NCBI RefSeq assembly: GCF_044324875.1
Contig: NZ_CP172185.1
Length of the DNA: 64,000 nucleotides
Reading direction: 5' to 3' (one strand)
From: Escherichia coli
GTDB lineage: Bacteria; Pseudomonadota; Gammaproteobacteria; Enterobacterales; Enterobacteriaceae
Shown: one piece after another, positions 1 to 64,000 of the stretch
Layout: every line of letters starts with the position of its first letter
Position numbering within the stretch: position 1 is the first letter of the stretch
Notes under the pieces: model-generated
Told to the model about the DNA's origin: nothing
Database searches by the model: none
The model's input: the letters and a program-made list of their open reading frames with translations, nothing else
Program-made: the position numbers and the translations under genes

Positions 1-807
1 GAAGGTGATGGCCATTATGATGGCGTAGACAAGGTAGTTTTGACCACCACTGAACTGGCTTTCAACGAACTCACGACCAGCACTGATCGCCATGATCAGA
101 TAAATCACCATCATCGTAAGAGAAATAGAGATGGAACTGTCGCGCAGGAAGCTCAGATTTTTGGGCAAATTCATCTCTTCGGTGGAGCGGGAACCTTTAC
201 CGCACACGCTGCCAATCCAGCCAGAAAGTACATATCCCAGAGTGCCAAAGTGACCAAAAGCAATGTCATCATTCCCCGTAATACGCTTCATATAGCGTTG
301 TGCTAATGCCGGGAAAAATGCCATCACAAGTCCCAGAATAAGAGAACCGGTAAAGACCAGTGATATACCTTCAAAACCAGCCACTGTCAGAATCACACCA
401 ATCATGCAGGCCATGTAAAATGTGTGGTGTCCGGTCAGGAAGATATATTTAAGGCGGGTAAAGCGGGCAACAATAATATTCGCCACCATACCAAATGCCA
501 TAATAAGGGCCGTCGATGCGCCATATTTTTCCAGCGCAATAGAAACAATAGCCTCATTATTCGGAATGATGCCCTGAATATTAAAGGCATGTTCAAACAT
601 ACTCCCAAGAGGATTTAACGAACCAACCAAAACAGTGGCACCACCGCCCAGTACAATAAAGCCGAGAATAGTTTTAATTGTACCTTTAACAACATCTGAA
701 AAAGATTTTTTCTGGGCAACCAGACCAATTAAGGCAATCAAGCCGACCAGTATCGCGGGCACTTTAAGTATATCAACAACAAAATTCAGCGTTTCAAGGA
801 TAAACAT
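1..807 (-). CDS. PTS ascorbate-family EIIC permease (UlaA/SgaT-like), 5' part only; gene continues past window start
   Basis: Manual reverse-strand translation from ATG at 807-805 gives MFILETLNFVVDILKVPAILVGLIALIGLV..., membrane protein resembling UlaA N-terminus; GAGGTGG SD upstream; gene lacks a Met-started complete ORF in the window. Confidence 0.7.
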   Translation of the reverse strand, partial: MFILETLNFVVDILKVPAILVGLIALIGLVAQKKSFSDVVKGTIKTILGFIVLGGGATVLVGSLNPLGSMFEHAFNIQGIIPNNEAIVSIALEKYGASTALIMAFGMVANIIVARFTRLKYIFLTGHHTFYMACMIGVILTVAGFEGISLVFTGSLILGLVMAFFPALAQRYMKRITGNDDIAFGHFGTLGYVLSGWIGSVCGKGSRSTEEMNLPKNLSFLRDSSISISLTMMVIYLIMAISAGREFVESQFSGGQNYLVYAIIMAITF

Positions 808-829
808 ATCCACCTCGCTTCAATTAAGG

Positions 830-1102
830 TTATTGTTTTGCTAACCAGTTACGCAGTTGCGTTTCGAGTTCATTAATATCAATGATGTTGTTGATAACCA
901 CCAACTGACTTTCCGGTACGCTGGCACTGGCAGCAATATCTTTGGCCATCACAAATAAATCGGCAGCCCCTGGCGTTGCTGATGAGAGATCGGAATGTTC
1001 CACTTCCGCCTCTATATCCATTTTTTTCAGAACTTTTTTAATATTCATTTCGACCATAAAACTACTACCAAGCCCTGAGCCACAAATAGCCATAATTTTC
1101 AT
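830..1102 (-). CDS. PTS EIIB component (UlaB/SgaB-like)
   Basis: ORF 830..1150; MKIMAICGSGLGSS matches the EIIB phospho-cysteine loop; start trimmed to the MKIMA codon. Confidence 0.7.
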   Translation of the reverse strand: MKIMAICGSGLGSSFMVEMNIKKVLKKMDIEAEVEHSDLSSATPGAADLFVMAKDIAASASVPESQLVVINNIIDINELETQLRNWLAKQ

Positions 1103-1180
1103 TATATTCACCATTTTAAGTTGAAGAAGTCCCATCACGCAACGGCGCAATGTTGTGAAAAGACTGAATTTATAATGTAA

Positions 1181-1630
1181 TCAGAACCGTGAAATTATCT
1201 TTTTTATTTCCTCCACATTGCGAGCCTGATGCAATTCATGTAAATCTTTTTCGCTGGAGAATAACTCAGCCAGTGCAGATATCATTTCGATATGACTGTG
1301 TTTGTCTGGTGCGGCAAGTAAAATGATAACATCTACAGGATCAAATTCCTCTGTATGAAAACTGACACCTTCTTCAAGTTTTAATAATGATAAACCTAAT
1401 CCTTTTGCCCCTTCTTCTGGTCGGGCATGCGGCATGGCCAGCCCGGGTGCCAGGACATAATAAGGCCCCAGTTTTTCATGTTGTGTCTTTATCGCACTGA
1501 GATAATCCGTCGTAATTATCTCTGCATCCAGTAACGGTCTGGCACAGATATCTAATGCCTGCTGCCAGGTTGCGGCATTCTTTCGTAATGCGATTGTTGA
1601 ATCAGAAAGCCAGATATTAAGCACTCCCAC
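1181..1630 (-). CDS. PTS EIIA component (UlaC/SgaA-like)
   Basis: ORF track 149 aa with GPYYVLAPGLAMPHARPEEG motif typical of ascorbate-type EIIA; apparent GTG start. Confidence 0.7.
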   Translation of the reverse strand: MGVLNIWLSDSTIALRKNAATWQQALDICARPLLDAEIITTDYLSAIKTQHEKLGPYYVLAPGLAMPHARPEEGAKGLGLSLLKLEEGVSFHTEEFDPVDVIILLAAPDKHSHIEMISALAELFSSEKDLHELHQARNVEEIKKIISRF

Positions 1631-1881
1631 CCCCTAATTTCTTATTTATATGACCAGAATGTATTCAAGTAACGACGGTATATCTGCGATCAATATCACA
1701 AAGATAGCGCTATCAGGAGGTATTGTTCGAATTTGTGATAGCGCTATCAAAATAGATTTCACTGATTAAATCCAGACTTATGGCAGATATTAAGAGGTAT
1801 ACTCTGCTACTGGCAGTGCAGGAAGCCGTTGATGATAAGTAATAAAAGATCTCCATATGTAGTCGCTGAGCAGGATTTTGT

Positions 1882-2901
1882 ATGGCAATAACCCGAAAAC
1901 GTCGTAGTACAGGTAAAGTCACTATTGCTGATGTCGCGCAACTCGCGGGAGTTGGCACAATGACTGTATCCAGAGCGTTACGCACTCCCGAACAAGTTTC
2001 AGATAAATTGAGGGAGAAGATTGAAGCCGCAGTTAATGAATTAGGGTATATGCCCAACCTCACTGCAAGCGCACTGGCATCGGCATCTTCACACACGATC
2101 GCAATGGTCGTGCCAAACCTGGCTGAAGCGGGATGCACGGAAATGTTTGCCGGGCTGCAACATGTGCTACAACCAGCGGGGTATCAAATAATCCTGGCTG
2201 AGTCACGCCATCGTCTGGAACAAGAAGAAAAACTGCTGGAAACCCTGCTGGCTTCTAATATCGCTGCAGCAATTTTGCTTAGTGTTGAGCATAATAGTAC
2301 CGTGCGTCACTTGCTCAAAAATGCCTCGATTCCTGTTATAGAAATCGGTGCCATTCGTACTGATCCGATAGATATCAACATTGGTATTGATAATGTTGCA
2401 GCAATGTTCGAGCTGACGGATATGCTGGTACAACGTGGTTATCAGAATATCGGTTTGCTATGCGCTAACCAGGAACAGTGGATCTTTCAGCAGCATTTAC
2501 AGGGATGGTATAAAGCTATGTTACGCCATCATATGTCTCCCAACCGTGTTATTAACGCTGCTCTGCCACCTGTTTTTTCCACCGGAGCATCACAACTACC
2601 GGAATTTTTGCTCGCATGGCCGGAACTGGATGCCCTGGTATGTGTGTCAGATGAGTTAGCCTGCGGTGTTCTCTATGAATGTCAACGAAGACGGATCAAA
2701 GTTCCAGACGAGCTCGCCGTAGTAGGATTTGGTGACAGTGACGTCAGCAAAGTTTGCCAACCATCATTAACAACAATGGCCGTTCCTCACAGGAAAATTG
2801 GTCTGGAAGCAGGAAATGTTTTGCTGGAACGAATTAAAGAAGGTAACTGGAGCAATCAGATATTCATTGAGCCCTGTTTATGTTTACGTGAAAGCTGCTG
2901 A
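1882..2901 (+). CDS. LacI/GalR-family transcriptional regulator
   Basis: 339 aa; N-terminal HTH VTIADVAQLAGVGTMTVSRAL, periplasmic-binding-like C-terminal domain; divergent from the PTS genes. Confidence 0.85.
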   Translation: MAITRKRRSTGKVTIADVAQLAGVGTMTVSRALRTPEQVSDKLREKIEAAVNELGYMPNLTASALASASSHTIAMVVPNLAEAGCTEMFAGLQHVLQPAGYQIILAESRHRLEQEEKLLETLLASNIAAAILLSVEHNSTVRHLLKNASIPVIEIGAIRTDPIDINIGIDNVAAMFELTDMLVQRGYQNIGLLCANQEQWIFQQHLQGWYKAMLRHHMSPNRVINAALPPVFSTGASQLPEFLLAWPELDALVCVSDELACGVLYECQRRRIKVPDELAVVGFGDSDVSKVCQPSLTTMAVPHRKIGLEAGNVLLERIKEGNWSNQIFIEPCLCLRESC

Positions 2902-3702
2902 AGCTGGGGGACTGGTATCTTTCAGCTCACTGATTTTGTTGCTGAACCTGATATATCCTTCGGTTTTCCACAACCAGGGGAAGGGTGTCATCATAAGGCG
3001 TGATGACACCCTGAATTCCCATCCTGTATCTGCAGAAAATTTTTCGTAAATAAATTAATTTAATAACTAAAAAGAAAATACAATAAGCAAAATATCAATT
3101 ACAGCATGTTCGTTTGTTTAAAGAACCTGCTGGTCCTGCCATTAATATTACCTGCTGATTGCTTCACATCCGGATTCCTCGCACTGCGCGCGGGTTATTG
3201 TTTCGTTTTCGGCCACGGGGTCGCCAGGGCTCTGTTTGCAGGCCATGATGGCCTGACCTGTACTGTTTCTCAGGCACTGAGATGTCCGTTTACGCCATTT
3301 GTTCCCGGATATCCTTAACCTCTGACGTTTGTTCCCTGCCCCTCTGTCTGATAACGAATACGCTCACAACGCACAGTACTGAACAATACCGACAACAACA
3401 TGTCTTACATGAAATTCGCTGTAACATCCACCGGAAAACATTTTCAGATATCGGATGAGGTACTACTTCCATTGACAGCGCGAGGTAACAAAATTGATGG
3501 TAACTCTGACCATTAACCGTAAACCGCAGGGTATTTTCAGTAAATCACCGGCAACGCCGCTGCAGGATAAAACGGACACAGCATACAAAATGAAGGCCGG
3601 TGACCAGATACCACAGTTGAACGATAAACAGAAACCTGCTGATAAAACACCGTGGCGACATGACAAAACGCCAGAGCAAAAACCGTAAGCGCATTATTCG
3701 TC

Positions 3703-4005
3703 TTGTGGAACTCTGGCCTGAGTCATTCAACCGGGAAAAAAACAAAACCACTTAAAGTGGGGATACCTGACGACCTGATACAGGATATCGCCATCCGAGA
3801 ACTGGCGTTTGGCGCTGGTACATTACATGCAGCAGTGGCGTCTTATGTGCAGTCTCCGTGCTATTACCGTGCGTTAATAGCAGGTGGCGCCCGTTACAAC
3901 CTGAACGGTCAGCCGTGCGGGGAAGTGACACCACAGGAACAGAAAGAGGCAGAGACCCGTTTAATGATGCTGAATGACCGACGAAAAGACAGAAAACCTC
4001 GTTGA
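3703..4005 (+). CDS. FinO/ProQ-like RNA-binding domain protein (possibly frameshifted with upstream ORF 3494..3688)
   Basis: KPLKVGIPDDLIQDIA...YNLNGQPCGEVTPQEQKEAETRL resembles the ProQ N-terminal FinO domain (RPLKIGIFQDL...DLDGNPCGELDEQ); track start is TTG. Confidence 0.4.
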   Translation: MWNSGLSHSTGKKTKPLKVGIPDDLIQDIAIRELAFGAGTLHAAVASYVQSPCYYRALIAGGARYNLNGQPCGEVTPQEQKEAETRLMMLNDRRKDRKPR

Positions 4006-4022
4006 CTGCACAACAGCGCTGT

Positions 4023-4619
4023 TCACTGAGCTGTAATCAATGTACAGCGCTGTACCGGGCGATGGGTAATACCGGTCACAACCGGTAACCCCAGAGACAA
4101 TGCAACTGTTTTTAACGCAATATACTGGCCGGATGTATCACCCCGGGCAGCCTGAAAACACCTTTCCACCCGGCATTGTCCGTCAGCACTTATCACCCGC
4201 CATGTCTGTTGCAATAAATCCACCCGTTGCGAACATTCTTCATCAACCGTGGCACTGACCCGTGGATGGCAAATGCTCGTCTGGCTGAGCAGCAACAGGC
4301 ATCGCATTGTTGCTCCTCCATGTTGTTCCCGCAACCAGCGTAATACCACCGGTGGTGCTGGACTGGCCGTGTGATTACGTTCAGTAATACGCTCGTGCAC
4401 CTGTCGGTAAAAGGAAGTACAGAATGCATGAATCTGTTGTCCGTTGATGTTTCCTTCTGCCGAATGGAGCGTGAAGTGAAATGCCAACAGATTTGGCCAG
4501 TGGTCCACCGCCTGCTGAACAAAACGCCGGATTTCCCCCGGCGCTGAAAGTAAGGCTTCGGTTATTTGCACTATTTTATCCCCGTTGAATTTTGTTAAGC
4601 CGGTGCAGACCAGACACAC
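4023..4619 (-). CDS. Inovirus Gp2-family (YagK/YfjJ-like) protein, paralog 1
   Basis: 198 aa; same overall architecture as the two downstream paralogs (LAFHFTLH ... MRCLLLLSQT). Confidence 0.45.
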   Translation of the reverse strand: MCLVCTGLTKFNGDKIVQITEALLSAPGEIRRFVQQAVDHWPNLLAFHFTLHSAEGNINGQQIHAFCTSFYRQVHERITERNHTASPAPPVVLRWLREQHGGATMRCLLLLSQTSICHPRVSATVDEECSQRVDLLQQTWRVISADGQCRVERCFQAARGDTSGQYIALKTVALSLGLPVVTGITHRPVQRCTLITAQ

Positions 4620-4848
4620 GGAAAGCGCACATCGACACCGGCACGGTACGATACAAACACCAGTGACTGGCGGGACGAAGGGAATGACGAATCAGTCAGG
4701 AAATGATGACAAACAGTTGGCTGGCCAGAGGGTGCCAGCAGAAAGATGAGCGGGAGTTGTCAGCGCCAGCACCAGGGACAGGGCTGATTTCCACAATACC
4801 AGCGCCGGCATTTCGCACATTGCCAGCGTACTGGCATTACAACACGTT

Positions 4849-5085
4849 TCATGCTGCTGCTCCTCGTGATTCCTCAATTCGCTGCTGCATCCACTGCTCC
4901 ACTTCACTTTTGTACCAGCGGCTGCTGCGCCCCAGTTTGATGGGTTTAGGGAAATGGCCTTCACTGATCAGCTTGTAAAACCATTTGTCGGTCATACCAG
5001 TGAAGCTGGTGATGTAGTTCATGTCGATCAGGGGATCGTCGGCACGCAGCAATACGCTGTCGTGACCTGTCATTGAGGTCAACAT
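4849..5085 (-). CDS. alpA: AlpA-family phage/island transcriptional regulator
   Basis: 78 aa; MNYITSFTGMTDKWFYKLISEGHFPKPIKLGRSSRWYKSEVEQWM is the AlpA HTH signature. Confidence 0.8.
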   Translation of the reverse strand: MLTSMTGHDSVLLRADDPLIDMNYITSFTGMTDKWFYKLISEGHFPKPIKLGRSSRWYKSEVEQWMQQRIEESRGAAA

Positions 5086-5153
5086 GGTCAGAATGTCCTC
5101 TGTGAGATTTATGAATGTTGGGCAAATGCGGGTGAATCTGCTGAGCTGAGCTT

Positions 5154-5756
5154 TCAGAGCTGGCCTGCTACGGGATACCAGGGATTACCGGCGAGGTAAC
5201 GGGCTTCCGGATCGCGCACACCACGACGATCGCGGGCGAAATCACTGAACGCCCATATCAGCTCTTTGAGTCTCTCTTCGCAGTCCGGTGAACAACTGTC
5301 CAGCACCACATCCCGGGTTATCTGTTTCTGGTACGGTGCTGCTTCACCCGGTGACGCGAAGCCCAGTACGTTGCTCCAGGCATCCAGAATCAACCGGTCC
5401 AGCTCAGGGCCGTCGAAATATTCCTGTCTGACGCACAGCACCACGTGGTATTCCGGTTTTTCAGGATGACGGGTCAGGAGCCAGCAGAGGTCGCGTCCGG
5501 GGGTTGCATTCATCAGCGCACTGACGGTTTCGATAAAGGCCATACCGAACCAGGTTTTTCTGTCGCTGAAGATGTTGCCATGTTCCCCCGGCAGACGAAG
5601 CAGGATCCGCCGTATCCTGGAGCCGGACTGCTCGCGCAACACACGGTTGAGAACGCCGATGATTTTGTTCTGATAAGATGGCCAGAAGGGCGCCATGCTA
5701 TAGTCGAAATAAGGGATAGCATTCATAAGATATGTTCCGTTATACGCAGCCCACAA
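5154..5756 (-). CDS. Inovirus Gp2-family (YfjI/YagK-like) protein, paralog 2
   Basis: 200 aa; island backbone position immediately after alpA. Confidence 0.55.
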   Translation of the reverse strand: MWAAYNGTYLMNAIPYFDYSMAPFWPSYQNKIIGVLNRVLREQSGSRIRRILLRLPGEHGNIFSDRKTWFGMAFIETVSALMNATPGRDLCWLLTRHPEKPEYHVVLCVRQEYFDGPELDRLILDAWSNVLGFASPGEAAPYQKQITRDVVLDSCSPDCEERLKELIWAFSDFARDRRGVRDPEARYLAGNPWYPVAGQL

Positions 5757-6082
5757 CGCGTCCTGCCCGTGGATGCGCTGACGTGTTATGGCTTGCGTAT
5801 GGGGTTGATGGAATAAGTGAAAAACCGCGGCAGAACGGGAAGATCAGGTAACCGACAAGGGACAGAACACCGGATGCAGGTTCAGAATGAATGATCTCCG
5901 TTGACTTCGGTTCACATCATTAAGCAGGACAGTAAGGTTTTACCGACGGAGTGTTTCCAGGAGCGAAAGCAGAGAAAAATACCGTTGCATGACTTCAGGA
6001 CGACTTTTTCAGAAAACGAGCTAAGGGCGTCAGCCAACGTCCTGTAGCATAAGCTCAGGCACCGGATGTCGTTTTACAGGGC

Positions 6083-6814
6083 TCACCTGCCATCCAGCAG
6101 ACGCCCCGGCCCACGACTGCAACCATAATTACGTTGCCCGGAACCGTCATGCTGCTTCGTCTCATATTTCACGAGATAACTGGCTCTGTTCCGGGCTTTC
6201 TGCAGCGCTTCCACATCACCACGCTTGATCCAGAGAACAGCGGCTTCACCCGGCTTTTTTTCTGAAGCCTTCCTGGTATCAGAACATCCACCCGACAAAG
6301 GCGTGTCATCGGAAGAAGGGCGAGCATCAGACGATGCTGGTTTACGGGAAGGCGTCCACCTGGAAAAATGGACCAGGCCATCGCCTTGCCAGGCCTCAAG
6401 ATGCAGGGCGCTGCACCATGCCTCCAGGATCATCGTCGCCAGCGAAGATGGTTCGCTGAAATCCCCTGGCGAGCACCAGGTATCTTTGTTGAGCAGCAAT
6501 ATCACGTGATAATGTTTCCTGCCTTTTTCCTTGCCAAACTCCCGACACCAGAAATAACGCAGAGTGGTTGCACGCACACGCTTGTTGGCACGTCGTTTTT
6601 TCCGCTGGTAAGCCTGGATTTTGGCTTTCAGGGATTCGAAAAAACGAGAAATCACCGCTGAATCCGGATCGGGATCCATGATGGTGACAGGCATATACTC
6701 AGGGAAACGTAAATCCACCCGGATTAACGAGACGGCACGGTGCTGCGACAGGGCACTGTCGAGAAGGCTGTCAAAACGGGATAACCAGTAAGCATTGTGT
6801 ATTGGTTGATTCAT
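6083..6814 (-). CDS. Inovirus Gp2-family (YfjJ/YagK-like) protein, paralog 3
   Basis: 243 aa; LIRVDLRFPEY ... HYHVILLLNKD pattern. Confidence 0.6.
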   Translation of the reverse strand: MNQPIHNAYWLSRFDSLLDSALSQHRAVSLIRVDLRFPEYMPVTIMDPDPDSAVISRFFESLKAKIQAYQRKKRRANKRVRATTLRYFWCREFGKEKGRKHYHVILLLNKDTWCSPGDFSEPSSLATMILEAWCSALHLEAWQGDGLVHFSRWTPSRKPASSDARPSSDDTPLSGGCSDTRKASEKKPGEAAVLWIKRGDVEALQKARNRASYLVKYETKQHDGSGQRNYGCSRGPGRLLDGR

Positions 6815-6849
6815 GATGAGAGATCTCCGTTGATTTGGATTGACTTCAC

Positions 6850-8390
6850 ATCATTAATCACCGCGGTAAAACTTTACGGCATCATGTCATTAAGCAATGC
6901 TACAACTCTCTGATTAAGAGTGATTGAAACGGAACAAACCATCCCGGAACGAAAAGATAATCCTGCACACAGCAGCAAAACACGCAACAACAGCATGAAT
7001 GGATTTAAAAACGACATGGACGACGAGAAAAGCCTGAAGGGAAAAGGATCCACAGAACATTCGAACAAAACACCAGAAACGCAACCAGAACGCTTCCTGG
7101 CAATGCAAATCAACAACAACGCCAAAACCTACAGCTTAATCACACAACTCAATCACGAATGCGAATGACACGTTTAAAACCTGTTTACAGATAACGCCGT
7201 AACACGATCATCCCCATCACCATCAGAATCGATTTTCTCATCCCGAAAATGTTACGTTTCACTACGCACCATAAAAACGATTAACCATCGATAACGTAAA
7301 TCTCATCTGAATCAAAAAACCAAAACCAATCATCACACTTTCGCAATGCAAGAAGAAAAACCACATCATGACGAAAACAATGACCTTACATGAAAAAGCA
7401 AAACGTCAGGAATCGTTAATGCCTCAATCTGATTGTTATCAAAACATCCAGAAAGTCGTTTAACAGAATCGTCGTAAGCACATCGAAAAGAACGTCAGAT
7501 CACCTCAGGAAAGTTCGGGTTGATTTAGCGTAAAGATACTTTTCTCAGCTTAACGTCGAAACACAAACCAAAAACCACAAACAACCAAAGCTCAGGAAAG
7601 GTTAAACGTCACATCAGTAAAATCGAATAGCAGATTGATTGCTTAAACAGGAAAGATTGTTTTACAGCAGCATTAAACTGATTTAGTTAACGTAAAATCA
7701 GAACTGACAGGTTTACTAACTTGGATGTGTATCAGTTCAAAAATGTGTACAGCAATGCGTAATGAAACACATTTAAAGGAGATTAATGGGAAAAGTGTGT
7801 AAATGCGTAAACATGCACTAATGAATCACTGAAGGAATACATACAAAACGACTTAATGAAAACATAAAAGGACCTAATGGAAAAGGTGTATATAATACCA
7901 TATCCGACATTCTCAACATCTTAAGACATCCATGCAGACTGAATGTTGGTTTCAGTTTTTCACGGTAAGCATGAATCTTTTCTGTTCAAAAGCAGAGCAG
8001 ATTTACTCTGGAATTATTTTTCTTACTCCGTATTCTGTACAGCAAAAACTTGTGCTAACTTTACAGCAAACCATCATAATCAGCGTCTGTAGTCCCATCG
8101 CTTTACCCCATGAAAGTGAATCCATATGATGTGAGAGAGATAAGTCATCGTATCCGGTAAACACTGCTTACTATAACATAAGATCATTCAGTCAGTTTTA
8201 TCTCTGAACTGACGATTATGGCATGCTCATTTATATGGCTCACAGAGGAGTGTTATTATCCGTAAGCTTTAATCATCAAATCACATGACCATACCAAACT
8301 GGCGCTATATCAGCTCATTTGACGCTCATTCCCTTTAGATTTCTTTATGTGTTTTTTGTCGATAATTAAAATGTAATATAAATTTAATAT
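6850..8390. other. About 1.5 kb ORF-poor, strand-skewed (A+C-rich top strand) intergenic region with recurrent short motifs
   Basis: No ORF of 60 aa or more on either strand between about 7170 and 7930; recurring AACGT(C/A)A..ATC, TCAGGAAAG and TAATGRA motifs. Confidence 0.6.
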
Positions 8391-8397
8391 TTTCACA

Positions 8398-9621
8398 TCA
8401 TAAACACCATTTAAAACCATCATCCTGAACATCATACAACAATATATTTTTACTAAAGCATGAATTGTATATTTCTATTAATTCAGGAAAATTATCAGGA
8501 TTCACCTTTAAATTCAACTGAATGTTACACTTAATTTCACTCAGCAGTTCTTCATGCGTGGATTTTATTATCCCTTTATCATAATCTATAAATACACACA
8601 TGTTTTTCATGAATTCAAACCCTTTTCCTGTATACAGTTTGATGAATGCCACAAGAGCAAACATTTCAAGATGCAGCCATAATGCCACGTGAGTTTTTCG
8701 CAAAGTATAAAAAATTGAATTCGCCACTTTTTTACTTATTGCTCTTTTGTACTGTGAGTGCGCCAGATTCAGTAGTGGCAATTCTCTCTCGATAAATGAA
8801 AGTGAAAAAGGCGGGTAAATTGATGTCGGAAATATTTCAGGTCTTATGATATTTTCGATTTCCACCATAAATCTATCCATAGAACGAAAATCATTTTCTT
8901 TTTTTATTCTGGTATAGAGACCGCCTTTATTCCTTACTGCGACTTTTTTTCGTGCTATCCCCCCCAACATTTCCTCTAATTGTTTATTTATCTTCGTATC
9001 ATTAAATACAACCATTCTTCTTATCATCCTGGGAAGGATGATAATATCAGAGCTTGAATCACTTGAACGGCAATTATTATTGATCCATGCAACTTCAAGT
9101 TGAAGTATCGGAACATTAAATTCTCTGGGGTTAATAACTCTCTGATATTGTTTTTTGTATGCGTTTTCATTAAGATATTCTCTGCTGTAGAGAAACTTAT
9201 AGCAATATAATCTGACAATATCCTTTATGTAAGATTTAAATGAGTCACCTGTAACAGATATATTTTTTCTTCTCAGTAACTCCTGTGTATTGAGCCATTC
9301 CCGTGACCGGAGTACTCCATTATGAAGACTTTTTCTTACTTGCTTTGAATTGCGCAATTGATGTAATATTTTTGCGTCCTCAACAATTCTCTTTCCCGTT
9401 TGATTTCTTGCAGCATCTATTACTCTGTCAAATATCTCCCGGTCCAGACTTTTGTCATATTTACTGATTATACGACAAATATTCCTGACCCGACGGTTCT
9501 CTTTATTTCGTTTCCATAACTGATAATGATCATCACATAACCTCAGGGCATTTGCCTCATCAAATTCTGAAACAGGATTGCTGCATTTTTTATTCCGACA
9601 GATACCTTTGTTTTTAGCCAT
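8398..9621 (-). CDS. Hypothetical protein, 407 aa, low-GC orphan
   Basis: Long ATG-initiated ORF with purine-rich SD; Lys/Arg/Asn-rich; N-terminal Cys-x4-Cys ... Cys-x2-His; no family recognised. Confidence 0.6.
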   Translation of the reverse strand: MAKNKGICRNKKCSNPVSEFDEANALRLCDDHYQLWKRNKENRRVRNICRIISKYDKSLDREIFDRVIDAARNQTGKRIVEDAKILHQLRNSKQVRKSLHNGVLRSREWLNTQELLRRKNISVTGDSFKSYIKDIVRLYCYKFLYSREYLNENAYKKQYQRVINPREFNVPILQLEVAWINNNCRSSDSSSDIIILPRMIRRMVVFNDTKINKQLEEMLGGIARKKVAVRNKGGLYTRIKKENDFRSMDRFMVEIENIIRPEIFPTSIYPPFSLSFIERELPLLNLAHSQYKRAISKKVANSIFYTLRKTHVALWLHLEMFALVAFIKLYTGKGFEFMKNMCVFIDYDKGIIKSTHEELLSEIKCNIQLNLKVNPDNFPELIEIYNSCFSKNILLYDVQDDGFKWCL

Positions 9622-9721
9622 ACTCTTCTTCCCGTCAATGGAAAAATTTTCACGTCCATATTACCTGACTGAGAGGCCGGATTAATGTGATCCGGTTCAG
9701 TGAAATCAACAGGATAACGGT

Positions 9722-10606
9722 ATGTCATTCAGCCATTCTTCCCTCTCCGCACACGTAAAGTCACATCTGACCTTTCTTCCTGAAGAAATTCGCCAGAAAA
9801 TCCTTGAACATCTTCGCAGCGTCATTCAGTACGAACCCGTTATTGGCATTATGGGTAAATCCGGTGCCGGAAAAAGCAGCCTGTGCAATGCCATTTTTCA
9901 GTCCCGTGTCTGCGCCACGCATCCGCTGAACGGCTGCACCCGTCAGGCTCATCGTCTTACCTTTCAGCCCGGTGAACGAAGAATGACGCTGGTCGATCTG
10001 CCCGGCACTGGCGAAACACCACAGCATGATCAGGAATACCGGGCACTTTACAGTCAGTTACTGCCCGAACTGGATCTGATTATCTGGATCCTGCGGGCTG
10101 ATGAACGTGCGTATGCTGCCGACATCGCCATGCATCAGTTTTTACTGAATGAAGGTGCCGATCCCTCGCGTTTTCTGTTTGTTCTCAGCCATGCCGATCG
10201 CATCCACCCGGCTGAAGAATGGAACAACCAGAGCAGCACGCCATCCCGTCAGCAGGAACTCTCACTGGCGACGGTGACAGCCCGGGTGGCAACCCTGTTC
10301 CCTTCATCATTTCCGGTACTCCCCATAGCCGCTCCTGCCGGCTGGAATCTTCCGGCATTTGTGTCTCTGATGATCCACGCCCTGCCACCACAGGCAACCA
10401 GCGCGGTTTATTCGCATATCCGGAATGAAAAGCGCACTGCGCAGGATCAGCAACACGCACAGCAGGCTTTTGGTGACGCCATCGGCCAGAGTTTTGACGC
10501 TGCCATTGCCCGGTTCAGCTTTCCGGCCTGGATGCTGCAGCTTCTGCGCAAAGCCCGTGATCGCATTATCCGCCTGCTGATCACACTGTGGGATCGCCTG
10601 TTCTGA
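9722..10606 (+). CDS. YeeP/YfjP-family GTPase (50S ribosome-binding GTPase-like)
   Basis: 294 aa; P-loop GIMGKSGAGKSS and DLPGTGE switch motif. Confidence 0.85.
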   Translation: MSFSHSSLSAHVKSHLTFLPEEIRQKILEHLRSVIQYEPVIGIMGKSGAGKSSLCNAIFQSRVCATHPLNGCTRQAHRLTFQPGERRMTLVDLPGTGETPQHDQEYRALYSQLLPELDLIIWILRADERAYAADIAMHQFLLNEGADPSRFLFVLSHADRIHPAEEWNNQSSTPSRQQELSLATVTARVATLFPSSFPVLPIAAPAGWNLPAFVSLMIHALPPQATSAVYSHIRNEKRTAQDQQHAQQAFGDAIGQSFDAAIARFSFPAWMLQLLRKARDRIIRLLITLWDRLF

Positions 10607-10791
10607 ATGTCCCCGCTTTTTGACCGGCCCCGGCGATAACCAGGAAACGCATTTCCGGTTGCGTCACCACAATGCTGAAGGGCTTCGGTAAACCCTCATT
10701 CATTTCATCCATCAGGCCGCGTCTTCTCCGTGAGACGCGGCTTTTTCATTGATTACGTCATTCAGTCTTAACCACTGATAAGGAGCAAAGT

Positions 10792-11610
10792 ATGCGATTA
10801 GCCAGTCGTTTTGGTTATGCGAACCAGATACGCCGTGACCGTCCGCTGACCCGTGAAGAGCTGATGCACCATGTGCCCGGGATTTTCGGGGAAGATAAAC
10901 ACACCTCCCGGAGCCGGAACTATACATACATCCCCACCATCACCGTGCTGGAAAGCCTGCAGCGGGAAGGCTTTCAGCCATTCTTCGCCTGCCAGACCCG
11001 CGTACGTGACCCGGGTCGCCGGGGGTATACCAAACACATGCTGCGTCTGCGCCGTGACGGGGAGATAAACGGACAACATGTCCCTGAAATTATTCTGCTC
11101 AACTCTCATGACGGTACCTCCAGCTACCAGATGCTGCCGGGTTACTTCAGGTTCGTCTGCCAGAACGGATGCGTCTGCGGTCAGTCTCGGGGGGAAGTGC
11201 GTGTTCCGCACCGGGGAAATGTGGTGGACAGAGTCATTGAAGGGGCTTACGAGGTGGTGGGCGTGTTTGACCGGATAGAGGAGAAGCGTGATGCCATGCA
11301 GTCGCTGGTCCTGCCGCCACCGGCACGCCAGGCGCTGGCACAGGCGGCACTGACTTACCGTTATGGTGACGAACATCAGCCCGTCACCACCGCCGACATT
11401 CTGACACCACGACGCCGGGAGGATTACGGTAAGGACCTGTGGAGTGCTTATCAGACCATCCAGGAGAATATGCTGAAAGGCGGGATTTCCGGTCGCAGTG
11501 CAAAAGGAAAACGTATCCATACCCGGGCCATTCACAGCATTGATACCGATATAAAACTCAACCGCGCATTGTGGGTGATGGCAGAAACGCTGCTGGAGAG
11601 CATGCGCTGA
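10792..11610 (+). CDS. DUF932-family protein (YfjQ/YafZ-like)
   Basis: 272 aa; position after the GTPase gene as in CP4-type islands. Confidence 0.7.
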   Translation: MRLASRFGYANQIRRDRPLTREELMHHVPGIFGEDKHTSRSRNYTYIPTITVLESLQREGFQPFFACQTRVRDPGRRGYTKHMLRLRRDGEINGQHVPEIILLNSHDGTSSYQMLPGYFRFVCQNGCVCGQSRGEVRVPHRGNVVDRVIEGAYEVVGVFDRIEEKRDAMQSLVLPPPARQALAQAALTYRYGDEHQPVTTADILTPRRREDYGKDLWSAYQTIQENMLKGGISGRSAKGKRIHTRAIHSIDTDIKLNRALWVMAETLLESMR

Positions 11611-11691
11611 TGCCGTTTCCCTGAGTGAGGGAATCATTCAGCTTTCGTTCCTGAAAAACACACATTTATTTGTTATTTAAGGCGTTATCTC

Positions 11692-12171
11692 ATGAAAACC
11701 GTTTCTCAGAATACCCCCACAATTTATTCAGCTACAACACCAGAGAATAATCCGCCTCAGTTGGTTGCCAGCCTCGTCCCTGATGAACAGCGCATCAGCT
11801 TCTGGCCGCAGCATTTTGGCCTCATTCCACAGTGGGTGACCCTGGAGCCCCGTGTCTTCGGCTGGATGGACCGTCTGTGCGAAGACTACTGCGGTGGTAT
11901 CTGGAATCTGTACACCCTGAACAACGGCGGGGCATTTATGGCCCCCGAACCGGATGATGATGATGACGAAACATGGGTACTGTTCAATGCCATGAACGGT
12001 AACCGCGCTGAAATGAGCCCGGAAGCCGCCGGCATTGCCGCCTGTCTGATGACGTACAGTCATCACGCCTGCCGTACGGAGTGTTATGCCATGACGGTTC
12101 ATTATTACCGTCTGCGGGATTACGCCCTGCAGCATCCGGAATGCAGCGCCATTATGCGCATCATTGACTGA
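11692..12171 (+). CDS. Antirestriction protein, KlcA/ArdB family (YfjX/YafX-like)
   Basis: 159 aa; acidic DDDDDE stretch, conserved island order. Confidence 0.75.
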   Translation: MKTVSQNTPTIYSATTPENNPPQLVASLVPDEQRISFWPQHFGLIPQWVTLEPRVFGWMDRLCEDYCGGIWNLYTLNNGGAFMAPEPDDDDDETWVLFNAMNGNRAEMSPEAAGIAACLMTYSHHACRTECYAMTVHYYRLRDYALQHPECSAIMRIID

Positions 12172-12186
12172 AAGGGGGCCGGAACA

Positions 12187-12663
12187 ATGCAACAGATTTC
12201 CTTTCTGCCCGGAGAAATGACAACCAGAGAGCGCAGCCTCATTCAGCGGGCCCTGAAAGCCCTGGACCGCCATCTTCATGAACCCGGCGTGGCCTTCACC
12301 TCCACGCATGCGGCACGGGAATGGCTGATTCTGAACATGGCGGGACTGGAGCGTGAAGAATTCCGGGTGCTGTATCTGAATAACCAGAATCAGCTGATTG
12401 CCGGTGAAACCCTCTTCACCGGCACCATCAACCGCACGGAAGTCCATCCCCGGGAAGTGATTAAACGCGCCCTGTACCACAATGCCGCTGCCGTGGTGCT
12501 GGCGCACAATCACCCGTCCGGTGAAGTCACACCCAGCAAGGCAGACCGCCTTATCACGGAACGTCTGGTACAGGCGCTGGCCCTGGTGGATATCCGGGTG
12601 CCGGACCATCTGATAGTCGGTGGCAGCCAGGTTTTCTCCTTTGCCGAACATGGTCTGCTTTAA
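12187..12663 (+). CDS. RadC-like JAB-domain protein (YeeS/YfjY-like)
   Basis: 158 aa; JAMM-like HNHPSGEVTPSKAD motif. Confidence 0.85.
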   Translation: MQQISFLPGEMTTRERSLIQRALKALDRHLHEPGVAFTSTHAAREWLILNMAGLEREEFRVLYLNNQNQLIAGETLFTGTINRTEVHPREVIKRALYHNAAAVVLAHNHPSGEVTPSKADRLITERLVQALALVDIRVPDHLIVGGSQVFSFAEHGLL

Positions 12664-12725
12664 CCCGTCACAACCACATCACACCTGTTTTCACTTTTAT
12701 CTTCTGTCTTCAGAGGTATCCCATT

Positions 12726-12947
12726 ATGAAAATCATCACCCGTGGTGAAGCCATGCGTATTCACCAACAGCATCCTGCATCCCGTCTTTTTCCGTTCTGT
12801 ACCGGCAAATACCGCTGGCACGGCAGCACTGAAACGTATACCGGTCGTGAAGTGCAGGATATTCCCGGTGTGCTGGCTGTGTTTGCAGAACGTCGTAAGG
12901 ACAGTTTTGGCCCGTATGTCCGGCTGATGAGCGTCACCCTGAACTGA
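12726..12947 (+). CDS. YeeT-family (DUF987) small protein
   Basis: 73 aa, MKIITRGEAMRIHQQHP...; position before the antitoxin gene. Confidence 0.75.
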   Translation: MKIITRGEAMRIHQQHPASRLFPFCTGKYRWHGSTETYTGREVQDIPGVLAVFAERRKDSFGPYVRLMSVTLN

Positions 12948-12961
12948 GTCAGGGCATTCTG

Positions 12962-13594
12962 ATGAGCAGAATTATCACCATCACAGTGTATACGCTGGAT
13001 GAACTTTCCTGCCCGGCACGGGAAAAAGCCCGCGACGGGTACCGTCAGCATCATGCTGACAGCAACTGGTATGAAAACGTGTATGAGGACGTCAGGGAGG
13101 TCTGTGGCATTTTCGGAATTGACCTCTGCCAGCGTGTTATCCGTCTCAGCAACGGCAGGTTTATGGAAGAGCCGTGCATCTGGTTCAGCGGATTCTGCAG
13201 CCAGGGACGGAGCCTGTTTTGAAGGACGCTGGCACTGGCAGTCAGCAACAACCAGGAGAGTCCGGGAGTATGCCCCGCAGAACCGTGAGCTTCATCGTAT
13301 CGCGGATGCCCTGCAGGCGGTGCAGAAACGTAACTTCTGGCAACTGCAGGCTGAAATCCACCACCGGGGACGTTACTGCCATCCGTTATCACTGTTACCC
13401 GGAACAGTCCGACTGGTCAGGCTATGACAGCCGATGCGGAAGCCGCTGTCAGCGAAGCCCTGCGCGACCTGGCCTTCTGGCTGTACCGTCAACTGGAAAA
13501 CGAGTACGACCAGATGACCTCAGACGCCGCTGTGGATGAGGCCATTCTCATCAATGCATACATCTTCACCGAAACCGGTCAGCGCACCGGCTGA
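12962..13594 (+). pseudogene. Apparently disrupted gene: protein-like segments in three reading-frame pieces (12962-13222, about 13200-13427, 13424-13594)
   Basis: All three segments translate to plausible protein sequence but are separated by frame changes; the last piece (57 aa) is below the ORF-track threshold. Confidence 0.35.
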
Positions 13595-13643
13595 CCTGTC
13601 ATCGTTAAACCATTCTTAACCACTTTTCAGAGAGGATTTTATC

Positions 13644-14012
13644 GTGTCAGACACACTCTCCGGGATAACTCATCCCGACGACAATCACGACCGCCCCTGG
13701 TGGGGGCTTCCCTGCACAGTGAGGCCCTGTTTTGGCGCCCGTCTGGTGCAGGAGGGTAACCGCCTGCATTACCTTGCCGACCGCGCCGGCATCAGAGGCC
13801 GGTTCAGCGATGCGGATGCATACCATCTGGACCAGGCCTTTCCGCTGCTGATGAAACAACTGGAACTCATGCTCACCAGCGGTGAACTGAATCCCCGCCA
13901 TCAGCATACCGTGACACTGTATGCGAAGGGGCTGACCTGCGAAGCCGACACCCTCGGCAGTTGTGGTTACGTTTATCTGGCTGTTTATCCGACGCCCGAA
14001 ACGAAAAAGTAA
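13644..14012 (+). CDS. Type IV antitoxin, CbeA/YeeU/YfjZ family
   Basis: 122 aa, near-identical to recalled YeeU (MSDTL.G.T.PDDNHDRPWWGLPCTV...TPETKK). Confidence 0.9.
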   Translation: MSDTLSGITHPDDNHDRPWWGLPCTVRPCFGARLVQEGNRLHYLADRAGIRGRFSDADAYHLDQAFPLLMKQLELMLTSGELNPRHQHTVTLYAKGLTCEADTLGSCGYVYLAVYPTPETKK

Positions 14013-14102
14013 ACCACCGGAATAACCTTCTGCTCCGGCCAGGTGTTTTCACCACGCCACTCTCCCCATAATTTAATCTCTCATATCAGGAAAATCTTCA
14101 GT

Positions 14103-14513
14103 ATGAAATTATTACCCGACACACATGTACGGGAGGCATCGTGCTGCCCGTCTCCCGTCACCATCTGGCAGACACTGCTCATCCGTCTGCTGGACCAGCA
14201 CTATGGCCTCACACTGAATGACACACCGTTCGCTGATGAACGTGTGATTGAGCAGCATATTGAGGCCGGCATTTCACTGTGCGATGCGGTGAACTTTCTC
14301 GTTGAAAAATACGCACTGGTACGTACCGACCAGCCGGGATTCAGCGCAGGAGCCCCGTCGCAGTTAATCAACAGCATCGATATTCTCCGGGCCCGCCGGG
14401 CAACAGGCCTGATGACACGTAATAACTACAGAATGGTAAATAACATTACCCTGGGTAGCATCCGGGGGCGAAACGATGAAACTTTCCCTGACGCTGGAAG
14501 CCGACAGCATTAA
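14103..14513 (+). CDS. Type IV toxin, CbtA/YeeV/YpjF family
   Basis: Start trimmed to MKLLPDT; [67 protein letters not shown] matches YeeV. Confidence 0.85.
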
Positions 14514-14898
14514 CGTGCAGGCACTGAACATGGGGCGCATTGTCGTTGACATTGATGGTGTAAATCTCGCTGAACTGATTAACAAGGTCGCTGAATACGG
14601 TTATTCACTCCGCGTGGTGGATGAACGTGACGCTACCGAAACACCGGCGACTTCTGCCAGCTCTCATCAGTTGCCGGAAGACAATACAGTGATACAGAGC
14701 GTGATGCCATTAACCACTGAAACAGCGCTGGATATCCTCATTGCGTGGCTGCAGGACAATATCGACTGCGGGTCCGGAATTATTTTCGACAACGATGAGG
14801 ATAAAACGGATTCGGCAGCACTGCTGCCCTGTATTGAACAGGCCAGGGAGGATATCCGTACCCTGCACCAACTGCAACTTCTGCACCAGAACCGGTGA
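14476..14898 (+). CDS. YeeW-like protein
   Basis: 140 aa; overlaps the 3' end of the toxin gene, as yeeW follows yeeV in CP4-44. Confidence 0.55.
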
Positions 14899-14982
14899 AT
14901 CTCACTCACCAGACTTCATTCTCCTGACGCCAGCCTGAACAGAGCTGGCGTTTTCGTTTATAAACAGAAAGGAAACCCCATA

Positions 14983-15768
14983 ATGTCATATATCACAATC
15001 CCCCACCCGAACGCGGTCAACGGACATACAGCCGTTATCTGTTCCACAAGTATCAGACACATCCTGGCTGTACGAAAGAGTACACTGCTGCAAATCGACA
15101 CGCTTATCCGGCAACTGACAGAAATCTCAGCACTGACGGAAAGTATTGGCGGTAAAGCCGCCCCGGACTGGGCCATGAAACAGGATTTTCGCTGTGGCTG
15201 CTGGCTGAAGGAGAAACAGGAAACCGCAATGAAAGCCATTACCCGGAATCTTGACCGCGAAATCTGGCGTAACCTGATGCAGCGTTCCGGGATGCTTTCC
15301 TTAATGGATGCACAGGCACGTGATACATGGTACAGGTCACTGGAATATGATAATTTTCCGGAAATCAGTGAAGCGAACATTCTGAGCACATTTGAACAAC
15401 TGCACCAGAATAAGGATGAAGTGTTTGAGCGGGGGGTGATCAACCTCTTCAAAGGGCTGAGCTGGGATTACAAAACCAACTCACCCTGTAAATTTGGCAG
15501 TAAAATTATCGTCAACAATCTGGTGAGGTGGGACCAGTGGGGATTTCATCTTATCAGTGGAATGCAGGCAGATCGCCTGGCTGACCTGGAAAGAATGTTG
15601 CATCTGCTCAGCGGTAAACCGATCCCCGACAACCGGGGAATATCACCATTAATCTGGATGACCACATACAGTCCGTTCAGGGTAAAGGACGCTATGAAGA
15701 TGAGATGTTCATCATTAAATACTTTAAGAAGGGAGCTGCACACATCACTTTCAAAAGGCTGGAGCTGA
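14983..15768 (+). CDS. Hypothetical protein, last gene of the island (possibly DUF4942-like)
   Basis: 261 aa ATG-initiated ORF; family assignment from memory is tentative. Confidence 0.5.
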   Translation: MSYITIPHPNAVNGHTAVICSTSIRHILAVRKSTLLQIDTLIRQLTEISALTESIGGKAAPDWAMKQDFRCGCWLKEKQETAMKAITRNLDREIWRNLMQRSGMLSLMDAQARDTWYRSLEYDNFPEISEANILSTFEQLHQNKDEVFERGVINLFKGLSWDYKTNSPCKFGSKIIVNNLVRWDQWGFHLISGMQADRLADLERMLHLLSGKPIPDNRGISPLIWMTTYSPFRVKDAMKMRCSSLNTLRRELHTSLSKGWS

Positions 15769-15935
15769 TTGACAGAATTAACGATATAATAGCCAGGCAC
15801 TTTCCTTCTGTGCTCTCAGCCTGACCCCGAGTTTGATTCCCTTTCGATATCAAAAGGGACTGCGGGTACAAAAGAGGGTACATCTTTCACCAAACCAAAC
15901 AAAATAAACCAATATCAACACGATAGAAGCATTCT

Positions 15936-15957
15936 TCGATTCCGAGTCCGGCACCAA
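15936..15957 (+). repeat. 3' fragment of tRNA-Phe (pheU attachment-site remnant)
   Basis: TTCGATTCCGAGTCCGGCACCA matches the pheU 3' end (one G fewer); upstream sequence does not match the rest of the tRNA. Confidence 0.7.
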
Positions 15958-15967
15958 ATTCATATAA

Positions 15968-15993
15968 ACGGACCTCCACGGAGGTCCGTTTTT
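15968..15993 (+). terminator. Rho-independent terminator (native pheU terminator)
   Basis: CGGACCTCC-AC-GGAGGTCCG stem followed by TTTTT. Confidence 0.6.
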
Positions 15994-16572
15994 CGTTTCA
16001 GGACGCCACAATTTAAGCGTTCTGCCTAAAAATCATTTCTACCGAACTCAACCAGATTCTCCCCACATCACCAGCAATTTGCGGGCATATCCCAATTCGG
16101 GGAAATGTGTTCCTGAGCTATAGCACTGACTGACGTGAAATGTCGTGCGGCCCCGTGATGCTGTTGAACGTCAAATGACGTCATCAGGAGCGTAACGCAT
16201 CCATAAAGCACAACATCGGGCAGAACGCCGACTGATGAGATTTTCTGAATGAGAACAAAGAGAAATGTATCAGTCCGCTTGCTCATGCAAAGACTAACAA
16301 TCCATAAAAATAGTAAGCGCTCCGGGCAATTTTCCATGGATTATTTTCTGAACATTTTTCTTTGGCAAAGATGATGAATTTTGATGGTAAGGAATATTAC
16401 TTCTGGTTCTCAGTAAAATCCTTTCGTAATACTATGTGATCAAGAAGTTTATGGCTGGTAAAAATAACGTCTTGCATTCACCAATAATATGTAAATAAAC
16501 CCATCTATAGATGGTAAAAATAGGTTGTGGCAATTATCATTGCATCATTCCCTTTTCGAATGAGTTTCTATT

Positions 16573-18111
16573 ATGCAACAACCTGTAGTTCGCGTTGGCG
16601 AATGGCTTGTTACTCCGTCCATAAACCAAATTAGCCGCAATGGGCGTCAACTTACCCTTGAGCCGAGATTAATCGATCTTCTGGTTTTCTTTGCTCAACA
16701 CAGTGGCGAAGTACTTAGCAGGGATGAACTTATCGATAATGTCTGGAAGAGAAGTATTGTCACCAATCACGTTGTGACGCAGAGTATCTCAGAACTACGT
16801 AAGTCATTAAAAGATAATGATGAAGATAGTCCTGTCTATATCGCTACTGTACCAAAGCGCGGCTATAAATTAATGGTGCCGGTTATCTGGTACAGCGAAG
16901 AAGAGGGAGAGGAAATAATGCTATCTTCGCCTCCCCCTATACCAGAGGCGGTTCCTGACACAGATTCTCCCTCCCACAGTCTTAACATTCAAAACACCGC
17001 AACACCACCTGAACAATCCCCTGTTAAAAGCAAACGATTCACTACCTTTTGGGTATGGTTTTTTTTCCTGTTGTCGTTAGGTATCTGTGTAGCACTGGTA
17101 GCGTTTTCAAGTCTTGATACACGTCTTCCGATGAGCAAATCGCGTATTTTGCTCAATCCACGCGATATTGACATTAATATGGTAAATAAAAGTTGTAACA
17201 GCTGGAGTTCCCCGTATCAGCTCTCTTACGCGATAGGCGTGGGTGATTTGGTGGCGACATCACTTAACACCTTCTCCACCTTTATGGTGCATGACAAAAT
17301 CAACTACAACATTGATGAACCGAGCAGTTCCGGTAAAACATTATCTATTGCGTTTGTTAATCAGCGCCAATACCGTGCTCAACAATGCTTTATGTCGGTA
17401 AAATTGGTAGACAATGCAGATGGTTCAACCATGCTGGATAAACGTTATGTCATCACTAACGGTAATCAGCTGGCGATTCAAAATGATTTACTCCAGAGTT
17501 TATCAAAAGCGTTAAACCAACCGTGGCCACAACGAATGCAGGAGATGCTCCAGCAAATTTTGCCTCATCGTGGTGCGTTATTAACTAATTTTTATCAGGC
17601 TCATGATTATTTACTGCATGGCGATGATAAATCATTGAACCGTGCCAGTGAATTACTAGGTGAGATTGTTCAATCATCCCCCGAATTTACCTACGCGAGA
17701 GCAGAAAAAGCATTAGTTGATATCGTGCGCCATTCTCAACATCCTTTGGATGAAAAACAATTAGCAGCACTGAACACAGAAATAAATAACATTGTTACAC
17801 TACCGGAATTGAATAACCTGTCCATTATATATCAAATAAAAGCGGTCAGTGCTCTGGTAAAAGGTAAAACAGATGAGTCTTACCAGGCGATAAATACTGG
17901 CATTGATCTTGAAATGTCCTGGCTAAATTATGTGTTGCTTGGCAAGGTTTATGAAATGAAGGGGATGAACCGGGAAGCAGCTGATGCATATCTCACCGCC
18001 TTTAATTTACGCCCAGGGGCAAACACCCTTTACTGGATTGAAAATGGTATATTCCAGACTTCTGTTCCTTATGTTGTACCTTATCTCGACAAATTTCTCG
18101 CTTCAGAATAA
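16573..18111 (+). CDS. cadC: CadC, membrane-bound ToxR-like activator of cadBA
   Basis: 512 aa, matches E. coli CadC. Confidence 0.95.
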   Translation: MQQPVVRVGEWLVTPSINQISRNGRQLTLEPRLIDLLVFFAQHSGEVLSRDELIDNVWKRSIVTNHVVTQSISELRKSLKDNDEDSPVYIATVPKRGYKLMVPVIWYSEEEGEEIMLSSPPPIPEAVPDTDSPSHSLNIQNTATPPEQSPVKSKRFTTFWVWFFFLLSLGICVALVAFSSLDTRLPMSKSRILLNPRDIDINMVNKSCNSWSSPYQLSYAIGVGDLVATSLNTFSTFMVHDKINYNIDEPSSSGKTLSIAFVNQRQYRAQQCFMSVKLVDNADGSTMLDKRYVITNGNQLAIQNDLLQSLSKALNQPWPQRMQEMLQQILPHRGALLTNFYQAHDYLLHGDDKSLNRASELLGEIVQSSPEFTYARAEKALVDIVRHSQHPLDEKQLAALNTEINNIVTLPELNNLSIIYQIKAVSALVKGKTDESYQAINTGIDLEMSWLNYVLLGKVYEMKGMNREAADAYLTAFNLRPGANTLYWIENGIFQTSVPYVVPYLDKFLASE

Positions 18112-18476
18112 GTAACTCCCGGGTTGATTTATGCTCGGGAATATTTGTTGTTGAGTTTTTGTATGTTCCTGTTGGTATAATATGTTGCGGCAATTTATTT
18201 GCCGCATAATTTTTATCACATAAATTTAACCAGGAAATATCCCGCAATCCATTGTAAACATTGAATGTTTATCTTTTCATGATATCAACTTGCGATCCTG
18301 ATGTGTTAATAAAAAACCTCAAGTTCTCACTTACAGAAACTTTTGTGTTATTTCACCTAATCTTTAGGATTAATCCTTTTTTCGTGAGTATTCTTAGCGC
18401 CAGTTTGGTCTGGTCAGGAAATAGTTATACATCATGACCCGGACTCCAAATTCAAAAATGAAATTAGGAGAAGAGC
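18112..18476 (+). promoter_or_regulatory. cadBA promoter region (Pcad, CadC-binding region)
   Basis: Intergenic cadC-cadB; assigned from known locus organisation, individual sites not resolved. Confidence 0.45.
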
Positions 18477-19811
18477 ATGAGTTCTGCCAAGAAGATCGGG
18501 CTATTTGCCTGTACCGGTGTTGTTGCCGGTAATATGATGGGGAGCGGTATTGCATTATTACCTGCGAACCTAGCAAGTATCGGTGGTATTGCTATCTGGG
18601 GTTGGATTATCTCTATTATTGGTGCAATGTCGCTGGCGTATGTATATGCCCGACTGGCAACAAAAAACCCGCAACAAGGTGGCCCAATTGCTTATGCCGG
18701 AGAAATTTCCCCTGCATTTGGTTTTCAGACAGGTGTTCTTTATTACCATGCTAACTGGATTGGTAACCTGGCGATTGGTATTACCGCTGTATCTTATCTT
18801 TCCACCTTCTTCCCAGTATTAAATGATCCTGTTCCGGCGGGTATCGCCTGTATTGCTATCGTCTGGGTATTTACCTTTGTAAATATGCTCGGCGGTACCT
18901 GGGTAAGCCGTTTAACCACTATTGGTCTGGTGCTGGTTCTTATTCCTGTGGTAATGACTGCTATTGTTGGCTGGCATTGGTTTGATGCTGCGACTTATGC
19001 TGCTAACTGGAATACTGCGGATACCACCGATGGTCATGCGATCATTAAAAGTATTCTGCTCTGCCTGTGGGCCTTCGTGGGTGTTGAATCCGCAGCTGTA
19101 AGTACTGGTATGGTTAAAAACCCGAAACGTACCGTTCCGCTGGCAACCATGCTGGGTACTGGTTTAGCAGGTATTGTTTATATCGCTGCGACTCAGGTGC
19201 TTTCCGGTATGTATCCGTCTTCTGTAATGGCAGCTTCCGGTGCTCCGTTTGCAATCAGTGCTTCAACTATCCTCGGTAATTGGGCTGCGCCGCTGGTTTC
19301 TGCATTCACCGCCTTTGCGTGCCTGACCTCTCTGGGCTCCTGGATGATGTTGGTAGGCCAGGCAGGTGTACGTGCCGCTAACGACGGTAACTTCCCGAAA
19401 GTTTATGGTGAAGTCGACAGCAACGGTATTCCGAAAAAAGGTCTGCTGCTGGCTGCAGTGAAAATGACTGCCCTGATGATCCTCATCACTCTGATGAACT
19501 CTGCCGGTGGTAAAGCATCTGACCTGTTCGGTGAACTGACCGGTATCGCAGTACTGCTGACTATGCTGCCGTACTTCTACTCTTGCGTTGACCTGATTCG
19601 TTTTGAAGGCGTTAACATCCGCAACTTTGTCAGCCTGATCTGCTCTGTACTGGGTTGCGTGTTCTGCTTCATCGCGCTGATGGGCGCAAGCTCCTTCGAG
19701 CTGGCAGGTACCTTCATCGTCAGCCTGATTATCCTGATGTTCTACGCTCGCAAAATGCACGAGCGCCAGAGCCACTCAATGGATAACCACACAGCGTCTA
19801 ACGCACATTAA
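18477..19811 (+). CDS. cadB: Lysine:cadaverine antiporter
   Basis: 444 aa APC-family transporter matching CadB. Confidence 0.95.
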   Translation: MSSAKKIGLFACTGVVAGNMMGSGIALLPANLASIGGIAIWGWIISIIGAMSLAYVYARLATKNPQQGGPIAYAGEISPAFGFQTGVLYYHANWIGNLAIGITAVSYLSTFFPVLNDPVPAGIACIAIVWVFTFVNMLGGTWVSRLTTIGLVLVLIPVVMTAIVGWHWFDAATYAANWNTADTTDGHAIIKSILLCLWAFVGVESAAVSTGMVKNPKRTVPLATMLGTGLAGIVYIAATQVLSGMYPSSVMAASGAPFAISASTILGNWAAPLVSAFTAFACLTSLGSWMMLVGQAGVRAANDGNFPKVYGEVDSNGIPKKGLLLAAVKMTALMILITLMNSAGGKASDLFGELTGIAVLLTMLPYFYSCVDLIRFEGVNIRNFVSLICSVLGCVFCFIALMGASSFELAGTFIVSLIILMFYARKMHERQSHSMDNHTASNAH

Positions 19812-19890
19812 TTAAAAGTATTTTCCGAGGCTCCTCCTTTCATTTTGTCCCATGTGTTGGGAGGGGCCTTTTTTACCTGGAGATATGACT

Positions 19891-22038
19891 ATGAACGTTA
19901 TTGCAATATTGAATCACATGGGGGTTTATTTTAAAGAAGAACCCATCCGTGAACTTCATCGCGCGCTTGAACGTCTGAACTTCCAGATTGTTTACCCGAA
20001 CGACCGTGACGACTTATTAAAACTGATCGAAAACAATGCGCGTCTGTGCGGCGTTATTTTTGACTGGGATAAATATAATCTCGAGCTGTGCGAAGAAATT
20101 AGCAAAATGAACGAGAACCTGCCGTTGTACGCGTTCGCTAATACGTATTCCACTCTCGATGTAAGCCTGAATGACCTGCGTTTACAGATTAGCTTCTTTG
20201 AGTATGCGCTGGGTGCTGCTGAAGATATTGCTAATAAGATCAAGCAGACCACTGACGAATATATCAACACTATTCTGCCTCCGCTGACTAAAGCACTGTT
20301 TAAATATGTTCGTGAAGGTAAATATACTTTCTGTACTCCTGGTCACATGGGCGGTACTGCATTCCAGAAAAGCCCGGTAGGTAGCCTGTTCTATGATTTC
20401 TTTGGTCCGAACACCATGAAATCTGATATTTCCATTTCAGTATCTGAACTGGGTTCTCTGCTGGATCACAGTGGTCCACACAAAGAAGCAGAACAGTATA
20501 TCGCTCGCGTCTTTAACGCAGACCGCAGCTACATGGTGACCAACGGTACTTCCACTGCGAACAAAATTGTTGGTATGTACTCTGCTCCGGCAGGCAGCAC
20601 CATTCTGATTGACCGTAACTGCCACAAATCGCTGACCCACCTGATGATGATGAGCGATGTTACGCCAATCTATTTCCGCCCGACCCGTAACGCTTACGGT
20701 ATTCTTGGTGGTATCCCACAGAGTGAATTCCAGCACGCTACCATTGCTAAGCGTGTGAAAGAAACACCAAACGCAACCTGGCCGGTACATGCCGTAATTA
20801 CTAACTCTACCTATGATGGTCTGCTGTACAACACCGACTTCATCAAGAAAACACTGGATGTGAAATCCATCCACTTTGACTCCGCGTGGGTGCCTTACAC
20901 CAACTTCTCACCGATTTACGAAGGTAAATGCGGTATGAGCGGTGGCCGTGTAGAAGGGAAAGTGATTTACGAAACCCAGTCCACTCACAAACTGCTGGCG
21001 GCGTTCTCTCAGGCTTCCATGATCCACGTTAAAGGTGACGTAAACGAAGAAACCTTTAACGAAGCCTACATGATGCACACCACCACTTCTCCGCACTACG
21101 GTATCGTGGCGTCCACTGAAACCGCTGCGGCGATGATGAAAGGTAATGCTGGTAAGCGTCTGATCAACGGTTCCATTGAACGTGCGATCAAATTCCGTAA
21201 AGAGATCAAACGCCTGAGAACGGAATCTGATGGCTGGTTCTTTGATGTATGGCAGCCGGATCATATCGATACGACTGAATGCTGGCCGCTGCGTTCTGAC
21301 AGCACCTGGCACGGCTTCAAAAACATCGATAACGAGCACATGTATCTTGACCCGATCAAAGTCACCCTGCTGACTCCGGGGATGGAAAAAGACGGCACCA
21401 TGAGCGACTTTGGTATTCCGGCCAGCATCGTGGCGAAATACCTCGACGAACATGGCATCGTTGTTGAGAAAACCGGTCCGTATAACCTGCTGTTCCTGTT
21501 CAGCATCGGTATCGATAAGACCAAAGCACTGAGCCTGCTGCGTGCTCTGACAGACTTCAAACGTGCGTTCGATCTGAACCTGCGTGTGAAAAACATGCTG
21601 CCGTCTCTGTATCGTGAAGATCCTGAATTCTATGAAAACATGCGTATTCAGGAACTGGCTCAGAATATCCACAAACTGATTGTTCACCACAATCTGCCGG
21701 ATCTGATGTATCGCGCATTTGAAGTTCTGCCGACCATGGTAATGACTCCGTATGCTGCGTTCCAGAAAGAGCTGCACGGTATGACCGAAGAAGTTTACCT
21801 CGACGAAATGGTAGGTCGTATTAACGCCAATATGATCCTTCCGTATCCGCCGGGAGTTCCTCTGGTAATGCCGGGTGAAATGATCACCGAAGAAAGCCGT
21901 CCGGTTCTGGAGTTCCTGCAGATGCTGTGTGAAATCGGCGCTCACTATCCGGGCTTTGAAACCGATATTCACGGTGCATACCGTCAGGCTGATGGCCGCT
22001 ATACCGTTAAGGTATTGAAAGAAGAAAGCAAAAAATAA
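19891..22038 (+). CDS. cadA: Inducible lysine decarboxylase
   Basis: Start trimmed to MNVIAILNHMGVYF; 715 aa. Confidence 0.95.
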   Translation: MNVIAILNHMGVYFKEEPIRELHRALERLNFQIVYPNDRDDLLKLIENNARLCGVIFDWDKYNLELCEEISKMNENLPLYAFANTYSTLDVSLNDLRLQISFFEYALGAAEDIANKIKQTTDEYINTILPPLTKALFKYVREGKYTFCTPGHMGGTAFQKSPVGSLFYDFFGPNTMKSDISISVSELGSLLDHSGPHKEAEQYIARVFNADRSYMVTNGTSTANKIVGMYSAPAGSTILIDRNCHKSLTHLMMMSDVTPIYFRPTRNAYGILGGIPQSEFQHATIAKRVKETPNATWPVHAVITNSTYDGLLYNTDFIKKTLDVKSIHFDSAWVPYTNFSPIYEGKCGMSGGRVEGKVIYETQSTHKLLAAFSQASMIHVKGDVNEETFNEAYMMHTTTSPHYGIVASTETAAAMMKGNAGKRLINGSIERAIKFRKEIKRLRTESDGWFFDVWQPDHIDTTECWPLRSDSTWHGFKNIDNEHMYLDPIKVTLLTPGMEKDGTMSDFGIPASIVAKYLDEHGIVVEKTGPYNLLFLFSIGIDKTKALSLLRALTDFKRAFDLNLRVKNMLPSLYREDPEFYENMRIQELAQNIHKLIVHHNLPDLMYRAFEVLPTMVMTPYAAFQKELHGMTEEVYLDEMVGRINANMILPYPPGVPLVMPGEMITEESRPVLEFLQMLCEIGAHYPGFETDIHGAYRQADGRYTVKVLKEESKK

Positions 22039-22051
22039 TTAGCTCGTACAA

Positions 22052-22079
22052 GGGAAGTGGCTTGCCACTTCCCTTTTTT
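22052..22079 (+). terminator. Rho-independent terminator after cadA
   Basis: GGGAAGTGGC..GCCACTTCCC stem followed by TTTTTT. Confidence 0.6.
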
Positions 22080-22096
22080 GCTCATAAGGAGAACAC

Positions 22097-23554
22097 ATGA
22101 AAACACCCTCACAGCCGCGCGCGATATACTATATCGTGGCGATCCAAATCTGGGAGTACTTCAGTTTTTACGGCATGCGTGCCTTACTCATTCTCTATCT
22201 CACCCATCAGCTTGGTTTTGATGATAACCATGCCATCAGCCTGTTCAGCGCATATGCATCTCTGGTTTACGTTACCCCTATTCTCGGCGGCTGGCTTGCC
22301 GACCGCCTGCTCGGCAACCGCACTGCAGTGATTGCCGGCGCGCTGTTAATGACCCTTGGCCATGTGGTGCTGGGCATTGATACAAATTCAACTTTTAGCC
22401 TGTATCTGGCGCTGGCAATCATTATTTGTGGCTACGGTTTATTCAAATCAAACATCAGCTGTTTGCTTGGCGAGCTCTACGACGAGAACGATCATCGACG
22501 TGATGGCGGTTTTTCGCTGCTGTATGCTGCGGGCAATATCGGTTCTATCGCAGCCCCAATCGCCTGCGGCCTGGCTGCTCAGTGGTATGGATGGCATGTT
22601 GGCTTTGCCCTTGCGGGTGGCGGCATGTTTATCGGTTTGTTGATTTTCTTAAGCGGTCATCGTCATTTCCAGTCCACGCGTAGTATGGATAAAAAAGCTC
22701 TAACAAGCGTTAAATTTGCCTTACCAGTATGGAGCTGGTTAGTGGTGATGCTCTGTTTAGCCCCTGTATTTTTTACCCTGCTGCTGGAGAACGACTGGTC
22801 AGGATATTTGCTGGCGATCGTTTGCCTCATTGCCGCACAAATCATTGCCCGCATGATGATCAAATTCCCCGAACACCGCCGTGCTCTTTGGCAAATTGTA
22901 TTGTTGATGTTTGTCGGGACATTGTTCTGGGTACTGGCACAACAGGGCGGCAGTACCATCAGCCTGTTTATCGATCGATTTGTGAATCGTCAGGCATTCA
23001 ATATTGAAGTACCTACTGCACTATTCCAGTCGGTGAACGCAATTGCGGTGATGCTCGCTGGGGTTGTACTTGCCTGGCTGGCATCGCCAGAAAGCCACGG
23101 TAACTCAACATTGCGCGTCTGGCTGAAGTTTGCCTTTGGTTTACTGCTGATGGCTTGTGGCTTTATGTTGCTGGCATTTGATGCCCGACATGCAGCGGCT
23201 GACGGTCAAGCGTCAATGGGCGTGATGATATCCGGGCTGGCGCTAATGGGCTTTGCCGAACTCTTTATTGACCCGGTGGCGATTGCGCAAATCACGCGTC
23301 TGAAAATGTCTGGCGTATTAACCGGTATTTATATGCTGGCAACAGGCGCGGTCGCCAACTGGCTGGCAGGCGTCGTGGCACAGCAGACGACAGAGTCGCA
23401 AATTAGCGGTATGGCAATTGCCGCTTACCAGCGATTCTTTTCTCAAATGGGAGAGTGGACGTTGGCTTGTGTCGCGATCATCGTGGTATTGGCCTTTGCT
23501 GCCCGTTTTCTGTTTAGCACGCCGACAAATATGATACAGGAGAGCAACGATTAA
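22097..23554 (+). CDS. dtpC: Dipeptide/tripeptide:H+ symporter DtpC (YjdL)
   Basis: 485 aa POT-family transporter. Confidence 0.9.
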
Positions 23555-23790
23555 CTGTCGTAAAAACAATTGGTTATGAATAAATTAACTTTCAGTTTAT
23601 CACACTAGCAAATCGAGATTAATAAGTCATTTAAACCATTTTTATGGTTATTTATTAGTGATATCAACTTGAGGTAAGCGTTAGTTTCGATAAGATAAAC
23701 TGAGTTATTAATAGTCGAGGCAGATAATACAGTGTACCGATCTGTCTCTTTATCTACGCTAAATTGAAAGCTGGATTTAGAGGAACCAAA

Positions 23791-25308
23791 ATGTCTGAAC
23801 GAGAAACACGGGGAGCCAATGAGGCTATTGATTTTAACGATGAACTGAGAAATCGCCGCGAAAAACTGGCGGCACTACGTCAGCAAGGTGTGGCGTTTCC
23901 CAATGATTTTCGCCGCGACCATACCTCTGACAAGTTGCACGAAGAGTTTGATGCGAAGGATAACCAGGAACTGGAATCCTTAAACATTGAAGTCTCGGTT
24001 GCTGGCCGAATGATGACCCGTCGTATCATGGGGAAAGCCTCCTTTGTAACGTTGCAGGATGTCGGTGGCCGTATTCAACTGTACGTTGCAAGAGATAGCC
24101 TGCCAGAAGGTGTTTATAACGATCAGTTTAAAAAATGGGATCTGGGTGACATTATCGGTGCCCGCGGTACGCTGTTTAAGACGCAAACCGGTGAGCTTTC
24201 CATTCACTGTACTGAGCTGCGCCTGCTGACTAAAGCACTACGTCCTTTACCAGATAAATTCCATGGTCTGCAGGATCAGGAAGTCCGTTATCGTCAACGT
24301 TATCTGGACCTCATCGCTAACGATAAATCCCGTCAAACGTTTGTTGTCCGTTCAAAAATTCTGGCCGCTATCCGTCAGTTCATGGTCGCGCGCGGCTTTA
24401 TGGAAGTAGAAACCCCGATGATGCAGGTAATTCCAGGTGGGGCATCTGCTCGCCCGTTTATTACCCATCATAACGCTCTGGATTTAGATATGTACCTGCG
24501 TATCGCGCCGGAGCTGTATCTGAAACGTCTGGTTGTAGGCGGTTTTGAACGGGTATTCGAAATCAACCGTAACTTCCGTAATGAAGGTATTTCTGTTCGC
24601 CATAATCCTGAGTTCACAATGATGGAACTCTACATGGCGTATGCGGATTACCACGATTTGATTGAACTGACGGAGTCCCTGTTCCGCACCCTGGCACAAG
24701 AGGTTCTTGGTACCACTAAAGTCACTTATGGCGAGCATGTGTTTGATTTCGGCAAACCGTTTGAAAAACTCACCATGCGCGAAGCAATCAAAAAATATCG
24801 TCCAGAAACCGATATGGCCGACCTGGATAATTTTGATGCTGCTAAAGCATTAGCTGAATCTATCGGAATTACGGTAGAGAAAAGCTGGGGTCTGGGACGT
24901 ATTGTTACGGAGATCTTTGATGAAGTGGCAGAAGCACATCTGATTCAGCCAACCTTTATTACGGAATATCCGGCAGAAGTGTCCCCGCTGGCGCGCCGTA
25001 ATGATGTTAACCCGGAAATCACCGACCGTTTTGAATTCTTCATCGGTGGTCGTGAAATCGGTAATGGTTTTAGCGAATTAAACGACGCAGAAGATCAGGC
25101 TGAACGTTTCCAGGAACAGGTTAACGCTAAAGCTGCAGGTGACGACGAAGCCATGTTCTATGACGAAGATTACGTGACTGCGCTGGAATATGGTCTGCCG
25201 CCAACCGCTGGTCTGGGTATTGGTATCGACCGAATGATTATGCTGTTTACAAACAGTCATACTATTCGCGACGTTATTCTCTTCCCGGCGATGCGCCCAC
25301 AGAAATAA
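23791..25308 (+). CDS. lysU: Lysyl-tRNA synthetase, inducible (LysU)
   Basis: Start trimmed from TTG to [11 protein letters not shown]; 505 aa class II aaRS; lysU rather than lysS by locus context. Confidence 0.9.
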
Positions 25309-25426
25309 ATTTCACTTAAATGAACGAAGCAGTCAGGCGACTGCTTCGTTCGTCGTTCCGCAAATCCAGTTATGAGGAGAGACGCTTCGTTTCAAGATAA
25401 CCAGCGGGTCCACTCAACTACAGCTC

Positions 25427-25600
25427 CTAAAAGAGAGAAAAAAGTAATGCCACAGGCAGACTCATTGGCCAGGTTATTCCGACCAGGAATGCACTAAGTA
25501 AACGAATATGTGTTTTCTCATGTGAGATAAACCAGATAATGACAAAGGATATGTTCACACCAATCACATAAAAAATTAATATTTTAGAGAATAGTGCCAT
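25427..25600 (-). CDS. ghoT: GhoT membrane-lytic toxin (57 aa); not in ORF track
   Basis: Manual translation MALFSKILIFYVIGVNISFVIIWFISHEKTHIRLLSAFLVGITWPMSLPVALLFSLF; downstream of ghoS. Confidence 0.8.
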   Translation of the reverse strand: MALFSKILIFYVIGVNISFVIIWFISHEKTHIRLLSAFLVGITWPMSLPVALLFSLF

Positions 25601-25627
25601 TTTTTATGTTCTTCTTATCCTTCCTGG

Positions 25628-25924
25628 CTACTTGTAAAACTGACGGAAATAGTCATCAACGGTCATAATGTTGAGGTCAAAATCAATATCCGGTAAGTCT
25701 AAGCATTTGAGCCTGATTAAATCTTCGATTTCACTTGCGGCTAATGATGTCGTTATTGCGAAGGAATTTTCATTCAATTGTCGTGGTATCCCATATTCAT
25801 CAGCCACGATAGAGGAGAAATTCATATCATACATCAATGATCTTAACCTTAAGAACACTGAGGAATAAGATGATGGATAATCAAAAGAAACAACATAAGT
25901 ATTGAACTTGTTTTTACCTTCCAT
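25628..25924 (-). CDS. ghoS: GhoS antitoxin (YjdK)
   Basis: 98 aa MEGKNKFNTYVVSFDYPSSY... Confidence 0.85.
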   Translation of the reverse strand: MEGKNKFNTYVVSFDYPSSYSSVFLRLRSLMYDMNFSSIVADEYGIPRQLNENSFAITTSLAASEIEDLIRLKCLDLPDIDFDLNIMTVDDYFRQFYK

Positions 25925-26151
25925 AATATGACTCCTATCAATTTTAAACGCTCTGGGGACGCAAAACTTATTAACCCCAATCGATGATTCTCATATAGGA
26001 GATATTCTTTTTTTTTGCTCAGTAAAGGGGATGACTTGGGACAAAAAAACGCTCTCTCTGCCCATTCTTTGTGCATCCCCCTACCCTTCAGATGCTCTCC
26101 TGCATCACACCGCGGAGAGCATGAAAAATATCGTGACTCTGTACTCTCCCA

Positions 26152-26424
26152 TCAACTGCGAATATCATCATACTCCCGCGTTTTATCAAATTCGTGTTTC
26201 GCAAATGGGCATAGTGGGATAATTTTTCGTTTTTCCCGACGCATTTTTTCCACGACTTTCGCAACCAGCTGTTTACCAATCCCCTGCCCTTTCAGGCTTT
26301 CATCGACATCGGTATGTTCGATAATCGCTAAATTCTCTCCGGTCGGCACAAAGACAATTTCAGCGATTTGCTTGCCTTGTTCGTCATTAATGTAAAATTT
26401 ATTGTGGCCTTCGCGTATTTCCAT
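26152..26424 (-). CDS. yjdJ: YjdJ, small GNAT-like protein
   Basis: 90 aa. Confidence 0.8.
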
Positions 26425-26435
26425 TTTACCCTCGC

Positions 26436-26666
26436 TTATTTATGACGGTATTTCAGCGCGCCGCTCGGGCACGTATCAATCACTTTAACCACAGTGGTGA
26501 CGTCAACTTCATCCGGCATGATCCACGGCTTTCGTTTGAGATTAAATAACTTGCCGTTGCCACGTACGCAATTGCCAGAATGCTGACATATCGCAGTGTT
26601 GAACCAGACATCGATCTTTTCGCCGGTATAGCAGCGATAACCACCGTCCAGTAGATCCTGATCCAT
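26436..26666 (-). CDS. yjdI: YjdI, small Cys-rich protein
   Basis: ORF 26436..26723; start trimmed to internal Met ([16 protein letters not shown]); the longer start is possible. Confidence 0.7.
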
Positions 26667-26845
26667 GACCTTCCCCCTCTCATCAGTATGGTTTTCGCAA
26701 TAAGCATAGCCCGGAATCTTCATACCGCACCGGCAGTTTCAGTTTCCTGAGCCTCTTCCCCTATATAGCCAATCATTCTTACTCCCTTTGAATTACCCGC
26801 CTCATCAGAGATAATGCTTAAGAAATTTGTCACACAAGGAAGCTG

Positions 26846-28477
26846 ATGAGACATTCATTGCCCTACCGCATGTTACGCAAACGTCCGATGAAATTGAGTA
26901 CCACAGTGATCTTAATGGTCAGCGCGGTACTGTTCTCGGTGCTATTGGTGGTGCATCTGATTTACTTCTCGCAAATCAGTGATATGACGCGAGACGGGCT
27001 AGCCAACAAGGCACTGGCGGTGGCGCGTACCCTCGCCGACTCGCCGGAAATCCGTCAGGGCTTGCAGAAAAAACCGCAGGAGAGCGGCATCCAGGCCATC
27101 GCGGAAGCCGTGCGCAAACGCAACGATCTGCTGTTTATTGTCGTTACCGATATGCAAAGTCTTCGCTACTCGCATCCTGAAGCCCAGCGTATTGGTCAGC
27201 CATTTAAAGGTGATGACATCCTTAAAGCGCTGAATGGCGAAGAAAATGTCGCTATCAATCGCGGTTTTCTGGCGCAGGCTTTACGCGTATTTACCCCCAT
27301 CTACGATGAAAATCATAAACAAATTGGCGTGGTGGCGATCGGCCTTGAGTTAAGTCGCGTGACCCAACAGATCAATGACAGTCGCTGGAGCATTATCTGG
27401 TCGGTATTATTTGGCATGCTGGTCGGACTGATCGGCACCTGCATTCTGGTTAAAGTACTGAAAAAAATTCTTTTTGGCCTGGAACCCTACGAAATCTCCA
27501 CGCTGTTTGAGCAACGCCAGGCCATGTTGCAGTCTATCAAAGAAGGCGTCGTTGCCGTGGACGATCGCGGCGAAGTCACGCTGATCAACGATGCCGCACA
27601 AGAATTGCTGAATTACCGTAAGTCGCAGGACGATGAGAAACTGTCGACGCTAAGCCACTCGTGGTCACAGGTAGTAGATGTCTCGGAAGTGTTACGCGAC
27701 GGTACCCCGCGCCGCGACGAAGAGATTACGATTAAAGACCGGCTATTACTGATCAACACCGTTCCGGTGCGCAGTAATGGCGTTATCATCGGTGCCATTT
27801 CAACCTTCAGAGACAAAACTGAAGTACGTAAACTGATGCAGCGACTCGACGGTCTGGTCAACTATGCTGACGCACTTCGTGAACGATCCCACGAATTTAT
27901 GAATAAATTGCACGTGATTCTCGGATTATTGCATCTGAAGAGTTATAAGCAGTTGGAAGATTACATTCTCAAAACAGCCAATAACTATCAGGAAGAGATT
28001 GGCTCTCTGCTGGGTAAGATCAAATCTCCGGTTATAGCTGGTTTTTTAATCAGCAAGATTAACCGCGCGACCGATTTAGGCCATACGCTGATTTTAAACA
28101 GTGAAAGCCAGCTGCCAGACAGCGGCAGTGAAGACCAGGTCGCGACGCTGATTACCACGTTGGGAAATCTGATAGAAAACGCGCTGGAAGCATTAGGGCC
28201 GGAACCCGGAGGCGAAATTAGCGTAACATTGCACTACCGTCACGGCTGGCTGCACTGTGAAGTTAATGATGATGGACCGGGGATCGCACCCGATAAAATC
28301 GATCACATTTTTGACAAAGGTGTCTCGACAAAAGGAAGCGAGCGAGGCGTCGGTTTAGCACTTGTCAAACAACAGGTAGAAAATCTCGGCGGCAGCATCG
28401 CCGTGGAATCGGAACCCGGGATTTTCACACAATTTTTTGTCCAGATACCCTGGGACGGGGAGAGGTCGAACAGATGA
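26846..28477 (+). CDS. dcuS: C4-dicarboxylate sensor histidine kinase
   Basis: 543 aa. Confidence 0.95.
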   Translation: MRHSLPYRMLRKRPMKLSTTVILMVSAVLFSVLLVVHLIYFSQISDMTRDGLANKALAVARTLADSPEIRQGLQKKPQESGIQAIAEAVRKRNDLLFIVVTDMQSLRYSHPEAQRIGQPFKGDDILKALNGEENVAINRGFLAQALRVFTPIYDENHKQIGVVAIGLELSRVTQQINDSRWSIIWSVLFGMLVGLIGTCILVKVLKKILFGLEPYEISTLFEQRQAMLQSIKEGVVAVDDRGEVTLINDAAQELLNYRKSQDDEKLSTLSHSWSQVVDVSEVLRDGTPRRDEEITIKDRLLLINTVPVRSNGVIIGAISTFRDKTEVRKLMQRLDGLVNYADALRERSHEFMNKLHVILGLLHLKSYKQLEDYILKTANNYQEEIGSLLGKIKSPVIAGFLISKINRATDLGHTLILNSESQLPDSGSEDQVATLITTLGNLIENALEALGPEPGGEISVTLHYRHGWLHCEVNDDGPGIAPDKIDHIFDKGVSTKGSERGVGLALVKQQVENLGGSIAVESEPGIFTQFFVQIPWDGERSNR

Positions 28478-29193
28478 TCAATGTATTAATTATCGATGAC
28501 GACGCAATGGTCGCGGAGCTGAATCGCCGATACGTAGCACAAATCCCAGGCTTTCAATGCTGTGGAACAGCCTCGACGCTGGAGAAAGCCAAAGAGATTA
28601 TCTTCAATAGCGATACGCCTATCGACCTGATATTGCTCGATATCTATATGCAAAAAGAGAACGGGCTCGATTTACTGCCTGTCCTGCATAACGCGCGTTG
28701 CAAAAGTGATGTGATTGTCATCTCCTCCGCAGCCGATGCGGCAACCATTAAAGATTCGCTGCATTACGGTGTCGTGGATTACCTGATCAAACCCTTCCAG
28801 GCTTCCCGCTTTGAAGAGGCGCTCACCGGCTGGCGGCAAAAGAAAATGGCGCTGGAAAAACATCAGTATTATGACCAGGCCGAGCTTGATCAGCTAATCC
28901 ACGGCAGCAGCTCCAACGAGCAGGATCCTCGTCGCTTGCCAAAAGGCTTAACGCCGCAGACGTTACGCACGCTGTGCCAGTGGATTGACGCGCATCAGGA
29001 CTATGAGTTTTCAACCGACGAGCTGGCTAACGAGGTTAACATTTCGCGTGTTTCCTGCCGTAAATACCTCATCTGGCTGGTCAACTGCCACATCTTGTTC
29101 ACCAGTATCCATTATGGCGTCACGGGGCGTCCGGTTTACCGTTACCGTATTCAGGCAGAACACTACTCACTGCTGAAACAATATTGCCAATAA
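28474..29193 (+). CDS. dcuR: C4-dicarboxylate response regulator
   Basis: 239 aa; 4-bp overlap with dcuS. Confidence 0.95.
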   Translation: MINVLIIDDDAMVAELNRRYVAQIPGFQCCGTASTLEKAKEIIFNSDTPIDLILLDIYMQKENGLDLLPVLHNARCKSDVIVISSAADAATIKDSLHYGVVDYLIKPFQASRFEEALTGWRQKKMALEKHQYYDQAELDQLIHGSSSNEQDPRRLPKGLTPQTLRTLCQWIDAHQDYEFSTDELANEVNISRVSCRKYLIWLVNCHILFTSIHYGVTGRPVYRYRIQAEHYSLLKQYCQ

Positions 29194-29763
29194 CGGATCG
29201 CTGGTTATCTGTAAGTAATAATTATTACTGTAATGCAAAATATTCCTGGCACAAGTTACATTCTTCATCAGTAAAACTTGTGCCAGATCAAATATAATTA
29301 TCCCTCCATCATCGTTAAAAATTAATATCTCTTCAGATGAACGGTGTTTTTAATTTCAAAACGCTAACAAAAGTTAATTAACTATTATGTCACCCGCATT
29401 ATGTGTATTTTTACCCACAAATGGGTAGATCAGATTAATCTATAAACCTAATGATATCTGCCCTGAGAACAAAAAATAGACCGATAAATATCAATAAGAT
29501 AACAGCAAACAAAACATTAACATCTGCGCAGTACAAACTATAAACCCATCGCCAGAGAGTTTTTCTCTCTGAAAAAGCCGCTTATCACAGTGCATAAATT
29601 TGCCGCTGCTTTAATCAGCCAATATTCACTGTGAGGTATTTGCTAAAGCCGGTAACGACCAAACGGATATTTAGTCAGGCTCTGAAAACAGTTCATACAA
29701 AACAGAACGTGACTGTGATCTATTCAGCAAAAATTTAAATAGGATTATCGCGAGGGTTCACAC

Positions 29764-31104
29764 ATGTTATTTACTATCCAACTTATCATAATACTGATAT
29801 GTCTGTTTTATGGTGCCAGAAAGGGTGGTATCGCGCTGGGTTTATTAGGCGGTATCGGTCTGGTCATTCTGGTCTTCGTCTTCCACCTTCAGCCAGGTAA
29901 ACCACCGGTTGATGTCATGCTGGTTATCATTGCGGTGGTGGCGGCATCGGCGACCTTGCAAGCTTCGGGCGGTCTTGATGTCATGCTGCAAATTGCCGAG
30001 AAGCTGCTGCGCCGCAACCCGAAATATGTCTCAATTGTCGCGCCGTTTGTGACCTGTACGCTGACCATTCTTTGCGGTACGGGTCATGTGGTTTACACCA
30101 TTCTGCCGATCATCTACGACGTCGCCATTAAGAACAACATCCGTCCGGAACGCCCGATGGCGGCAAGTTCTATCGGTGCACAGATGGGGATTATCGCCAG
30201 TCCGGTGTCGGTTGCAGTCGTGTCTCTGGTTGCGATGCTGGGTAATGTCACCTTTGATGGTCGCCATCTTGAGTTCCTCGACCTGCTGGCAATCACCATT
30301 CCATCGACGTTAATCGGTATCCTGGCGATCGGTATCTTCAGCTGGTTCCGCGGTAAAGATCTGGATAAAGACGAAGAGTTCCAGAAATTCATCTCCGTAC
30401 CGGAAAACCGTGAGTATGTTTACGGTGATACCGCGACGTTGCTGGATAAAAAACTGCCGAAAAGCAACTGGCTGGCAATGTGGATCTTCCTCGGGGCAAT
30501 CGCTGTAGTCGCACTTCTTGGTGCTGATTCGGACCTGCGTCCATCCTTCGGTGGCAAACCGCTGTCGATGGTACTGGTTATTCAGATGTTTATGCTGCTT
30601 ACCGGGGCGCTGATTATTATCCTGACCAAAACCAATCCCGCGTCTATCTCAAAAAACGAAGTCTTCCGTTCCGGTATGATCGCCATCGTGGCGGTGTACG
30701 GTATCGCATGGATGGCTGAAACCATGTTCGGTGCGCATATGTCTGAAATTCAGGGCGTACTGGGTGAAATGGTGAAAGAGTATCCGTGGGCCTATGCCAT
30801 TGTTCTGCTGCTGGTTTCCAAGTTTGTAAACTCTCAGGCTGCGGCGCTGGCGGCGATTGTTCCGGTCGCGCTGGCGATCGGCGTTGATCCGGCATACATC
30901 GTGGCTTCAGCACCGGCTTGCTACGGTTATTACATCCTGCCGACTTATCCGAGCGATCTGGCAGCGATTCAGTTTGACCGTTCCGGCACCACCCACATCG
31001 GTCGCTTCGTCATCAACCACAGCTTTATTCTGCCGGGGTTGATTGGTGTGAGCGTATCGTGCGTCTTCGGCTGGATCTTCGCCGCGATGTACGGGTTCTT
31101 ATAA
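29764..31104 (+). CDS. dcuB: Anaerobic C4-dicarboxylate antiporter
   Basis: 446 aa. Confidence 0.95.
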
Positions 31105-31181
31105 ATGCACTTTGCGTGCCGCCCGTGACTACGCGGCACGCCATTTTCGAATAACAAATACAGAGTTACAGGCTGGAAGCT

Positions 31182-32828
31182 ATGTCAAACAAACCCTTTA
31201 TCTACCAGGCACCTTTCCCGATGGGGAAAGACAATACCGAATACTATCTACTCACTTCCGATTACGTTAGCGTTGCCGACTTCGACGGCGAAACCATCCT
31301 GAAAGTGGAACCAGAAGCCCTGACTCTGCTGGCGCAGCAAGCCTTTCACGACGCTTCTTTCATGCTCCGTCCGGCACACCAAAAACAGGTCGCGGCTATT
31401 CTTCACGATCCAGAAGCCAGCGAAAACGACAAGTACGTGGCGCTGCAATTCTTAAGAAACTCCGAAATCGCCGCCAAAGGCGTGCTGCCGACCTGCCAGG
31501 ATACCGGCACCGCGATCATCGTCGGTAAAAAAGGTCAGCGCGTGTGGACCGGTGGCGGTGATGAAGAAGCACTGTCGAAAGGCGTCTATAACACCTATAT
31601 CGAAGATAACCTGCGCTATTCACAGAACGCGCCGCTGGACATGTATAAAGAGGTCAACACCGGCACGAACCTGCCTGCGCAAATCGACCTGTACGCGGTA
31701 GATGGCGATGAGTACAAATTCCTTTGCGTTGCGAAAGGCGGCGGCTCTGCCAACAAAACCTATCTCTACCAGGAAACCAAAGCCCTGCTGACTCCCGGCA
31801 AACTGAAAAACTTCCTCGTTGAGAAAATGCGTACCCTCGGTACTGCAGCCTGCCCGCCGTACCATATCGCGTTTGTGATTGGCGGTACGTCTGCGGAAAC
31901 CAACCTGAAAACCGTCAAGTTAGCAAGCGCTCACTATTACGATGAACTGCCGACGGAAGGGAACGAACATGGTCAGGCGTTCCGCGATGTCCAGCTGGAA
32001 CAGGAACTGCTGGAAGAGGCCCAGAAACTCGGTCTTGGCGCGCAGTTTGGCGGTAAATACTTCGCGCACGACATTCGCGTTATCCGTCTGCCACGTCACG
32101 GCGCATCCTGCCCGGTAGGCATGGGCGTCTCCTGCTCCGCTGACCGCAACATTAAAGCGAAAATCAACCGCGAAGGTATCTGGATCGAAAAACTGGAACA
32201 CAATCCAGGCCAGTACATTCCACAAGAACTGCGTCAGGCCGGTGAAGGCGAAGCGGTGAAAGTCGACCTTAACCGCCCGATGAAAGAGATCCTCGCCCAG
32301 CTTTCGCAATACCCGGTATCCACCCGCTTGTCGCTCACCGGCACCATTATCGTGGGTCGAGATATTGCACACGCCAAGCTGAAAGAGCTGATTGACGCCG
32401 GTAAAGAACTTCCGCAGTACATCAAAGATCACCCGATCTACTACGCGGGTCCGGCGAAAACCCCTGCCGGTTATCCATCAGGTTCACTTGGCCCAACCAC
32501 CGCAGGTCGTATGGACTCCTACGTGGATCTGCTGCAATCCCACGGCGGCAGCATGATCATGCTGGCGAAAGGCAACCGCAGCCAGCAGGTTACCGACGCG
32601 TGCCATAAACACGGCGGCTTTTACCTCGGTAGCATCGGCGGTCCAGCGGCGGTACTGGCGCAGCAGAGCATCAAGCATCTGGAATGCGTCGCTTATCCGG
32701 AGCTGGGTATGGAAGCTATCTGGAAAATCGAAGTAGAAGATTTCCCGGCGTTTATCCTGGTCGATGACAAAGGCAACGACTTCTTCCAGCAAATCGTCAA
32801 CAAACAGTGCGCGAACTGCACTAAGTAA
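31182..32828 (+). CDS. fumB: Class I fumarate hydratase (anaerobic)
   Basis: 548 aa; fumB by locus context. Confidence 0.95.
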
Positions 32829-32950
32829 CCTCTTCGGCCCAGCGCCTGGCAGCATGCTGCCAGGTGATCCCCCTGGGCCACCTCTTTTGCGATTGTAATT
32901 TCACGCTTGCTGGTGAATAGTCAGTATTTTCCCTGACTTGCGAACTCACC

Positions 32951-33580
32951 ATGACCCGCACACTCAAGCCGTTAATTCTTAACACCGGCGCACTGGCGCT
33001 AACGTTAATCCTGATTTATACCGGCATTTCGGCCCATGACAAACTCACCTGGCTGATGGAAGTGACACCGGTGATTATTGTCGTGCCGCTACTGCTTGCC
33101 ACCGCCAGACGTTATCCGTTAACGCCGCTGCTCTATACGCTCATCTTCTTTCACGCCATCATCCTGATGGTCGGCGGGCAGTATACCTACGCGAAAGTGC
33201 CCATCGGTTTTGAGGTGCAAGAATGGCTGGGATTGAGCCGTAATCCGTATGACAAGCTGGGGCATTTTTTCCAGGGGCTGGTGCCTGCACTGGTGGCACG
33301 AGAAATTCTCGTTCGCGGGATGTACGTGCGCGGACGTAAAATGGTGGCGTTCCTGGTCTGCTGCGTGGCGCTGGCGATAAGCGCGATGTATGAGTTAATC
33401 GAGTGGTGGGCAGCGCTGGCAATGGGTCAGGGAGCGGATGATTTTCTCGGCACCCAGGGCGACCAGTGGGACACGCAATCCGATATGTTCTGCGCGCTGC
33501 TTGGCGCATTAACGACGGTGATATTTCTCGCTCGCTTTCATTGCCGCCAGCTACGGCGCTTTGGCTTGATAACCGGATAA
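32951..33580 (+). CDS. yjdF: YjdF inner-membrane protein
   Basis: 209 aa hydrophobic. Confidence 0.85.
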   Translation: MTRTLKPLILNTGALALTLILIYTGISAHDKLTWLMEVTPVIIVVPLLLATARRYPLTPLLYTLIFFHAIILMVGGQYTYAKVPIGFEVQEWLGLSRNPYDKLGHFFQGLVPALVAREILVRGMYVRGRKMVAFLVCCVALAISAMYELIEWWAALAMGQGADDFLGTQGDQWDTQSDMFCALLGALTTVIFLARFHCRQLRRFGLITG

Positions 33581-33718
33581 CAACGTGCGCTTTGTTGACG
33601 CCGGATGCGGCGTGAATTCCTTATCCGGTCTACAAAATTTGCAAATCCAAAGCATTACATTAAGACATGGCCTGATAAACATATCGCATCAGGCCATTTT
33701 CGTTAGCTATTGTCCACG

Positions 33719-35140
33719 TCAGGCTTTCACATCACTCACTGCACCGACCGGAATATCAGCATGAACAGGCTCGGGCGGTACTTTGCGATATTTATCCAGC
33801 AGATGGATCTGGATCCTGCGCAGCGTGTCACCATTGAGGCGATAGAAACGGAAGTAGAGAATCAGCGTTACCATGAAAAACAGAGTCGGTAGAGCAATCA
33901 TAATAAACTGCATACCTAATAGGGCTTGCGTAGACTGTTCAACATTCGGTACATAGCCAATCATCCCTAACACAACCGCAATGAAAAAAGCCGCAAAGGC
34001 TGAACCGCCCTTCACCACCATAGTCTGCACGGAGTAAGCGATGCTTTCACAGCGTACGTGCAGTTTATATTCACCGTAATCAACGGTATCTGCCACCATG
34101 ATGACCTGTAATACCCAGAAAAGCGCCGTTCCCACATTCAGCAAGATACCCGCAATCACAATGAGGACGACGTTGTGATAGCTCATTAATGCCATTAACA
34201 GGAGAACACCACAGCTTAACACCGGAAGAATAGATGCTCCGGCCCATAAAATGCGTCGGGATAATGATTTAACTAAGCGTGGGAAGAATACTAACGTCAC
34301 CAGGTTAGCAGCTCCCGCATACGACAGATAATAGGGGAACAAATCCGCATCACCGATAACATATGAGAAATAATAGATAGCAAAGCCGGTAATAATATTG
34401 CTGGCTACATTATAAGCAAGAGCCATACCCAAGAGGCATGAAAGCTGATCGTTTTTATAAATAAGCGCAACGATGGCTTTAAGTGTCAGATGGCTTCCTT
34501 CAGCAGACGGTTGATTGTCTGACGAAAAGACTTCATGCACATTGCGCAGAGTGATGATGGTTGAAACAATAAAAAAGGCGATCAGTACCAGAGTGAACAT
34601 CTGAAAGCCAAATCCCCGATCGCCACCGCCGACATAATTAACAAATGGTAGCGTCACACCTGCCGTAACAAAGCCCGCCAGACTGGCAAAAAAACGCGGA
34701 TAAGGAACCAGTTGTTCGCGCTCACGTTTATCGAGCGTTATGGTTGGAACCAGCGACCAGAAGGGAATATCCATAATGGTGTAAGTCATGCCCCAGAGGA
34801 TGTAGGTCACGCAAACAAAGACAATCTGAGTAGTACCTTCAAACAGATGCGCACTAAAGAGGAGAAATAAGATTACAGAGTTTGCCAACGTACCGATCAG
34901 GATCCAGGGTTTGAACTGACCCCATCGCGATCGCGTAGCATTTACAATCCATCCCATAATCGGATCGTTAATAGCATCCCAGATCCTCGCCACCAGAAAC
35001 AAAGTACCGACCAAACCCACAGACAGCCCGACGACATCGGTGTAGTAATACATGAGGTACATATACACAATGCCGATCGCAAAATCCTTCCCGAACGCTC
35101 CAAATCCATAACTGAGTTTTGTAGTCATTGAAATGCTCAT
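33719..35140 (-). CDS. melB: Melibiose:cation symporter
   Basis: Start trimmed to [14 protein letters not shown]; 473 aa. Confidence 0.95.
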
Positions 35141-35242
35141 AGGGTATCGGGTCGCTGTTACCAACGCCCGCCTTCTGTTATTGGTATCGTCAGAGGTGTG
35201 CGCCGGAATAAATCCCCCGGCGCAGTAGCGTTTAGTCGCATT

Positions 35243-36598
35243 TTAACGGTGCAACCAGCCAGGCAGCCAGTCGCCGTGGGCAGCAATCAAGTCGTCAACA
35301 AGAGCATATATTTCGTCAATGCCCAGCACGGCGGCAGTATGCGGGTCCATCATCGCGGCGTGGTAAACACGGTCGCGATTTTCCGTAAGAATGGCTTCGG
35401 TCAGCAGCGTCTGTACGTTGATGTTGGTTTGCATCAGGGCGGCCAGATGCGAAGGTAGCGTACCGACTTTGGTCGGCTGAATGCCATTAGCATCAACCAG
35501 ACAGGCCACTTCCACACAACATCCTTGTGGCAGGTTATCAATCAATCCATCGTTACGGACGTTGCCGTAAATCACACTCGGCTCGCCAGTCCAGATAGCG
35601 TTCATGATTGTGCTGGCATATTCCCGTGACGGTTTAATATCAATCCAGGAGGCGTTTTTATACTCCTCCAGCTCTTTATGCCAGTTCGCCAGCTGCTCGA
35701 CGCAGCGTTTCGGGTACTCATCCAGCGGTACTTTATAACGCTCAATCAAATCCTCACGACCTGGCTTAATGAACCACGGTGTGTACTCAGCAAAATGTTC
35801 TGACGATTCCGTGACGAAGTAGCCCAGCTTTTTGAACATTTCATAGCGCACAATATTCTGGCAGCGAGTATTGCCATGAATATTCGGCTTCGGTGCCTGC
35901 CCTGCTTCATAAGCCGCCAGCAGTTCCGGGTAGAGATTCACGTAACTGCCGTCGGCGGTTTTGCGCTCCAGTTCCAGGTAAAACGCCATATGGTTGATAC
36001 CTGCGCAACGGTAACGCAGCGTAGCCGGGTCGATATTGAGGTCACGCGCCAGTTCTTCCGCCGTTCCCTGCACCGAATGGCACAGCCCTACCTGTTTGAT
36101 ATGCGGATAGCGGGCATACATCGCCCAGGTATTCATCGCCATTGGGTTAACGTAGTTGAGCATGGTGGCATCGGGGCAGACTTCCGTCATGTCCTCGCAA
36201 ATTTGCCACAGGTGCGGAATGGTACGTAGCGCGCGCATAATACCGCCCGGCCCCAACGTATCGGCAATGGTTTGTTCCAGACCATGCCGCTTACAGACCT
36301 CGAAATCAGTCACCGTGCAAGGTTCATAACCGCCAATCTGAAATGCCACCACCACAAAATCGGCATCCTGTAAGGCTTCTTTCTGTTGGGTGTGGCAGGT
36401 GATTTTGCCGCTGGCCCCTGCTGAATCCATCAGCTTACGCACCACAATGTGCGACTCTTCCAGGCGGGTGGGATCAATGTCCATCAGGGCAATATGCGCC
36501 GTTTTCAGCGCCTCGCGATGGAACACATCACCAAGAATATTTTTAACGAAAATCGTCGAACCAGCGCCGATAAATGTAATTTTGGGTGCAGACATCAT
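35243..36598 (-). CDS. melA: Alpha-galactosidase
   Basis: 451 aa, MMSAPKITFIGAGS. Confidence 0.95.
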   Translation of the reverse strand: MMSAPKITFIGAGSTIFVKNILGDVFHREALKTAHIALMDIDPTRLEESHIVVRKLMDSAGASGKITCHTQQKEALQDADFVVVAFQIGGYEPCTVTDFEVCKRHGLEQTIADTLGPGGIMRALRTIPHLWQICEDMTEVCPDATMLNYVNPMAMNTWAMYARYPHIKQVGLCHSVQGTAEELARDLNIDPATLRYRCAGINHMAFYLELERKTADGSYVNLYPELLAAYEAGQAPKPNIHGNTRCQNIVRYEMFKKLGYFVTESSEHFAEYTPWFIKPGREDLIERYKVPLDEYPKRCVEQLANWHKELEEYKNASWIDIKPSREYASTIMNAIWTGEPSVIYGNVRNDGLIDNLPQGCCVEVACLVDANGIQPTKVGTLPSHLAALMQTNINVQTLLTEAILTENRDRVYHAAMMDPHTAAVLGIDEIYALVDDLIAAHGDWLPGWLHR

Positions 36599-36880
36599 GC
36601 AGATCTCCTGGCTTGCTTGAATAACTTCATCATGGCAGGCGAATCTGCAGAAAACCTCCGGCTTCCAGGTTGAGCATTCCCATAAACTCAGATCCTACGT
36701 GAAGCATCAATAAATCTGAGTTTATGGGAATAAATTACCTGAAAAGCAGAGTTTTCGGCCTCATGATGCTCGGACGCTCCCCTCGCCGCTGTGGGAAGAG
36801 GGTGAAAACCGTGCTCCCACTCGCAGTCATCCTCCCTCACTCCTGCCATAATTCTGATATTCCAGGAAAGAGAGCCATCC
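36599..36880. promoter_or_regulatory. Divergent melR / melAB promoter region
   Basis: Intergenic between divergent melA and melR; assigned from known locus organisation. Confidence 0.4.
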
Positions 36881-37789
36881 ATGAATACAGATACGTTTAT
36901 GTGCAGCAGCGACGAAAAACAGACCCGCAGCCCGCTGTCGCTGTATTCGGAATACCAGCGGATGGAGATTGAGTTTCGCGCACCGCATATCATGCCCACC
37001 AGCCACTGGCATGGCCAGGTCGAAGTGAATGTGCCTTTCGATGGCGATGTGGAATACCTGATCAACAATGGAAAAGTGAATATCAATCAGGGTCATATCA
37101 CGCTGTTCTGGGCCTGTACACCGCACCAACTAACAGATACAGGAACCTGTCAGAGCATGGCGATTTTTAATCTGCCGATGCATCTGTTTCTCTCCTGGCC
37201 GCTGGATAAAGACCTGATTAACCACGTCACTCACGGCATGGTGATCAAATCACTGGCCACACAGCAACTTAGCCCGTTTGAAGTGCGCCGCTGGCAGCAG
37301 GAATTGAACAGTCCGAACGAGCAAATTCGCCAGCTCGCCATTGATGAAATTGGCCTGATGCTCAAGCGATTTAGCCTCTCTGGCTGGGAACCGATTCTGG
37401 TCAATAAAACCTCGCGCACACACAAAAACAGCGTCTCGCGCCATGCGCAATTTTATGTTAGCCAGATGCTGGGCTTTATTGCCGAAAACTATGATCAGGC
37501 GCTGACCATCAACGATGTGGCTGAGCACGTCAAACTTAACGCCAACTATGCAATGGGGATATTCCAGCGGGTCATGCAATTGACGATGAAACAGTACATA
37601 ACCGCGATGCGCATCAACCACGTTCGCGCGTTACTGAGCGATACCGATAAAAGTATTCTCGATATTGCCCTGACGGCAGGCTTTCGTTCAAGTAGTCGTT
37701 TTTACAGCACGTTCGGCAAATATGTCGGCATGTCGCCGCAACAATACCGCAAACTTAGCCAACAGCGCCGCCAGACGTTTCCCGGCTAA
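36881..37789 (+). CDS. melR: AraC-family melibiose operon activator
   Basis: 302 aa. Confidence 0.95.
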   Translation: MNTDTFMCSSDEKQTRSPLSLYSEYQRMEIEFRAPHIMPTSHWHGQVEVNVPFDGDVEYLINNGKVNINQGHITLFWACTPHQLTDTGTCQSMAIFNLPMHLFLSWPLDKDLINHVTHGMVIKSLATQQLSPFEVRRWQQELNSPNEQIRQLAIDEIGLMLKRFSLSGWEPILVNKTSRTHKNSVSRHAQFYVSQMLGFIAENYDQALTINDVAEHVKLNANYAMGIFQRVMQLTMKQYITAMRINHVRALLSDTDKSILDIALTAGFRSSSRFYSTFGKYVGMSPQQYRKLSQQRRQTFPG

Positions 37790-37987
37790 AGACGATATCA
37801 GTATCAGCCAAAAAAATAGTTTAGCCGTCGATAATAAGCAGTGAAAATAATTTAAAATAATCACATAACATATTGTTTATAAAAACAAATATTTCAAAAA
37901 TGTTTGTTTTTCACGCGCTTTACAGCCCGAAAAGGCCGGAAGATACTTGCCCGCAACGAAGATTCCTTCATAACCGGGTAAGCAATG

Positions 37988-40255
37988 ATGAAAGTATTAA
38001 TTGTTGAAAGCGAGTTTCTCCATCAAGACACCTGGGTCGGTAACGCCGTTGAGCGTCTGGCAGATGCTTTAAGCCAGCAAAATGTTACCGTGATTAAATC
38101 CACCTCCTTTGATGATGGTTTTGCCATTCTCTCTTCAAACGAAGCCATTGACTGCCTGATGTTCAGCTATCAAATGGAACATCCGGACGAACATCAAAAC
38201 GTCAGACAATTGATCGGTAAGCTTCATGAGCGCCAACAAAACGTGCCGGTCTTCCTGTTGGGCGATCGGGAAAAAGCCCTCGCCGCAATGGACCGGGATC
38301 TGCTGGAGCTTGTCGATGAATTCGCCTGGATTCTGGAAGATACCGCCGACTTTATCGCCGGACGCGCCGTTGCCGCGATGACCCGCTACCGCCAGCAACT
38401 GTTGCCGCCACTGTTCAGCGCGCTGATGAAATATAGCGACATCCATGAATATTCCTGGGCAGCGCCAGGCCACCAGGGCGGCGTTGGTTTTACCAAAACA
38501 CCCGCCGGACGTTTCTACCATGACTACTATGGTGAAAATCTGTTCCGCACCGACATGGGCATCGAACGAACTTCCCTCGGTTCTTTGCTTGACCATACTG
38601 GCGCATTTGGCGAAAGCGAAAAATATGCTGCACGCGTATTTGGTGCCGATCGCTCCTGGTCGGTAGTCGTCGGTACTTCCGGCTCTAACCGCACCATCAT
38701 GCAGGCTTGCATGACCGATAACGATATCGTGGTCGTTGACCGTAACTGCCATAAATCCATCGAACAAGGCTTGATGCTGACAGGCGCGAAACCGGTCTAC
38801 ATGGTGCCAAGCCGCAACCGCTATGGCATTATCGGGCCAATCTATCCGCAGGAAATGCAACCTGAAACCTTGCAGAAGAAAATCAGTGAAAGCCCGCTGA
38901 CTAAAGACAAAGCCGGGCAAAAACCGTCTTACTGCGTAGTGACCAACTGTACCTATGACGGCGTGTGTTATAACGCTAAAGAAGCGCAGGATCTGCTGGA
39001 AAAAACCTCCGATCGTCTGCACTTTGACGAAGCCTGGTACGGCTATGCACGTTTCAACCCGATCTATGCCGATCACTATGCCATGCGCGGCGAACCTGGC
39101 GATCACAACGGTCCTACCGTTTTCGCCACCCACTCCACCCACAAACTGCTGAATGCGCTGTCACAGGCCTCTTATATTCATGTACGTGAAGGTCGTGGGG
39201 CGATTAACTTCTCCCGCTTCAACCAGGCCTACATGATGCATGCCACCACCTCCCCGCTGTATGCCATCTGCGCATCCAACGACGTGGCGGTGTCGATGAT
39301 GGACGGCAACAGCGGCCTGTCACTGACGCAGGAAGTGATCGACGAAGCGGTTGATTTCCGTCAGGCGATGGCGCGACTGTATAAAGAGTTCACCGCTGAC
39401 GGTAGCTGGTTCTTCAAACCGTGGAACAAAGAAGTCGTCACCGACCCACAAACCGGCAAAACCTATGACTTTGCTGACGCACCAACCAAACTGCTGACCA
39501 CCGTTCAGGACTGCTGGGTCATGCATCCGGGCGAAAGCTGGCACGGCTTCAAAGATATTCCGGATAACTGGAGTATGCTCGACCCGATTAAAGTCAGCAT
39601 CCTTGCTCCGGGAATGGGTGAAGATGGTGAACTGGAAGAAACCGGCGTTCCAGCGGCGCTGGTCACTGCCTGGCTTGGTCGCCACGGCATTGTGCCTACC
39701 CGCACCACTGACTTCCAAATTATGTTCCTGTTCTCTATGGGCGTAACCCGTGGGAAATGGGGGACTCTGGTTAACACCCTTTGCTCCTTCAAACGCCACT
39801 ATGACGCCAACACACCGCTGGCGCAGGTGATGCCGGAACTTGTTGAACAATATCCTGACACTTACGCGAACATGGGGATTCACGATCTGGGTGACACCAT
39901 GTTTGCCTGGCTGAAAGAAAACAACCCTGGCGCACGGTTGAACGAAGCCTATTCCGGCCTACCGGTGGCGGAAATCACCCCGCGAGAAGCGTACAACGCG
40001 ATTGTCGACAACAATGTCGAACTGGTATCCATTGAAAACCTACCAGGACGCATCGCGGCAAACTCAGTTATCCCGTATCCGCCAGGAATCCCGATGCTGC
40101 TGTCTGGTGAAAACTTCGGCGATAAAAACAGTCCGCAAGTAAGTTATTTACGCTCGCTGCAATCCTGGGACCATCATTTCCCTGGATTTGAACACGAAAC
40201 TGAAGGGACTGAAATTATTGACGGTATTTACCACGTTATGTGTGTGAAAGCGTAA
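37988..40255 (+). CDS. adiA: Biodegradative arginine decarboxylase
   Basis: Start at second Met (MKVLIVESEF); 755 aa. Confidence 0.95.
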   Translation: MKVLIVESEFLHQDTWVGNAVERLADALSQQNVTVIKSTSFDDGFAILSSNEAIDCLMFSYQMEHPDEHQNVRQLIGKLHERQQNVPVFLLGDREKALAAMDRDLLELVDEFAWILEDTADFIAGRAVAAMTRYRQQLLPPLFSALMKYSDIHEYSWAAPGHQGGVGFTKTPAGRFYHDYYGENLFRTDMGIERTSLGSLLDHTGAFGESEKYAARVFGADRSWSVVVGTSGSNRTIMQACMTDNDIVVVDRNCHKSIEQGLMLTGAKPVYMVPSRNRYGIIGPIYPQEMQPETLQKKISESPLTKDKAGQKPSYCVVTNCTYDGVCYNAKEAQDLLEKTSDRLHFDEAWYGYARFNPIYADHYAMRGEPGDHNGPTVFATHSTHKLLNALSQASYIHVREGRGAINFSRFNQAYMMHATTSPLYAICASNDVAVSMMDGNSGLSLTQEVIDEAVDFRQAMARLYKEFTADGSWFFKPWNKEVVTDPQTGKTYDFADAPTKLLTTVQDCWVMHPGESWHGFKDIPDNWSMLDPIKVSILAPGMGEDGELEETGVPAALVTAWLGRHGIVPTRTTDFQIMFLFSMGVTRGKWGTLVNTLCSFKRHYDANTPLAQVMPELVEQYPDTYANMGIHDLGDTMFAWLKENNPGARLNEAYSGLPVAEITPREAYNAIVDNNVELVSIENLPGRIAANSVIPYPPGIPMLLSGENFGDKNSPQVSYLRSLQSWDHHFPGFEHETEGTEIIDGIYHVMCVKA

Positions 40256-40371
40256 CCACTATTCCGCTGAAGGCGTAATTGTTTAAATAACATTACGCCG
40301 CCTGGCCTTAGGCCTTTTGAGTATGGCAACGTTTTCATAAAAATTGCTGCAAACAAAAATGTCATACTTTT

Positions 40372-40400
40372 TGCGCGGCCCCATCCCGCGCTTTTTTTTG
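40372..40400 (+). terminator. Rho-independent terminator after adiA
   Basis: GCGCGG..CCGCGC hairpin followed by a T run. Confidence 0.5.
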
Positions 40401-40579
40401 CCTGTTATTTACCCTGTAAAAAAATATGTACATGAGAAATTACTATAAAAATTTGTAATATTAGTAAAACTCGTTATTTTTATGCATGTTTATATTCATC
40501 ATACAATTATATAACCATTTCCCGGTATCGCTTTGCTTTAGCGAGAACTGGTCTTTTATTCGCACTCAGGAGTACATGT

Positions 40580-41341
40580 ATGAGGATTTGCAGCGACCAA
40601 CCTTGTATTGTTTTATTGACTGAAAAAGATGTCTGGATAAGGGTGAATGGGAAAGAACCTATTAGCCTTAAAGCTAACCATATGGCGTTATTAAATTGTG
40701 AAAATAATATTATCGACGTCTCCTCTCTTAATAACACTTTGGTTGCTCATATTAGTCACGACATCATCAAAGATTACCTCCGGTTTCTGAATAAAGATCT
40801 CTCGCAAATACCAGTATGGCAACGTAGCGCTACGCCCATCCTCACCCTGCCATGCCTGACGCCAGACGTCTTTCGCGTTGCCGCGCAACATAGCATGATG
40901 CCCGCTGAAACTGAGTCAGAAAAGGAACGAACACGTGCATTATTATTCACTGTGCTATCCCGTTTTCTCGACAGTAAAAAATTCCTTTCATTAATGATGT
41001 ATATGTTACGTAATTGTGTAAGTGACAGCGTTTATCAAATTATTGAAAGCGATATCCACAAAGACTGGAATCTTAGTATGGTAGCCAGTTGTTTATGTCT
41101 TAGCCCAAGTCTGTTAAAGAAAAAGCTGAAAAGCGAAAACACCAGTTATAGCCAAATAATCACCACCTGCCGCATGCGTTATGCCGTCAATGAATTAATG
41201 ATGGACGGTAAAAATATCTCTCAGGTATCACAATCCTGCGGCTACAACAGTACGTCGTACTTTATTTCTGTCTTTAAAGACTTCTACGGTATGACGCCTC
41301 TGCATTATGTTAGTCAGCACAGAGAACGCACTGTCGCCTGA
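40580..41341 (+). CDS. adiY: AraC-family regulator AdiY
   Basis: 253 aa. Confidence 0.9.
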   Translation: MRICSDQPCIVLLTEKDVWIRVNGKEPISLKANHMALLNCENNIIDVSSLNNTLVAHISHDIIKDYLRFLNKDLSQIPVWQRSATPILTLPCLTPDVFRVAAQHSMMPAETESEKERTRALLFTVLSRFLDSKKFLSLMMYMLRNCVSDSVYQIIESDIHKDWNLSMVASCLCLSPSLLKKKLKSENTSYSQIITTCRMRYAVNELMMDGKNISQVSQSCGYNSTSYFISVFKDFYGMTPLHYVSQHRERTVA

Positions 41342-41477
41342 TTTTTAACCTTAACGAAGAGCTATATTAATAACGGCATCAGCGATAACCCGGTCGATAA
41401 TAATTCAACTATCGAATGCAGGCGTATGATATGACGTAATTTATTGTCACGAAGCTCGCCTTCGCGGGAGTTTAATT

Positions 41478-42815
41478 ATGTCTTCGGATGCTGATGCTCA
41501 CAAAGTGGGCTTAATCCCCGTCACCCTGATGGTGTCGGGGAATATTATGGGGTCAGGTGTTTTTCTGTTACCTGCAAACCTGGCCTCTACTGGCGGGATT
41601 GCCATTTATGGATGGTTGGTGACGATTATCGGTGCGCTGGGGCTCTCGATGGTATACGCCAAAATGTCGTTCCTCGACCCAAGTCCTGGTGGTTCTTACG
41701 CTTACGCCCGCCGCTGCTTTGGGCCGTTTCTCGGTTATCAAACCAACGTCCTCTACTGGCTGGCCTGCTGGATCGGCAATATCGCCATGGTGGTCATTGG
41801 CGTAGGATATTTAAGTTACTTCTTCCCGATTCTGAAAGATCCACTGGTATTAACCATCACCTGCGTCGTGGTGCTGTGGATCTTCGTCCTGCTGAACATT
41901 GTCGGTCCGAAAATGATCACCCGTGTGCAGGCCGTTGCCACCGTGCTGGCGCTGATCCCCATCGTCGGGATTGCCGTATTTGGCTGGTTCTGGTTCCGTG
42001 GTGAAACCTATATGGCGGCATGGAACGTCAGCGGCCTGGGCACCTTCGGCGCGATTCAAAGTACCCTTAACGTTACGCTGTGGTCGTTCATCGGTGTGGA
42101 AAGTGCCTCCGTTGCCGCAGGTGTGGTGAAAAACCCGAAACGCAACGTCCCTATCGCCACCATTGGTGGGGTATTGATTGCCGCCGTTTGCTATGTGCTC
42201 TCCACCACCGCGATTATGGGGATGATCCCTAATGCCGCACTGCGCGTTTCTGCCTCGCCATTCGGTGATGCCGCACGGATGGCGTTGGGTGACACCGCCG
42301 GGGCCATTGTTTCCTTCTGCGCAGCTGCGGGTTGCTTAGGTTCACTGGGCGGCTGGACGTTGCTGGCGGGTCAAACGGCGAAAGCCGCTGCCGATGACGG
42401 ACTGTTCCCACCGATTTTTGCCCGTGTAAATAAAGCGGGTACGCCAGTGGCAGGGCTGATTATCGTCGGTATTTTGATGACCATCTTCCAGCTCAGTAGC
42501 ATTTCGCCAAACGCGACCAAAGAATTCGGTCTGGTGTCTTCCGTGTCGGTCATCTTTACACTGGTGCCATATCTTTACACCTGTGCGGCATTACTGCTGC
42601 TCGGCCACGGTCACTTTGGTAAAGCACGCCCGGCATACCTGGCAGTTACTACCATTGCCTTCCTCTACTGCATCTGGGCCGTAGTAGGGTCCGGCGCAAA
42701 AGAGGTTATGTGGTCATTTGTCACTCTGATGGTAATCACCGCCATGTATGCGCTGAATTACAACCGGCTGCATAAAAACCCGTATCCCTTAGATGCACCA
42801 ATAAGCAAAGATTAA
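41478..42815 (+). CDS. adiC: Arginine:agmatine antiporter
   Basis: 445 aa. Confidence 0.95.
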
Positions 42816-42840
42816 TTCCCCTTAATCAAGCAAACATAAA

Positions 42841-42877
42841 AGCCAACCTTAAGAACTTAAGGTTGGCTTAATTTTGC
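42841..42877 (+). terminator. Rho-independent terminator after adiC
   Basis: AGCCAACCTTAAG-AAC-TTAAGGTTGGCT stem followed by a T-rich tract; supports eptA start at 42919 rather than the upstream TTG. Confidence 0.55.
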
Positions 42878-42918
42878 TTTGCGAGCATATGCGCACTTTG
42901 TTCGATGGAAACACCGTG

Positions 42919-44562
42919 ATGTTGAAGCGCCTACTAAAAAGACCCTCTTTGAATTTACTCGCCTGGCTATTGTTGGCCGCTTTTTATATCTCTATCTGCC
43001 TGAATATTGCCTTTTTTAAACAGGTGTTGCAGGCGCTGCCGCTGGACTCGCTGCATAACGTACTGGTTTTCTTGTCGATGCCGGTCGTCGCCTTCAGCGT
43101 GATTAATATTGTCCTGACACTAAGCTCTTTCTTATGGCTTAATCGACCGCTGGCCTGCCTGTTTATTCTGGTCGGCGCGGCTGCACAATATTTCATAATG
43201 ACTTACGGCATCGTCATCGACCGCTCGATGATTGCCAATATTATTGATACCACTCCGGCAGAAAGTTATGCGTTGATGACGCCGCAAATGTTATTAACGC
43301 TGGGATTCAGCGGCGTGCTTGCTGCGCTGATTGCCTGCTGGATTAAAATCAAACCTGCCACCTCGCACCTGCGCAGTGTTCTTTTCCGTGGAGCCAATAT
43401 TCTGGTGTCTGTACTGCTGATTTTGCTGGTCGCCGCACTGTTTTATAAAGACTACGCCTCATTGTTCCGCAACAACAAAGAGCTGGTGAAGTCCTTAAGC
43501 CCCTCTAACAGCATTGTTGCCAGCTGGTCATGGTACTCCCATCAGCGACTGGCAAATCTGCCGCTGGTGCGAATTGGTGAAGATGCGCACCGCAACCCAT
43601 TAATGCAGAACGAGACACGTAAAAATTTGACCATCCTGATTGTCGGCGAAACCTCGCGGGCGGAGAACTTCTCCCTCAATGGCTATCCGCGTGAAACTAA
43701 CCCGCGGCTGGCAAAAGATAACGTGGTCTATTTCCCTAATACCGCATCTTGCGGCACGGCAACGGCAGTTTCAGTACCGTGCATGTTCTCGGATATGCCG
43801 CGTGAGCACTACAAAGAAGAGCTGGCACAGCACCAGGAAGGCGTGCTGGATATCATTCAGCGAGCGGGCATCAACGTGCTGTGGAATGACAACGATGGCG
43901 GCTGTAAAGGTGCCTGCGACCGCGTGCCTCACCAGAACGTCACCGCGCTGAATCTGCCTGGTCAGTGCATCAACGGCGAATGCTATGACGAAGTGCTGTT
44001 CCACGGGCTGGAAGAGTACATCAATAACCTGCAGGGTGATGGCGTGATTGTCTTACACACCATCGGCAGCCACGGTCCGACCTATTACAACCGCTATCCG
44101 CCGCAGTTCAGGAAATTTACCCCAACCTGCGACACTAACGAGATCCAGACCTGTACCAAAGAGCAACTGGTGAACACTTACGACAACACGCTGGTTTACG
44201 TCGACTATATTGTTGATAAAGCGATTAATCTGCTGAAAGAACATCAGGATAAATTTACCACCAGCCTGGTTTATCTTTCTGACCACGGTGAGTCGTTAGG
44301 TGAAAATGGCATCTATCTGCACGGTCTGCCTTATGCCATCGCCCCGGATAGCCAAAAACAGGTGCCAATGCTGCTGTGGCTGTCGGAGGATTATCAAAAA
44401 CGGTATCAGGTTGACCAGAACTGCCTGCAAAAACAGGCGCAAACGCAACACTATTCACAAGATAATTTATTCTCCACGCTATTGGGATTAACTGGCGTTG
44501 AGACGAAGTATTACCAGGCTGCGGATGATATTCTGCAAACTTGCAGGAGAGTGAGTGAATGA
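42919..44562 (+). CDS. eptA: Lipid A phosphoethanolamine transferase (EptA/PmrC)
   Basis: Start trimmed to [12 protein letters not shown]; 547 aa. Confidence 0.9.
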
Positions 44563-45227
44563 AAATTCTGATTGTTGAAGACGATACGCTGTTATTGCAG
44601 GGATTGATTCTAGCGGCACAAACCGAAGGCTACGCGTGCGATGGCGTGACAACCGCGCGGATGGCGGAACAAAGCCTTGAGGCCGGTCATTACAGCCTGG
44701 TGGTACTGGATTTAGGGTTACCCGACGAAGATGGACTGCATTTTCTCGCCCGTATCCGGCAGAAAAAATACACCCTGCCGGTACTGATCCTCACCGCTCG
44801 CGATACGCTGACCGACAAAATCGCCGGGCTGGATGTCGGTGCCGATGACTATCTGGTGAAGCCTTTTGCGCTGGAAGAGTTACACGCCCGTATCCGCGCC
44901 CTGCTACGACGCCATAATAATCAGGGCGAAAGTGAGCTGATTGTTGGCAATCTGACGCTGAATATGGGTCGCCGTCAGGTATGGATGGGCGGTGAAGAGT
45001 TGATTCTGACGCCCAAAGAATATGCTCTGCTGTCACGGTTAATGCTCAAAGCAGGCAGTCCGGTGCATCGGGAAATTCTCTACAACGACATCTATAACTG
45101 GGACAATGAACCCTCGACCAACACCCTGGAAGTGCATATCCACAATCTGCGCGACAAAGTGGGCAAAGCCCGTATCCGCACCGTGCGCGGCTTTGGCTAT
45201 ATGCTGGTCGCGAATGAGGAAAACTAA
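44559..45227 (+). CDS. basR: Response regulator BasR (PmrA)
   Basis: 222 aa. Confidence 0.95.
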
Positions 45228-45236
45228 TTGAATCTG

Positions 45237-46328
45237 ATGCGTTTTCTGCGCCGACCAATATCGCTGCGCCAACGGCTGATATTGACCATTGGGGCCATTT
45301 TGTTGGTGTTTGAGCTGATCAGCGTCTTCTGGCTATGGCATGAAAGTACCGAGCAGATTCAGCTGTTTGAGCAGGCGCTACGCGACAATCGCAACAACGA
45401 TCGCCACATCATGCGTGAGATCCGCGAGGCGGTCGCCAGCCTGATCGTCCCCGGCGTCTTTATGGTCAGCCTGACGCTATTTATCTGCTATCAGGCGGTA
45501 CGCCGCATCACCCGGCCGCTGGCGGAGCTGCAAAAAGAGCTGGAAGCGCGCACCGCCGACAACTTAACGCCTATTGCCATTCACAGCGCCACCCTCGAAA
45601 TCGAAGCGGTGGTTTCGGCGTTGAACGATCTGGTCAGTCGCCTGACCAGCACGCTGGATAACGAAAGGTTGTTTACCGCTGACGTCGCGCACGAACTGCG
45701 AACGCCACTGGCGGGGGTGCGTTTGCATCTGGAACTGCTGGCGAAAACGCATCACATTGATGTAGCACCGTTAGTGGCTCGACTTGATCAGATGATGGAG
45801 AGTGTCTCCCAGCTGCTGCAACTGGCGCGTGCCGGACAGTCATTTTCTTCCGGGAATTATCAACATGTAAAACTGCTGGAAGATGTCATTCTCCCCTCGT
45901 ATGACGAACTCAGTACCATGCTCGACCAGCGACAGCAAACCCTGCTATTGCCAGAGAGCGCCGCCGACATCACCGTTCAGGGTGATGCAACCCTGCTGCG
46001 GATGTTATTGCGAAACCTGGTAGAAAACGCCCATCGTTACAGCCCGCAAGGCAGCAACATTATGATTAAGCTGCAAGAAGATGGCGGAGCGGTCATGGCC
46101 GTTGAAGATGAAGGACCGGGTATTGATGAGAGTAAATGCGGGGAGTTGAGTAAAGCGTTTGTACGTATGGACAGCCGTTATGGCGGGATTGGTCTGGGGT
46201 TAAGTATTGTCAGCCGCATTACACAGTTGCATCACGGGCAGTTTTTCCTGCAAAACCGGCAAGAGACTTCCGGCACGCGGGCCTGGGTACGGCTGAAGAA
46301 AGATCAGTACGTGGCAAACCAGATATAA
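45237..46328 (+). CDS. basS: Sensor kinase BasS (PmrB)
   Basis: Track start is TTG at 45228; first ATG at 45237 gives 363 aa. Confidence 0.9.
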   Translation: MRFLRRPISLRQRLILTIGAILLVFELISVFWLWHESTEQIQLFEQALRDNRNNDRHIMREIREAVASLIVPGVFMVSLTLFICYQAVRRITRPLAELQKELEARTADNLTPIAIHSATLEIEAVVSALNDLVSRLTSTLDNERLFTADVAHELRTPLAGVRLHLELLAKTHHIDVAPLVARLDQMMESVSQLLQLARAGQSFSSGNYQHVKLLEDVILPSYDELSTMLDQRQQTLLLPESAADITVQGDATLLRMLLRNLVENAHRYSPQGSNIMIKLQEDGGAVMAVEDEGPGIDESKCGELSKAFVRMDSRYGGIGLGLSIVSRITQLHHGQFFLQNRQETSGTRAWVRLKKDQYVANQI

Positions 46329-46393
46329 AGAAAGCTGCTGACCACCAGCACGCTGAACACGGTAGTTAAACTTTCATAAACACGGTTTTTCAT
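46304..46393 (-). CDS. pmrR: PmrR, 29-aa membrane peptide; not in ORF track
   Basis: Manual translation MKNRVYESLTTVFSVLVVSSFLYIWFATY; 3' end overlaps the basS 3' end convergently. Confidence 0.8.
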   Translation of the reverse strand: MKNRVYESLTTVFSVLVVSSFLYIWFATY

Positions 46394-46504
46394 TGCACTC
46401 TCCTCCGTTAACCTGGAGGAGAGTATGCGCGTCAGAGATTAAGTGAACCTTAAGACTTCAATTGGCCTGATAAGACAGCGTCACATCAGGCCATCCGTTT
46501 CAGC

Positions 46505-48007
46505 TTATTCATCAATTCGCGGATGTTGCTGCACCAGGCGAGTACGTTTCGCCTGCAAATCGGCAATCTCGTGGTCAATATCATCGATTTTCTGCTCGAT
46601 ATTATCGTAATGCTCGACGAGAATTTCCTTCGCTTCCTGTATATCTGACGCCGCCGGTGTCGCACCTTTCAACGGACGATTCGCCGTCTCTTTCATGGTT
46701 ACGCCGGTGATTAAACCAACCACCGCCACTACCATCAGGTAATAGGCAGGCATCATCAAATTCTGCGAGCTTTCGACCAGCCAGGCCGCCAGCGTTGGCG
46801 TCAGACCGGCAACCAGCACCGAAATATTAAATGCCGCCGCCAGCGCGCTGTAACGGATATGCGTCGGGAACATCGCTGGCAAGGTAGAGGCCATAACGCC
46901 CGTAAAGCAGTTAAGGATCACCGCCAGCATCAGTAACCCGGCAAAAATCAGGCCGATGACGTTACTGTTAATCAGAATAAACGCCGGGATCGCCAACACA
47001 AACAGTGCAACACTACCAAGTAGCACAAACGGACGACGGCCAAAACGGTCACTCAGCAAGCCCATCACCGGCTGGACAAACAGCATACCGATCATAATGG
47101 CGATAATAATCAGCACCCCGTGGTCTTCGGAGTAATGCAGGTTATGCGACAAATAACTCGGCATATAGGTCAGCAACATGTAGTAAGTCACGTTGGTGGC
47201 AATTACCAGACCAATACATGTCAACAGGCTGCGCCAGTATTTAGTGGCAATCTCTTTAAACGAGACTTTCGGGCCATCCTGCAAACCTTCGCGGTCGCCC
47301 TGCTCCAGTTTATCAACATGCTGCTGGAACGCCGGAGTCTCTTCCAGCGCATGGCGCAGGTAAAGCCCGATAATCCCTAACGGCAGAGCAATAAAGAACG
47401 GAATACGCCAGCCCCAGTCGAGGAAGTTCGCTTCGCCGACAATGGTCGAAATTAACACCACCACGCCCGCACCCAGCACAAACCCGGCAATAGAACCGAA
47501 GTCCAGCCAGCTGCCCATAAATCCACGTTTACGGTCAGGGGAGTATTCCGCAACAAATATCGACGCCCCGGTATATTCACCGCCGACCGAGAAACCTTGT
47601 GCCATCTTACAGATCAACAGCAGAATCGGTGCCCAAATACCAATCGTGTCGTAGGACGGTATTAAGCCAATACAGAAGGTACTGATCGACATAATCACAA
47701 TAGTGATAGCGAGGATCTTCTGGCGACCATATTTATCGCCCAACATACCAAAGAAGAGTCCACCAAGCGGTCGAATCAGAAAGGGAACGGAGAAAGTGGC
47801 AAGTGCAGCAACCATCTGCACGCTGGGGTCAGCCCCCGGGAAAAAAACTTTACCTAATGCGTAAGCAACAAAACCATAAACACCAAAATCGAACCATTCC
47901 ATTGCATTACCCAGTGATGCTGCGGTAATGGCTTTACGCAATTTACCGTCATCAATAATGGTGACATCACGAAGGGTAATCGGTTTTACTTTTTTCCTTT
48001 TCAGCAT
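46505..48007 (-). CDS. proP: Proline/glycine-betaine:H+ symporter
   Basis: Start trimmed to MLKRKKVKPITL; 500 aa. Confidence 0.95.
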   Translation of the reverse strand: MLKRKKVKPITLRDVTIIDDGKLRKAITAASLGNAMEWFDFGVYGFVAYALGKVFFPGADPSVQMVAALATFSVPFLIRPLGGLFFGMLGDKYGRQKILAITIVIMSISTFCIGLIPSYDTIGIWAPILLLICKMAQGFSVGGEYTGASIFVAEYSPDRKRGFMGSWLDFGSIAGFVLGAGVVVLISTIVGEANFLDWGWRIPFFIALPLGIIGLYLRHALEETPAFQQHVDKLEQGDREGLQDGPKVSFKEIATKYWRSLLTCIGLVIATNVTYYMLLTYMPSYLSHNLHYSEDHGVLIIIAIMIGMLFVQPVMGLLSDRFGRRPFVLLGSVALFVLAIPAFILINSNVIGLIFAGLLMLAVILNCFTGVMASTLPAMFPTHIRYSALAAAFNISVLVAGLTPTLAAWLVESSQNLMMPAYYLMVVAVVGLITGVTMKETANRPLKGATPAASDIQEAKEILVEHYDNIEQKIDDIDHEIADLQAKRTRLVQQHPRIDE

Positions 48008-48270
48008 AGCTTTCCTCGCAGAGTTGGCCCATTTCCGCAAACGCCAGAAAAATCAGCGCGACGGCCGCAAAAGGGGAGCGGGAATTGCAGGATGCAATCT
48101 CTGTAACAAGCGTAGCGGGTTTGCTTACACCCTCCGGTTAAGGAATGTACAATCAAACCAGTTGACGCCTGAATTGGGCAGTTAATGACCTTTTTACCCT
48201 ACCAGTGTTTAAATTTGTGATCAACTTCACATATGGATTTCGTTTAGGACTCATTGATGTAACTGATTAT

Positions 48271-49149
48271 TTACACCAAATTTACAGAGAAGATTTCCTC
48301 GACCATTGCCCCCGCCAGACGCTGCGCTGAACAGAGTCGTGGCATCCCCAGCGCGACAGTTTGCCAGCGTTGGGTCACTGACCAGCAAACGGGTTGTTTA
48401 TCTACCGTGGTCCACTTTCCCAGCCAACTTAAAAAATCAGCATGATCCCCGCCCGTCGGAACGGTCGAAGAGGCAAACCACTGATGGTAATAGTGACGCG
48501 TGGTCGGGGCCGCATTGATACTCTCTGCCAGATGTTGTGTCGCTTTCACGCGCAAATCACCCAGCAACAACGCCACCGCTTGCGGGCTTCCCAGACGGCA
48601 GGCATCGCCAAATGCCCCCCAGCGCAACTCCTCCAGAACGATAAAACAGCGCCCAGGCAACGACCAGGCGTTATACGCCCCAGCACGCCAGCGGGTAAAA
48701 ATTTGCTCGCTCTGTTCACCCGCCTGCACCAGTAGGCCTCGTTGCGTTAACGCCTTTTCCTTCCAGCGACAACGGGCTGAAAACCACTCATACAAGGCGG
48801 CAATTTGCTGGGGGAGCTCCGGGAAAGCAGAGTGCTGGCGGTGATCCATTTTTTGCAGCAGCGCCAGATGCTGCGCGATCTGCGTCAGTGCCAGATGACC
48901 GGGATCCAGCATCGACGCCAGTTTTTCAACCAATGTCAGACGCAGGCTAAGCGGCGCATTTAACATCCCGCCGTTCGTCCATGCCTGAAGCTGCACACGC
49001 GCAAGAAGTTCCTGCATCAGTCGTTCACGAAACTGCTGCTGATGGGCTTGTGGATGGCGGGCATCATCGCCCTGCGCCAGATCCACTAAAAAGCGCGGAT
49101 GAACCGACTCCAGCACGCGACCGGGGCCGTCAAGTAACGTCTTGGTCAA
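48271..49149 (-). CDS. yjcZ: YjcZ
   Basis: 292 aa. Confidence 0.8.
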   Translation of the reverse strand: MTKTLLDGPGRVLESVHPRFLVDLAQGDDARHPQAHQQQFRERLMQELLARVQLQAWTNGGMLNAPLSLRLTLVEKLASMLDPGHLALTQIAQHLALLQKMDHRQHSAFPELPQQIAALYEWFSARCRWKEKALTQRGLLVQAGEQSEQIFTRWRAGAYNAWSLPGRCFIVLEELRWGAFGDACRLGSPQAVALLLGDLRVKATQHLAESINAAPTTRHYYHQWFASSTVPTGGDHADFLSWLGKWTTVDKQPVCWSVTQRWQTVALGMPRLCSAQRLAGAMVEEIFSVNLV

Positions 49150-51374
49150 TATCGTTCTGCCGTGAAAAGTGTTTGAATATCATCGCGTAACAGCTGAGCG
49201 TCGGTATAAATCCAGCTGTGAGTCATCACAGTCTGCTGCAATTGCTGCTGCATCAGCCTGACCACCGATTCATTTTGTTGACGCAGAGCCAGGCTTTCGC
49301 GTAAACGCGTCTGTAATTCCGTCAAACATGAAGCGAACTCAGCGAAAAAAGTATTCATGCCTGCCGTAACAGATTCATCGACCTGCTCTGCCAGAACTTT
49401 AGCCATTTGTTGGCAATAAAGATCGACTTCTGCGCTTAATGCTCGTTGCAACACACTGTAATCAACCGTCTCTGTCGGGGATTTCTCATTTCCCCGTCCC
49501 CAGTCGGGCTGATTCAACCAGCGCGAAAAAGTCTCACGCACAACGCCTAAACGCGTGCTCTGCTCGTCCGTTGCTTCCTGGCGCGAAATGACTTCACTGA
49601 ACAGCTGGCGAGTGTTGAAGTGGGGAACTGCGCCGTGAAAAACAGGAAAATGAAACCCAGGACGAAACCCTGACTCGCTCAATTCCATTTTGATTTGTTG
49701 CTCAATGGGGCGAATAACATCGGTTAACACCCGGCAAAGGGTGGATTCCAGCTCGGCAAAACGCAGCGTAAAGTCGCGACTAATGGTGTTCTGCGCCGTC
49801 TGTAACAGTGTCTCACAGCGGGTACGAATCTCGCTTAACGGCTCCGAATCATCCTGAAACAAGGCGGCTAACTGCGCATTCAGCGCATCTTGCTGTTGAC
49901 GCAGAAAGTGGTTGGCGGAGGTCAGGGCCAGCTCGATTTCATGTTTAATCTCGCCGCTCACCTGCGCCTGATTGAGTTGCAATAGCTGCAAACTTTCTTC
50001 GATCTGATGGATATTTTGCCGCAATTGTTCACAAGCGACGTTTAACCCGTGCGCACGAAAATCCAGGTATTCCCGCGCCTGCTGCGCGTAATTCAACAGT
50101 TTATGCGCGGCAGATCGCAGAGCATACAACGAGGCGTTAGCGTAAGCGGCATGAAGCAACGCCTGAATTGGCTGGGCGAACAGCGAATCTTCCCACAACT
50201 GATCGGCAGCATGACGAATATGTTCGAGGTCAGCCAGATCGGCATGACGCCAGCGCCTGCCGAGCGCGGCATGGGCAAAATCTTCCACCCAGCGTTGTTG
50301 CTCTGGCGGTGGTAACTTACCGTTGTTGGCTAACTCATGGCGCGCCCGATTCGCCAGGTAGCCCCACATCGACGACACCGGAAATATCTGCTGTGGCGTA
50401 ATACAGCCTTTCATCAGCGTCCCGGAAATCAGTGCCCGCACCTGGTCGGCGTCGTCACTGTTACGATCCTGTTGATCGAACTTATTGACCAGCACATACA
50501 GCGGCACCGATTGCCCCACCGCCAAAATCGCCTCACGGACCTCTTCATCGGAGATCGATTTCAGTTGCGTATAATCCAGCACTGCCAGTACCGCCGAGGC
50601 GCGTGCCAGCTGCTGGTTAAGCATTTTTTGCAGATGCGGTTGCCCGGCTTCATTTGGCCCGGGGGTATCCAGTAACGTCAACTGACCGGGATAACTCTCC
50701 AGCCCCGCCAGATGGACAAACTCCACTTCAATCACGGGAATATGCTCAATGGCGGCGTAAGCAGAAAAAGGAAAATCGACGTCCAGCGCCTTCGCCAGTC
50801 GCACCAAATCATTCAAACTTTTCAGACAATGAAAAATAGGCTGGGCACCCAGATAATATTTTTCGAAAGCGACGCCATTTTCGATCCGCTGCATAAGCGC
50901 ACGCATATCTTTATCTATTTCCAGCACATCGGTCAGATGCTTAATATCGCAATCACGCAGGCGCTGTTGTAATTTTTGAATTAAACAATCGATTGGCGCG
51001 ACATGTGAAAAATGCAGTACCGGTTCCTTTTGCCCGGGCGTATGGCGAATAAGCGTCGGCAGCGCAGTCATTGGGCGATTACGATTAGGCAAAACCTCCG
51101 TACCAACAATGGCATTAATGGTGGTTGATTTCCCTGCTTTCATGGTACCGACAATCGCCAGCACCATTTCCAGTCGGGAAATTTTACGCAACTCATTATT
51201 CAGCATCGCGTGACGTTCGGCGATATTAGGCTGACTCCAGGGTAAAGCCAGTTGTGGCGCATCGTCTCCGGGGACAGAGAGAGGCATTTTTTCCAGTAAC
51301 TGCAACTGTTGGCGAGAAAGCTGTAACAGGCGTTCAGCCTCCTGACTTAACTCATACAGGGTCTGTGTGTACAT
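49146..51374 (-). CDS. crfC: Dynamin-like GTPase CrfC (YjdA)
   Basis: 742 aa with G-domain motifs. Confidence 0.85.
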   Translation of the reverse strand: MYTQTLYELSQEAERLLQLSRQQLQLLEKMPLSVPGDDAPQLALPWSQPNIAERHAMLNNELRKISRLEMVLAIVGTMKAGKSTTINAIVGTEVLPNRNRPMTALPTLIRHTPGQKEPVLHFSHVAPIDCLIQKLQQRLRDCDIKHLTDVLEIDKDMRALMQRIENGVAFEKYYLGAQPIFHCLKSLNDLVRLAKALDVDFPFSAYAAIEHIPVIEVEFVHLAGLESYPGQLTLLDTPGPNEAGQPHLQKMLNQQLARASAVLAVLDYTQLKSISDEEVREAILAVGQSVPLYVLVNKFDQQDRNSDDADQVRALISGTLMKGCITPQQIFPVSSMWGYLANRARHELANNGKLPPPEQQRWVEDFAHAALGRRWRHADLADLEHIRHAADQLWEDSLFAQPIQALLHAAYANASLYALRSAAHKLLNYAQQAREYLDFRAHGLNVACEQLRQNIHQIEESLQLLQLNQAQVSGEIKHEIELALTSANHFLRQQQDALNAQLAALFQDDSEPLSEIRTRCETLLQTAQNTISRDFTLRFAELESTLCRVLTDVIRPIEQQIKMELSESGFRPGFHFPVFHGAVPHFNTRQLFSEVISRQEATDEQSTRLGVVRETFSRWLNQPDWGRGNEKSPTETVDYSVLQRALSAEVDLYCQQMAKVLAEQVDESVTAGMNTFFAEFASCLTELQTRLRESLALRQQNESVVRLMQQQLQQTVMTHSWIYTDAQLLRDDIQTLFTAERY

Positions 51375-51775
51375 AGAAAATTCTTCCTTAAAGCAAATTT
51401 TGTTACTTTTATTTAGCCAGATTGTTTTTGAGTTCTGTTTTCGGCTTTTATAATTACTGCAAGAAATAATTTTATATTTAGCGTGTTGTTTTTTATTAGA
51501 ATAAATAACGTCTTCCGATACGTTTAAAACGTCAGAAAGATAAAAATATCATTTGAATTAAAAAAAGAACAAGTAGAGCATTAACCTTATCTTAAATAAT
51601 AAATGGAGGCAAAAAGATTATTTTCTTTTTGCGTTTCCTTTCAAATGAAAACGATCGTCGTCTAAAATCAGCAGTACCCCCGACAAACTCAGGGATTTTG
51701 TGTATAATTGCGGCCTTTTTCGGCAATCTGCCGTTTTTTGGCGCTTTTGCCCTGCTGACTTTTGAGGAAATCCAC

Positions 51776-52111
51776 ATGTCATTACCACACTGCCCAAAAT
51801 GCAACTCCGAATACACCTACGAAGATAACGGCATGTACATCTGCCCGGAATGTGCCTACGAATGGAACGACGCAGAACCTGCACAGGAAAGCGACGAGCT
51901 GATCGTTAAAGATGCTAACGGCAATCTGCTGGCTGACGGCGACAGCGTTACCATCATTAAAGATCTGAAGGTGAAAGGTAGCTCTTCGATGCTGAAAATT
52001 GGCACCAAAGTGAAAAACATCCGCCTGGTTGAAGGCGACCATAACATCGATTGCAAAATCGACGGTTTTGGTCCGATGAAACTGAAATCTGAGTTTGTGA
52101 AAAAGAACTGA
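51776..52111 (+). CDS. phnA: PhnA zinc-ribbon protein
   Basis: Start trimmed to [17 protein letters not shown]; 111 aa; TATAAT-like -10 upstream. Confidence 0.9.
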
Positions 52112-52114
52112 TTG

Positions 52115-52210
52115 TATTGTGATCGGTAAGCCGGATAAGGCGCTCGCGCCGCATCCGGCAACGATGCCGACAGCCTGATGCGACGCTGACCGCGTCTTAT
52201 CAGGCTTCCC
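52115..52210. repeat. REP/BIME-type extragenic palindromic element
   Basis: GCCGGATAAGGCGC...GCATCCGGCA and GCCTGATGCGACGCTG...CTTATCAGGC motifs. Confidence 0.6.
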
Positions 52211-52270
52211 TCTCATCTGTATAAATTTCGAACTACACTTAACTGGCTTCTCTTAACTGAGGTCACCATC

Positions 52271-52714
52271 ATGCCGTTAAGTCCCTACCTCTCTTTTGCC
52301 GGTAACTGTGCCGACGCAATTGCTTATTATCAACGTACGTTGGGCGCTGAACTGCTCTATAAAATCAGCTTCGGCGAAATGCCAAAATCAGCGCAGGACA
52401 GCGCCGAGAACTGCCCTTCCGGAATGCAATTTCCCGATACCGCCATCGCCCACGCCAATGTGCGCATTGCCGGAAGCGATATCATGATGAGCGATGCTAT
52501 ACCGTCAGGAAAAGCCAGCTACTCCGGCTTTACGCTGGTGCTCGATTCGCAACAGGTCGAAGAAGGAAAACGCTGGTTTGACAACCTTGCCGCTAACGGA
52601 AAAATCGAAATGGCCTGGCAGGAAACTTTCTGGGCGCATGGCTTCGGCAAAGTCACCGATAAATTTGGCGTACCGTGGATGATTAATGTCGTCAAACAAC
52701 AACCAACGCAATAA
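52271..52714 (+). CDS. phnB: PhnB
   Basis: 147 aa. Confidence 0.9.
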   Translation: MPLSPYLSFAGNCADAIAYYQRTLGAELLYKISFGEMPKSAQDSAENCPSGMQFPDTAIAHANVRIAGSDIMMSDAIPSGKASYSGFTLVLDSQQVEEGKRWFDNLAANGKIEMAWQETFWAHGFGKVTDKFGVPWMINVVKQQPTQ

Positions 52715-52769
52715 TCCGCCGGGAGGCCCGCCCTCCCGCACTGTCATCGAATTCCCGTTAACTCTTCAT

Positions 52770-52815
52770 CTGTTAGTCACTTTTAATTAACCAAATCGTC
52801 ACAATAATCCGCCAC
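52770..52815 (+). promoter_or_regulatory. Candidate Pho box upstream of phnC
   Basis: CTGTTAGTCACTTTTAATTAACCAAATCGTCACAATAATC shows 7+4 nt periodicity typical of PhoB sites. Confidence 0.45.
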
Positions 52816-52846
52816 GATGGAGCCACTTTTTTAGGGAGGCTGCATC

Positions 52847-53635
52847 ATGCAAACGATTATCCGTGTCGAGAAGCTCGCCAAAACCTTCAATCAGCATCAG
52901 GCGCTGCACGCGGTTGATCTGAACATTCATCACGGTGAAATGGTGGCTCTGCTTGGGCCGTCGGGTTCCGGCAAATCCACCCTTTTACGTCACTTAAGCG
53001 GTTTGATTACCGGCGATAAATCTGCCGGTAGCCATATTGAGCTGCTGGGCCGCACAGTCCAGCGCGAAGGCCGCCTGGCCCGCGATATCCGCAAAAGCCG
53101 CGCCAACACCGGCTACATCTTCCAACAATTCAACCTGGTGAATCGCCTGAGCGTACTGGAGAACGTGCTGATTGGCGCGCTCGGCAGCACGCCATTCTGG
53201 CGCACCTGTTTTAGCTACTTCACTCGCGAGCAGAAACAGCGCGCGTTACAGGCGCTGACCCGCGTTGGCATGGTGCACTTTGCCCATCAGCGCGTTTCCA
53301 CCCTCTCCGGCGGACAGCAGCAGCGTGTGGCGATTGCCCGTGCGCTGATGCAGCAGGCGAAGGTGATTCTGGCCGATGAACCCATCGCCTCGCTGGACCC
53401 GGAATCGGCGCGCATCGTGATGGACACCCTGCGCGACATTAACCAGAACGACGGCATTACCGTGGTCGTCACGCTGCATCAGGTGGATTACGCCCTGCGC
53501 TACTGCGAACGCATCGTCGCCCTGCGCCAGGGGCACGTCTTCTACGACGGCAGCAGCCAACAGTTTGATAACGAACGTTTTGACCATCTCTACCGCAGCA
53601 TCAACCGCGTCGAAGAAAACGCGAAAGCTGCCTGA
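52847..53635 (+). CDS. phnC: Phosphonate ABC transporter ATPase
   Basis: 262 aa, Walker [10 protein letters not shown]. Confidence 0.95.
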
Positions 53636-53659
53636 CATCCCCATCATTGAGGAAAACGA

Positions 53660-54676
53660 ATGAACGCTAAGATAATTGCCTCGCTGGCCTTCACCAGCAT
53701 GTTCAGCCTCAGCACCCTGTTAAGCCCGGCGCACGCCGAAGAGCAGGAAAAGGCGCTGAATTTCGGCATTATTTCAACGGAATCACAGCAAAACCTGAAA
53801 CCGCAATGGACGCCGTTCTTACAGGATATGGAGAAGAAGCTGGGCGTAAAGGTCAACGCCTTCTTTGCCCCGGACTACGCGGGCATTATCCAGGGGATGC
53901 GCTTCAATAAAGTGGATATCGCCTGGTACGGCAATCTGTCGGCGATGGAAGCGGTGGATCGCGCCAACGGTCAGGTCTTCGCCCAGACGGTCGCGGCGGA
54001 TGGATCGCCGGGTTACTGGAGCGTGTTGATCGTCAACAAAGACAGTCCGATCAACAACCTGAACGATCTGCTGGCGAAGCGTAAAGATCTCACCTTCGGC
54101 AATGGCGATCCTAACTCCACCTCTGGCTTCCTCGTCCCCGACTACTACGTCTTCGCCAAAAACAATATCTCCGCCAGCGACTTCAAGCGCACCGTCAACG
54201 CCGGGCATGAAACCAACGCGCTGGCCGTCGCCAACAAGCAGGTGGATGTGGCGACCAACAACACCGAAAACCTCGACAAGCTGAAAACCTCCGCACCGGA
54301 GAAGCTCAAAGAACTGAAGGTGATCTGGAAATCGCCGCTGATCCCAGGCGATCCGATCGTCTGGCGCAAAAATCTGTCCGAAACCACCAAAGACAAGATC
54401 TACGACTTCTTTATGAACTACGGCAAGACGCCGGAAGAGAAAGCGGTGCTGGAGCGCCTGGGATGGGCCCCGTTCCGCGCCTCCAGCGACCTGCAACTGG
54501 TGCCGATTCGCCAACTCGCACTGTTTAAAGAGATGCAGGGCGTAAAAGGTAATAAAGGGCTGAATGAGCAGGACAAGCTGGCAAAAACCAGCGCCATTCA
54601 GGCGCAACTGGATGACCTGGACCGCCTGAACAACGCGTTAAGCGCGATGAGTTCGGTGAGTAAAGCGGTGCAGTAA
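53660..54676 (+). CDS. phnD: Phosphonate periplasmic binding protein
   Basis: 338 aa with signal peptide. Confidence 0.95.
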   Translation: MNAKIIASLAFTSMFSLSTLLSPAHAEEQEKALNFGIISTESQQNLKPQWTPFLQDMEKKLGVKVNAFFAPDYAGIIQGMRFNKVDIAWYGNLSAMEAVDRANGQVFAQTVAADGSPGYWSVLIVNKDSPINNLNDLLAKRKDLTFGNGDPNSTSGFLVPDYYVFAKNNISASDFKRTVNAGHETNALAVANKQVDVATNNTENLDKLKTSAPEKLKELKVIWKSPLIPGDPIVWRKNLSETTKDKIYDFFMNYGKTPEEKAVLERLGWAPFRASSDLQLVPIRQLALFKEMQGVKGNKGLNEQDKLAKTSAIQAQLDDLDRLNNALSAMSSVSKAVQ

Positions 54677-54679
54677 ATC

Positions 54680-54780
54680 GTAAGTCGGATAAGACGCCAC
54701 GGCGTCGCATCCGACAATGTGCAGACGTTGATGCCGGATGCGGTGCAAGCACCTTATCCGGCCTACAGACCGGAGCCAAA
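54680..54780. repeat. REP element between phnD and phnE
   Basis: GTCGGATAAGACGCC...GCGTCGCATCCGACA and GCCGGATGCGGTGCAAGCACCTTATCCGGCCTAC. Confidence 0.6.
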
Positions 54781-54781
54781 C

Positions 54782-55561
54782 ATGCAAACCATCACCATCG
54801 CCCCACCCAAGCGCAGCTGGTTCTCGCTTCTGAGCTGGGCCGTTGTTCTCGCCGTGCTGGTCGTCTCGTGGCAGGGCGCGGAAATGGCCCCGCTCACGCT
54901 GATTAAAGACGGCGGCAACATGGCAACCTTCGCCGCCGACTTCTTCCCGCCCGATTTCAGCCAGTGGCAGGATTACCTCACCGAAATGGCCGTCACGCTG
55001 CAAATCGCCGTCTGGGGCACCGCGCTGGCGGTGGTTCTCTCCATCCCCTTTGGCCTGATGAGCGCCGAAAACCTGGTGCCGTGGTGGGTTTACCAGCCCG
55101 TTCGCCGCCTGATGGACGCCTGCCGCGCCATTAACGAGATGGTCTTCGCCATGCTGTTCGTGGTCGCCGTCGGTCTCGGTCCGTTCGCTGGCGTACTGGC
55201 GCTGTTTATCCACACCACCGGCGTACTCTCCAAACTGCTTTCCGAAGCGGTAGAAGCAATTGAACCCGGCCCGGTGGAAGGTATTCGCGCCACCGGTGCC
55301 AACAAGCTCGAAGAGATCCTCTACGGCGTGCTGCCGCAGGTGATGCCGCTGCTGATCTCCTACTCCCTCTATCGCTTCGAATCCAACGTCCGTTCGGCCA
55401 CCGTTGTTGGCATGGTCGGCGCGGGCGGGATCGGCGTCACCCTGTGGGAAGCGATTCGCGGTTTCCAGTTCCAGCAAACCTGCGCCCTGATGGTGCTGAT
55501 TATCGTCACGGTCAGCCTGCTGGATTTCCTCTCTCAACGGTTGCGTAAGCACTTTATCTGA
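54782..55561 (+). CDS. phnE: Phosphonate ABC transporter permease, intact
   Basis: Start trimmed to [11 protein letters not shown]; uninterrupted 259 aa. Confidence 0.9.
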
Positions 55562-55581
55562 TAAGCGAGGCATTGATATCT

Positions 55582-56307
55582 ATGCACTTGTCTACACATC
55601 CGACCAGCTACCCAACACGCTATCAGGAGATAGCCGCAAAACTTGAGCAGGAGCTTCGTCAACACTACCGCTGCGGCGACTATCTTCCCGCCGAGCAGCA
55701 ACTGGCGGCGCGCTTTGAGGTGAACCGCCACACCCTGCGCCGCGCCATCGACCAACTGGTGGAAAAAGGCTGGGTACAGCGCCGTCAGGGCGTCGGCGTG
55801 CTGGTACTGATGCGCCCGTTCGATTACCCGCTCAACGCCCAGGCGCGTTTTAGCCAGAACCTGCTGGATCAGGGCAGCCATCCCACCAGCGAAAAACTGC
55901 TGTCGGTGCTGCGCCCGGCCTCCGGTCACGTCGCTGACGCGCTGGGGATAACCGAGGGCGAGAACGTTATCCACCTGCGCACCCTGCGTCGGGTCAACGG
56001 CGTCGCGCTCTGTTTAATCGACCACTACTTTGCGGATCTCACCCTCTGGCCGACGCTGCAACGCTTCGACAGCGGCTCGCTGCACGATTTTCTGCGCGAG
56101 CAAACGGGGATTGCGCTGCGCCGCAGCCAGACGCGGATCAGCGCCCGCCGCGCCCAGGCCAAAGAGTGCCAGCGTCTTGAAATCCCGAATATGTCGCCGC
56201 TGCTGTGCGTGCGCACCCTTAACCACCGTGACGGTGAAAGCAGCCCGGCGGAGTACTCCGTCAGCCTGACGCGCGCCGACATGATTGAATTCACTATGGA
56301 GCACTGA
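55582..56307 (+). CDS. phnF: GntR-family regulator PhnF
   Basis: Start trimmed from TTG to MHLSTHPTSYP; 241 aa. Confidence 0.9.
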   Translation: MHLSTHPTSYPTRYQEIAAKLEQELRQHYRCGDYLPAEQQLAARFEVNRHTLRRAIDQLVEKGWVQRRQGVGVLVLMRPFDYPLNAQARFSQNLLDQGSHPTSEKLLSVLRPASGHVADALGITEGENVIHLRTLRRVNGVALCLIDHYFADLTLWPTLQRFDSGSLHDFLREQTGIALRRSQTRISARRAQAKECQRLEIPNMSPLLCVRTLNHRDGESSPAEYSVSLTRADMIEFTMEH

Positions 56308-56760
56308 ATGCACGCAGATACCGCGACCCGCCAGCACTGGATGTCCATACTGGCACACAGCCAACCGGCTGAACTGGCAGCCCGCCTGAAGGCGCTGAAC
56401 ATCACTGCCGACTATGAAGTAATCCGCGCCGCTGAAACCGGCCTGGTGCAGATTCAGGCGCGGATGGGTGGCACCGGCGAACGCTTTTTTGCTGGCGACG
56501 CCACGCTCACCCGCGCCACCGTACGCCTGACTGACGGCACGCTCGGCTACAGCTGGGTGCTGGGGCGCGACAAACAGCACGCCGAACGCTGCGCGCTGAT
56601 TGACGCGCTGATGCAGCAAACCCGCCATTTTCAAAACTTATCAGAAACCCTTATTGCCCCGCTGGACGCTGACCGTATGGCACGCATTGCCGCACGCCAG
56701 GCCGAAGTGAACGCCAGCCGGGTCGACTTCTTTACGATGGTTCGCGGAGATAACGCATGA
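56308..56760 (+). CDS. phnG: C-P lyase subunit PhnG
   Basis: 150 aa. Confidence 0.95.
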
Positions 56761-57341
56761 CCCTGGAAACCGCTTTTATGCTTCCTGTGCAGGATGCCCA
56801 GCACAGTTTTCGTCGCCTGTTAAAGGCCATGAGCGAGCCGGGCGTGATTGTCGCCCTGCATCAGCTCAAACGCGGCTGGCAGCCGCTGAATATCGCCACC
56901 ACCAGCGTGCTGCTGACGCTGGCCGATAACGACACGCCGGTGTGGCTTTCTGCGCCATTAAGTAACGATATCGTCAGCCAGAGCCTGCGTTTTCATACCA
57001 ACGCGCCGCTGGTCAATCAGCCGGAACTGGCGACCTTCGCGGTAACGGATGAGGCGATTTCCAGCGAACAGCTTAACGCCCTTTCCAGCGGCACCGCTGT
57101 TGCGCCAGAAGCGGGCGCGACGCTGATTTTACAGGTCGTCAGCCTGAGCGGCGGGCGCATGCTGCGCCTTACTGGCGCGGGTATTGCCGAAGAACGAATG
57201 ATCGCCCCGCAGCTGCCGGAGTGCATTCTGCACGAACTTACCGAGCGCCCGCACCCGTTCCCGCTCGGCATCGACCTGATCCTGACCTGCGGCGAGCGGC
57301 TGCTGGCTATCCCGCGAACCACTCATGTGGAGGTGTGCTGA
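56757..57341 (+). CDS. phnH: C-P lyase subunit PhnH
   Basis: 194 aa. Confidence 0.95.
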
Positions 57342-58405
57342 TGTACGTTGCCGTGAAAGGGGGCGAGAAGGCGATCGACGCCGCCCACGCCCTGCAAGAG
57401 AGCCGACGCCGGGGCAATACCGATTTGCCTGAACTGAGCGTCGCCCAGATTGAACAGCAGCTTAACCTCGCGGTAGATCGCGTGATGACCGAAGGCGGCA
57501 TTGCCGACCGCGAACTGGCGGCGCTGGCGCTGAAACAGGCCAGCGGCGATAACGTCGAAGCAATTTTCCTGCTGCGCGCCTACCGTACCACGCTGGCGAA
57601 GCTGGCGGTAAGCGAGCCGCTCGACACCACGGAGATGCGTCTCGAACGGCGTATTTCAGCGGTGTATAAAGATATTCCCGGCGGCCAGCTGCTTGGCCCA
57701 ACCTACGACTACACCCACCGCCTGCTCGATTTCACCCTGCTGGCAAACGGCGAAGCGCCGACGCTGACCACAGCCGACAGCGAACAACAGCCGTCGCCGC
57801 ACGTTTTCAGCCTGCTGGCGCGTCAGGGGCTGGCGAAGTTTGAAGAGGATAGCGGCGCACAGCCGGATGACATCACCCGCACGCCGCCGGTTTACCCCTG
57901 CTCACGCTCCTCCCGCCTGCAACAATTAATGCGCGGGGACGAAGGCTATTTGCTGGCGCTGGCCTACTCCACCCAGCGTGGTTACGGGCGCAATCACCCG
58001 TTCGCAGGCGAAATCCGCAGCGGCTATATCGACGTGTCGATTGTGCCGGAAGAGCTGGGATTTGCGGTGAACGTCGGCGAACTGCTGATGACCGAATGTG
58101 AAATGGTCAACGGTTTTATCGACCCGCCGGATGAGCCGCCGCACTTCACGCGCGGCTACGGGCTGGTGTTCGGCATGAGCGAGCGCAAAGCGATGGCGAT
58201 GGCGCTGGTTGACCGTGCGTTGCAGGCTCCGGAGTACGGCGAGCACGCGACAGGCCCGGCGCAGGATGAAGAGTTCGTGCTGGCGCATGCCGACAACGTC
58301 GAAGCCGCAGGCTTTGTCTCGCACCTCAAACTCCCCCACTACGTCGATTTCCAGGCCGAACTGGAGCTACTCAAACGTCTGCAACAGGAGCAGAACCATG
58401 GCTAA
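57341..58405 (+). CDS. phnI: C-P lyase subunit PhnI
   Basis: Start trimmed to [13 protein letters not shown]; 354 aa; 1-nt overlap with phnH stop. Confidence 0.9.
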   Translation: MYVAVKGGEKAIDAAHALQESRRRGNTDLPELSVAQIEQQLNLAVDRVMTEGGIADRELAALALKQASGDNVEAIFLLRAYRTTLAKLAVSEPLDTTEMRLERRISAVYKDIPGGQLLGPTYDYTHRLLDFTLLANGEAPTLTTADSEQQPSPHVFSLLARQGLAKFEEDSGAQPDDITRTPPVYPCSRSSRLQQLMRGDEGYLLALAYSTQRGYGRNHPFAGEIRSGYIDVSIVPEELGFAVNVGELLMTECEMVNGFIDPPDEPPHFTRGYGLVFGMSERKAMAMALVDRALQAPEYGEHATGPAQDEEFVLAHADNVEAAGFVSHLKLPHYVDFQAELELLKRLQQEQNHG

Positions 58406-59243
58406 TCTGAGCGGCTACAACTTTGCTTACCTCGACGAGCAGACCAAACGCATGATCCGCCGCGCCATCTTAAAAGCGGTGGCGATCCCCGGTTATCAGG
58501 TGCCGTTTGGCGGGCGCGAGATGCCGATGCCGTACGGCTGGGGAACCGGCGGCATACAGCTTACCGCCAGCGTGATTGGCGAAAGCGATGTGCTGAAGGT
58601 GATTGACCAGGGCGCGGATGACACCACCAACGCCGTGTCGATTCGCAACTTCTTTAAGCGCGTGACCGGGGTAAACACCACTGAACGTACGGACGATGCG
58701 ACGCTTATCCAGACGCGCCACCGCATCCCCGAAACGCCGCTGACCGAAGATCAGATCATTATTTTCCAGGTGCCGATCCCGGAACCGCTGCGCTTTATCG
58801 AGCCGCGCGAAACGGAGACCCGCACTATGCACGCGCTGGAGGAGTACGGCGTGATGCAGGTGAAACTGTATGAAGATATCGCCCGCTTCGGTCATATCGC
58901 CACCACCTATGCCTATCCGGTGAAGGTGAACGGGCGCTACGTGATGGACCCGTCGCCGATCCCGAAATTCGATAACCCAAAAATGGACATGATGCCCGCC
59001 CTGCAGCTGTTCGGCGCAGGACGCGAGAAGCGCATCTATGCGGTGCCGCCGTTTACCCGCGTGGAAAGCCTCGATTTCGACGATCACCCGTTCACCGTTC
59101 AACAGTGGGATGAGCCGTGCGCCATCTGCGGATCGACCCACAGCTATCTCGACGAAGTGGTACTGGATGACGCCGGAAACCGCATGTTTGTCTGCTCCGA
59201 TACCGATTATTGCCGCCAACAGAGCGAGGCGAAAAGCCAATGA
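58398..59243 (+). CDS. phnJ: C-P lyase PhnJ
   Basis: Start trimmed to MANLSGYNFAYLDEQ; 281 aa; C-terminal Cys cluster. Confidence 0.9.
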   Translation: MANLSGYNFAYLDEQTKRMIRRAILKAVAIPGYQVPFGGREMPMPYGWGTGGIQLTASVIGESDVLKVIDQGADDTTNAVSIRNFFKRVTGVNTTERTDDATLIQTRHRIPETPLTEDQIIIFQVPIPEPLRFIEPRETETRTMHALEEYGVMQVKLYEDIARFGHIATTYAYPVKVNGRYVMDPSPIPKFDNPKMDMMPALQLFGAGREKRIYAVPPFTRVESLDFDDHPFTVQQWDEPCAICGSTHSYLDEVVLDDAGNRMFVCSDTDYCRQQSEAKSQ

Positions 59244-59998
59244 ATCAACCGTTACTTTCGGTCAATAACCTGACCCACCTTTACGCGCCGGGCAAAGGCT
59301 TTAGCGATGTTTCTTTTGATTTATGGCCGGGGGAAGTGCTGGGCATCGTCGGGGAATCCGGCTCCGGGAAGACCACGCTGCTGAAATCAATCTCCGCGCG
59401 CCTGACGCCGCAGCAGGGGGAGATTCGCTATGAAAACCGCTCCCTCTATGGCATGAGCGAAGCCGACCGCCGCCGTTTACTGCGCACCGAATGGGGCGTG
59501 GTACATCAGCATCCGCTCGACGGCCTGCGCCGCCAGGTGTCGGCAGGCGGCAATATCGGCGAGCGGCTGATGGCGACCGGGGCGCGTCATTACGGCGACA
59601 TCCGCGCCACCGCGCAGAAGTGGCTGGAAGAGGTGGAGATTCCCGCCAACCGGATCGACGACCTGCCGACCACCTTTTCCGGCGGCATGCAGCAACGTTT
59701 GCAGATTGCCCGCAACCTGGTGACGCATCCGAAGCTGGTGTTTATGGACGAACCAACCGGCGGGCTGGATGTGTCGGTGCAGGCGCGCCTGCTCGACCTG
59801 CTGCGCGGCCTGGTGGTGGAGCTGAACCTGGCGGTGGTGATTGTCACCCACGATTTAGGCGTCGCCCGCCTGCTGGCGGACCGTTTGCTGGTGATGAAGC
59901 AGGGGCAAGTAGTGGAGAGTGGGTTAACCGACCGCGTGCTCGACGACCCTCACCATCCATATACCCAGCTGCTGGTGTCATCGGTTTTGCAGAATTGA
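59240..59998 (+). CDS. phnK: ABC-ATPase-like PhnK
   Basis: Start trimmed to [11 protein letters not shown]; 252 aa. Confidence 0.9.
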
Positions 59999-59999
59999 G

Positions 60000-60100
60000 C
60001 CAGTGCCGGATACGGCGTAAACGCCTTATCCGGCCGACAAATGCGCTCCCCGTAGGTCGGATAAGACGCGTCAGCGTCGCATCCGACACCCGAACCACGA
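60000..60100. repeat. REP element between phnK and phnL
   Basis: GCCGGATACGGCGTAAACGCCTTATCCGGCC and GTCGGATAAGACGCGTCAGCGTCGCATCCGACA. Confidence 0.6.
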
Positions 60101-60108
60101 GGCGAAAA

Positions 60109-60789
60109 ATGATTAACGTACAAAACGTCAGTAAAACCTTCATCCTGCACCAGCAAAACGGCGTGCGCCTGCCCGTCTTACAACGTGCCTCGCTCACCGT
60201 CAACGCAGGCGAATGCGTGGTGCTTCACGGCCACTCCGGCAGCGGAAAATCAACCCTGCTGCGCTCGCTGTACGCCAACTATCTGCCCGATGAAGGTCAA
60301 ATCCAGATCAAACACGGTGATGAGTGGGTAGACCTGATCACCGCGCCAGCCCGCAAAGTGGTGGAGATCCGCAAAACCACCATCGGCTGGGTGAGCCAGT
60401 TTCTGCGCGTCATCCCGCGTATTTCGGCACTGGAAGTGGTGATGCAGCCTCTGCTCGATACCGGCGTACCGCGTGAAGCCTGCGCCGCTAAAGCCGCCCG
60501 ATTACTGACGCGCCTGAACGTGCCTGAACGCCTGTGGCACCTGGCACCATCGACCTTCTCCGGCGGCGAACAGCAGCGCGTCAACATCGCCCGTGGCTTT
60601 ATCGTCGACTATCCGATTCTGCTGCTGGATGAACCCACCGCCTCGCTGGACGCTAAAAACAGCGCCGCGGTGGTGGAACTCATTCGCGAAGCCAAAGCCC
60701 GTGGCGCGGCCATCGTCGGTATCTTCCATGACGAAGCCGTACGCAATGACGTCGCCGACCGCCTGCACCCGATGGGAGCCTCTTCATGA
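60109..60789 (+). CDS. phnL: ABC-ATPase-like PhnL
   Basis: Real start [11 protein letters not shown] inside the longer 59491..60789 ORF; 226 aa. Confidence 0.9.
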
Positions 60790-61922
60790 TTATCAATAAC
60801 GTCAAACTGGTGCTGGAAAACGAAGTGGTGCACGGTTCACTGGAGGTGCAGGATGGCGAAATCCGCGCCTTTGCCGAAAGCCAGAGCCGCCAGCCGGAAG
60901 CGATGGACGGCGAAGGTGGCTGGCTACTGCCCGGACTGATTGAGCTGCATACCGACAACCTCGATAAATTCTTCACCCCGCGCCCGAAAGTTGACTGGCC
61001 TGCCCACTCGGCGATGAGCAGCCACGACGCGCTGATGGTGGCAAGCGGCATCACCACCGTACTGGACGCGGTGGCGATTGGCGACGTGCGCGACGGCGGC
61101 GATCGGCTGGAGAATCTGGAGAAGATGATCAACGCCATCGAAGAGACGCAGAAACGCGGCGTCAACCGCGCCGAGCACCGCCTGCACCTGCGCTGCGAAC
61201 TGCCGCACCACACCACGTTGCCGCTGTTTGAAAAACTGGTGCAGCGCGAACCTGTGACGCTGGTATCGCTGATGGACCACTCGCCAGGCCAGCGCCAGTT
61301 CGCCAATCGCGAGAAGTATCGCGAATATTATCAGGGCAAATATTCCCTCACCGATGCGCAGATGCAGCAGTACGAAGAAGAGCAATTGGCGCTCGCCGCA
61401 CGCTGGTCGCAGCCAAATCGCGAAACCATCGCCGCAATGTGCCGCGCGCGATACATTGCGCTCGCCAGCCACGATGACGCCACGCACGCCCACGTTGCCG
61501 AATCCCACCAGCTTGGCAGCGTGATTGCCGAATTTCCCACCACGTTCGAAGCGGCAGAAGCCTCGCGCAAGCATGGCATGAACGTGCTGATGGGCGCGCC
61601 GAATATCGTGCGCGGCGGTTCGCACTCCGGCAACGTGGCGGCCAGTGAACTGGCGCAGCTTGGCCTGCTGGATATCCTCTCTTCCGACTACTACCCCGCC
61701 AGCCTGCTCGATGCGGCATTTCGCGTCGCCGATGACGAGAGCAACCGCTTTACGCTGCCGCAGGCGGTGAAGCTGGTGACTAAAAATCCGGCGCAGGCGC
61801 TTAATCTTCAGGATCGCGGAGTGATTGGCGAGGGCAAACGCGCCGACCTGGTGCTGGCGCATCGCAAGGGCAACCACATTCATATCGACCACGTCTGGCG
61901 TCAGGGTAAAAGGGTGTTCTGA
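60786..61922 (+). CDS. phnM: PhnM amidohydrolase-family C-P lyase component
   Basis: 378 aa. Confidence 0.95.
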
Positions 61923-62479
61923 TGACGGGAAAACTGATTTGGTTAATGGGGGCCTCTGGCTCCGGAAAAGACAGTCTGTTGACGGAACTTCGCCAGCGGG
62001 AACAAACTCAGCTACTGGTAGCGCATCGCTACATCACGCGCGCCGCCAGCGCCGGAAGTGAAAACCATATCGCCCTGAGCGAGCAGGAGTTTTTTACCCG
62101 CGCGGGGCAGAACCTTCTGGCCTTAAGCTGGCACGCTAACGGTCTGTATTATGGCGTCGGCGTCGAGATTGACCTCTGGCTGCACGCCGGATTCGACGTG
62201 CTGGTCAACGGCTCACGCGCGCATTTGCCGCAGGCACGGGCGCGCTATCAATCGGCGCTGTTGCCCGTTTGTTTACAGGTTTCGCCGGAGATCCTGCGCC
62301 AGCGCCTGGAAAACCGTGGTCGTGAAAATGCCAGTGAAATTAACGCCCGACTGGCACGCGCTGCCCGCTATACTCCTCAGGATTGTCTTACGCTCAATAA
62401 TGACGGCAGCCTGCGCCAGTCGGTCGACAAGCTGCTGACGCTGATTCATCAGAAGGAGAAACACCATGCCTGCTTGTGA
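61922..62479 (+). CDS. phnN: Ribose 1,5-bisphosphate phosphokinase PhnN
   Basis: 185 aa, P-loop GASGSGKDS. Confidence 0.95.
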
Positions 62480-62900
62480 GCTTCGCCCGGCTACGCAGTA
62501 CGACACCGACGCAGTTTACGCGCTGATTTGTGAGCTAAAACAGGCGGAGTTTGACCACCACGCGTTTCGCGTGGGCTTTAACGCCAACCTGCGCGACCCA
62601 AACATGCGCTACCATCTGGCGCTACTGGATGGCGAAGTTGTCGGCATGATCGGCCTGCATTTGCAGTTTCATCTGCATCATGTCAACTGGATCGGCGAAA
62701 TTCAGGAACTGGTGGTGATGCCGCAGGCGCGCGGTCTGAACATCGGCAGTAAATTACTGGCATGGGCAGAAGAAGAAGCCCGCCAGGCCGGGGCCGAAAT
62801 GACCGAGCTTTCGACCAACGTGAAGCGCCACGACGCGCACCGTTTCTATCTGCGCGAAGGCTACGAGCAGAGCCATTTCCGCTTCACCAAGGCGCTGTAA
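62466..62900 (+). CDS. phnO: Aminoalkylphosphonate N-acetyltransferase PhnO
   Basis: 144 aa GNAT. Confidence 0.95.
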
Positions 62901-62901
62901 C

Positions 62902-63660
62902 ATGAGCCTGACCCTCACACTTACTGGCACTGGCGGCGCACAGGGCGTTCCCGCATGGGGCTGTGAGTGCGCGGCCTGCGCCAGAGCGCGGCGCTCACCG
63001 CAGTATCGCCGCCAGCCATGCAGCGGCGTCGTGAAGTTTAACGACGCGATCACCCTGATCGACGCCGGGCTGCACGATCTCGCCGATCGCTGGTCGCCCG
63101 GATCGTTCCAGCAGTTTTTGCTGACGCACTACCATATGGATCACGTGCAGGGGCTGTTTCCGCTGCGCTGGGGCGTGGGCGATTCGATCCCGGTCTACGG
63201 CCCGCCGGATGAACAGGGCTGCGACGATCTGTTTAAACATCCGGGCCTGCTTGATTTCAGCCACACGGTGGAACCGTTTGTAGTGTTTGATTTGCAGGGA
63301 TTACAGGTCACGCCGCTGCCGCTCAATCATTCGAAACTCACTTTCGGCTATTTACTGGAAACGGCACATAGCCGGGTGGCGTGGCTGTCTGACACCGCAG
63401 GCCTGCCGGAAAAAACGCTGAAATTTTTACGCAATAATCAGCCACAGGTAATGGTGATTGATTGCAGCCACCCACCGCGCGAGGATGCACCGCGTAATCA
63501 CTGTGATTTAAATACCGTGCTTGCGCTGAATCAGGTTATCCGCTCGCCACGGGTGATTCTGACCCATATCAGCCACCAGTTTGATGCGTGGCTGATGGAA
63601 AACGCACTGCCGTCGGGGTTTGAGGCGGGGTTTGATGGGATGGAGATTGGGGTGGCGTGA
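62902..63660 (+). CDS. phnP: Metallo-beta-lactamase-fold phosphodiesterase PhnP
   Basis: 252 aa with HxHxDH motif ([10 protein letters not shown]). Confidence 0.95.
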
Positions 63661-63682
63661 TGGGAGGGAATGTGCGCGCTGG

Positions 63683-63795
63683 CCCCCTCACCCTAACCCT
63701 CTCCCCAGAGGGGCGAGGGGACCGATTGTGCTCGATATTGAATATTGCGCTGGTTTTCTCCCTCGCCCCATTGGGGAGAGGGCCGGGGTGAGAGG
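63683..63795. repeat. Long imperfect palindrome (intergenic repeat element) downstream of phnP
   Basis: CCCTCTCCCCAGAGGGGCGAGGGGA ... TCCCTCGCCCCATTGGGGAGAGGG, flanked by CCCCTCACCC / GGGGTGAGAGG. Confidence 0.6.
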
Positions 63796-63818
63796 CGATG
63801 CCTGCTCCATACCCAACA

Positions 63819-64000
63819 TCAACGCCCATACTCATCTTCCATTCTCCGCTCTTCATCTTCTAGCTGCCGACGCTCCTGATCCAGCTGGCGCTGGCGATCG
63901 TCCAGCTGCCTGCGGCGATCTTCAAACTGGCGGCGGCGATCGTCATATTGTCTGCGCCGATCGTCGTTCACTTCACGCTGCCAGCCGTCGTCGCGCGAAT
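63819..64000 (-). CDS. yjdP: YjdP, 3' part only; repeat-rich R/Q/D/E protein
   Basis: Manual reverse-strand translation ...DDRRRQYDDRRRQFEDRRRQLDDRQRQLDQERRQLEDEERRMEDEYGR*. Confidence 0.75.
   Translation of the reverse strand, partial: SRDDGWQREVNDDRRRQYDDRRRQFEDRRRQLDDRQRQLDQERRQLEDEERRMEDEYGR

Follow-up and report, generated by a model that had tools for sequence, protein, structure and literature searches.

The main finding of this study is that the gene-free DNA at positions 6815-~8025 of the 64-kb window, i.e., the whole stretch of DNA that we analysed, is a conserved non-coding backbone unit of a genomic island widespread in E. coli. We propose, with a probability of roughly 0.42 for the two statements taken jointly, that this unit is a long divergent intergenic control region between two backbone operons of the island, and that it acts in cis as a control or origin region of a nickase module, its middle being a skewed spacer prone to slippage. 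It is from its context, distribution and conservation, its repeat cluster, the absence of a coding or RNA-structure signal and the HUH character of the protein encoded next to it that we infer binding, nicking, replication or transcription at this region. The maintenance, copying and movement of these islands are poorly understood, and their backbone brackets a slot that exchanges defence and virulence cargo. An HUH nickase gene with a constant 1.2-kb non-coding partner makes nickase binding and cleavage, as well as replication of the excised island, testable. If the region were merely a promoter plus filler, a tempting "long non-coding RNA" candidate would be removed and an annotation gap explained.

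Of 5426 complete E. coli genomes, 1482 carry the unit, at up to five copies per genome and with ~1970 copies in all; the island backbone thus occurs in over a quarter of the complete genomes of this species, often in multiple copies. There are 52 full-length carriers, and LH50-c and APEC E19035 are examples of strains that have the island. At every E. coli locus compared, the unit lies directly upstream of a gene of the inovirus Gp2/YagK-YfjJ family (hereafter Gp2 family), and the DNA past the far side of that gene and past ~8025 differs between loci. The initial annotation had placed the region at 6850-8390, which holds for the conserved unit but not for 8026-8397. This last stretch goes with the neighbouring cargo gene and could be aligned only to islands with the same 407-aa gene (L005, L010, L004 and L012), and homology between lineages with different cargo ends at ~8025. 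Absence of both transcription and conservation across related islands had been named in advance as a reason to dismiss the region; the unit is kept among lineages that are ~25% diverged. Outside E. coli, a scan of genome contigs returned homologues in two MAGs only. Viral contigs contained none, phage records showed no DNA similarity to the region, and all four plasmid matches come from E. coli and contain this same segment of the island. A counterpart of the 1.2-kb region is absent from K-12, as is the region itself from SpLE1 of O157 Sakai, which we looked at for published transcript data. Esr41 maps elsewhere in OI-43. Literature searches on the gene family, the GTPase genes and island sRNAs turned up no account of it. 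The features of the unit and its surroundings are collected in Table 1.

Table 1. Coordinates of the non-coding unit, its component parts and the adjoining genes (positions in the 64-kb window).
Feature	Position	Strand	Remarks
Inovirus Gp2/YagK-YfjJ family gene, 243 aa	6083..6814	-	HUH-type Rep/nickase-like; always accompanied by the non-coding unit
Near-invariant 5' region of Gp2-family gene	6815..6900	-	RBS GGAG within palindrome GAGATCTC; candidate proximal promoter
Strand-skewed tract	6900..7600		A+C-rich on +, G+T-rich on Gp2 strand; low constraint, indel-rich, partly dispensable
Hairpin + U-run, terminator-like	7075..7097	-	Not universal; from terminator scan
(CCATCA)n hexanucleotide repeat	7214..7225		Variable copy number, 2 copies here
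A/C-only run, 31 nt	7559..7589		~21 nt are a lineage-specific insertion (alignments)
Best-kept internal block	7587..7700		0.80-0.90 mean pairwise identity
Short direct-repeat cluster	7720..7890		TAATGR at 7760, 7785, 7819, 7854 and 7875, interleaved with GTGTA (7727-7887)
AT-rich promoter-like block	7885..7920	-	0.84 identity; consensus match
Right end of conserved backbone	7921..8025		Ends in TTTACTCTGGAATTATTTT (8002-8020); left border of cargo slot
3' flank of cargo gene	8026..8397	-	Inherited with cargo, not backbone
Cargo ORF, 407 aa, function unknown	8398..9621	-	Occupies variable slot
Right border of cargo slot	9647..10606	+	~75 conserved nt, hairpin CCGGAT-N7-ATCCGG at 9677-9695, then GTPase gene
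YeeP/YfjP-like GTPase gene	9722-10606	+	First gene of other backbone operon

In the Gp2-family protein, all three motifs of HUH/rolling-circle Reps are present, together with the fold of an HUH nickase, and Pfam ties its family to G2P. As expected for the origin of an HUH/rolling-circle replicon, the region has an adjacent Rep gene with HUH and catalytic Tyr motifs. In the nickase-side operon, the Gp2-family gene is followed by a 200-aa ORF and then by an AlpA-like excisionase/regulator, and the opposite operon reads GTPase-DUF932-antirestriction-RadC-CbtA. A ProQ/FinO-family gene is found in the same module and is frameshifted in an identical island. The slot between the unit and the GTPase gene holds different genes in other islands. 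Here it is occupied by the 407-aa ORF, which matches nothing in NCBIfam, PADLOC or PHROG and is pseudogenised in L001, L020 and L022, and its 3' flank shows no significant fold (8150-8400, minus strand, z -1.1). No repeats that could serve the site-specific exchange of cassettes were found to flank this slot.

The region had originally attracted attention because of an A+C-rich top strand, the lack of ORFs and recurrent short motifs. The first two properties are borne out. Base composition over 6900-7600 is A.414, C.250, G.153 and T.184, and A+C reaches 0.669 in the 700-nt window 6933-7632, the top value among such windows in the 64-kb stretch and ~4.6 sd over its mean (0.514, sd 0.034). Similarly, 7169-7931 (763 nt) is the longest gap in the window that lacks an ORF of at least 60 aa on either strand. 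Median C/G in 78-nt windows is 1.54 over 6900-7600, compared with 1.06 window-wide, and the skew weakens beyond ~7600 (7601-8030: A.37, C.16, G.18, T.29). The skewed middle is unstable. In L012, ~1.15 kb stands in place of 7002-7301, and L013 and L014 have deletions of ~140 and ~55 nt, respectively. The (CCATCA)n repeat counts 6, 6, 8 and 9 copies in L020, L022, L005 and L021, islands that are 95.6-98.3% identical or of the same lineage, and is missing from all other lineages. The 31-nt A/C-only run exceeds the longest such run in any of 2000 shuffles (mean 14.2, maximum 30). The cause of the A/C skew, the main point of the initial annotation, is not accounted for by the explanation that we prefer, nor is its size or sign.

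The short motifs, whose statistics are all post hoc, hold up in part. Of the recurrent AACGT(C/A)A..ATC sites, those at 7491, 7605 and 7689 are exact (3 AACGTMANATC observed vs 0.30 expected), those at 7294 and 7402 have another spacing, and 7553 reads AACGTCG; the shorter AACGT[CA]A occurs five times in 6900-7720 vs 0.37 in local dinucleotide shuffles. Exact copies of the motif TCAGGAAAG are confined to 7505 and 7592, 7405 reading TCAGGAATC, and there is an additional CAGGAAAG site at 7648. The clustering of TAATGRA is confirmed, with four sites in 7760-7881 vs 0.19 expected locally, against a chance-level count across the whole window (16 vs 17). No longer repeat unit was found behind these motifs, A-tracts show no 10-11-bp periodicity, and an excess of AACCA is not significant once the 1024 five-mers tested are allowed for. 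Two known types of element were considered and rejected on motif content: a CsrB/CsrC-like sponge with many conserved GGA-containing repeats, because CAGGAAAG occurs three times here and most lineages read CAGAAAAG, CAGTCGG or CAGGGCC instead, and an iteron-type oriV with regularly spaced 17-22-bp iterons and an AT-rich unwinding element, because tandem units and a perfect DnaA box are absent (five one-mismatch DnaA boxes lie in 7726-7991, their window-wide count being at chance, 117 vs 113).

Conservation along the unit is uneven. Mean pairwise identity in 25-nt bins from 6815 is 0.99, 0.94 and 0.90 (1.00 over 6800-6849), so that the ~90 nt next to the Gp2-family gene are better kept than the gene's own third codon positions (86-94%); GTPase third positions, our neutral yardstick, are at 0.76-0.79. 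Further away, the blocks 7290-7339, 7590-7689 and 7890-7914 stand at 0.80-0.90, with other bins as low as 0.2-0.5. Averaged over its length, the region is 72-83% identical vs 76-79% for GTPase synonymous sites, which is about neutral. In the near-gene segment, a PWM scan gave a candidate minus-strand proximal promoter, TTGCTT (6897-6892), N15, TAAAGT (6876-6871). Against the islands that have diverged most, megablast aligned nothing but the internal block 7587-7700, with 93.6% identity in records matching only query positions 738-847. Next to it, the direct repeats, which are irregularly spaced (12-56 nt), are kept as a cluster in homologous position while motif and copy number differ by lineage: CTTAGTAAAA-type and ACGTGTAT units replace TAATGR in other lineages, L009 and L003 have an extra unit, and several units are missing in L010 and L004. 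The array of protein-binding sites suggested by the initial annotation is compatible with these repeats, which lie beside the conserved AT-rich block and are candidate sites by sequence, although they make up only part of the region. In the AT-rich block, the minus strand has an extended -10 TGGTATTAT (7900-7892) and a -35-like TTGAGA (7916-7911), with a predicted start near 7885 toward the Gp2-family gene, and the plus strand has TATAAT at 7891-7896. The form TGnTAYTAT is kept in 15 of 15 sequences (13 aligned, plus L016 and L017). Hairpins are less constant. That at 7981-8010 is not conserved, and the one at 7075-7097 (~-13 kcal/mol), in which one pair differs between lineages by a compensatory change from G-C to A-U, belongs to a segment missing from L012, L013 and L014. 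An AlpA antitermination unit, in which the published binding element GGGACGN5GGTA lies between -35 and -10 and is followed by an intrinsic terminator (PMC7969949), was also considered and rejected: the window has TGTCG-N5-GGTA (3/6 + 4/4), and this spacing is lost in other lineages.

In the explanation that we prefer, the unit would function at the DNA level, in cis, with its activity concentrated at both ends. The near-invariant ~90 nt beside the nickase gene would hold a promoter, the 5' UTR and possibly a target of the nickase. At the distal end (7590-8025), the repeat cluster beside the AT-rich promoter-like block may bind a protein of the module, either the origin-binding domain of the HUH nickase or the AlpA-like regulator, and this segment could be the origin/nick region and/or the operator of a promoter reading back toward the nickase gene. 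The A/C-skewed middle (6900-7600) would be a loosely constrained spacer, lengthened and shortened by slippage of A/C-rich simple sequence. This explanation is supported by the fixed linkage to the Gp2-family gene, the uneven conservation, the persistence of the repeat cluster, the 15/15 TGnTAYTAT and the dispensable, slippage-prone middle. A copy-number gain at an integrase plus Gp2-family gene in gut-passaged isolates of E. coli Nissle (10.1101/364505) offers weak, indirect support. Several observations go against it. Short, irregular repeats could stem from neutral local duplication, average evolution over the length of the region is near neutral, the region yielded no conserved hairpin that offers a candidate nick site (the hairpin at 7915-7948 is kept only in part), and no nick sequence is recognisable in it. 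Moreover, the nickase family does not need the region in this form because yfjJ and yagK of K-12 are without any such region. A more specific version, in which the YagK/YfjJ HUH nickase, itself uncharacterised, would have its origin of replication and/or transfer in this region, with the distal repeats and AT-rich block bound and nicked and the G+T-rich strand displaced, appears unlikely to us. If true, it would provide a replication/mobilisation mechanism for the CP4-like islands of E. coli, very common elements that are mostly regarded as cryptic prophages unable to move.

Comparison with distant Gp2-AlpA modules (34-43% identity) speaks partly for and partly against the explanation that we prefer. 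In its favour, a gene-free upstream stretch of 449-1356 nt is present in 9 of 10 examined, including a cargo-less Providencia layout (L023) in which 449 nt separate a divergent GTPase gene from Gp2 and then AlpA, and direct repeats of 22-32 nt occur in three of the five upstream gaps scanned (L018, L023 and L026). The upstream gaps of K-12 yfjJ and yagK are only 152 and 271 nt, without skew. Against it, no motif is common to the region and the upstream regions of distant Gp2-family genes.

The most serious competitor, which we nevertheless consider rather unlikely, is that, beyond ~90 nt of promoter and 5' UTR, the region is mostly functionless spacer, neutral DNA hitch-hiking with a conserved gene, in which the skew is an inherited accident amplified by A/C-rich slippage and the repeat cluster reflects local duplications. 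An average divergence that equals or exceeds synonymous divergence, the tolerance of large replacements and deletions, the active slippage seen in the VNTR and the A/C-only run, the lack of a cross-lineage motif and the absence of skew in 8 of 10 distant modules all fit this scenario. What it explains poorly is why there should be blocks of 0.84-0.90 identity and a 15/15 AT-rich block 1 kb from the gene, why ~1.2 kb of gene-free DNA should persist over ~25% diverged lineages at up to five copies per genome when E. coli usually deletes useless DNA, and why long gaps should recur upstream of distant family members. The same AT-rich block is central to another proposal, in which a minus-strand promoter at ~7892-7916, starting near 7885, would make a long untranslated leader, a ~1.07-kb G/U-rich, C-poor RNA running into the nickase-AlpA operon; being C-poor, it would escape Rho, and hairpin/U-run attenuators might be overridden by the AlpA-like protein. 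The extended -10 points toward the gene in all 15 sequences, minus-strand RNA has G.25 vs C.15 (the C/G bias of the opposite RNA having been given above), C makes up 7% of the Providencia spacer on that strand, the hairpin and U-run at 7097-7075 have their one compensatory change, and AlpA of P. aeruginosa is a processive antiterminator (PMC7969949, PMC9371919). Conversely, promoter and terminator are consensus matches only, the terminator scan gave no excess over shuffles, the hairpin is absent in three lineages, the AlpA-binding element is not conserved here, a rival proximal promoter candidate exists, and eight distant modules have no skew. Such a leader seems to us quite improbable.

Transcripts of other kinds find still less room, and the two other possibilities raised by the initial annotation, a structured RNA and a dead gene, most likely do not apply to the region. 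For a long structured RNA, searches of 6600-8500 against Rfam 15 gave no match at gathering score and, at E<=10, chance-level ones only, the best being an HtrA thermometer (20.8 bits vs 52) and STnc550 (19.6 vs a gathering score of 48). The latter, at 7587-7700, is apparently due to chance, as the alignment covers just both ends of a 388-nt model. Folding z-scores of 150-nt windows within the conserved unit lie between -2.4 and +1.9, whichever strand is folded, and form no consistent signal, alifold found no consensus structure over the 13-sequence alignment, and divergence is near synonymous. The proposed covariance check across homologous islands revealed almost no covariation, the block 7885-8030 folding at -5.06 kcal/mol with double changes at 2 of 15 pairs. 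An unstructured, A/C-rich plus-strand ncRNA, acting as a protein sponge or as a Rho-loading zone that stops backbone-to-cargo read-through, is a different matter. Plus-strand RNA of 6890-7414 is predicted to be nearly structure-free (MFE values between just -6 and -17 kcal/mol per 150 nt), with C>G, and by composition this hypothetical transcript alone would be an ideal Rho substrate (C-rich, G-poor, unstructured, >=~80 nt); recurring CAGGAAAG/GGA motifs and the ProQ/FinO-family gene in the module point the same way. We nonetheless regard it as very unlikely, since no conserved plus-strand promoter was found (AAAACT, the -10 of the sole candidate, is poor), most lineages have lost the CAGGAAAG sites, no Rfam family matches, and the ProQ/FinO gene is frameshifted in an identical island. 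Finally, RefSeq annotates short, non-conserved "hypothetical proteins" inside the region (one of 82 aa at 6920-7168 in this island and one of 57 aa in L005), which could suggest a former gene ruined by frameshifts and stop codons. This is hardly credible: there are 28-42 stops per reading frame, six-frame translations match no family in NCBIfam or PHROGs at E<=0.1, indels of 11 and 17 nt interrupt the annotated ORFs elsewhere among the lineages (inter-lineage indels are of 1, 10, 11, 17 and 21 nt), and neither phage DNA nor any plasmid beyond the four from E. coli resembles the region.

The cis-acting control or origin region that we favour has partial parallels in several known systems. The origins of parvoviruses and AAV, in which a Rep-binding element of tetranucleotide repeats accompanies a nick site, differ from our region: sequence identity is 9-14%, the terminal hairpin is absent here, and the repeat motifs differ and are irregularly spaced in our region. 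In the rolling-circle double-strand origins of the pMV158 type, direct repeats form the bind locus and a hairpin the nic locus. They share with our region direct repeats near an AT-rich conserved segment and an adjacent Rep-like gene, but here a nic hairpin was not identified, the distance from gene to repeats is ~0.9-1.1 kb, and the only plasmid homologues are the four E. coli plasmids with the same island segment. In Ff phages (M13/f1), the intergenic region is where the nickase binds to repeats and nicks and where the promoter of gene II lies, and, as in our island, several hundred gene-free nucleotides lie immediately upstream of a gpII-type HUH nickase gene. The Ff region is shorter (~0.5 kb vs 1.2 kb), conserved hairpins were not found in ours, and a 6-kb ssDNA phage differs from a chromosomal island tens of kb long whose region has no similarity to phage records. 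The alpA-alpBCDE antitermination system of P. aeruginosa differs in that our region has not conserved its binding element and that three lineages lack the terminator-like site; it nevertheless resembles our module in having an AlpA-family gene in an operon and a promoter-like block that precedes hairpin/U-run sites on its strand. A further parallel is offered by yfjJ and yagK in CP4-57 and CP4-6 of K-12. Although they are without the 1.2-kb region and have the gene order yfjI-yfjJ, they belong to the same protein family, with 35% identity and the same invariant motifs. Furthermore, they reside in the same type of island, with AlpA, a YfjP/YkfA GTPase, DUF932, antirestriction, RadC and a type IV toxin-antitoxin, and have a similar cargo/defence slot beside the gene, filled by abpAB and rnlAB in CP4-57.

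The main finding of this analysis is that the flagged stretch at 6850-8390 is real and conserved as a unit. The conserved unit (6815-~8025) we tentatively read, at a probability of about 0.4, as a divergent control region separating the island's two backbone operons, with functional ends and a spacer middle. The window contains a CP4-like E. coli genomic island, and an annotated island in strain LH50-c is 99.7% identical to it over the flagged stretch. From gene order and strands, the stretch lies upstream of the gene of the inovirus Gp2/YagK-YfjJ family (Gp2-family gene, 243 aa) and downstream of the cargo gene. Beyond the GTPase gene come DUF932, antirestriction, RadC/JAB, DUF987, a YeeU/CbtA toxin-antitoxin pair and DUF4942 genes. 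All loci fetched for comparison (handles with L) have a constant order: the Gp2-family gene is followed by 1.2-2 kb lacking real genes, then by variable cargo and the GTPase. Alignment of 13 copies showed that cargo-independent homology runs from 6815 to ~8025, ending in TTTACTCTGGAATTATTTT (8002-8020), that 8026-8397 is alignable solely among islands sharing the cargo gene, and that backbone homology restarts ~75 nt ahead of the GTPase start codon; no repeats flank the cargo slot. Past the Gp2-family gene, on its 3' side, lies a second variable slot (5700-6082, and homologous positions in L005-L015), whose content depends on the island: AlpA with a hypothetical gene, a restriction endonuclease, TIR proteins, IreA or YfjI. 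Since variable DNA lies on both sides, the constant unit consists of the Gp2-family gene together with the 1.2 kb upstream of it. Of 5426 complete E. coli genomes, 1482 carry the stretch by megablast, at one to five places per genome and always on chromosomes, with at least 80% query coverage at a place in only 52 genomes. The region was absent from phage records, viral contigs and K-12, and only four plasmids, all from E. coli, carry it.

Features of the window and of homologous loci (identities of the unit and of codon positions are between the window and other lineages, those of conserved blocks are mean pairwise identities)
Feature	Position	Strand	Remarks
ProQ/FinO-family RNA-chaperone gene	~3509-4017	+	same module; placed from L001 5660-6168; also L013 175-651; frameshifted in an island identical to the window, intact in another lineage
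AlpA-like excisionase/regulator	4849-5085	-	
200-aa ORF	5154-5756	-	
Inovirus Gp2 family gene	6083-6814	-	non-coding stretch comes next; third codon positions 86-94% identical
Non-coding unit	6815-~8025		72-83% identity
Conserved block	6815-6889		0.90-0.99 identity; 6800-6849, 1.00
Conserved block	7240-7339		0.83-0.90 identity
Conserved block	7415-7489		0.84-0.87 identity
Conserved block	7590-7689		0.80-0.90 identity
Conserved block	7715-7814		0.82-0.86 identity
Conserved block	7890-7914		0.84 identity
(CCATCA)n	7214-7225		L005 2864-2911; L020 663-698; L021 661-714; L022 662-697
Cargo ORF, 407 aa	8398-9621	-	NCBIfam, PADLOC and PHROGs gave no match; annotated pseudogene (internal stop or frameshift) in near-identical islands L001, L020, L022
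Perfect hairpin CCGGAT-N7-ATCCGG	9677-9695		inside the conserved 75 nt ahead of the GTPase start codon
YeeP/YfjP-like GTPase	9722-10606	+	third codon positions 76-79% identical; C-terminal part matches PADLOC model LeoBC, 3.8e-7
sRNA STnc630 (Rfam)	46297-46462	-	181 bits
naRNA4/REP-type element (Rfam)	52129-52206	+	85.5 bits
naRNA4/REP-type element (Rfam)	54683-54763	-	64.6 bits

The strand skew and the lack of ORFs described in the initial annotation were both borne out. The A+C fraction of 0.669 in 6933-7632 (700 nt) is the highest anywhere in the 64-kb window, where the mean is 0.514 and the sd 0.034. On the plus strand of 6900-7600 the base fractions are A.414, C.250, G.153 and T.184, and 7169-7931 is the longest gap in the window without an ORF of at least 60 aa on either strand. 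The recurrent short motifs are present, with less regularity than had been described. In statistics that are all post hoc, AACGTMANATC has 3 sites against 0.30 expected and, relative to local shuffles, AACGT[CA]A has 5 against 0.37, CAGGAAAG 3 against 0.02 and, in 7700-7900, TAATGR 5 against 0.46; no longer repeat unit underlying them was found in the stretch. Part of the skew is simple-sequence growth. A 31-nt run of A and C only (7559-7589) exceeds the longest in 2000 shuffles (mean 14.2, maximum 30), and ~21 nt of it are an insertion private to the window's lineage. The (CCATCA)n tract, with 2 copies in the window and 6, 6, 8 and 9 in close relatives, thus differs from 2 to 9 copies within one lineage, whose close copies are 95.6-98.3% identical over the flagged stretch, and could reflect either a contingency-type repeat or simple slippage in a non-coding region. 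No specific cause for the size and sign of the skew was found.

Mean divergence of the unit is about that of synonymous sites in the GTPase gene and greater than that of synonymous sites in the Gp2-family gene. It is uneven, several bins having only 0.2-0.5 identity next to the conserved blocks. The middle is dispensable: 7002-7301 is exchanged in L012 for ~1.15 kb (L012 2592-3736) that includes an annotated 176-aa hypothetical ORF (L012 3075-3605), and ~140 nt and ~55 nt are deleted in L013 and L014, respectively. Another locus, L016, is enlarged similarly to L012. Over the Gp2-family gene and ~90 nt directly in front of it (6083-6900), lineages are 93-100% identical, versus 72-83% on both flanks (L005-L015). 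This uniformity suggests that gene conversion or constraint at the nucleotide level is centred on the 5' end of the gene. At the distal end, 7720-7890 holds five TAATGR interspersed with GTGTA, and other lineages have there five to six CTTAGTAAAA-like motifs and four to five A(C/T)GTGTAT, with one extra unit in L009 and L003 and several fewer in L010 and L004. The cluster adjoins a conserved AT-rich block whose minus strand carries TTGAGA (7916-7911) and an extended -10, TGGTATTAT (7900-7892; TGATACTAT in other lineages), TGnTAYTAT being kept in L016, L017 and all 13 sequences of the alignment. From this predicted promoter, a consensus match only, transcription would begin at about 7885 and head for the Gp2-family gene, 1.07 kb off.

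The neighbouring protein has all three motifs of rolling-circle/HUH initiators. Across 11 sequences, including K-12 YfjJ and YagK, RVDL, HYH with hydrophobic residues after it, and Y213-L-x-K216 vary little or not at all down to 35% identity; the protein matches PHROG replication-initiation families (8e-8 and weaker) and its relatives carry Pfam REP_ORF2-G2P. HUH enzymes act on a specific site of their own element, commonly adjoining their gene. Distant Gp2-AlpA modules (34-43% protein identity; Brenneria, Providencia, metagenomes) have 449-1356 nt of gene-free DNA upstream of the Gp2-family gene in 9 of 10 modules fetched; the gaps upstream of K-12 yfjJ and yagK are only 152 and 271 nt. Direct repeats of 22-32 nt occur in three of five distant gaps scanned, and no sequence motif common to the upstream regions was found across lineages. 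The Providencia heimbachae locus L023 has a cargo-less layout (GTPase, 449 nt, Gp2, AlpA), and its spacer (L023 2552-3000) has 7% C on the Gp2 strand and a GC skew of +0.43, matching the E. coli region in polarity; no skew is seen in the other eight distant lineages. The L023 spacer also contains CTATGTGTTT repeats and has no sequence similarity to the E. coli region. In gut-passaged E. coli Nissle, copy number was reportedly gained at an integrase and a Gp2-family gene (10.1101/364505), an indirect hint of local replication. Related islands of Pseudomonas that carry alpA, radC and Gp2-like genes are reported to be defence islands that can be transduced (10.1101/2024.08.29.610337).

Under the control-region reading, the functional parts would most likely be the ~90 nt adjoining the nickase gene and the distal 7590-8025, where the repeat cluster and AT-rich block may bind a module protein. 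The distal segment would be the origin/nick region, the operator of the promoter that faces the nickase gene, or both, and the skewed middle would be a loosely constrained, slippage-prone spacer. Cargo is inserted at the distal edge. The proposed array of protein-binding sites is compatible with 7720-7890, a short-repeat cluster of candidate sites. That the region is instead a largely functionless spacer is a serious if unlikely alternative, consistent with the mean divergence and the deletions in the middle; the conserved blocks and the TGnTAYTAT match argue against it.

Less likely still is a long Rho-resistant leader RNA with attenuation, an idea that overlaps the control-region reading. 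By composition, a minus-strand transcript would be the opposite of a good Rho substrate, and a hairpin with a U-run (7097-7075, minus strand) shows one G-C to A-U compensatory change; this hairpin is missing from three lineages, and a promoter/terminator scan gave no excess over shuffles. The same scan bears on the proximal promoter candidate TTGCTT-N15-TAAAGT (6897-6871, minus strand), a consensus match only within the near-invariant part. An unstructured plus-strand RNA or Rho-loading zone is improbable. A plus-strand transcript would be C-rich, G-poor and unstructured, by composition a good Rho substrate (median C/G 1.54 versus 1.06 window-wide); as such RNA, 150-nt pieces of 6890-7414 fold at only -6 to -17 kcal/mol. 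The long structured RNA once proposed found no support, as Rfam gave no match to the stretch at gathering score (chance-level matches only at E<=10), neither strand had a consistent fold signal, and the best-kept distal block folded at a consensus -5 kcal/mol with two compensatory pairs. A decayed gene, to which the small annotated "hypothetical proteins" might point, is very improbable: these are not conserved, each frame has 28-42 stops, indels between lineages measure 1, 10, 11, 17 and 21 nt, and a six-frame NCBIfam and PHROG search of the stretch returned no family.

We found no description of the region in the literature, and tests for an Rfam family, an iteron/DnaA-type oriV, a CsrB-like sponge, the published AlpA-binding element and a pseudogene were all negative. 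The evidence points to something of an ordinary kind, regulatory or origin DNA that serves the replication module of a mobile element, together with filler; it does not favour a new RNA or element class. Among features of rolling-circle origins, a Rep-like gene is present, the short repeats are candidate Rep-binding sites and no nick hairpin was found. Membership in any of the following origin classes is not established; by layout, the closest analogue is the Ff phage intergenic region in front of gene II, the nearest in protein fold are parvovirus Rep/NS1 origins, and the nearest in the arrangement of repeats and AT-rich DNA are the double-strand origins of rolling-circle plasmids.

What the first reader, a model, noticed from the sequence alone, without database searches (positions are those of the whole stretch)
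8398..9621. Low-GC 407-aa orphan ORF in the island cargo slot, with no recognisable family
This is the only long gene in the window that I cannot place in a family. It is markedly more AT-rich than its neighbours and rich in Lys/Arg/Asn, with an N-terminal Cys-x4-Cys ... Cys-x2-His spacing that could be a small metal-binding or nucleic-acid-binding module. The low GC and position are what one sees for abortive-infection or other single-gene defence proteins, but function is unassigned.
Basis: partly seen in the sequence, partly recalled or inferred. Interest (0 to 1): 0.8.

Follow-up and report, generated by a model that had tools for sequence, protein, structure and literature searches.

The report
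Degenerate HNH-like island backbone gene
The AT-rich 407-aa gene is real and under selection, but it is a conserved core gene of a family of enterobacterial genomic islands, descended from an HNH nuclease that has lost its catalytic residues, and not a one-off defence cargo gene; what it does is untested.

Summary
There is an intact 407-aa ORF at 8398-9621 (-), GC 0.34 against 0.55 for its neighbour, pI 9.6, with an N-terminal C-x4-C...C-x2-H module that is invariant in all 15 aligned relatives.

The interpretation mostly does not hold.
- **Not an orphan.** The gene is intact in 967 of 5,426 complete E. coli genomes (UPEC 536, APEC O1; UTI89 by its UniProt entry). Relatives at 26-37% identity occur in Klebsiella, Citrobacter, Salmonella and others.
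- **Not cargo.** In about 10 independent contexts it holds the same place: divergent from the YeeP/YfjP-type GTPase (or WYL) operon, and usually followed by alpA and a Gp2/YagK-type rep gene. Defence cargo lies farther out.
- **Selected and separately controlled.** dN/dS is about 0.28. Low GC is a family trait. It has its own conserved promoter-like element, an invariant GTAATAT plus a dyad with covarying arms.
- **HNH-derived.** The two most divergent members keep an HNH motif and hit phage HNH families (E=8.8e-7). In the query clade His→W/F/Y/K, Asn→Asp and Asn→Arg.
- **No other family match.** Pfam, NCBIfam, PADLOC and PDB give nothing, and no fold outside the family matches.

Best reading (inferred): a zinc-ribbon, pseudo-HNH DNA-binding factor of the island's regulation/replication core. 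A defence role is not excluded.

The parts
8398..9621 (-). 407-aa ORF (WP_045147348.1 in PGAP, 'hypothetical protein'); coordinates include the stop codon
   Evidence: intact in 967/5426 complete E. coli genomes; dN/dS 0.28
9526..9600 (-). N-terminal CCCH zinc-ribbon-like module (residues 8-32: C8, C13, C29, H32)
   Evidence: Invariant in 15/15 aligned members; pLDDT about 89 for residues 11-40
9007..9105 (-). Degenerate HNH (beta-beta-alpha) motif, residues 173-205: LEVAW179...D192IIILP197..IR201RMV
   Evidence: AF2 strands 175-179 and 193-197 plus helix 198-219. Aligns to the E[VI]SH...N...INRM motif of P0034/P0038 and to Pfam-verified phage HNH proteins. His->W, Asn->D, Asn->R.
8401..8919 (-). 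C-terminal mostly helical domain (residues 235-407) with invariant Y236, L281-P282, L286, R293, E319, Y385-N386; no recognisable relatives
9658..9664 (-). Invariant GTAATAT (then A/G, G), a -10-like element 43 nt upstream of the ORF start codon
   Evidence: 10/10 loci. The only occurrence of GTAATAT[AG]G in the 64-kb window, and absent upstream of K-12 yfjP. Retained in the two loci that lack the GTPase.
9677..9695 (.). Dyad CCGGAT-N7-ATCCGG centred 22 nt upstream of the GTAATAT motif (the -35 region); arm sequences differ between loci but pairing is kept
   Evidence: Sliding-centre control: mean perfect run 4.56 at offset -22, against about 1.2 (max 2.1) at the other 83 centres tested
9722..10606 (+). 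Divergently transcribed YeeP/YfjP-type (MMR_HSR1) GTPase gene, 100 bp from the ORF start
   Evidence: divergence correlates with that of the ORF (Spearman 0.65)
6083..6814 (-). Inovirus Gp2 / YagK-YfjJ-type Rep-like gene, downstream of and co-directional with the ORF
   Evidence: homologous position in other genera
4849..5085 (-). AlpA-like HTH gene. In other genera it directly follows the ORF; in this E. coli island it lies farther downstream.
   Evidence: tblastn with 8 AlpA proteins, E 1e-25 to 5e-35

Best explanation
The ORF is a core (backbone) gene of a family of Enterobacterales integrative islands, the type that carries GTPase - DUF932 - antirestriction - RadC - CbeA/CbtA. It sits at the junction of two divergent backbone modules, has its own operator-bearing promoter, and in most relatives reads into alpA and a Gp2/YagK-type rep gene.

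The protein has three parts: an N-terminal CCCH zinc ribbon, a central domain descended from an HNH (beta-beta-alpha-Me) nuclease, and a novel helical C-terminal domain. In the query's clade the HNH general-base His, the structural Asn and the metal-ligand Asn are replaced by W/F/Y/K, Asp and Arg.

The most likely mechanism is that it no longer cuts DNA and instead binds nucleic acid through the zinc ribbon and the dead HNH scaffold. It would then act on the island itself, either as a regulator of the divergent promoters or as an accessory factor for AlpA/Rep-driven excision and replication.

Shown: the gene is real and selected, its position is conserved, it descends from HNH nucleases, the catalytic residues are lost, and it has a conserved promoter and dyad.

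Inferred: loss of nuclease activity, DNA binding, and a regulatory or life-cycle role.
For: - **Conserved position.** Found in E. coli, Klebsiella (19), Citrobacter (20) and six further contigs from Logan read assemblies whose organisms are not given (28, 74-78). The gap to the GTPase gene is 92-105 bp. ORF->AlpA->YagK/REP order holds in 7 loci.
- **Family size.** 26 representatives among 1.84e9 proteins. Structural neighbours are only Enterobacterales family members.
- **HNH link.** P0038 hits phrog_8660 'HNH endonuclease' at E=8.8e-7 and phrog_1271 at 1.5e-4; P0034 hits phrog_1271 at 0.073. A weak Cas9d-profile hit (E=0.019) lies over the motif. The query clade against P0034+P0038 by hhalign gives 99.7% probability, E=7.9e-26, 368 columns. 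The motif register against a Pfam-verified phage HNH is shown.
- **Substitutions.** H->W/F/Y/K, N->D and N->R in 13 of 13 clade members.
- **Fold.** A beta-beta-alpha element sits at that place in an AF2 model with pLDDT 79.
- **Selection and composition.** dN/dS 0.28. Low GC in all homologues. pI 9.6.
- **Promoter and dyad.**
- **No defence-model hits.**
- **Not in phages or plasmids.**
Against: - No experiment bears on this protein, and DNA binding is not demonstrated.
- The query and its clade consensus do not themselves match any HNH profile. The link is transitive, through two divergent members.
- Fold searches gave no HNH hit, and the isolated-domain model was too poor to use.
- E176, D192 and R201 are invariant or nearly so, which could mean a remodelled but still active site.
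- Two loci lack the GTPase, and K-12 islands have the GTPase without this gene, so any partnership is facultative.
- The protein evolves faster than its neighbours (27-55% identity, against 50-82%). That pattern is also seen in conflict genes.
Confidence: 0.45

Rival explanations
1. It is an anti-phage or anti-plasmid defence or abortive-infection effector. It would act alone or as a two-gene system with the divergent GTPase (GTPase as sensor or switch, HNH-derived protein as effector), kept silent by low GC/H-NS and an operator until infection.
For: Islands of this type carry defence genes: type I RM, TIR, McrBC and GmrSD, and AbpAB and RnlAB next to yfjP in K-12. The gene is tightly linked to the GTPase gene and co-diverges with it (Spearman 0.65). 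The GTPase has a partial match to the LeoBC defence model (E=3.8e-7). The protein evolves fast, is AT-rich and basic, and has nuclease ancestry.
Against: There is no PADLOC hit for the ORF or its intact-HNH relatives. Its backbone position has stayed fixed over deep divergence, unlike swappable cargo. The catalytic His is lost in the whole GTPase-linked clade. Two loci keep the ORF without the GTPase. dN/dS of 0.28 shows no sign of positive selection overall.
Confidence: 0.25
2. It is still an active nuclease or nickase with a remodelled active site (E176/D192/R201 plus metal), used for processing island DNA, for example nicking at an origin together with the Gp2-like Rep.
For: E176, D192, P197 and R201 are invariant or nearly so within the clade. 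It is adjacent to alpA and a rolling-circle-type rep gene. It has HNH ancestry.
Against: By established knowledge of the family, loss of the general-base His inactivates the characterised HNH enzymes (for example Cas9 H840A). An aromatic residue occupies that position in 12 of 13 clade members. The Gp2-type protein already supplies a nickase.
Confidence: 0.12
3. It is a divergent reverse transcriptase, as one UniProt entry for the Klebsiella homologue is named, possibly working with an RNA from the adjacent gene-less stretch.
For: The UniRef/UniProt name 'Reverse transcriptase' on P0016 / A0AAX3CP38. A 1.5-kb stretch without annotated genes lies next to the ORF in E. coli.
Against: No RVT or any other Pfam hit in any of 15 members. 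No DRT or retron hit in PADLOC. There is no YxDD motif or invariant Asp pair in the alignment. No Rfam hit in 5500-11000. The gene-less stretch is absent in other genera, where alpA follows within about 300 bp.
Confidence: 0.01
4. It is a decaying or functionless remnant that is merely carried along by the island.
For: This particular island is degraded: an integrase fragment, and frameshifted genes in near-identical copies.
Against: It is full length in 967 genomes. dN/dS is 0.28. Twenty residues are invariant across 21-37% identity. The promoter is conserved.
Confidence: 0.03

Closest known systems
HNH (beta-beta-alpha-Me) endonucleases, Pfam PF01844 type; phage families phrog_8660 and phrog_1271
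   Same: The family's two most divergent members keep the E-x-S-H...P-N-x-K-G-G...N...I-N-R-x-x-K-D motif and match phage HNH profiles. The query aligns to them over its full length and is predicted to have a beta-hairpin plus helix at that place. N-terminal Cys/His zinc modules are common companions of HNH domains (my own knowledge).
   Different: The query clade lacks the general-base His (W179), the Asn (D192) and the metal-ligand Asn/His (R201). It matches no HNH profile itself. It carries a roughly 170-aa helical C-terminal domain with no known relatives.
Backbone genes of E. coli CP4-57 / CP4-44 / CP4-6-type cryptic islands (yfjP/yeeP/ykfA GTPase, yfjQ DUF932, antirestriction, RadC, CbeA/CbtA, alpA, yfjJ/yagK)
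   Same: Same neighbourhood and the same set of partner genes.
   Different: The K-12 islands have no copy of this gene beside the GTPase gene. In CP4-57, alpA and yfjJ point toward yfjP, and AbpAB/RnlAB fill the interval. Here the ORF, Gp2-like gene, alpA and yagK all read away from the GTPase gene.
Divergent regulator pairs of mobilizable islands (for example alpA plus a luxR-family gene in PIME1 elements, bioRxiv 10.64898/2026.01.12.698999)
   Same: An island core with alpA, a rep gene and a second, separately promoted gene at a divergent junction, with immune systems as accessory cargo. In PIME1 both regulators are needed for excision.
   Different: PIMEs are a different element family (repA, traJ, trbJ, trbL). 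The second regulator there is LuxR-type, not HNH-derived. No experiment links this ORF to excision.
Septu PtuB and other HNH effectors of defence systems
   Same: An HNH-type domain encoded next to an NTPase gene on a mobile island.
   Different: The partner here is a small MMR_HSR1 GTPase, not an AAA15/21 ATPase. No PADLOC model matches. The catalytic His is absent. The comparison itself rests on my own knowledge of Septu.

Membership tests
HNH endonuclease superfamily (beta-beta-alpha-Me) | Significant sequence-profile match to an HNH family | tested here: not met
   The query, the clade consensus and 13 clade members match no HNH model in Pfam, NCBIfam or PHROGs. Only the sister members do: P0038 (E=8.8e-7, 1.5e-4) and P0034 (0.073). 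Homology of the query to those two is strong.
HNH endonuclease superfamily (beta-beta-alpha-Me) | General-base His at the end of strand 1 | tested here: not met
   W179 in the query; W/F/Y in 12 and K in 1 of 13 clade members; His only in P0034 and P0038
HNH endonuclease superfamily (beta-beta-alpha-Me) | Conserved Asn in strand 2, and Asn/His metal ligand in the helix | tested here: not met
   D192 and R201 in all 13 clade members; N and N in P0034/P0038
HNH endonuclease superfamily (beta-beta-alpha-Me) | Beta-hairpin followed by a helix (beta-beta-alpha fold) | tested here: inconclusive
   The AF2 model has E175-179, E193-197 and H198-219 with block pLDDT 71-93. No fold search returned an HNH structure, and the isolated-domain model was poor (pLDDT 62).
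Known anti-phage defence systems (PADLOC-DB 2.0) | Match to a defence-protein model | tested here: not met
   0 families at E<=1 for the query and at E<=10 for P0034/P0038
Island cargo / defence-hotspot gene | Variable presence and position; replaced by unrelated genes in related islands | tested here: not met
   Same junction position in about 10 contexts at 26-86% identity. Divergence tracks the neighbouring GTPase. Caveat: islands with a K-12-type layout lack the gene.
Reverse transcriptases (RVT_1; DRT/retron) | Palm-domain motifs including YxDD; Pfam RVT or PADLOC DRT/retron match | tested here: not met
Zinc-ribbon / treble-clef metal-binding modules | Four conserved Cys/His ligands with knuckle spacing | tested here: met
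   C8, C13, C29 and H32 are invariant in 15/15. Metal binding itself cannot be tested with these tools.

The most novel reading that the evidence does not exclude
The ORF, its covarying-dyad promoter and the divergent GTPase operon form a previously unrecognised control switch of a widespread class of enterobacterial islands. A pseudo-nuclease would sense a helper element or an invading DNA and trigger AlpA/Rep-dependent excision and replication. Alternatively, the GTPase and the HNH-derived protein are a new two-gene immune system embedded in the island backbone.
Probability: 0.15. Interest if true: 0.7.

Novelty: new variant of a known kind. Interest (0 to 1): 0.4.

Why it matters
The gene is in about 18% of complete E. 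coli genomes, including reference UPEC and APEC strains, yet it has no Pfam, NCBIfam or DUF family and no literature that I could find. Three results turn an 'orphan' into a testable candidate for how CP4-type islands are controlled: it is an HNH-derived pseudo-nuclease, it is a fixed backbone gene, and it has a conserved operator-like promoter. Those islands are ubiquitous and carry toxin-antitoxin, antirestriction and defence genes, but their life cycle is poorly understood. The result also warns against reading 'AT-rich gene in an island' as defence cargo.

Tried and rejected
- **Reverse-transcriptase lead** (from a UniProt name): no RVT, DRT or retron hit and no YxDD motif. Rejected.
- **Foldseek against AFDB50:** only family members.
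- **Foldseek against viral structures:** nothing at E<=0.001.
- **Modelling residues 98-228 alone**, to test the HNH fold: pLDDT 62, too poor to search with.
- **Profile searches against PDB sequences**, with the family and with the intact-motif pair: 0 hits.
- **Clade consensus sequences against PHROGs:** no HNH hit.
- **Search with P0038 for more intact-motif relatives:** only itself.
- **tblastn of the query against phages and plasmids:** no match.
- **Rfam scan of 5500-11000:** nothing.
- **Repeat and terminator scans of 6700-9800:** nothing above chance.
- **AlpA remnant in the 1.5-kb gap:** none.
- **Literature search by accession numbers:** none.
- **PIME preprint:** a different element family, useful only as an analogy.
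- **GTAATAT motif as the GTPase promoter:** not supported. It is absent upstream of K-12 yfjP and retained where the GTPase is missing.

Full report
**1. The observation**

The window has an ATG-initiated ORF of 407 codons at 8398-9621 on the minus strand.
- Its GC is 0.339. The adjacent GTPase gene is 0.550 and the whole window 0.505. GC is low at all three codon positions: 0.40, 0.31, 0.31.
- The protein is rich in L, K, I, R and N, with pI 9.6.
- The N-terminal Cys-x4-Cys...Cys-x2-His spacing is there (C8, C13, C29, H32).
- Pfam, NCBIfam, PADLOC and PDB sequence searches return nothing. PHROGs returns only noise.

**2. It is a real, selected gene and not an orphan**

The window is E. coli. 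PGAP calls the gene a hypothetical protein (WP_045147348.1).
- Megablast with the ORF alone finds it in 974 of 5,426 complete E. coli genomes. It is essentially full length in 967.
- There are two allele groups: >=99% identity (35 genomes) and about 91% (933 genomes). UPEC 536 and APEC O1 are among the carriers. UTI89 has an 86%-identical copy, seen as a UniProt entry in the AFDB search.
- Between alleles dN/dS is 0.28-0.37, against 0.19-0.21 for the neighbouring GTPase gene. That is purifying selection, not decay.
- Outside E. coli the family is very small. Only 26 representatives reach E<=1e-3 among 1.84 billion proteins, and 16-19 clusters are found in the 5.8-billion-protein collection.
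- Named members come from Citrobacter, Klebsiella and Salmonella. Foldseek against AFDB50 adds Serratia, Providencia and Lelliottia, and finds nothing outside the family.
- tblastn finds no copy in 50,697 phage records or 72,556 plasmids.

**3. Position: backbone, not cargo**

The window's island runs from about 3.5 kb to about 16.3 kb, between a LacI/PTS locus and cadC. The layout below comes from mapping the window onto annotated genomes.

| Gene | Window coordinates | Strand |
|---|---|---|
| YagK/YfjJ | 4023-4619 | - |
| AlpA-like | 4849-5085 | - |
| hypothetical | 5154-5756 | - |
| Gp2-like Rep | 6083-6814 | - |
| 1.5-kb stretch with no gene | 6815-8397 | |
| the ORF | 8398-9621 | - |
| GTPase | 9722-10606 | + |
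| DUF932, antirestriction, RadC, DUF987, CbeA, CbtA, DUF4942, integrase fragment | downstream of the GTPase | + |

I looked up the contigs that encode the distant homologues. The same junction recurs:
- The ORF and the GTPase gene are divergent, 92-105 bp apart, and the ORF is followed by alpA and a YagK/YfjJ or REP_ORF2-G2P gene in Klebsiella L002, Citrobacter L004, L009 and L012. L006 shows the GTPase and alpA before the contig ends. In L010 a cut gene lies in the GTPase position.
- The protein identities to the query in these loci are only 27-37%.
- In L011 and L013 the GTPase is missing. The next gene of that operon, a WYL regulator, takes its place, and the ORF and alpA/rep remain.
- Recognisable defence cargo (type I RM, TIR, BrxR, McrBC, GmrSD, AAA15/21) lies at the outer ends of these loci, not at this junction.
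- UPEC 536 has the same E. coli layout as the window.
- Across loci the ORF's divergence tracks the GTPase's (Spearman 0.65). It tracks AlpA (0.31) and Rep (0.24) less well. The pairs are not independent, so this is indicative only.
- The ORF is the fastest-evolving of the conserved neighbours: 27-55% identity where the GTPase is 50-73% and AlpA 51-82%.
- Low GC is a property of every homologue examined: 0.32-0.37, next to GTPase genes of 0.49-0.55. It is therefore a family trait, not a mark of recent acquisition.

One caveat. K-12's CP4-57 has a different layout. There alpA and yfjJ point toward yfjP, the interval holds AbpAB and RnlAB, and this gene is absent. So the gene is backbone for one layout of these islands, not for all of them.

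**4. Its own control region**

Aligning the upstream regions of 10 loci shows an invariant GTAATAT(A/G)G, 35-50 nt before the start codon. In the window it is at 9658-9664, minus strand.
- It is the only occurrence of that 9-mer pattern in the 64-kb window, and it is absent upstream of K-12 yfjP.
- A dyad lies exactly 22 nt upstream of it. Its arms differ in sequence but stay complementary:

| Locus | Arms |
|---|---|
| E. coli (window 9677-9695) | CCGGAT / ATCCGG |
| Citrobacter L004 | ATCCTGGC / GCCAGGAT |
| L006 | GCCGG / CCGGC |
| L012 | ATGCCG / CGGCAT |

- In a sliding-centre control, the mean perfect-pair run is 4.56 at that centre. It is about 1.2 (maximum 2.1) at the other 83 centres tested.
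- In three loci the loop is a perfect TTGACA.
- The element is kept in the two loci without the GTPase, so it belongs to the ORF.

I read it as a sigma-70-type promoter with an operator-like or hairpin-forming dyad over the -35 region. That reading is an inference. No transcription data were available.

**5. What the protein is**

The 15-sequence alignment has 20 invariant residues. They include the four zinc ligands, W109, Y139, R147, E176, P197, Y236, L281-P282, R293, E319 and Y385-N386.

The two most divergent members (P0034, P0038; 21-22% identity) read LE[VI]SH-YPN-KGG-N...N-[MV]-[LI]I-[SA]-P...INRM where the query reads LEVAWI...SDIIILPRMIRRMV.
- P0038 matches phage family phrog_8660 'HNH endonuclease' at E=8.8e-7 over residues 31-201, and phrog_1271 at 1.5e-4. 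P0034 matches phrog_1271 at 0.073.
- A weak NCBIfam Cas9d hit (E=0.019) lies over P0038 residues 143-189, which contain the motif (residues 153-179). Whether that part of the Cas9d profile is its HNH domain was not checked.
- tblastn of that segment against phages gives only E~1 hits. Those covering the motif fall in genes annotated as HNH endonucleases in two distinct phages. One of them, Rhodococcus phage Trina gp117, is a verified Pfam HNH (PF01844, E=1.9e-9), matched on residues 40-76, which include the aligned motif.
- Pairwise, P0038 and the Rctr197k HNH-like protein share 34% identity over 59 residues.
- hhalign of the query's clade (14 sequences) against P0034+P0038 gives 99.7% probability, E=7.9e-26, over 368 columns, and fixes the register.
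- In that register the general-base His is W/F/Y/K (W179 in the query), the Asn is Asp (D192), and the helix Asn is Arg (R201), in all 13 clade members in the 15-sequence alignment.
- The AlphaFold model (pLDDT 79.3, pTM 0.68) places a beta-hairpin (175-179, 193-197) and a helix (198-219) there.

Three UniProt entries among the structural neighbours are auto-named 'HNH endonuclease', and one is named 'Reverse transcriptase'. The RT name has no support.

The C-terminal 170 residues are helical and match nothing.

**6. How it most likely works**

Established knowledge of HNH enzymes says that loss of the general-base His abolishes cleavage. I therefore infer a pseudo-nuclease that keeps the zinc ribbon and the beta-beta-alpha scaffold for nucleic-acid binding. 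Given its fixed place at the divergent junction, its own operator-bearing promoter, and its usual read-through toward alpA and rep, the most economical role is regulator or accessory factor of the island's own expression, excision or replication. I put this at 0.45.

The evolutionary and structural statements are well supported. The functional ones are inference.

The main rival (0.25) is a defence function, alone or with the GTPase. In its favour:
- fast evolution;
- nuclease ancestry;
- the GTPase's partial LeoBC match;
- defence genes beside yfjP in K-12.

Against it:
- the fixed position over deep divergence;
- the lost catalytic His;
- no PADLOC hit;
- loci that keep the ORF without the GTPase.

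A remodelled active nuclease gets 0.12. Invariant E176, D192 and R201 leave it open.

**7. Novelty and verdict**

The protein family is undescribed. It has no Pfam or NCBIfam model, and I found no paper that cites its accessions. It is a divergent, apparently inactivated offshoot of a very well known fold, sitting in a well known type of island.

I rate it a new variant of a known kind, interest 0.4. It is worth a bench test because it is common in pathogenic E. coli and may be a handle on how these islands are controlled.

Noticed in passing
window 9658-9695 (minus strand), and the homologous sites in L002, L004, L006, L008-L013: An invariant GTAATAT(A/G)G, plus a dyad centred exactly 22 nt upstream whose arms covary between genera (5-8 bp). 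In three loci the loop is a perfect TTGACA. Two loci have G.T at one arm position on the ORF-sense strand, so a hairpin in RNA or ssDNA cannot be excluded.
   Followed up: partly
window 6815-8397: A 1.58-kb stretch with no annotated gene lies between the Gp2-like gene and the ORF. It is A-rich on the + strand (A 0.37, G 0.16; AT skew up to +0.37), GC 0.37. It has no Rfam hit, no AlpA remnant and no significant repeats. The Gp2-proximal 960 nt are 77% identical in UPEC 536; the ORF-proximal part is not conserved. In other genera alpA follows the ORF within about 300 bp. Its nature is unexplained.
   Followed up: partly
window 9722-10606: The YeeP/YfjP-type GTPase has a partial match (residues 183-284) to the PADLOC LeoBC model of the Eleos/dynamin-like defence system, E=3.8e-7, and a weak hit to mad3.
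   Followed up: no
window 4849-5085: The AlpA-like HTH protein matches the PADLOC candidate-system model PDC-M06B (E=6e-5). The island carries two YagK/Gp2-type genes (4023-4619 and 6083-6814).
   Followed up: no
window ~3500-16300: The island in this window looks degraded compared with relatives. Near-identical copies carry only an integrase fragment next to cadC and a frameshifted ProQ/FinO gene. The WYL/YafY regulator, a hypothetical gene and DUF905, which follow the GTPase in UPEC 536, are missing here: the GTPase is followed directly by DUF932 at 10792.
   Followed up: partly
P0018/P0039 (Salmonella); P0034/P0038: The Salmonella members carry a tandem duplication of the N-terminal CCCH module. 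The two intact-HNH members carry a second, different C-x2-C...C-x3-H ribbon in the place where the query clade has a low-confidence helical linker (residues ~45-100).
   Followed up: no
L005 (contig encoding P0034): The intact-HNH relative sits three genes downstream of a P4-type integrase, with no GTPase on the 4.5-kb contig. The catalytically intact and degenerate branches may therefore live in different island layouts.
   Followed up: no
UniProt A0AAX3CP38 / P0016 (Klebsiella michiganensis): The public name 'Reverse transcriptase' for this family member appears to be a mis-annotation. No RT signature was found in any member.
   Followed up: yes

Follow-up and report, generated by a model that had tools for sequence, protein, structure and literature searches.

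A DUF8835-family pseudogene broken by two deletions in a decaying CP4-type island of Escherichia coli

How should a protein-like signal be read when it is split over three segments and two reading frames? We took up this question for positions 12,962 to 13,594 of an Escherichia coli window (the whole stretch of DNA analyzed, 64,000 nucleotides), where an earlier note had described three protein-like segments, the first and last in the same frame, and had proposed one gene of roughly 200 aa with two indels that compensate each other, sequencing errors, or separate small genes. The three ORFs are present where they had been placed: 12962-13222 (86 aa), 12999-13427 (142 aa, including ...ELHRIADALQAVQKRNFWQLQAEIHHRG...), and 13424-13594, which encodes 56 aa and not the 57 aa first given. 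Modulo 3, positions 12962 and 13424 both give 2 and 12999 gives 0, so that pieces one and three share a frame and piece two lies one base off. Taken together, the ORF list and the translation place the pieces colinearly on the plus strand of window positions 12962-13594, as parts of one gene. The flanking YeeT-like and antitoxin genes were also as described, a DUF987 gene upstream and a YeeU-family antitoxin gene downstream. The locus is laid out as follows.

12726..12947, plus strand: intact upstream DUF987 (YeeT-like) gene, 73 aa; found as an ORF and annotated in AR_0085 as WP_000692315.1, DUF987 domain-containing protein
12962..13594, plus strand: broken 214-codon gene, read here as a DUF8835 pseudogene; same coordinates from PGAP in AR_0085, and alignments against intact orthologs
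12962..13204, plus strand: segment 1, codons 1-81, in the frame of ATG 12962; family HMM positions 1-82, E=1.6e-27
13204..13206, plus strand: site of the 2-bp deletion, GGG against GGGGG in intact orthologs; DNA alignments
13206..13385, plus strand: segment 2, ancestral codons 83-142, in the +1 frame (DGACFEG...RYCHP); family HMM positions 83-141, E=3e-22
13220..13222, plus strand: premature TGA for a ribosome starting at 12962, giving a product of 86 aa; ORF list, sequence, and translation
13386..13387, plus strand: junction of the 10-bp deletion; DNA alignments
13388..13594, plus strand: segment 3, codons 147-214 and stop, in the original frame; family HMM positions 147-213, E=5e-18
13644..14012, plus strand: intact downstream YeeU/CbeA-family type IV antitoxin gene, 122 aa; found as an ORF and annotated in AR_0085 as WP_039023579.1

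We built a family HMM from distant homologs and used wrong-frame translations as controls. The three pieces matched the consecutive stretches of the model given above, and none of the six wrong-frame control translations matched it. Together, the pieces show full-length homology to a single-domain family of about 214 aa, DUF8835; the idea that homologs might keep only one piece as a gene was not borne out, as all three are colinear with this one family. Moreover, other E. coli have an intact ortholog in the corresponding position, a single uninterrupted ORF flanked by the DUF987 gene and yeeU/cbeA, which answers the earlier call for an alignment to orthologous islands. In strain 23555, this ORF is 645 bp long (WP_000094916.1, 214 aa, annotated as "DUF8835 domain-containing protein"), and in strain XDL, it is 684 bp long (WP_000086769.1, 227 aa). 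The window copy shares about 90-92% DNA identity with the intact E. coli genes. It is 100% identical to the AR_0085 record, where PGAP marks the same coordinates as pseudo and frameshifted; as a frameshifted pseudogene, the locus is, therefore, already known from the public annotation of identical E. coli genomes. We conclude that 12962-13594 almost certainly represents one gene of 214 codons that has become a pseudogene through two deletions, of 2 bp and 10 bp.

The lesions were mapped with the intact orthologs of strains 23555 and XDL, plus further E. coli alleles, as references. In the DNA alignment, the window copy has exactly two gaps relative to the intact orthologs, of 2 bp and 10 bp (12 bp in all). 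The first shortens a G run from GGGGG to GGG at 13204-13206; the second, about 180 bp downstream, removes ACAGCATGGA (ACTGCATGGA in XDL) between CATCCGT and TATCAC at 13386/13387. The 2-bp loss shifts the coding frame from 2 to 0 and the 10-bp loss shifts it back, which explains the three-piece picture exactly; because 12 bp are lost in total, the last third is again in its original frame. The 2-bp deletion hits codons Q81-G82-D83 of SGFxSQGDGAxFxG, where conservation within the family is highest and SQGDGA is nearly invariant. The 10-bp deletion removes codons Y143-D146, just past H141-P142 and the conserved Y139-x-H141. Translation from ATG 12962 ends at the TGA at 13220-13222, which lies inside the shifted stretch, five codons past the 2-bp deletion, and a full-length protein is not made. 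The proposal of two compensating indels thus held in part: there is one gene, of 214 aa, and there are two indels, both deletions, but the compensation is only apparent, since the stop ends translation within the shifted stretch, leaving the restored frame cosmetic and the gene dead rather than rescued. No single uninterrupted frame of the window copy covers the whole domain, and neither the SGFxSQGDGAxFxG motif nor the Y139-x-H141 region is kept as in the family. In contrast to intact DUF8835 (WP_000094916.1), the window copy, with its two deletions and premature stop, is not a working member.

We then compared the region by megablast with 5,426 complete E. coli genomes, which gave matches in thousands of records. 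Near-full-length copies were found in 1,942 of the 5,426 genomes. In an evenly spaced E. coli sample, 39 of 41 full-length copies kept the intact length of 645 bp, which argues against a three-piece structure shared among orthologs, and each of the five intact-length copies that we inspected contained an intact ORF. Given these two counts, the gene is normally functional. Among the best 60 matches listed, the 633-bp copy of the window recurred in at least 31 records at ≥99.8% identity and in at least 33 at ≥99%; the sources of these records are many different laboratories and hosts, with poultry frequent among them.

Four readings other than a single dead gene were weighed against these data. 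Expression of the 86-aa N-terminal fragment or the 56-aa C-terminal ORF is possible. That the 86-aa fragment, though truncated, is still produced and retains part of its function or a changed one (binding a partner, for instance) is improbable, even with the start codon and the tight 14-nt spacing from the DUF987 gene to ATG 12962 both preserved and with the allele widespread, especially in poultry isolates, among the best 60 matches listed. Two or three independent small genes (86 aa, the middle ORF, and 56 aa) would be compatible with two pieces that open with ATG and with an 86-aa piece translatable from the original start signals. Nevertheless, this reading is very improbable: the pieces line up in order along a single conserved one-domain family of about 214 aa, which comprises thousands of clusters; ATG 13424, which opens the 56-aa ORF, corresponds, on comparison with the intact proteins, to Met159 in the interior of the ancestral gene; the middle ORF is informative only from the deletion site onward; a promoter scan found no sigma-70-like site inside 12962-13594; and an AF2 model of the family places all of the pieces in one compact domain.

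Sequencing or assembly errors in a gene that is really intact here would find some encouragement in the 2-bp lesion, which sits in a homopolymer G run, a classic site of error. However, the 10-bp deletion lies outside any repeat, other complete genomes carry either lesion without the other, the block recurs at a second chromosomal site, and the 633-bp copy recurs in the numbers and the diversity of sources given above for the best 60 matches listed. Errors can, therefore, be set aside almost completely. Programmed recoding, with a +1 shift near 13205 and a −1 shift near 13386, would exploit a net loss that is a multiple of three and yield a near-full-length protein only four residues short, but it is hardly credible, because in that product the QGDG motif, nearly invariant in the family, would be one residue short and the YSMD stretch would be missing, no recognized slippery sequence was seen by eye at either junction, the unshifted intact gene is the norm (39 of 41 sampled copies), both shifts fall where the window copy has lost bases that orthologs keep, and alleles of the same group with a single lesion or a nonsense mutation point to decay.

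These further alleles bear on how the doubly broken copy arose. The 2-bp deletion occurs alone in TUM9803 and ERP001, the 10-bp deletion occurs alone in Ch1 and GPEC1040, ACN002 combines the 10-bp deletion with a 5-bp deletion, and EC0585 and SCEC020001 carry nonsense mutations only. The double-lesion allele is inherited, and each of its lesions is also found alone in other strains. Compared segment by segment, the window allele is a mosaic. Of 242 sites in its 5′ segment, all but 2 agree with TUM9803, which carries the 2-bp deletion; over the 183 bp of the middle segment, there is no difference from TUM9803, ERP001, or Ch1. The 3′ segment is the same as in the 10-bp-deletion alleles of Ch1, GPEC1040, and ACN002, and two SNPs close to that deletion on its 3′ side are shared with them. 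From the nine alleles compared, we infer that the double-lesion allele arose either when two copies with one lesion each, paralogous or allelic, recombined or when a gene that was already dead took a second hit. The simplest reading would be one crossover or gene-conversion event within the shared middle segment, between two copies that were already broken. The other course, one of serial decay, would take a de novo second deletion with linked SNPs, which is possible. In any of these cases, the lesions may have accumulated under relaxed selection in a decaying island.

Decay of this gene also takes other forms in the species. A further 886 or so records had nothing better than a partial match, which in the rows sampled was an unannotated stretch comprising the final 94-113 bp of the gene. 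E2348/69, for example, has the last 113 bp of the DUF8835 gene between yeeT and yeeU (1201-1313 of the locus record), again unannotated and the remnant of a deletion of about 520 bp. One idea is that the retained 3′ end carries expression signals for cbeA-cbtA. The protein collection additionally contains in-frame DUF8835-CbeA fusions from E. coli assemblies (342-343 aa; P0016, P0004, and P0022), in which CbeA is full-length and joined by the six-residue linker LPEDFI, together with an antirestriction-DUF8835 chimera (P0036), a DUF8835-DUF5983 chimera (P0045), and an internal duplication (P0001). The part of the module around the DUF8835 gene is clearly prone to deletion and rearrangement.

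The setting of the pseudogene is a CP4-type E. coli genomic island, with the gene order GTPase, DUF932, antirestriction, RadC/JAB, DUF987, pseudogene, YeeU/CbeA, CbtA, DUF5983, DUF957, and DUF4942. The pseudogene itself lies between the yeeT-like DUF987 gene and yeeU/cbeA. Relative to XDL, cbtA (14103-14479) has a 1-bp deletion near 14457, close to its 3′ end, as well as two 3-bp deletions, and PGAP calls it frameshifted in identical records. With cbtA broken and cbeA (13644-14012) intact, the latter is an orphan antitoxin. The 140-aa ORF at 14476-14898 is a chimera in which DUF5983, lacking about 330 bp (junction near 14631), runs into DUF957. In matching records, DUF4942 (from 14983) is truncated and followed only by an integrase fragment. 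As cbtA, DUF5983, DUF4942, and the integrase are damaged too, the island is decaying. The degraded block (DUF8835 gene broken, cbeA intact, cbtA broken, and DUF5983 truncated) adjoins cadC in AR_0085 and B771 and kpsF in APEC E19035; the two sites indicate that the block was moved or copied between islands after it had decayed.

A scan with Rfam gave no RNA family within 12962-13594. Elsewhere in the window, and unrelated to the pseudogene, Rfam families scored above their gathering thresholds at 46297-46462 on the minus strand (STnc630, 181 bits) and, for two copies of naRNA4, at 52129-52206 on the plus strand and 54683-54763 on the minus strand (85 and 65 bits).

To what kind of protein did the broken gene once belong? 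The family is large, with 2,545 matches in a collection at 90% identity and 3,483 clusters at 50% identity, and nearly all members are 200-225 aa long. With the intact ortholog as query, Pfam-A returned no family even at E≤10 (the library evidently predates DUF8835), and NCBIfam, searched with the three pieces and the intact ortholog, returned only a chance match (E=0.06). The PHROG family phrog_5162 matches the intact protein over its full length, and PHROG assigns it no function. Sequence searches of the PDB, with a single protein and with a profile, gave chance matches only. The AF2 model confidently predicts one compact alpha/beta domain that spans all three pieces, and no PDB relative of the predicted fold was found. 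A literature search found no paper characterizing the family and none for DUF8835.

Neighboring genes in other hosts describe the family further. In Klebsiella michiganensis, the DUF8835 gene lies between cbeA and cbtA (5610-6996 of the locus record), and in E. coli, it lies upstream of cbeA. On a Mesorhizobium ICE, it sits among genes for ArdC, ParB, DUF4326, a large helicase, and Toprim, with neither CbtA/CbeA nor any toxin-antitoxin (TA) pair nearby. On a Pseudosulfitobacter (Roseobacter) plasmid, genes for SSB, DUF932, and RadC precede it and a ParS/RES pair follows, and on a Sphingomonas plasmid, it comes after genes for ParB, an ArdC-like metallopeptidase, and PAPS reductase. In Alphaproteobacteria, a conserved, unannotated ORF of about 138 aa runs 8 nt into the start of the DUF8835 gene (5592-6008, 6589-7008, and 4823-5233 in three locus records; two copies are 58% identical), which suggests that it is a translationally coupled partner of the DUF8835 gene. 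Homologs also occur in virulent phages of Caulobacter, Acinetobacter, Pseudomonas, Klebsiella, and E. coli. In giant Caulobacter phages and in Klebsiella phage fENko-Kae01, the homologs lie inside the terminal repeats, DNA that presumably enters the cell first. Caulobacter phage CcrColossus has its homolog without an adjacent toxin gene or TA pair.

Database names for the family vary, and some read "antitoxin of the YeeV-YeeU system." One Acinetobacter phage record names its homolog "RNA polymerase binding protein," for which there is no visible basis. We compared the intact protein with the known systems that such names evoke. YeeU/CbeA (PF06154), of the CbtA-CbeA system, is the immediate neighbor of the broken gene and is joined to family members in the fusions described above. 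An identity with this antitoxin was rejected: the intact ortholog has no match to the Pfam family CbeA_antitoxin and no sequence similarity to YeeU/CbeA, DUF8835 genes also occur on ICEs, plasmids, and phages without CbtA/CbeA, and K-12-type copies of the CbtA-CbeA module work without a DUF8835 gene. The Phd/YefM antitoxins (COG2161/COG4118; about 80-90 aa, encoded directly upstream of the toxin) have the name alone in common with the family. The 214-aa length differs, there is no match to the Pfam family PhdYeFM, the predicted alpha/beta fold is without a PDB relative, and toxin-less contexts exist; a literature search under the family name returned only papers using the COG phrase for Phd/YefM. 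From these comparisons at the sequence level, "antitoxin" would appear to be a propagated and unsupported label. A known defense or anti-defense protein was rejected as well, as PADLOC models matched neither the intact ortholog nor three distant relatives.

The gene neighborhoods are reminiscent of another class of proteins. Leading regions of conjugative elements carry establishment and anti-defense genes, among them those for ArdA, ArdB/KlcA, ArdC, SSB, and PsiB (Samuel et al. 2024, PMC11541004). We did not find the DUF8835 family named in PMC11541004. In E. coli, the DUF8835 gene is accompanied by antirestriction (PF03230), RadC, and DUF932 genes, and in Alphaproteobacteria, it is accompanied by ArdC, ParB, SSB, DUF932, and RadC genes. 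The likeness is one of gene neighborhood only, whereas the protein itself has no homology to any known anti-defense protein. Because the distribution over mobile elements and the neighborhoods fit, we propose, on guilt by association, a role in helping incoming DNA become established. With low confidence, then, the DUF8835 protein may be an accessory protein of mobile elements of the establishment or anti-defense type rather than an antitoxin. The data leave room for a role linked to TA modules: the gene adjoins TA pairs in E. coli, in Klebsiella, and on the Roseobacter plasmid, and in-frame fusions to CbeA exist, but the Mesorhizobium ICE and phage CcrColossus carry it with no TA pair nearby.

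By itself, the window locus matters little; it is an ordinary pseudogene, and the island around it is decaying. Its single-lesion and double-lesion relatives, together with the degraded block at two sites, make a compact example of paralogous islands that exchange segments during decay. The wider interest lies in the family: large, borne by mobile elements, with a fold that has no solved relative and a name that is unsupported, DUF8835 is a reasonable candidate for study. It is possible, if rather doubtful, that DUF8835 is a new early-entry (establishment or anti-defense) factor common to conjugative elements, mobilizable islands, and virulent phages and that its repeated inactivation in CP4-type islands of E. 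coli marks islands that no longer move. If so, the frameshifts, the nonsense mutations, the widespread 113-bp 3′ remnant, and the fusions to neighboring genes would be varied ways of inactivating it, and the window copy would be one such fossil.

What the first reader, a model, noticed from the sequence alone, without database searches (positions are those of the whole stretch)
13644..14898. CbeA/CbtA-type toxin-antitoxin pair with the toxin 3' end overlapping a YeeW-like gene
The pair is near-identical to YeeU/YeeV. The toxin reading frame here runs about 30 codons past where recalled YeeV ends and overlaps the start of the YeeW-like ORF by 38 nt, so the toxin C-terminus or the YeeW start may differ from K-12.
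Basis: partly seen in the sequence, partly recalled or inferred. Interest (0 to 1): 0.3.

Follow-up and report, generated by a model that had tools for sequence, protein, structure and literature searches.

The report
Frameshifted CbtA toxin gene, known allele
This is an ordinary E. coli CbeA/CbtA toxin-antitoxin pair in a decaying genomic island, where loss of one base near the end of the toxin gene gives it a longer, altered tail; the same allele is already in public databases, flagged as frameshifted.

Summary
Window 13644-14012 encodes a CbeA/YeeU antitoxin, 92% identical to K-12 CbeA. Window 14103-14513 encodes a CbtA-family toxin, 85% identical to K-12 CbtA over 119 residues. It overlaps the next ORF (14476-14898) by 38 nt.

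The toxin is 136 aa, against 124 aa in K-12 and 125 aa in the closest intact relatives. That is 11-12 extra codons, not about 30. The ORF's upstream GTG at 14043 adds 20 spurious N-terminal codons, which probably explains the rest.

No stop codon was lost. One A is missing at 14457 (GGTAAGCAT became GGTAGCAT, codon 119). Putting it back restores ...LGKHPGAKR* and the usual ATGA stop/start overlap at 14476-14479.

The exact 61-nt junction occurs in 43 of 20,395 RefSeq E. coli records. In all five loci inspected, NCBI's PGAP pipeline annotates the toxin as "frameshifted". The exact 136-aa protein is deposited on about 1,000 contigs.

Two neighbouring genes also carry frameshifting deletions, so this looks like island decay. 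The toxin domain (Pfam positions 1-112) and F65 are intact, so the protein may still be toxic; that is inference.

The "YeeW-like" ORF is a recurrent 140-aa fusion of DUF5983_N and "DUF957". K-12 YeeW is a truncated copy of it.

The parts
13644..14012 (+). cbeA/yeeU-family type IV antitoxin gene, intact, 122 aa
   Evidence: Pfam PF06154 CbeA_antitoxin, E 7.8e-55. 92% identical to K-12 CbeA. The protein is identical to WP_039023579.1 of strain ACN002.
14103..14513 (+). cbtA-family toxin gene with a frameshift. The ORF is 136 aa: residues 1-118 are canonical and residues 119-136 ([18 protein letters not shown]) are read in the wrong frame.
   Evidence: Pfam PF06755, E 1.6e-59, profile 1-112/112. 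Alignments to K-12, UPEC 536, B1-56 and S1-NGR-02-A. PGAP marks the same gene 'frameshifted' in ACN002, AR_0085, LH50-c, strain 135 and 23CRST013.
14457..14457 (+). Site of the 1-nt deletion. A single A remains where intact alleles have AA (GGT AAG CAT), in codon 119.
   Evidence: DNA alignments A1, A2 and A4. Re-inserting one A in silico gives ...LGKHPGAKR*, 125 aa, ending at TGA 14477-14479.
14476..14479 (+). ATGA, the canonical toxin stop (TGA) overlapping the start (ATG) of the downstream gene. Here the TGA is out of frame for the toxin.
   Evidence: K-12 cbtA/yeeW and UPEC 536, B1-56 and S1-NGR-02-A cbtA/DUF5983 all overlap by 4 nt. Frame translations.
14476..14898 (+). YeeW-like ORF, 140 aa. 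It consists of a DUF5983 N-terminal domain (residues 4-57), an approximately 18-aa linker, and the complete 65-aa 'DUF957' sequence (14701-14898).
   Evidence: Pfam PF25638, E 7.3e-29, and no C-domain PF19419. PGAP splits it into a partial DUF5983 plus DUF957 WP_085975623.1. The same continuous 140-aa ORF is present in B1-56 and S1-NGR-02-A. Alignment A5. Many 137-140-aa homologue clusters.
14926..14958 (+). Terminator-like hairpin (GACGCCAGC...GCTGGCGTTTTCGTTT) after the YeeW-like ORF
   Evidence: RNA fold of 14920-14965 gives -16.5 kcal/mol, followed by a T-rich run. The consensus scan missed it, probably because its loop limit is 3-8.
12962..13594 (+). Upstream neighbour, a pseudogene (PGAP: 'antitoxin of toxin-antitoxin stability system, frameshifted')
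   Evidence: Compared with the intact 214-aa homologue L007:349-993, it has a 2-nt deletion after 13203 and a 10-nt deletion after 13386. PGAP annotation.
14983..15824 (+). Downstream neighbour, a DUF4942 gene with a frameshift
   Evidence: Pfam PF13708 on the 261-aa ORF, covering only profile positions 1-130 of 190. It has a 1-nt deletion after 15637 compared with the intact UPEC 536 gene. PGAP marks it 'frameshifted' in ACN002.

Best explanation
This is a type IV CbeA/CbtA (YeeU/YeeV-family) toxin-antitoxin pair. It sits in the conserved gene block DUF932 - antirestriction - RadC/JAB - DUF987 - ... - cbeA - cbtA - DUF5983/DUF957 - DUF4942, in a degraded CP4-like integrative island next to cadC.

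Shown:
- The toxin gene has lost one A at 14457, in codon 119 of 125.
- The last 7 residues (KHPGAKR) are therefore replaced by 18 unrelated residues.
- The stop moves 34 nt downstream, to TAA at 14511-14513.
- The usual 4-nt ATGA stop/start overlap with the next gene becomes a 38-nt overlap.
- The allele is inherited and has moved between island copies by recombination. It is not private to this genome, and RefSeq already annotates it as frameshifted.

Inferred:
- The change falls after the whole Pfam toxin domain, in a tail that the toxic K-12 paralogues YkfI and YpjF lack altogether.
- C-terminal GFP fusions of CbtA remain toxic.
- The 136-aa protein therefore probably still binds FtsZ and is still countered by the intact CbeA.
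- Ribosomes translating the toxin now run across the start of the downstream gene, whose Shine-Dalgarno is also GGGGG here instead of GGAGG. Translational coupling to the YeeW-like gene is therefore probably altered.
For: - Families and coordinates.
- Single-base gap at GGT-AGC against four intact alleles.
- In-silico repair restores a 125-aa protein ending at the ATGA.
- PGAP marks the toxin 'frameshifted' at five loci.
- The exact 61-nt junction occurs in 43 records of 20,395, and one further record (H114, 23CRST013) has the same length with two substitutions.
- The exact 136-aa protein is on 996 contigs, under UniProt and NCBI names.
- The same frameshift is found next to cadC, next to fabI (strain 135) and next to ulaD (23CRST013, where the toxin 5' part differs and a full-length DUF5983 lies downstream). 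This indicates recombination between island copies.
- Neighbouring genes also carry frameshifting deletions.
- YkfI (113 aa) and YpjF (109 aa) end before the affected tail, and F65 is conserved.
- AlphaFold gives pLDDT below 50 for residues 119-136, but the model is weak overall.
Against: - Nothing contradicts the frameshift itself.
- Against retained toxicity there is no experimental test. PGAP treats the gene as a pseudogene, and the surrounding island is visibly decaying.
- In strain 135 the paired antitoxin copy next to fabI is itself frameshifted. That would be tolerated more easily if the toxin were inactive or poorly expressed.
- C-terminally His-tagged YpjF was reported to be non-toxic in one study, cited in PMC5371832.
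- The structure model is too poor (mean pLDDT 59) to say whether the tail matters.
Confidence: 0.9

Rival explanations
1. The frameshift kills the toxin, so cbtA here is a true pseudogene and cbeA is an orphan antitoxin in a decaying island.
For: - PGAP flags the gene as a pseudogene.
- Two neighbouring genes are also frameshifted.
- In strain 135 the antitoxin beside a copy of this allele is itself frameshifted.
- One report found C-terminally His-tagged YpjF non-toxic, cited in PMC5371832.
Against: - The whole Pfam domain (1-112) and F65 are intact.
- Only the last 7 of 125 residues are replaced.
- YkfI and YpjF lack this tail and are toxic (PMC5624674).
- C-terminal GFP fusions of all three toxins are toxic.
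Confidence: 0.35
2. One reading: the toxin's in-frame stop codon was lost by a point substitution, giving a read-through extension.
For: The toxin ORF does run past the position of the canonical stop.
Against: - The canonical TGA is unchanged at 14477-14479.
- The frame changes 20 nt upstream through a 1-nt deletion.
- The residues between 14457 and 14476 already differ from the conserved KHPxAKR.
Confidence: 0.01
3. It is a sequencing or assembly error in this window, and the true sequence has AA at 14457.
For: Single-base indels are a common type of assembly error.
Against: - The run is only two bases long, not a long homopolymer.
- The exact 61-nt junction is found in 43 complete RefSeq records from many laboratories and hosts.
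- The exact 136-aa product is on about 1,000 contigs.
Confidence: 0.01
4. The long tail is a selected functional variant, or part of a programmed frameshift or overlapping-gene arrangement that regulates the downstream DUF5983_N-DUF957 gene.
For: - The allele persists in at least 43 genomes and at three different chromosomal sites.
- A 2026 preprint proposes programmed frameshifting in this gene neighbourhood (10.64898/2026.06.09.728211).
Against: - There is no slippery heptamer at GGGTAGC.
- The tail sequence is simply the out-of-frame reading of the conserved junction, and it is constrained by the overlapping DUF5983 start.
- About 4,900 genomes carry homologous loci, but the 1-nt deletion was found in only 44 records, 43 of them exact.
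- Persistence is explained by hitch-hiking in a recombining island.
- The architectural differences the preprint attributes to frameshifting are real DNA indels.
Confidence: 0.05

Closest known systems
CbtA/CbeA (YeeV/YeeU) of E. coli K-12 cryptic prophage CP4-44
   Same: - Same gene order: DUF987 (yeeT) ... cbeA - cbtA - yeeW.
- CbeA is 92% identical and CbtA 85% identical over residues 1-119.
- F65, the FtsZ-contact residue, is conserved.
- The roughly 90-nt cbeA-cbtA spacer is similar.
   Different: - The toxin tail is frameshifted (136 aa against 124 aa).
- Residue 15 is Cys rather than Arg, as in YkfI, YpjF and the closer alleles.
- K-12 lacks 12 nt at the cbtA/yeeW junction.
- K-12 YeeW is cut to 64 aa by a TAA where the window has GAA.
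- The island here is next to cadC, and an extra pseudogene lies between the DUF987 gene and cbeA.
Intact 125-aa CbtA-family alleles of UPEC 536, B1-56 and S1-NGR-02-A (WP_001094445.1, WP_000854681.1, WP_001487841.1)
   Same: 86-90% protein identity. Same start, and the same ATGA junction sequence apart from the missing A.
   Different: These end ...GKHPEAKR/QQ* with a 4-nt overlap. The window allele is shifted at codon 119 and overlaps the next gene by 38 nt.
The identical frameshift allele in RefSeq genomes (for example ACN002 locus ACN002_RS22305; UniProt A0A0U4BLW2)
   Same: 100% identical over 14103-14898. Same cadC-adjacent position and the same neighbouring pseudogenes.
   Different: There are four clustered synonymous differences in cbeA (13913-13928), and the sequence upstream of about 13600 is more divergent.
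YkfI/YafW (CP4-6) and YpjF/YfjZ (CP4-57)
   Same: Same toxin and antitoxin families, and the same island gene block.
   Different: Only 58-62% identical. These toxins are 113 and 109 aa and lack the C-terminal tail altogether. No DUF5983 gene follows them in K-12.
DUF5983 / 'DUF957' (AntiFam ANF00264; Aec77/Aec78) genes downstream of cbtA
   Same: The N-terminal domain PF25638 is present. The last 65 aa are 88% identical to the separate 65-aa DUF957 protein of UPEC 536. It sits immediately downstream of cbtA (preprint).
   Different: The DUF5983 C-domain (PF19419) is absent. The two parts form a single 140-aa ORF instead of two genes.

Membership tests
CbtA toxin family (Pfam PF06755; type IV TA toxin) | Full-length match to the CbtA_toxin profile above the gathering score | tested here: met
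   199.2 bits against a cut-off of 25, profile 1-112/112, residues 1-112.
CbtA toxin family (Pfam PF06755; type IV TA toxin) | Conserved FtsZ-contact residue F65 (Heller et al. 2017) | tested here: met
   N64 and F65 are invariant in the 7-sequence alignment A3. The residue's role is taken from PMC5624674.
CbtA toxin family (Pfam PF06755; type IV TA toxin) | Gene sits immediately downstream of a CbeA/YeeU-family antitoxin gene | tested here: met
   cbeA is at 13644-14012 and the toxin starts at 14103.
CbtA toxin family (Pfam PF06755; type IV TA toxin) | Intact reading frame to the canonical stop (124-125 aa, ...GK(H/Y)PEAK(R)*) | tested here: not met
   A 1-nt deletion at 14457 shifts the frame at codon 119. 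PGAP marks the gene 'frameshifted'.
CbtA toxin family (Pfam PF06755; type IV TA toxin) | Toxicity through FtsZ/MreB binding, neutralised by CbeA | not testable with these tools
   This needs expression experiments. The inference rests only on the intact domain and on published tolerance of C-terminal fusions.
CbeA/YeeU antitoxin family (Pfam PF06154) | Full-length profile match and an intact ORF of about 122 aa | tested here: met
   184.1 bits, profile 1-100/101. 112/122 residues identical to K-12 CbeA.
DUF5983 family (YeeW-like) | N-terminal domain PF25638 | tested here: met
   99.6 bits, residues 4-57.
DUF5983 family (YeeW-like) | C-terminal domain PF19419, as in the 162-aa full-length proteins | tested here: not met
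   No hit even at E<=10. UPEC 536 DUF5983 does have it. About 276 nt are absent from the window.
'DUF957' / AntiFam ANF00264 domain | Similarity to the 65-aa proteins annotated as DUF957 | tested here: inconclusive
   88% identical to the UPEC 536 65-aa protein, and equal to WP_085975623.1 as annotated by PGAP. The Pfam copy used here holds no model that hits either protein, and the AntiFam model was not available.

The most novel reading that the evidence does not exclude
The 136-aa tail variant might be a tolerated or even selected toxin allele, not a dead gene. Under this reading it has been copied by recombination into at least three island sites (next to cadC, fabI and ulaD). Its changed termination point, 34 nt inside the next gene, together with the weakened Shine-Dalgarno, would lower or uncouple translation of the downstream DUF5983_N-DUF957 protein. 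That protein would then act as a third component of the CbtA/CbeA module.
Probability: 0.1. Interest if true: 0.3.

Novelty: already known. Interest (0 to 1): 0.08.

Why it matters
It matters little. The practical value is for annotation:
- The toxin's true start is 14103, not 14043.
- The long tail is a 1-nt-deletion frameshift, which RefSeq already flags.
- The K-12 genes are the atypical reference: CbtA lacks the final R, and YeeW is truncated and lacks 12 nt at the junction.

One side result has modest interest. The different "DUF5983 / DUF957 (ANF00264)" gene architectures, which a 2026 preprint attributes to a possible programmed frameshift, come from real DNA insertions and deletions between island copies. 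In the short form the two parts form one continuous 140-aa ORF.

Tried and rejected
- **NCBIfam scan** of the five local proteins: no hits.
- **Pfam scan for DUF957**, on the 140-aa ORF, on its last 65 aa and on the UPEC 536 65-aa protein: no model hits.
- **PDB sequence searches** with the toxin and with the YeeW-like protein: nothing found.
- **AlphaFold2 model of the toxin** on a 7-sequence alignment: mean pLDDT 59. It is usable only for the weak statement that residues 119-136 score below 50.
- **AlphaFold2 model of the 140-aa ORF** on a 27-sequence alignment: mean pLDDT 45, uninformative. It neither supports nor contradicts the preprint's high-confidence ANF00264 dimer.
- **Literature search for 'yeeW'**: hits were mostly unrelated papers, none on the gene.
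- **tRNA scan**: no tRNA in the window, so the island's attachment tRNA could not be placed.
- **Consensus promoter/terminator scan**: nothing above shuffle expectation, and it missed the hairpin at 14926-14958.
- **Rejected explanations**: stop-codon point mutation, sequencing error and an independent long-tailed CbtA lineage (see the rival explanations).
- **Not run**: a database-wide survey of CbtA lengths. The E. coli genome counts already answer the question.

Full report
**What is at the coordinates**

The ORF list and raw sequence show three consecutive + strand ORFs.
- 13644-14012 (122 aa) matches Pfam CbeA_antitoxin over the whole profile (E 7.8e-55). It is 92% identical to K-12 CbeA/YeeU.
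- The next mechanical ORF is 14043-14513 (156 aa, GTG start). The real start is ATG 14103. The sequence GAAAATCTTCAGT**ATG**AAA is conserved with the K-12 cbtA start. PGAP starts the gene there in a 100%-identical genome. Pfam CbtA_toxin profile position 1 aligns with residue 1 of the 136-aa product (E 1.6e-59, profile 1-112/112).
- 14476-14898 (140 aa) carries the DUF5983 N-terminal domain (E 7.3e-29). It is 81% identical to K-12 YeeW over 62 residues.
- There is only one copy of each gene in the window.

**Size of the extension**

K-12 CbtA is 124 aa and overlaps yeeW by 4 nt. The closer intact alleles in UPEC 536, B1-56 and S1-NGR-02-A are 125 aa, also with a 4-nt overlap. The window toxin is 136 aa, so the excess is 11-12 codons, not about 30. 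The 156-aa mechanical ORF exceeds K-12 by 32 codons. The figure therefore most likely mixes 20 spurious N-terminal codons with the real C-terminal change.

**Cause**

DNA alignments against K-12 and the three intact alleles show one gap. Intact genes read GGT AAG CAT CCG GAG GCG AAA CGA TGA. The window reads GGT AGC ATC CGG GGG CGA AAC GAT GAA..., with a single A at 14457.

- The canonical TGA is still there at 14477-14479, inside the ATGA that also holds the downstream start, but it is now out of frame.
- Re-inserting one A in silico gives ...NNITLGKHPGAKR*, 125 aa, ending exactly at that TGA.
- The event is therefore a 1-nt deletion in codon 119, not loss of a stop codon by substitution.
- The last 7 residues are replaced by 18 residues ([18 protein letters not shown]), and termination moves to TAA 14511-14513.

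**Is it real, and is it new?**

- Over 14103-14898 the window is 100% identical to E. coli ACN002. Over 13644-14898 it is 99.7% identical, differing by four clustered synonymous changes in cbeA.
- The exact 61-nt stretch around the deletion is present in 43 of 20,395 RefSeq E. coli records. One further record has the same length with two substitutions. About 4,900 of 5,426 genomes carry homologous loci.
- In all five loci I opened, PGAP annotates the toxin as "frameshifted".
- The exact 136-aa protein is in the protein collection on 996 contigs. It carries the names "Toxin" (UniProt A0A0U4BLW2) and "MULTISPECIES: TA system toxin CbtA family protein".
- A sequencing error is therefore excluded, and the allele is already known.

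**Context**

- The pair lies in the usual CP4-like island block: GTPase, DUF932, antirestriction, RadC/JAB, DUF987, a pseudogene, cbeA, cbtA, DUF5983/DUF957, DUF4942 and an integrase remnant. The block lies directly upstream of cadC at 16573-18111. The window is collinear with ACN002 downstream and 98.7% identical there.
- The upstream neighbour 12962-13594 has 2-nt and 10-nt deletions relative to an intact 214-aa homologue.
- The downstream DUF4942 gene has a 1-nt deletion after 15637.
- The toxin frameshift is thus one of several lesions in a decaying island remnant.

**Spread of the allele**

- The same frameshift is found next to fabI in strain 135, where the adjacent cbeA copy is itself frameshifted.
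- It is also found next to ulaD in strain 23CRST013. That copy is identical to the window from cbeA through the toxin 3' end. It differs in the toxin 5' part and is followed by a full-length DUF5983 gene.
- This mosaic pattern indicates recombination or gene conversion among island copies, not recurrent mutation.

**Likely functional consequence (inference)**

- The shift lies after the complete Pfam domain, and F65, the FtsZ-contact residue, is conserved (PMC5624674).
- The K-12 paralogues YkfI (113 aa) and YpjF (109 aa) end before this tail and are toxic (PMC5624674 and PMC5371832).
- I therefore rate retained toxicity as somewhat more likely than not, at about 0.55-0.6.
- Points against: PGAP calls it a pseudogene, the island is decaying, the antitoxin is broken in one carrier locus, and an older report found C-terminally His-tagged YpjF non-toxic.
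- The AlphaFold model is poor (mean pLDDT 59). It only weakly suggests that residues 119-136 are disordered.
- A second inferred effect concerns the downstream gene. Ribosomes now read through its start, and its Shine-Dalgarno is GGGGG where the four aligned intact alleles have GGAGG. Termination-reinitiation coupling is therefore probably changed.

**The YeeW-like ORF**

- Full-length loci (UPEC 536, 23CRST013) have a 162-aa DUF5983 protein (PF25638 plus PF19419), an 11-nt gap (19 nt in 23CRST013) and a separate 65-aa "DUF957" gene.
- The window, B1-56, S1-NGR-02-A and K-12 carry a short form. It lacks about 276 nt, including the DUF5983 C-domain, its stop codon and the spacer.
- In the short form the DUF5983 N-domain runs in frame, through an approximately 18-aa linker, into the complete DUF957 sequence. 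The result is one 140-aa ORF.
- PGAP, which works by homology, splits this ORF into "DUF5983, missing C-terminus" and "DUF957".
- Many 137-140-aa clusters at 84-91% identity exist, and so do 207-234-aa N+C+DUF957 fusions.
- K-12 YeeW (64 aa) is the short form cut by a TAA where the window has GAA. K-12 also lacks 12 nt at the cbtA/yeeW junction. That is why its CbtA ends ...YPEAK* and its YeeW starts MMTLEAD, rather than [10 protein letters not shown] as here.
- A 2026 preprint (10.64898/2026.06.09.728211) describes these same three contexts for AntiFam ANF00264 and suggests a programmed frameshift. The alignments here show ordinary DNA-level indels instead.
- My structure prediction of the 140-aa ORF was uninformative (mean pLDDT 45).

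**Verdict**

It is a known, inherited 1-nt-deletion allele of a CbtA-family toxin in a degraded island. Interest is low.

Noticed in passing
window 14476-14898; L005:1867-2564; L006:1875-2297; L007:1875-2297; L002:5941-6135: The YeeW-like ORF is a single 140-aa in-frame fusion of DUF5983_N, a linker and the complete 65-aa 'DUF957' protein. The fusion comes from the absence of about 276 nt relative to the two-gene long form. K-12 YeeW is this form cut by a TAA. A 2026 preprint attributes these alternative architectures to a possible programmed frameshift, but the DNA alignments show real indels.
   Followed up: partly
window 12962-13594: The gene between DUF987 and cbeA is a pseudogene (PGAP: 'antitoxin of toxin-antitoxin stability system'; an intact 214-aa homologue exists in S1-NGR-02-A). 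It has a 2-nt deletion after 13203 and a 10-nt deletion after 13386. The intact homologue has no Pfam hit.
   Followed up: partly
window 14983-15824: The DUF4942 gene is frameshifted by a 1-nt deletion after 15637, relative to the 280-aa UPEC 536 protein. The ORF as read is 261 aa.
   Followed up: partly
window 13913-13928: Four synonymous differences from ACN002 (13913, 13916, 13925, 13928) fall within 16 nt of cbeA, in an otherwise identical 1,255-nt stretch. This looks like a short gene-conversion patch from a paralogous island copy.
   Followed up: no
L010:5219-6053 (strain 135, next to fabI); L011:3230-4538 (23CRST013, next to ulaD): The same toxin frameshift occurs at two other chromosomal sites. 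In strain 135 the adjacent cbeA is also frameshifted (one base lost in AAAAGGG). In 23CRST013 cbeA has a 15-nt in-frame deletion, and a full-length DUF5983 follows the toxin.
   Followed up: partly
window 14464-14468: The Shine-Dalgarno-like motif ahead of the YeeW-like start is GGGGG in this allele. All four aligned intact alleles have GGAGG.
   Followed up: no
window 14926-14958: A hairpin (-16.5 kcal/mol) followed by a T-rich run lies right after the YeeW-like ORF. It is a likely operon terminator ahead of the DUF4942 gene. The consensus scan did not report it.
   Followed up: partly
window about 16155-16315 and 16573-18111: By collinearity with ACN002 (98.7% identity), a roughly 160-nt tyrosine-integrase remnant lies between the island and cadC. 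ARAGORN finds no tRNA anywhere in the 64-kb window, so the expected attachment tRNA is not nearby.
   Followed up: no
L003:3558-3695 (AR_0085): In a 98.9%-identical cadC-adjacent copy, the DUF957 part is shortened by a GAA-to-TAA nonsense change. This is further evidence of ongoing decay in this island lineage.
   Followed up: no
window 14145-14147 (toxin residue 15): The toxin has Cys at position 15, where K-12 CbtA has R15. The R15C substitution abolishes MreB binding in K-12 CbtA. YkfI, YpjF and the three closer intact alleles (UPEC 536, B1-56, S1-NGR-02-A) also have Cys there, so K-12 is the outlier among the sequences aligned.
   Followed up: partly

Follow-up and report, generated by a model that had tools for sequence, protein, structure and literature searches.

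The general model for islands integrated into tRNA genes, as set out in the work on Islander (PMC4383910), which cites Williams 2002 for it, has the target tRNA gene regenerated at one end of the island and a displaced 3′ fragment of it at the other, with crossover at subsites in the anticodon loop, the T loop or the T/acceptor junction, where the identity block has its 5′ limit; tandem arrays of such islands occur. For the Escherichia coli tRNA-Phe gene pheV, a 2024 study in PLoS Genetics (PMC11537424) lists in its Table 1, for many of the islands termed GI-pheV, a ‘23-bp imperfect attR’ with the sequence TTCGATTCCGAGTCCGG-CACCA; intP4 alleles and yee modules are also dealt with there, as is cargo that includes tia, pap and ireA. 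Direct repeats of 22 bp, with a one-base shift relative to K-12, have been described at both pheU and pheV, together with pheU insertions in LEE-negative STEC (PMC6174562), and a review (PMC7545054) has a table of PAI-pheU islands in CFT073, S88, CE10 and ED1a. Is the junction dealt with here of the same kind? It is an ordinary, previously described feature, and counts as known because the same imperfect attR has been published for pheV and pheU islands. The only additions are the provenance of its 22-nt tRNA-like repeat, the crossover position which that implies, and a probable island origin for the pheU terminator.

The DNA analysed, here called the window, is a stretch of 64,000 nt from E. 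coli. The features at and beside the junction are as follows.

1–15934, no strand assigned: right-hand 15.9 kb of a pheU island, from annotation transferred from GF4 and PKF11 and from family matches
15935–15956, plus strand: putative attR core, TTCGATTCCGAGTCCGGCACCA, the same string as the published ‘23-bp imperfect attR’
15966–15993, plus strand: predicted intrinsic terminator hairpin with an 11-bp stem, a CACG loop and T5
16573–18111, plus strand: cadC, nearest core-genome gene on the right side of the junction

E. coli tRNA-Phe ends in the 23 nt TTCGATTCCGAGTCCGGGCACCA. On alignment to the empty pheU site of strain N3, the stretch at 15935–15956 is these same 23 nt with one G absent from the GGG run, the match being made up of 17 exact nt plus CACCA. 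The original prediction had a 22-nt match to the tRNA-Phe 3′ end at 15936–15957; the match is present, but it starts 1 base further to the left, and the single-G deletion had been overlooked. The 22-mer occurs once in the 64-kb window even with up to 3 mismatches allowed, and chance similarity to tRNA-Phe was ruled out as an explanation, 0 matches being expected from 100 shuffles. That the remainder of the tRNA is missing upstream, as was also predicted, is borne out in three ways: the DNA 5′ of the 22-mer shows no similarity to the tRNA body in the alignment to the N3 empty site, ARAGORN found no complete tRNA cloverleaf in the whole 64-kb window, and the Rfam tRNA search gave none either at gathering threshold or at a permissive E ≤ 10, the permissive run around the junction returning noise only. 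Elsewhere, in the core-genome part of the window, there are Rfam gathering-level matches for the sRNA STnc630 and two naRNA4 (REP-derived), the positions being 46297–46462 (minus strand), 52129–52206 (plus strand) and 54683–54763 (minus strand).

A terminator hairpin was expected after the match and about 580 bp before cadC, and that is where it lies, the cadC ATG at 16573 being 580 nt after 15993. Its stem-loop covers 15966–15991, has 6 G-C pairs in the stem and runs into a T run at 15989–15993; the predicted folding energy is −20.5 kcal/mol with z = −2.9. A G+C-rich hairpin followed by a T run is what would be looked for in a Rho-independent terminator, and the predicted hairpin would stop read-through from the island heading for cadC.

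What does the site look like without the island? Megablast of window 15400–16600 against 5,426 complete E. coli genomes, with query position 536 corresponding to window 15935, gave matches in 5,420 of them, and most of these begin exactly at 15935, within an annotated intact tRNA-Phe. K-12 and N3 have the empty arrangement, dicD-pheU-(integrase pseudogene yjdQ)-cadC. The comparison with K-12 proposed in the original prediction thus comes out as foreseen: intact pheU adjoins this flank, with homology starting at 15935. Alignment of the window and of PKF11 to the empty site holds from TTCGATT on with a gap of a single G, the island DNA of 1–15934 is missing from the empty-site genomes, and the junction point is the very base at which those genomes diverge. 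The occupied state, with the DUF4942 gene of the island end and the junction together, is borne by 880 of the 5,426 genomes.

The other end of the island is outside the window but can be seen in relatives. PKF11 has the same junction at 99.6% identity, G deletion included, and in it yjdC, pheU with its GGG and a 421-aa P4-like integrase are found in that order 50.6 kb to the left of the junction. GPEC172 has the PTS/transketolase module of the window and again the same junction; a walk of 50 kb leftwards there met no pheU, and it is at ~99 kb to the left that pheU plus int are found, the island in that strain being ~99 kb. The order dicD-pheU followed by a full-length integrase is present in 1,311 genomes. 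The complete E. coli genome that matches best is 99.3% identical over 16000–40000 and 97.8% over the island part. Going by these relatives, an intact pheU with an integrase is expected to the left of the window, in the arrangement dicD (yjdC)-pheU (76 nt, GGG)-AATTCATAT-terminator-leader-full-length int.

The island, then, occupies 1–15934 and runs past the left edge of the window. Several marks of an intP4-type island are seen: a 3′-terminal piece of the target tRNA in copy, divergence from the empty site at the repeat, mobility and accessory genes whose composition is unlike that of the core genome, and the published attR string. We hold it very probable that 15935–15956 is the attR core of such an island in the 3′ end of pheU, and that beyond it the flank preserves the left end of an older one as a fossil. 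The central claim of the original prediction, a distal att site of an island integrated into pheU, is upheld by divergence from the empty site to the base and by the relatives with pheU and int. Its boundary at about 15957 holds for the current island, whose specific DNA stops at 15934 and whose repeat stops at 15956, but not for acquired DNA as such, of which an older portion carries on to ~16430, as is dealt with below.

With GI-pheV and intP4 islands (PMC11537424) the likeness extends to the attR string, the CP4-44-like yee right end, the P4-like integrase beside the tRNA and the cargo of relatives, those matching the window carrying tia, pap and ireA. The GI-pheV islands, however, sit at pheV by yghD, whereas the present one is at pheU by cadC, and what follows its repeat appears to be the left end of a relic island and not, as with GI-pheV, a truly native terminator. 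The integration site is shared with PAI-CFT073-pheU (PAI II CFT073), PAI-S88-pheU and PAI-ED1a-pheU, and PAI-CFT073-pheU carries ireA and pap, as do the relatives. In contrast to the virulence cargo of PAI-pheU islands, the cargo visible here is a PTS/transketolase sugar module plus a yee module, and no virulence genes were found within 1–15934.

1–2901, no strand assigned: sugar PTS module with ascorbate-type IIC (cut by the window edge), IIB and IIA, and a divergent LacI/GntR-like (LacI-family) regulator
4849–5085, minus strand: AlpA-like excisionase, by family match
6083–6814, minus strand: Gp2-like protein, by family match
8398–9621, minus strand: low-GC orphan open reading frame of 407 aa, a patch of 34% GC between the Gp2-like and YfjP GTPase genes
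9722–15824, no strand assigned: CP4-44-like ‘yee module’ with YfjP GTPase, DUF932, antirestriction protein, RadC, DUF987, YeeU/CbtA, DUF957 and DUF4942
14983–15824, plus strand: DUF4942-family gene, the last of the island, a pseudogene with a frameshift near 15640

The GC content of the island swings from 0.34 to 0.57, and in relatives transketolase genes sit just to the left of the PTS module. The 407-aa reading frame had no match in Pfam, NCBIfam or PADLOC and is kept as ‘hypothetical protein’ in PKF11 and GF4; variable slots of CP4-like islands are often sites of defence genes. The frameshift in the DUF4942 gene is also annotated in PKF11, and on comparison of three-frame translations the GF4 homologue is intact.

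How the junction came to be in this particular strain is a separate matter. It could have formed once in an ancestor and reached the strain vertically, or through homologous recombination that brought in the island and its core flanks together on one large segment. This we regard as quite possible though somewhat short of probable. The right flank is 99.5% identical to N3 and the junction as close to PKF11 as given above, where most genomes are at ~97%; the islands have a mosaic, modular make-up that includes IS elements and resistance insertions, and recombination within flu and yee modules has been reported (PMC11537424). However, what is at issue there is transmission only, and the nature of the junction is unaffected by it. 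Site-specific integration is still required as the origin, since the same element ends are also present at pheV, beside another flank.

The flank to the right of the repeat had been taken as native, with the hairpin as the native pheU terminator. The identity with K-12 stands, the sequence of 15966–15993 being the same as that after pheU in K-12 and N3, but a near-identical copy is present at the left ends of islands, and it is the term native that does not survive. On comparison with PKF11 and GF4, the DNA from 15957 to ~16430 can be recognised as what remains of an older island’s left end: a terminator, an int leader and an integrase with an internal deletion (yjdQ).

15957–16119, plus strand: relic int leader, from comparison of the block 15935–16089 with the PKF11 pheU-integrase segment at attL
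16120–16313, plus strand: relic P4-like integrase (K-12 yjdQ), from tblastn with the PKF11 integrase, with which the K-12 and PGAP pseudogene annotations concur
16314–16430, plus strand: relic island DNA past the integrase stop, ~117 nt with homology to the PKF11 and GF4 islands

The block 15935–16089, which takes in the terminator and int leader, has 91.7% identity to a stretch of 156 nt at the attL of PKF11, counted from the T loop on. In a 94-kb record of E. coli strain 9, NZ_CP048307.1, there is also a 68-nt piece of the int leader (94171–94238, 92.6% identity), at the very end of the record and under a uvrA annotation. After the leader, 16120–16152 corresponds to codons 1–11 of the integrase, IALTDVKCRAA against MALTDAKIRAA, with the start ATG changed to ATA, and 16154–16313 to codons ~359–421 in shifted frames and with stops, ~1 kb having been lost by internal deletion. 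A full-length integrase reading frame with its catalytic domain is absent from 16120–16313, where there are only codons 1–11 and ~359–421, spread over three frames. The relic DNA ends ~140 nt short of the cadC start codon.

On the terminator and leader, the pheV site is informative. When yqgA-pheV was fused to the attL flank of PKF11 as a chimeric query, 3,043 of the 5,426 genomes matched the whole of it without a break, and the terminator of the empty pheV site of K-12 differs from the island-borne one. With the same terminator and leader module after pheV, unlike what is at the empty pheV of K-12, the module is thus judged island-borne and to replace the tRNA’s own terminator on integration. 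The hairpin at 15966–15993 would accordingly belong to the relic left end, having a 92%-identical twin at attL and also one after pheV, and at attL an element would supply a replacement terminator for the tRNA that it enters. On this comparative evidence, what separates pheU from cadC in every E. coli, K-12 among them, is the decayed left end of an earlier island.

With the flank read as a relic island left end, older acquired DNA continues to ~16430, and the window has a tandem layout of current island and then relic island. GF4 has the same layout of a current and a second island, the integrase of the second being full-length. The tandem-island junction of GF4, at ~32440–32700 of the retrieved segment, has a different right end, ParDE and then GTTTCATTCCGAGTCCGGGCACCA with GGG; after GTTTCATTCCGAGTCCGGGCACCA come the same terminator and leader and then the full-length integrase. 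Tandem arrays, which might have told an element-borne 22-mer from a displaced native end, were sought with a chimeric query in which the yee right end ran into a full-length integrase; its one match was no tandem but a deletion derivative at pheV. K-12 yjdQ (b4654), between pheU and cadC, is orthologous to 16120–16313, with 97% identity over the whole pheU-cadC spacer, and a search of the literature on the name yjdQ found none. What would be added to the existing annotation is that the remnant represents codons 1–11 and ~359–421, and that the terminator and leader upstream are part of the same relic.

Whose copy of the tRNA end is the 22-mer? It had been described as a displaced 3′ end, and that it copies the 3′ end of tRNA-Phe is not in question, but its constancy at pheU, pheV and in other genera points to its being the element’s own. 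The G-deleted form was found at 9 of 9 pheU right ends sampled, though the island-side sequence just upstream varies. Right ends at pheV were sought with a chimeric query of island end, 22-mer and native pheV flank, and the order DUF4942-22-mer-native pheV flank was found in 600 genomes; all 6 of those sampled have the G-deleted 22-mer with the native pheV terminator directly 3′. Identical island-side variants are found at pheU and pheV alike, and the intact tRNAs at attL retain GGG. An exact scan for the 22-mer across other species, with one genome per species, located it in 22 representative genomes, in 21 of the 22 outside an intact tRNA and with species-specific flanks 3′; the genera include Yersinia, Citrobacter, Pantoea, Erwinia, Xenorhabdus, Edwardsiella, Pectobacterium, Sodalis and Marinobacter, with others. 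Because it is constant at pheU and pheV right ends and in other genera, the 22-mer is judged to be probably the element’s own imperfect copy and not a displaced native end.

In the classical alternative the crossover site is the T loop or the T/acceptor junction, a perfect 23-nt copy in attP completes pheU, and the native 22-mer loses its G once it has been displaced. It is the general model for tRNA-integrating islands (PMC4383910), the identity block does start at the T loop, a non-functional fragment may mutate freely, and imperfect repeats have been discussed as stabilising changes (PMC11537424). Nevertheless we think it unlikely. The same G loss would be needed independently at pheU and pheV, for several island-side variants that are present at both, and needed again in ~20 other species beside their own native flanks, and on excision the G deletion would remain in the chromosome, unable to spread with the element.

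For a 22-mer carried by the element, where would strands be exchanged? A crossover 5′ of the G deletion would bar the deletion from travelling with the element, and the exchange is therefore placed beyond the G run, on its 3′ side. We consider it likely that strands are exchanged there and that the leading 17 nt form the element’s P-side arm. Those 17 nt, G missing, would be the P side of attP, and the tRNA at attL would keep its own GGG. With pheV as target the exchange would fall within CACCA, since the identity there ends at CCA, and with pheU as target within CACCAAATTCATAT, since in PKF11 the attL flank first differs from the attR flank at +10. Counting against this placement, the identity available at pheV is only 5–6 nt, which is short for the overlap region of a tyrosine recombinase. 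By relocating the crossover, an element-borne 22-mer would explain an imperfect repeat without damage to the tRNA. The present island, while sharing with the general model an intact tRNA at one end (in relatives), a 3′ fragment at the other and a tandem arrangement, would on the comparative data differ from it in that the fragment is apparently element-borne and the crossover at the extreme 3′ end.

At 8 loci of other genera the G-deleted 3′ end is inside longer tRNA-Phe-like blocks, of ~45–52 nt and starting at the anticodon stem. Among them, those of Yersinia and Erwinia have further single-G losses in a GGGG run, and in that of Pectobacterium two changes in the anticodon stem together preserve its pairing (GAGGA...TCCTC). 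Such features suggest that the longer blocks are att arms long evolving on elements rather than freshly displaced host fragments. A different case is seen in Pantoea sp. IMH, where 1473–1547 is a full-length tRNA-Phe-like gene with a GG deletion, a T-stem mismatch and a native-looking terminator 3′; it could represent a pseudo-tRNA or a full-length att arm, or be due to an error of assembly.

A wider reading can be offered, to which we incline slightly. Across a broad family of elements that target Phe-tRNA genes, in Enterobacterales and at least one Marinobacter, the G-deleted arm would be conserved within attP, with exchange in the last 5–6 nt (discriminator-CCA) and not where the identity block starts on its 5′ side. 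The attR fragment would never have been host DNA, the elements would bring a terminator with them, and the pheU terminator of all E. coli would have been exapted from an ancient integration.

That the 22-mer is instead the stump of a pheU lost by deletion or insertion, at a locus with no functional pheU and no att logic, might be entertained with no tRNA in the window and its left end out of view, but is most improbable when the break point is the same to the base in 880 genomes and agrees with the published attR, when relatives with the same junction keep an intact pheU at the far end, and when pheV islands end in the same 22-mer. A pseudo-tRNA left by deletion was likewise considered and ruled out, the break point being common to the base across loci and genomes.

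For this strain, the right boundary of a pheU island is now fixed, with island-specific DNA to 15934 and the repeat to 15956. Neither the provenance of the repeat nor that of the flank changes the general understanding of tRNA-integrated islands, though there is in the former a small caution with regard to the default view of a far-end tRNA fragment as displaced host DNA. If the crossover position and its breadth in Enterobacterales were confirmed by experiment, this would be a modest mechanistic note. The 475 nt beyond the repeat appear to be of island origin though they are in K-12, and this bears on K-12 as the ‘empty’ reference for the site and on the region upstream of cadC.
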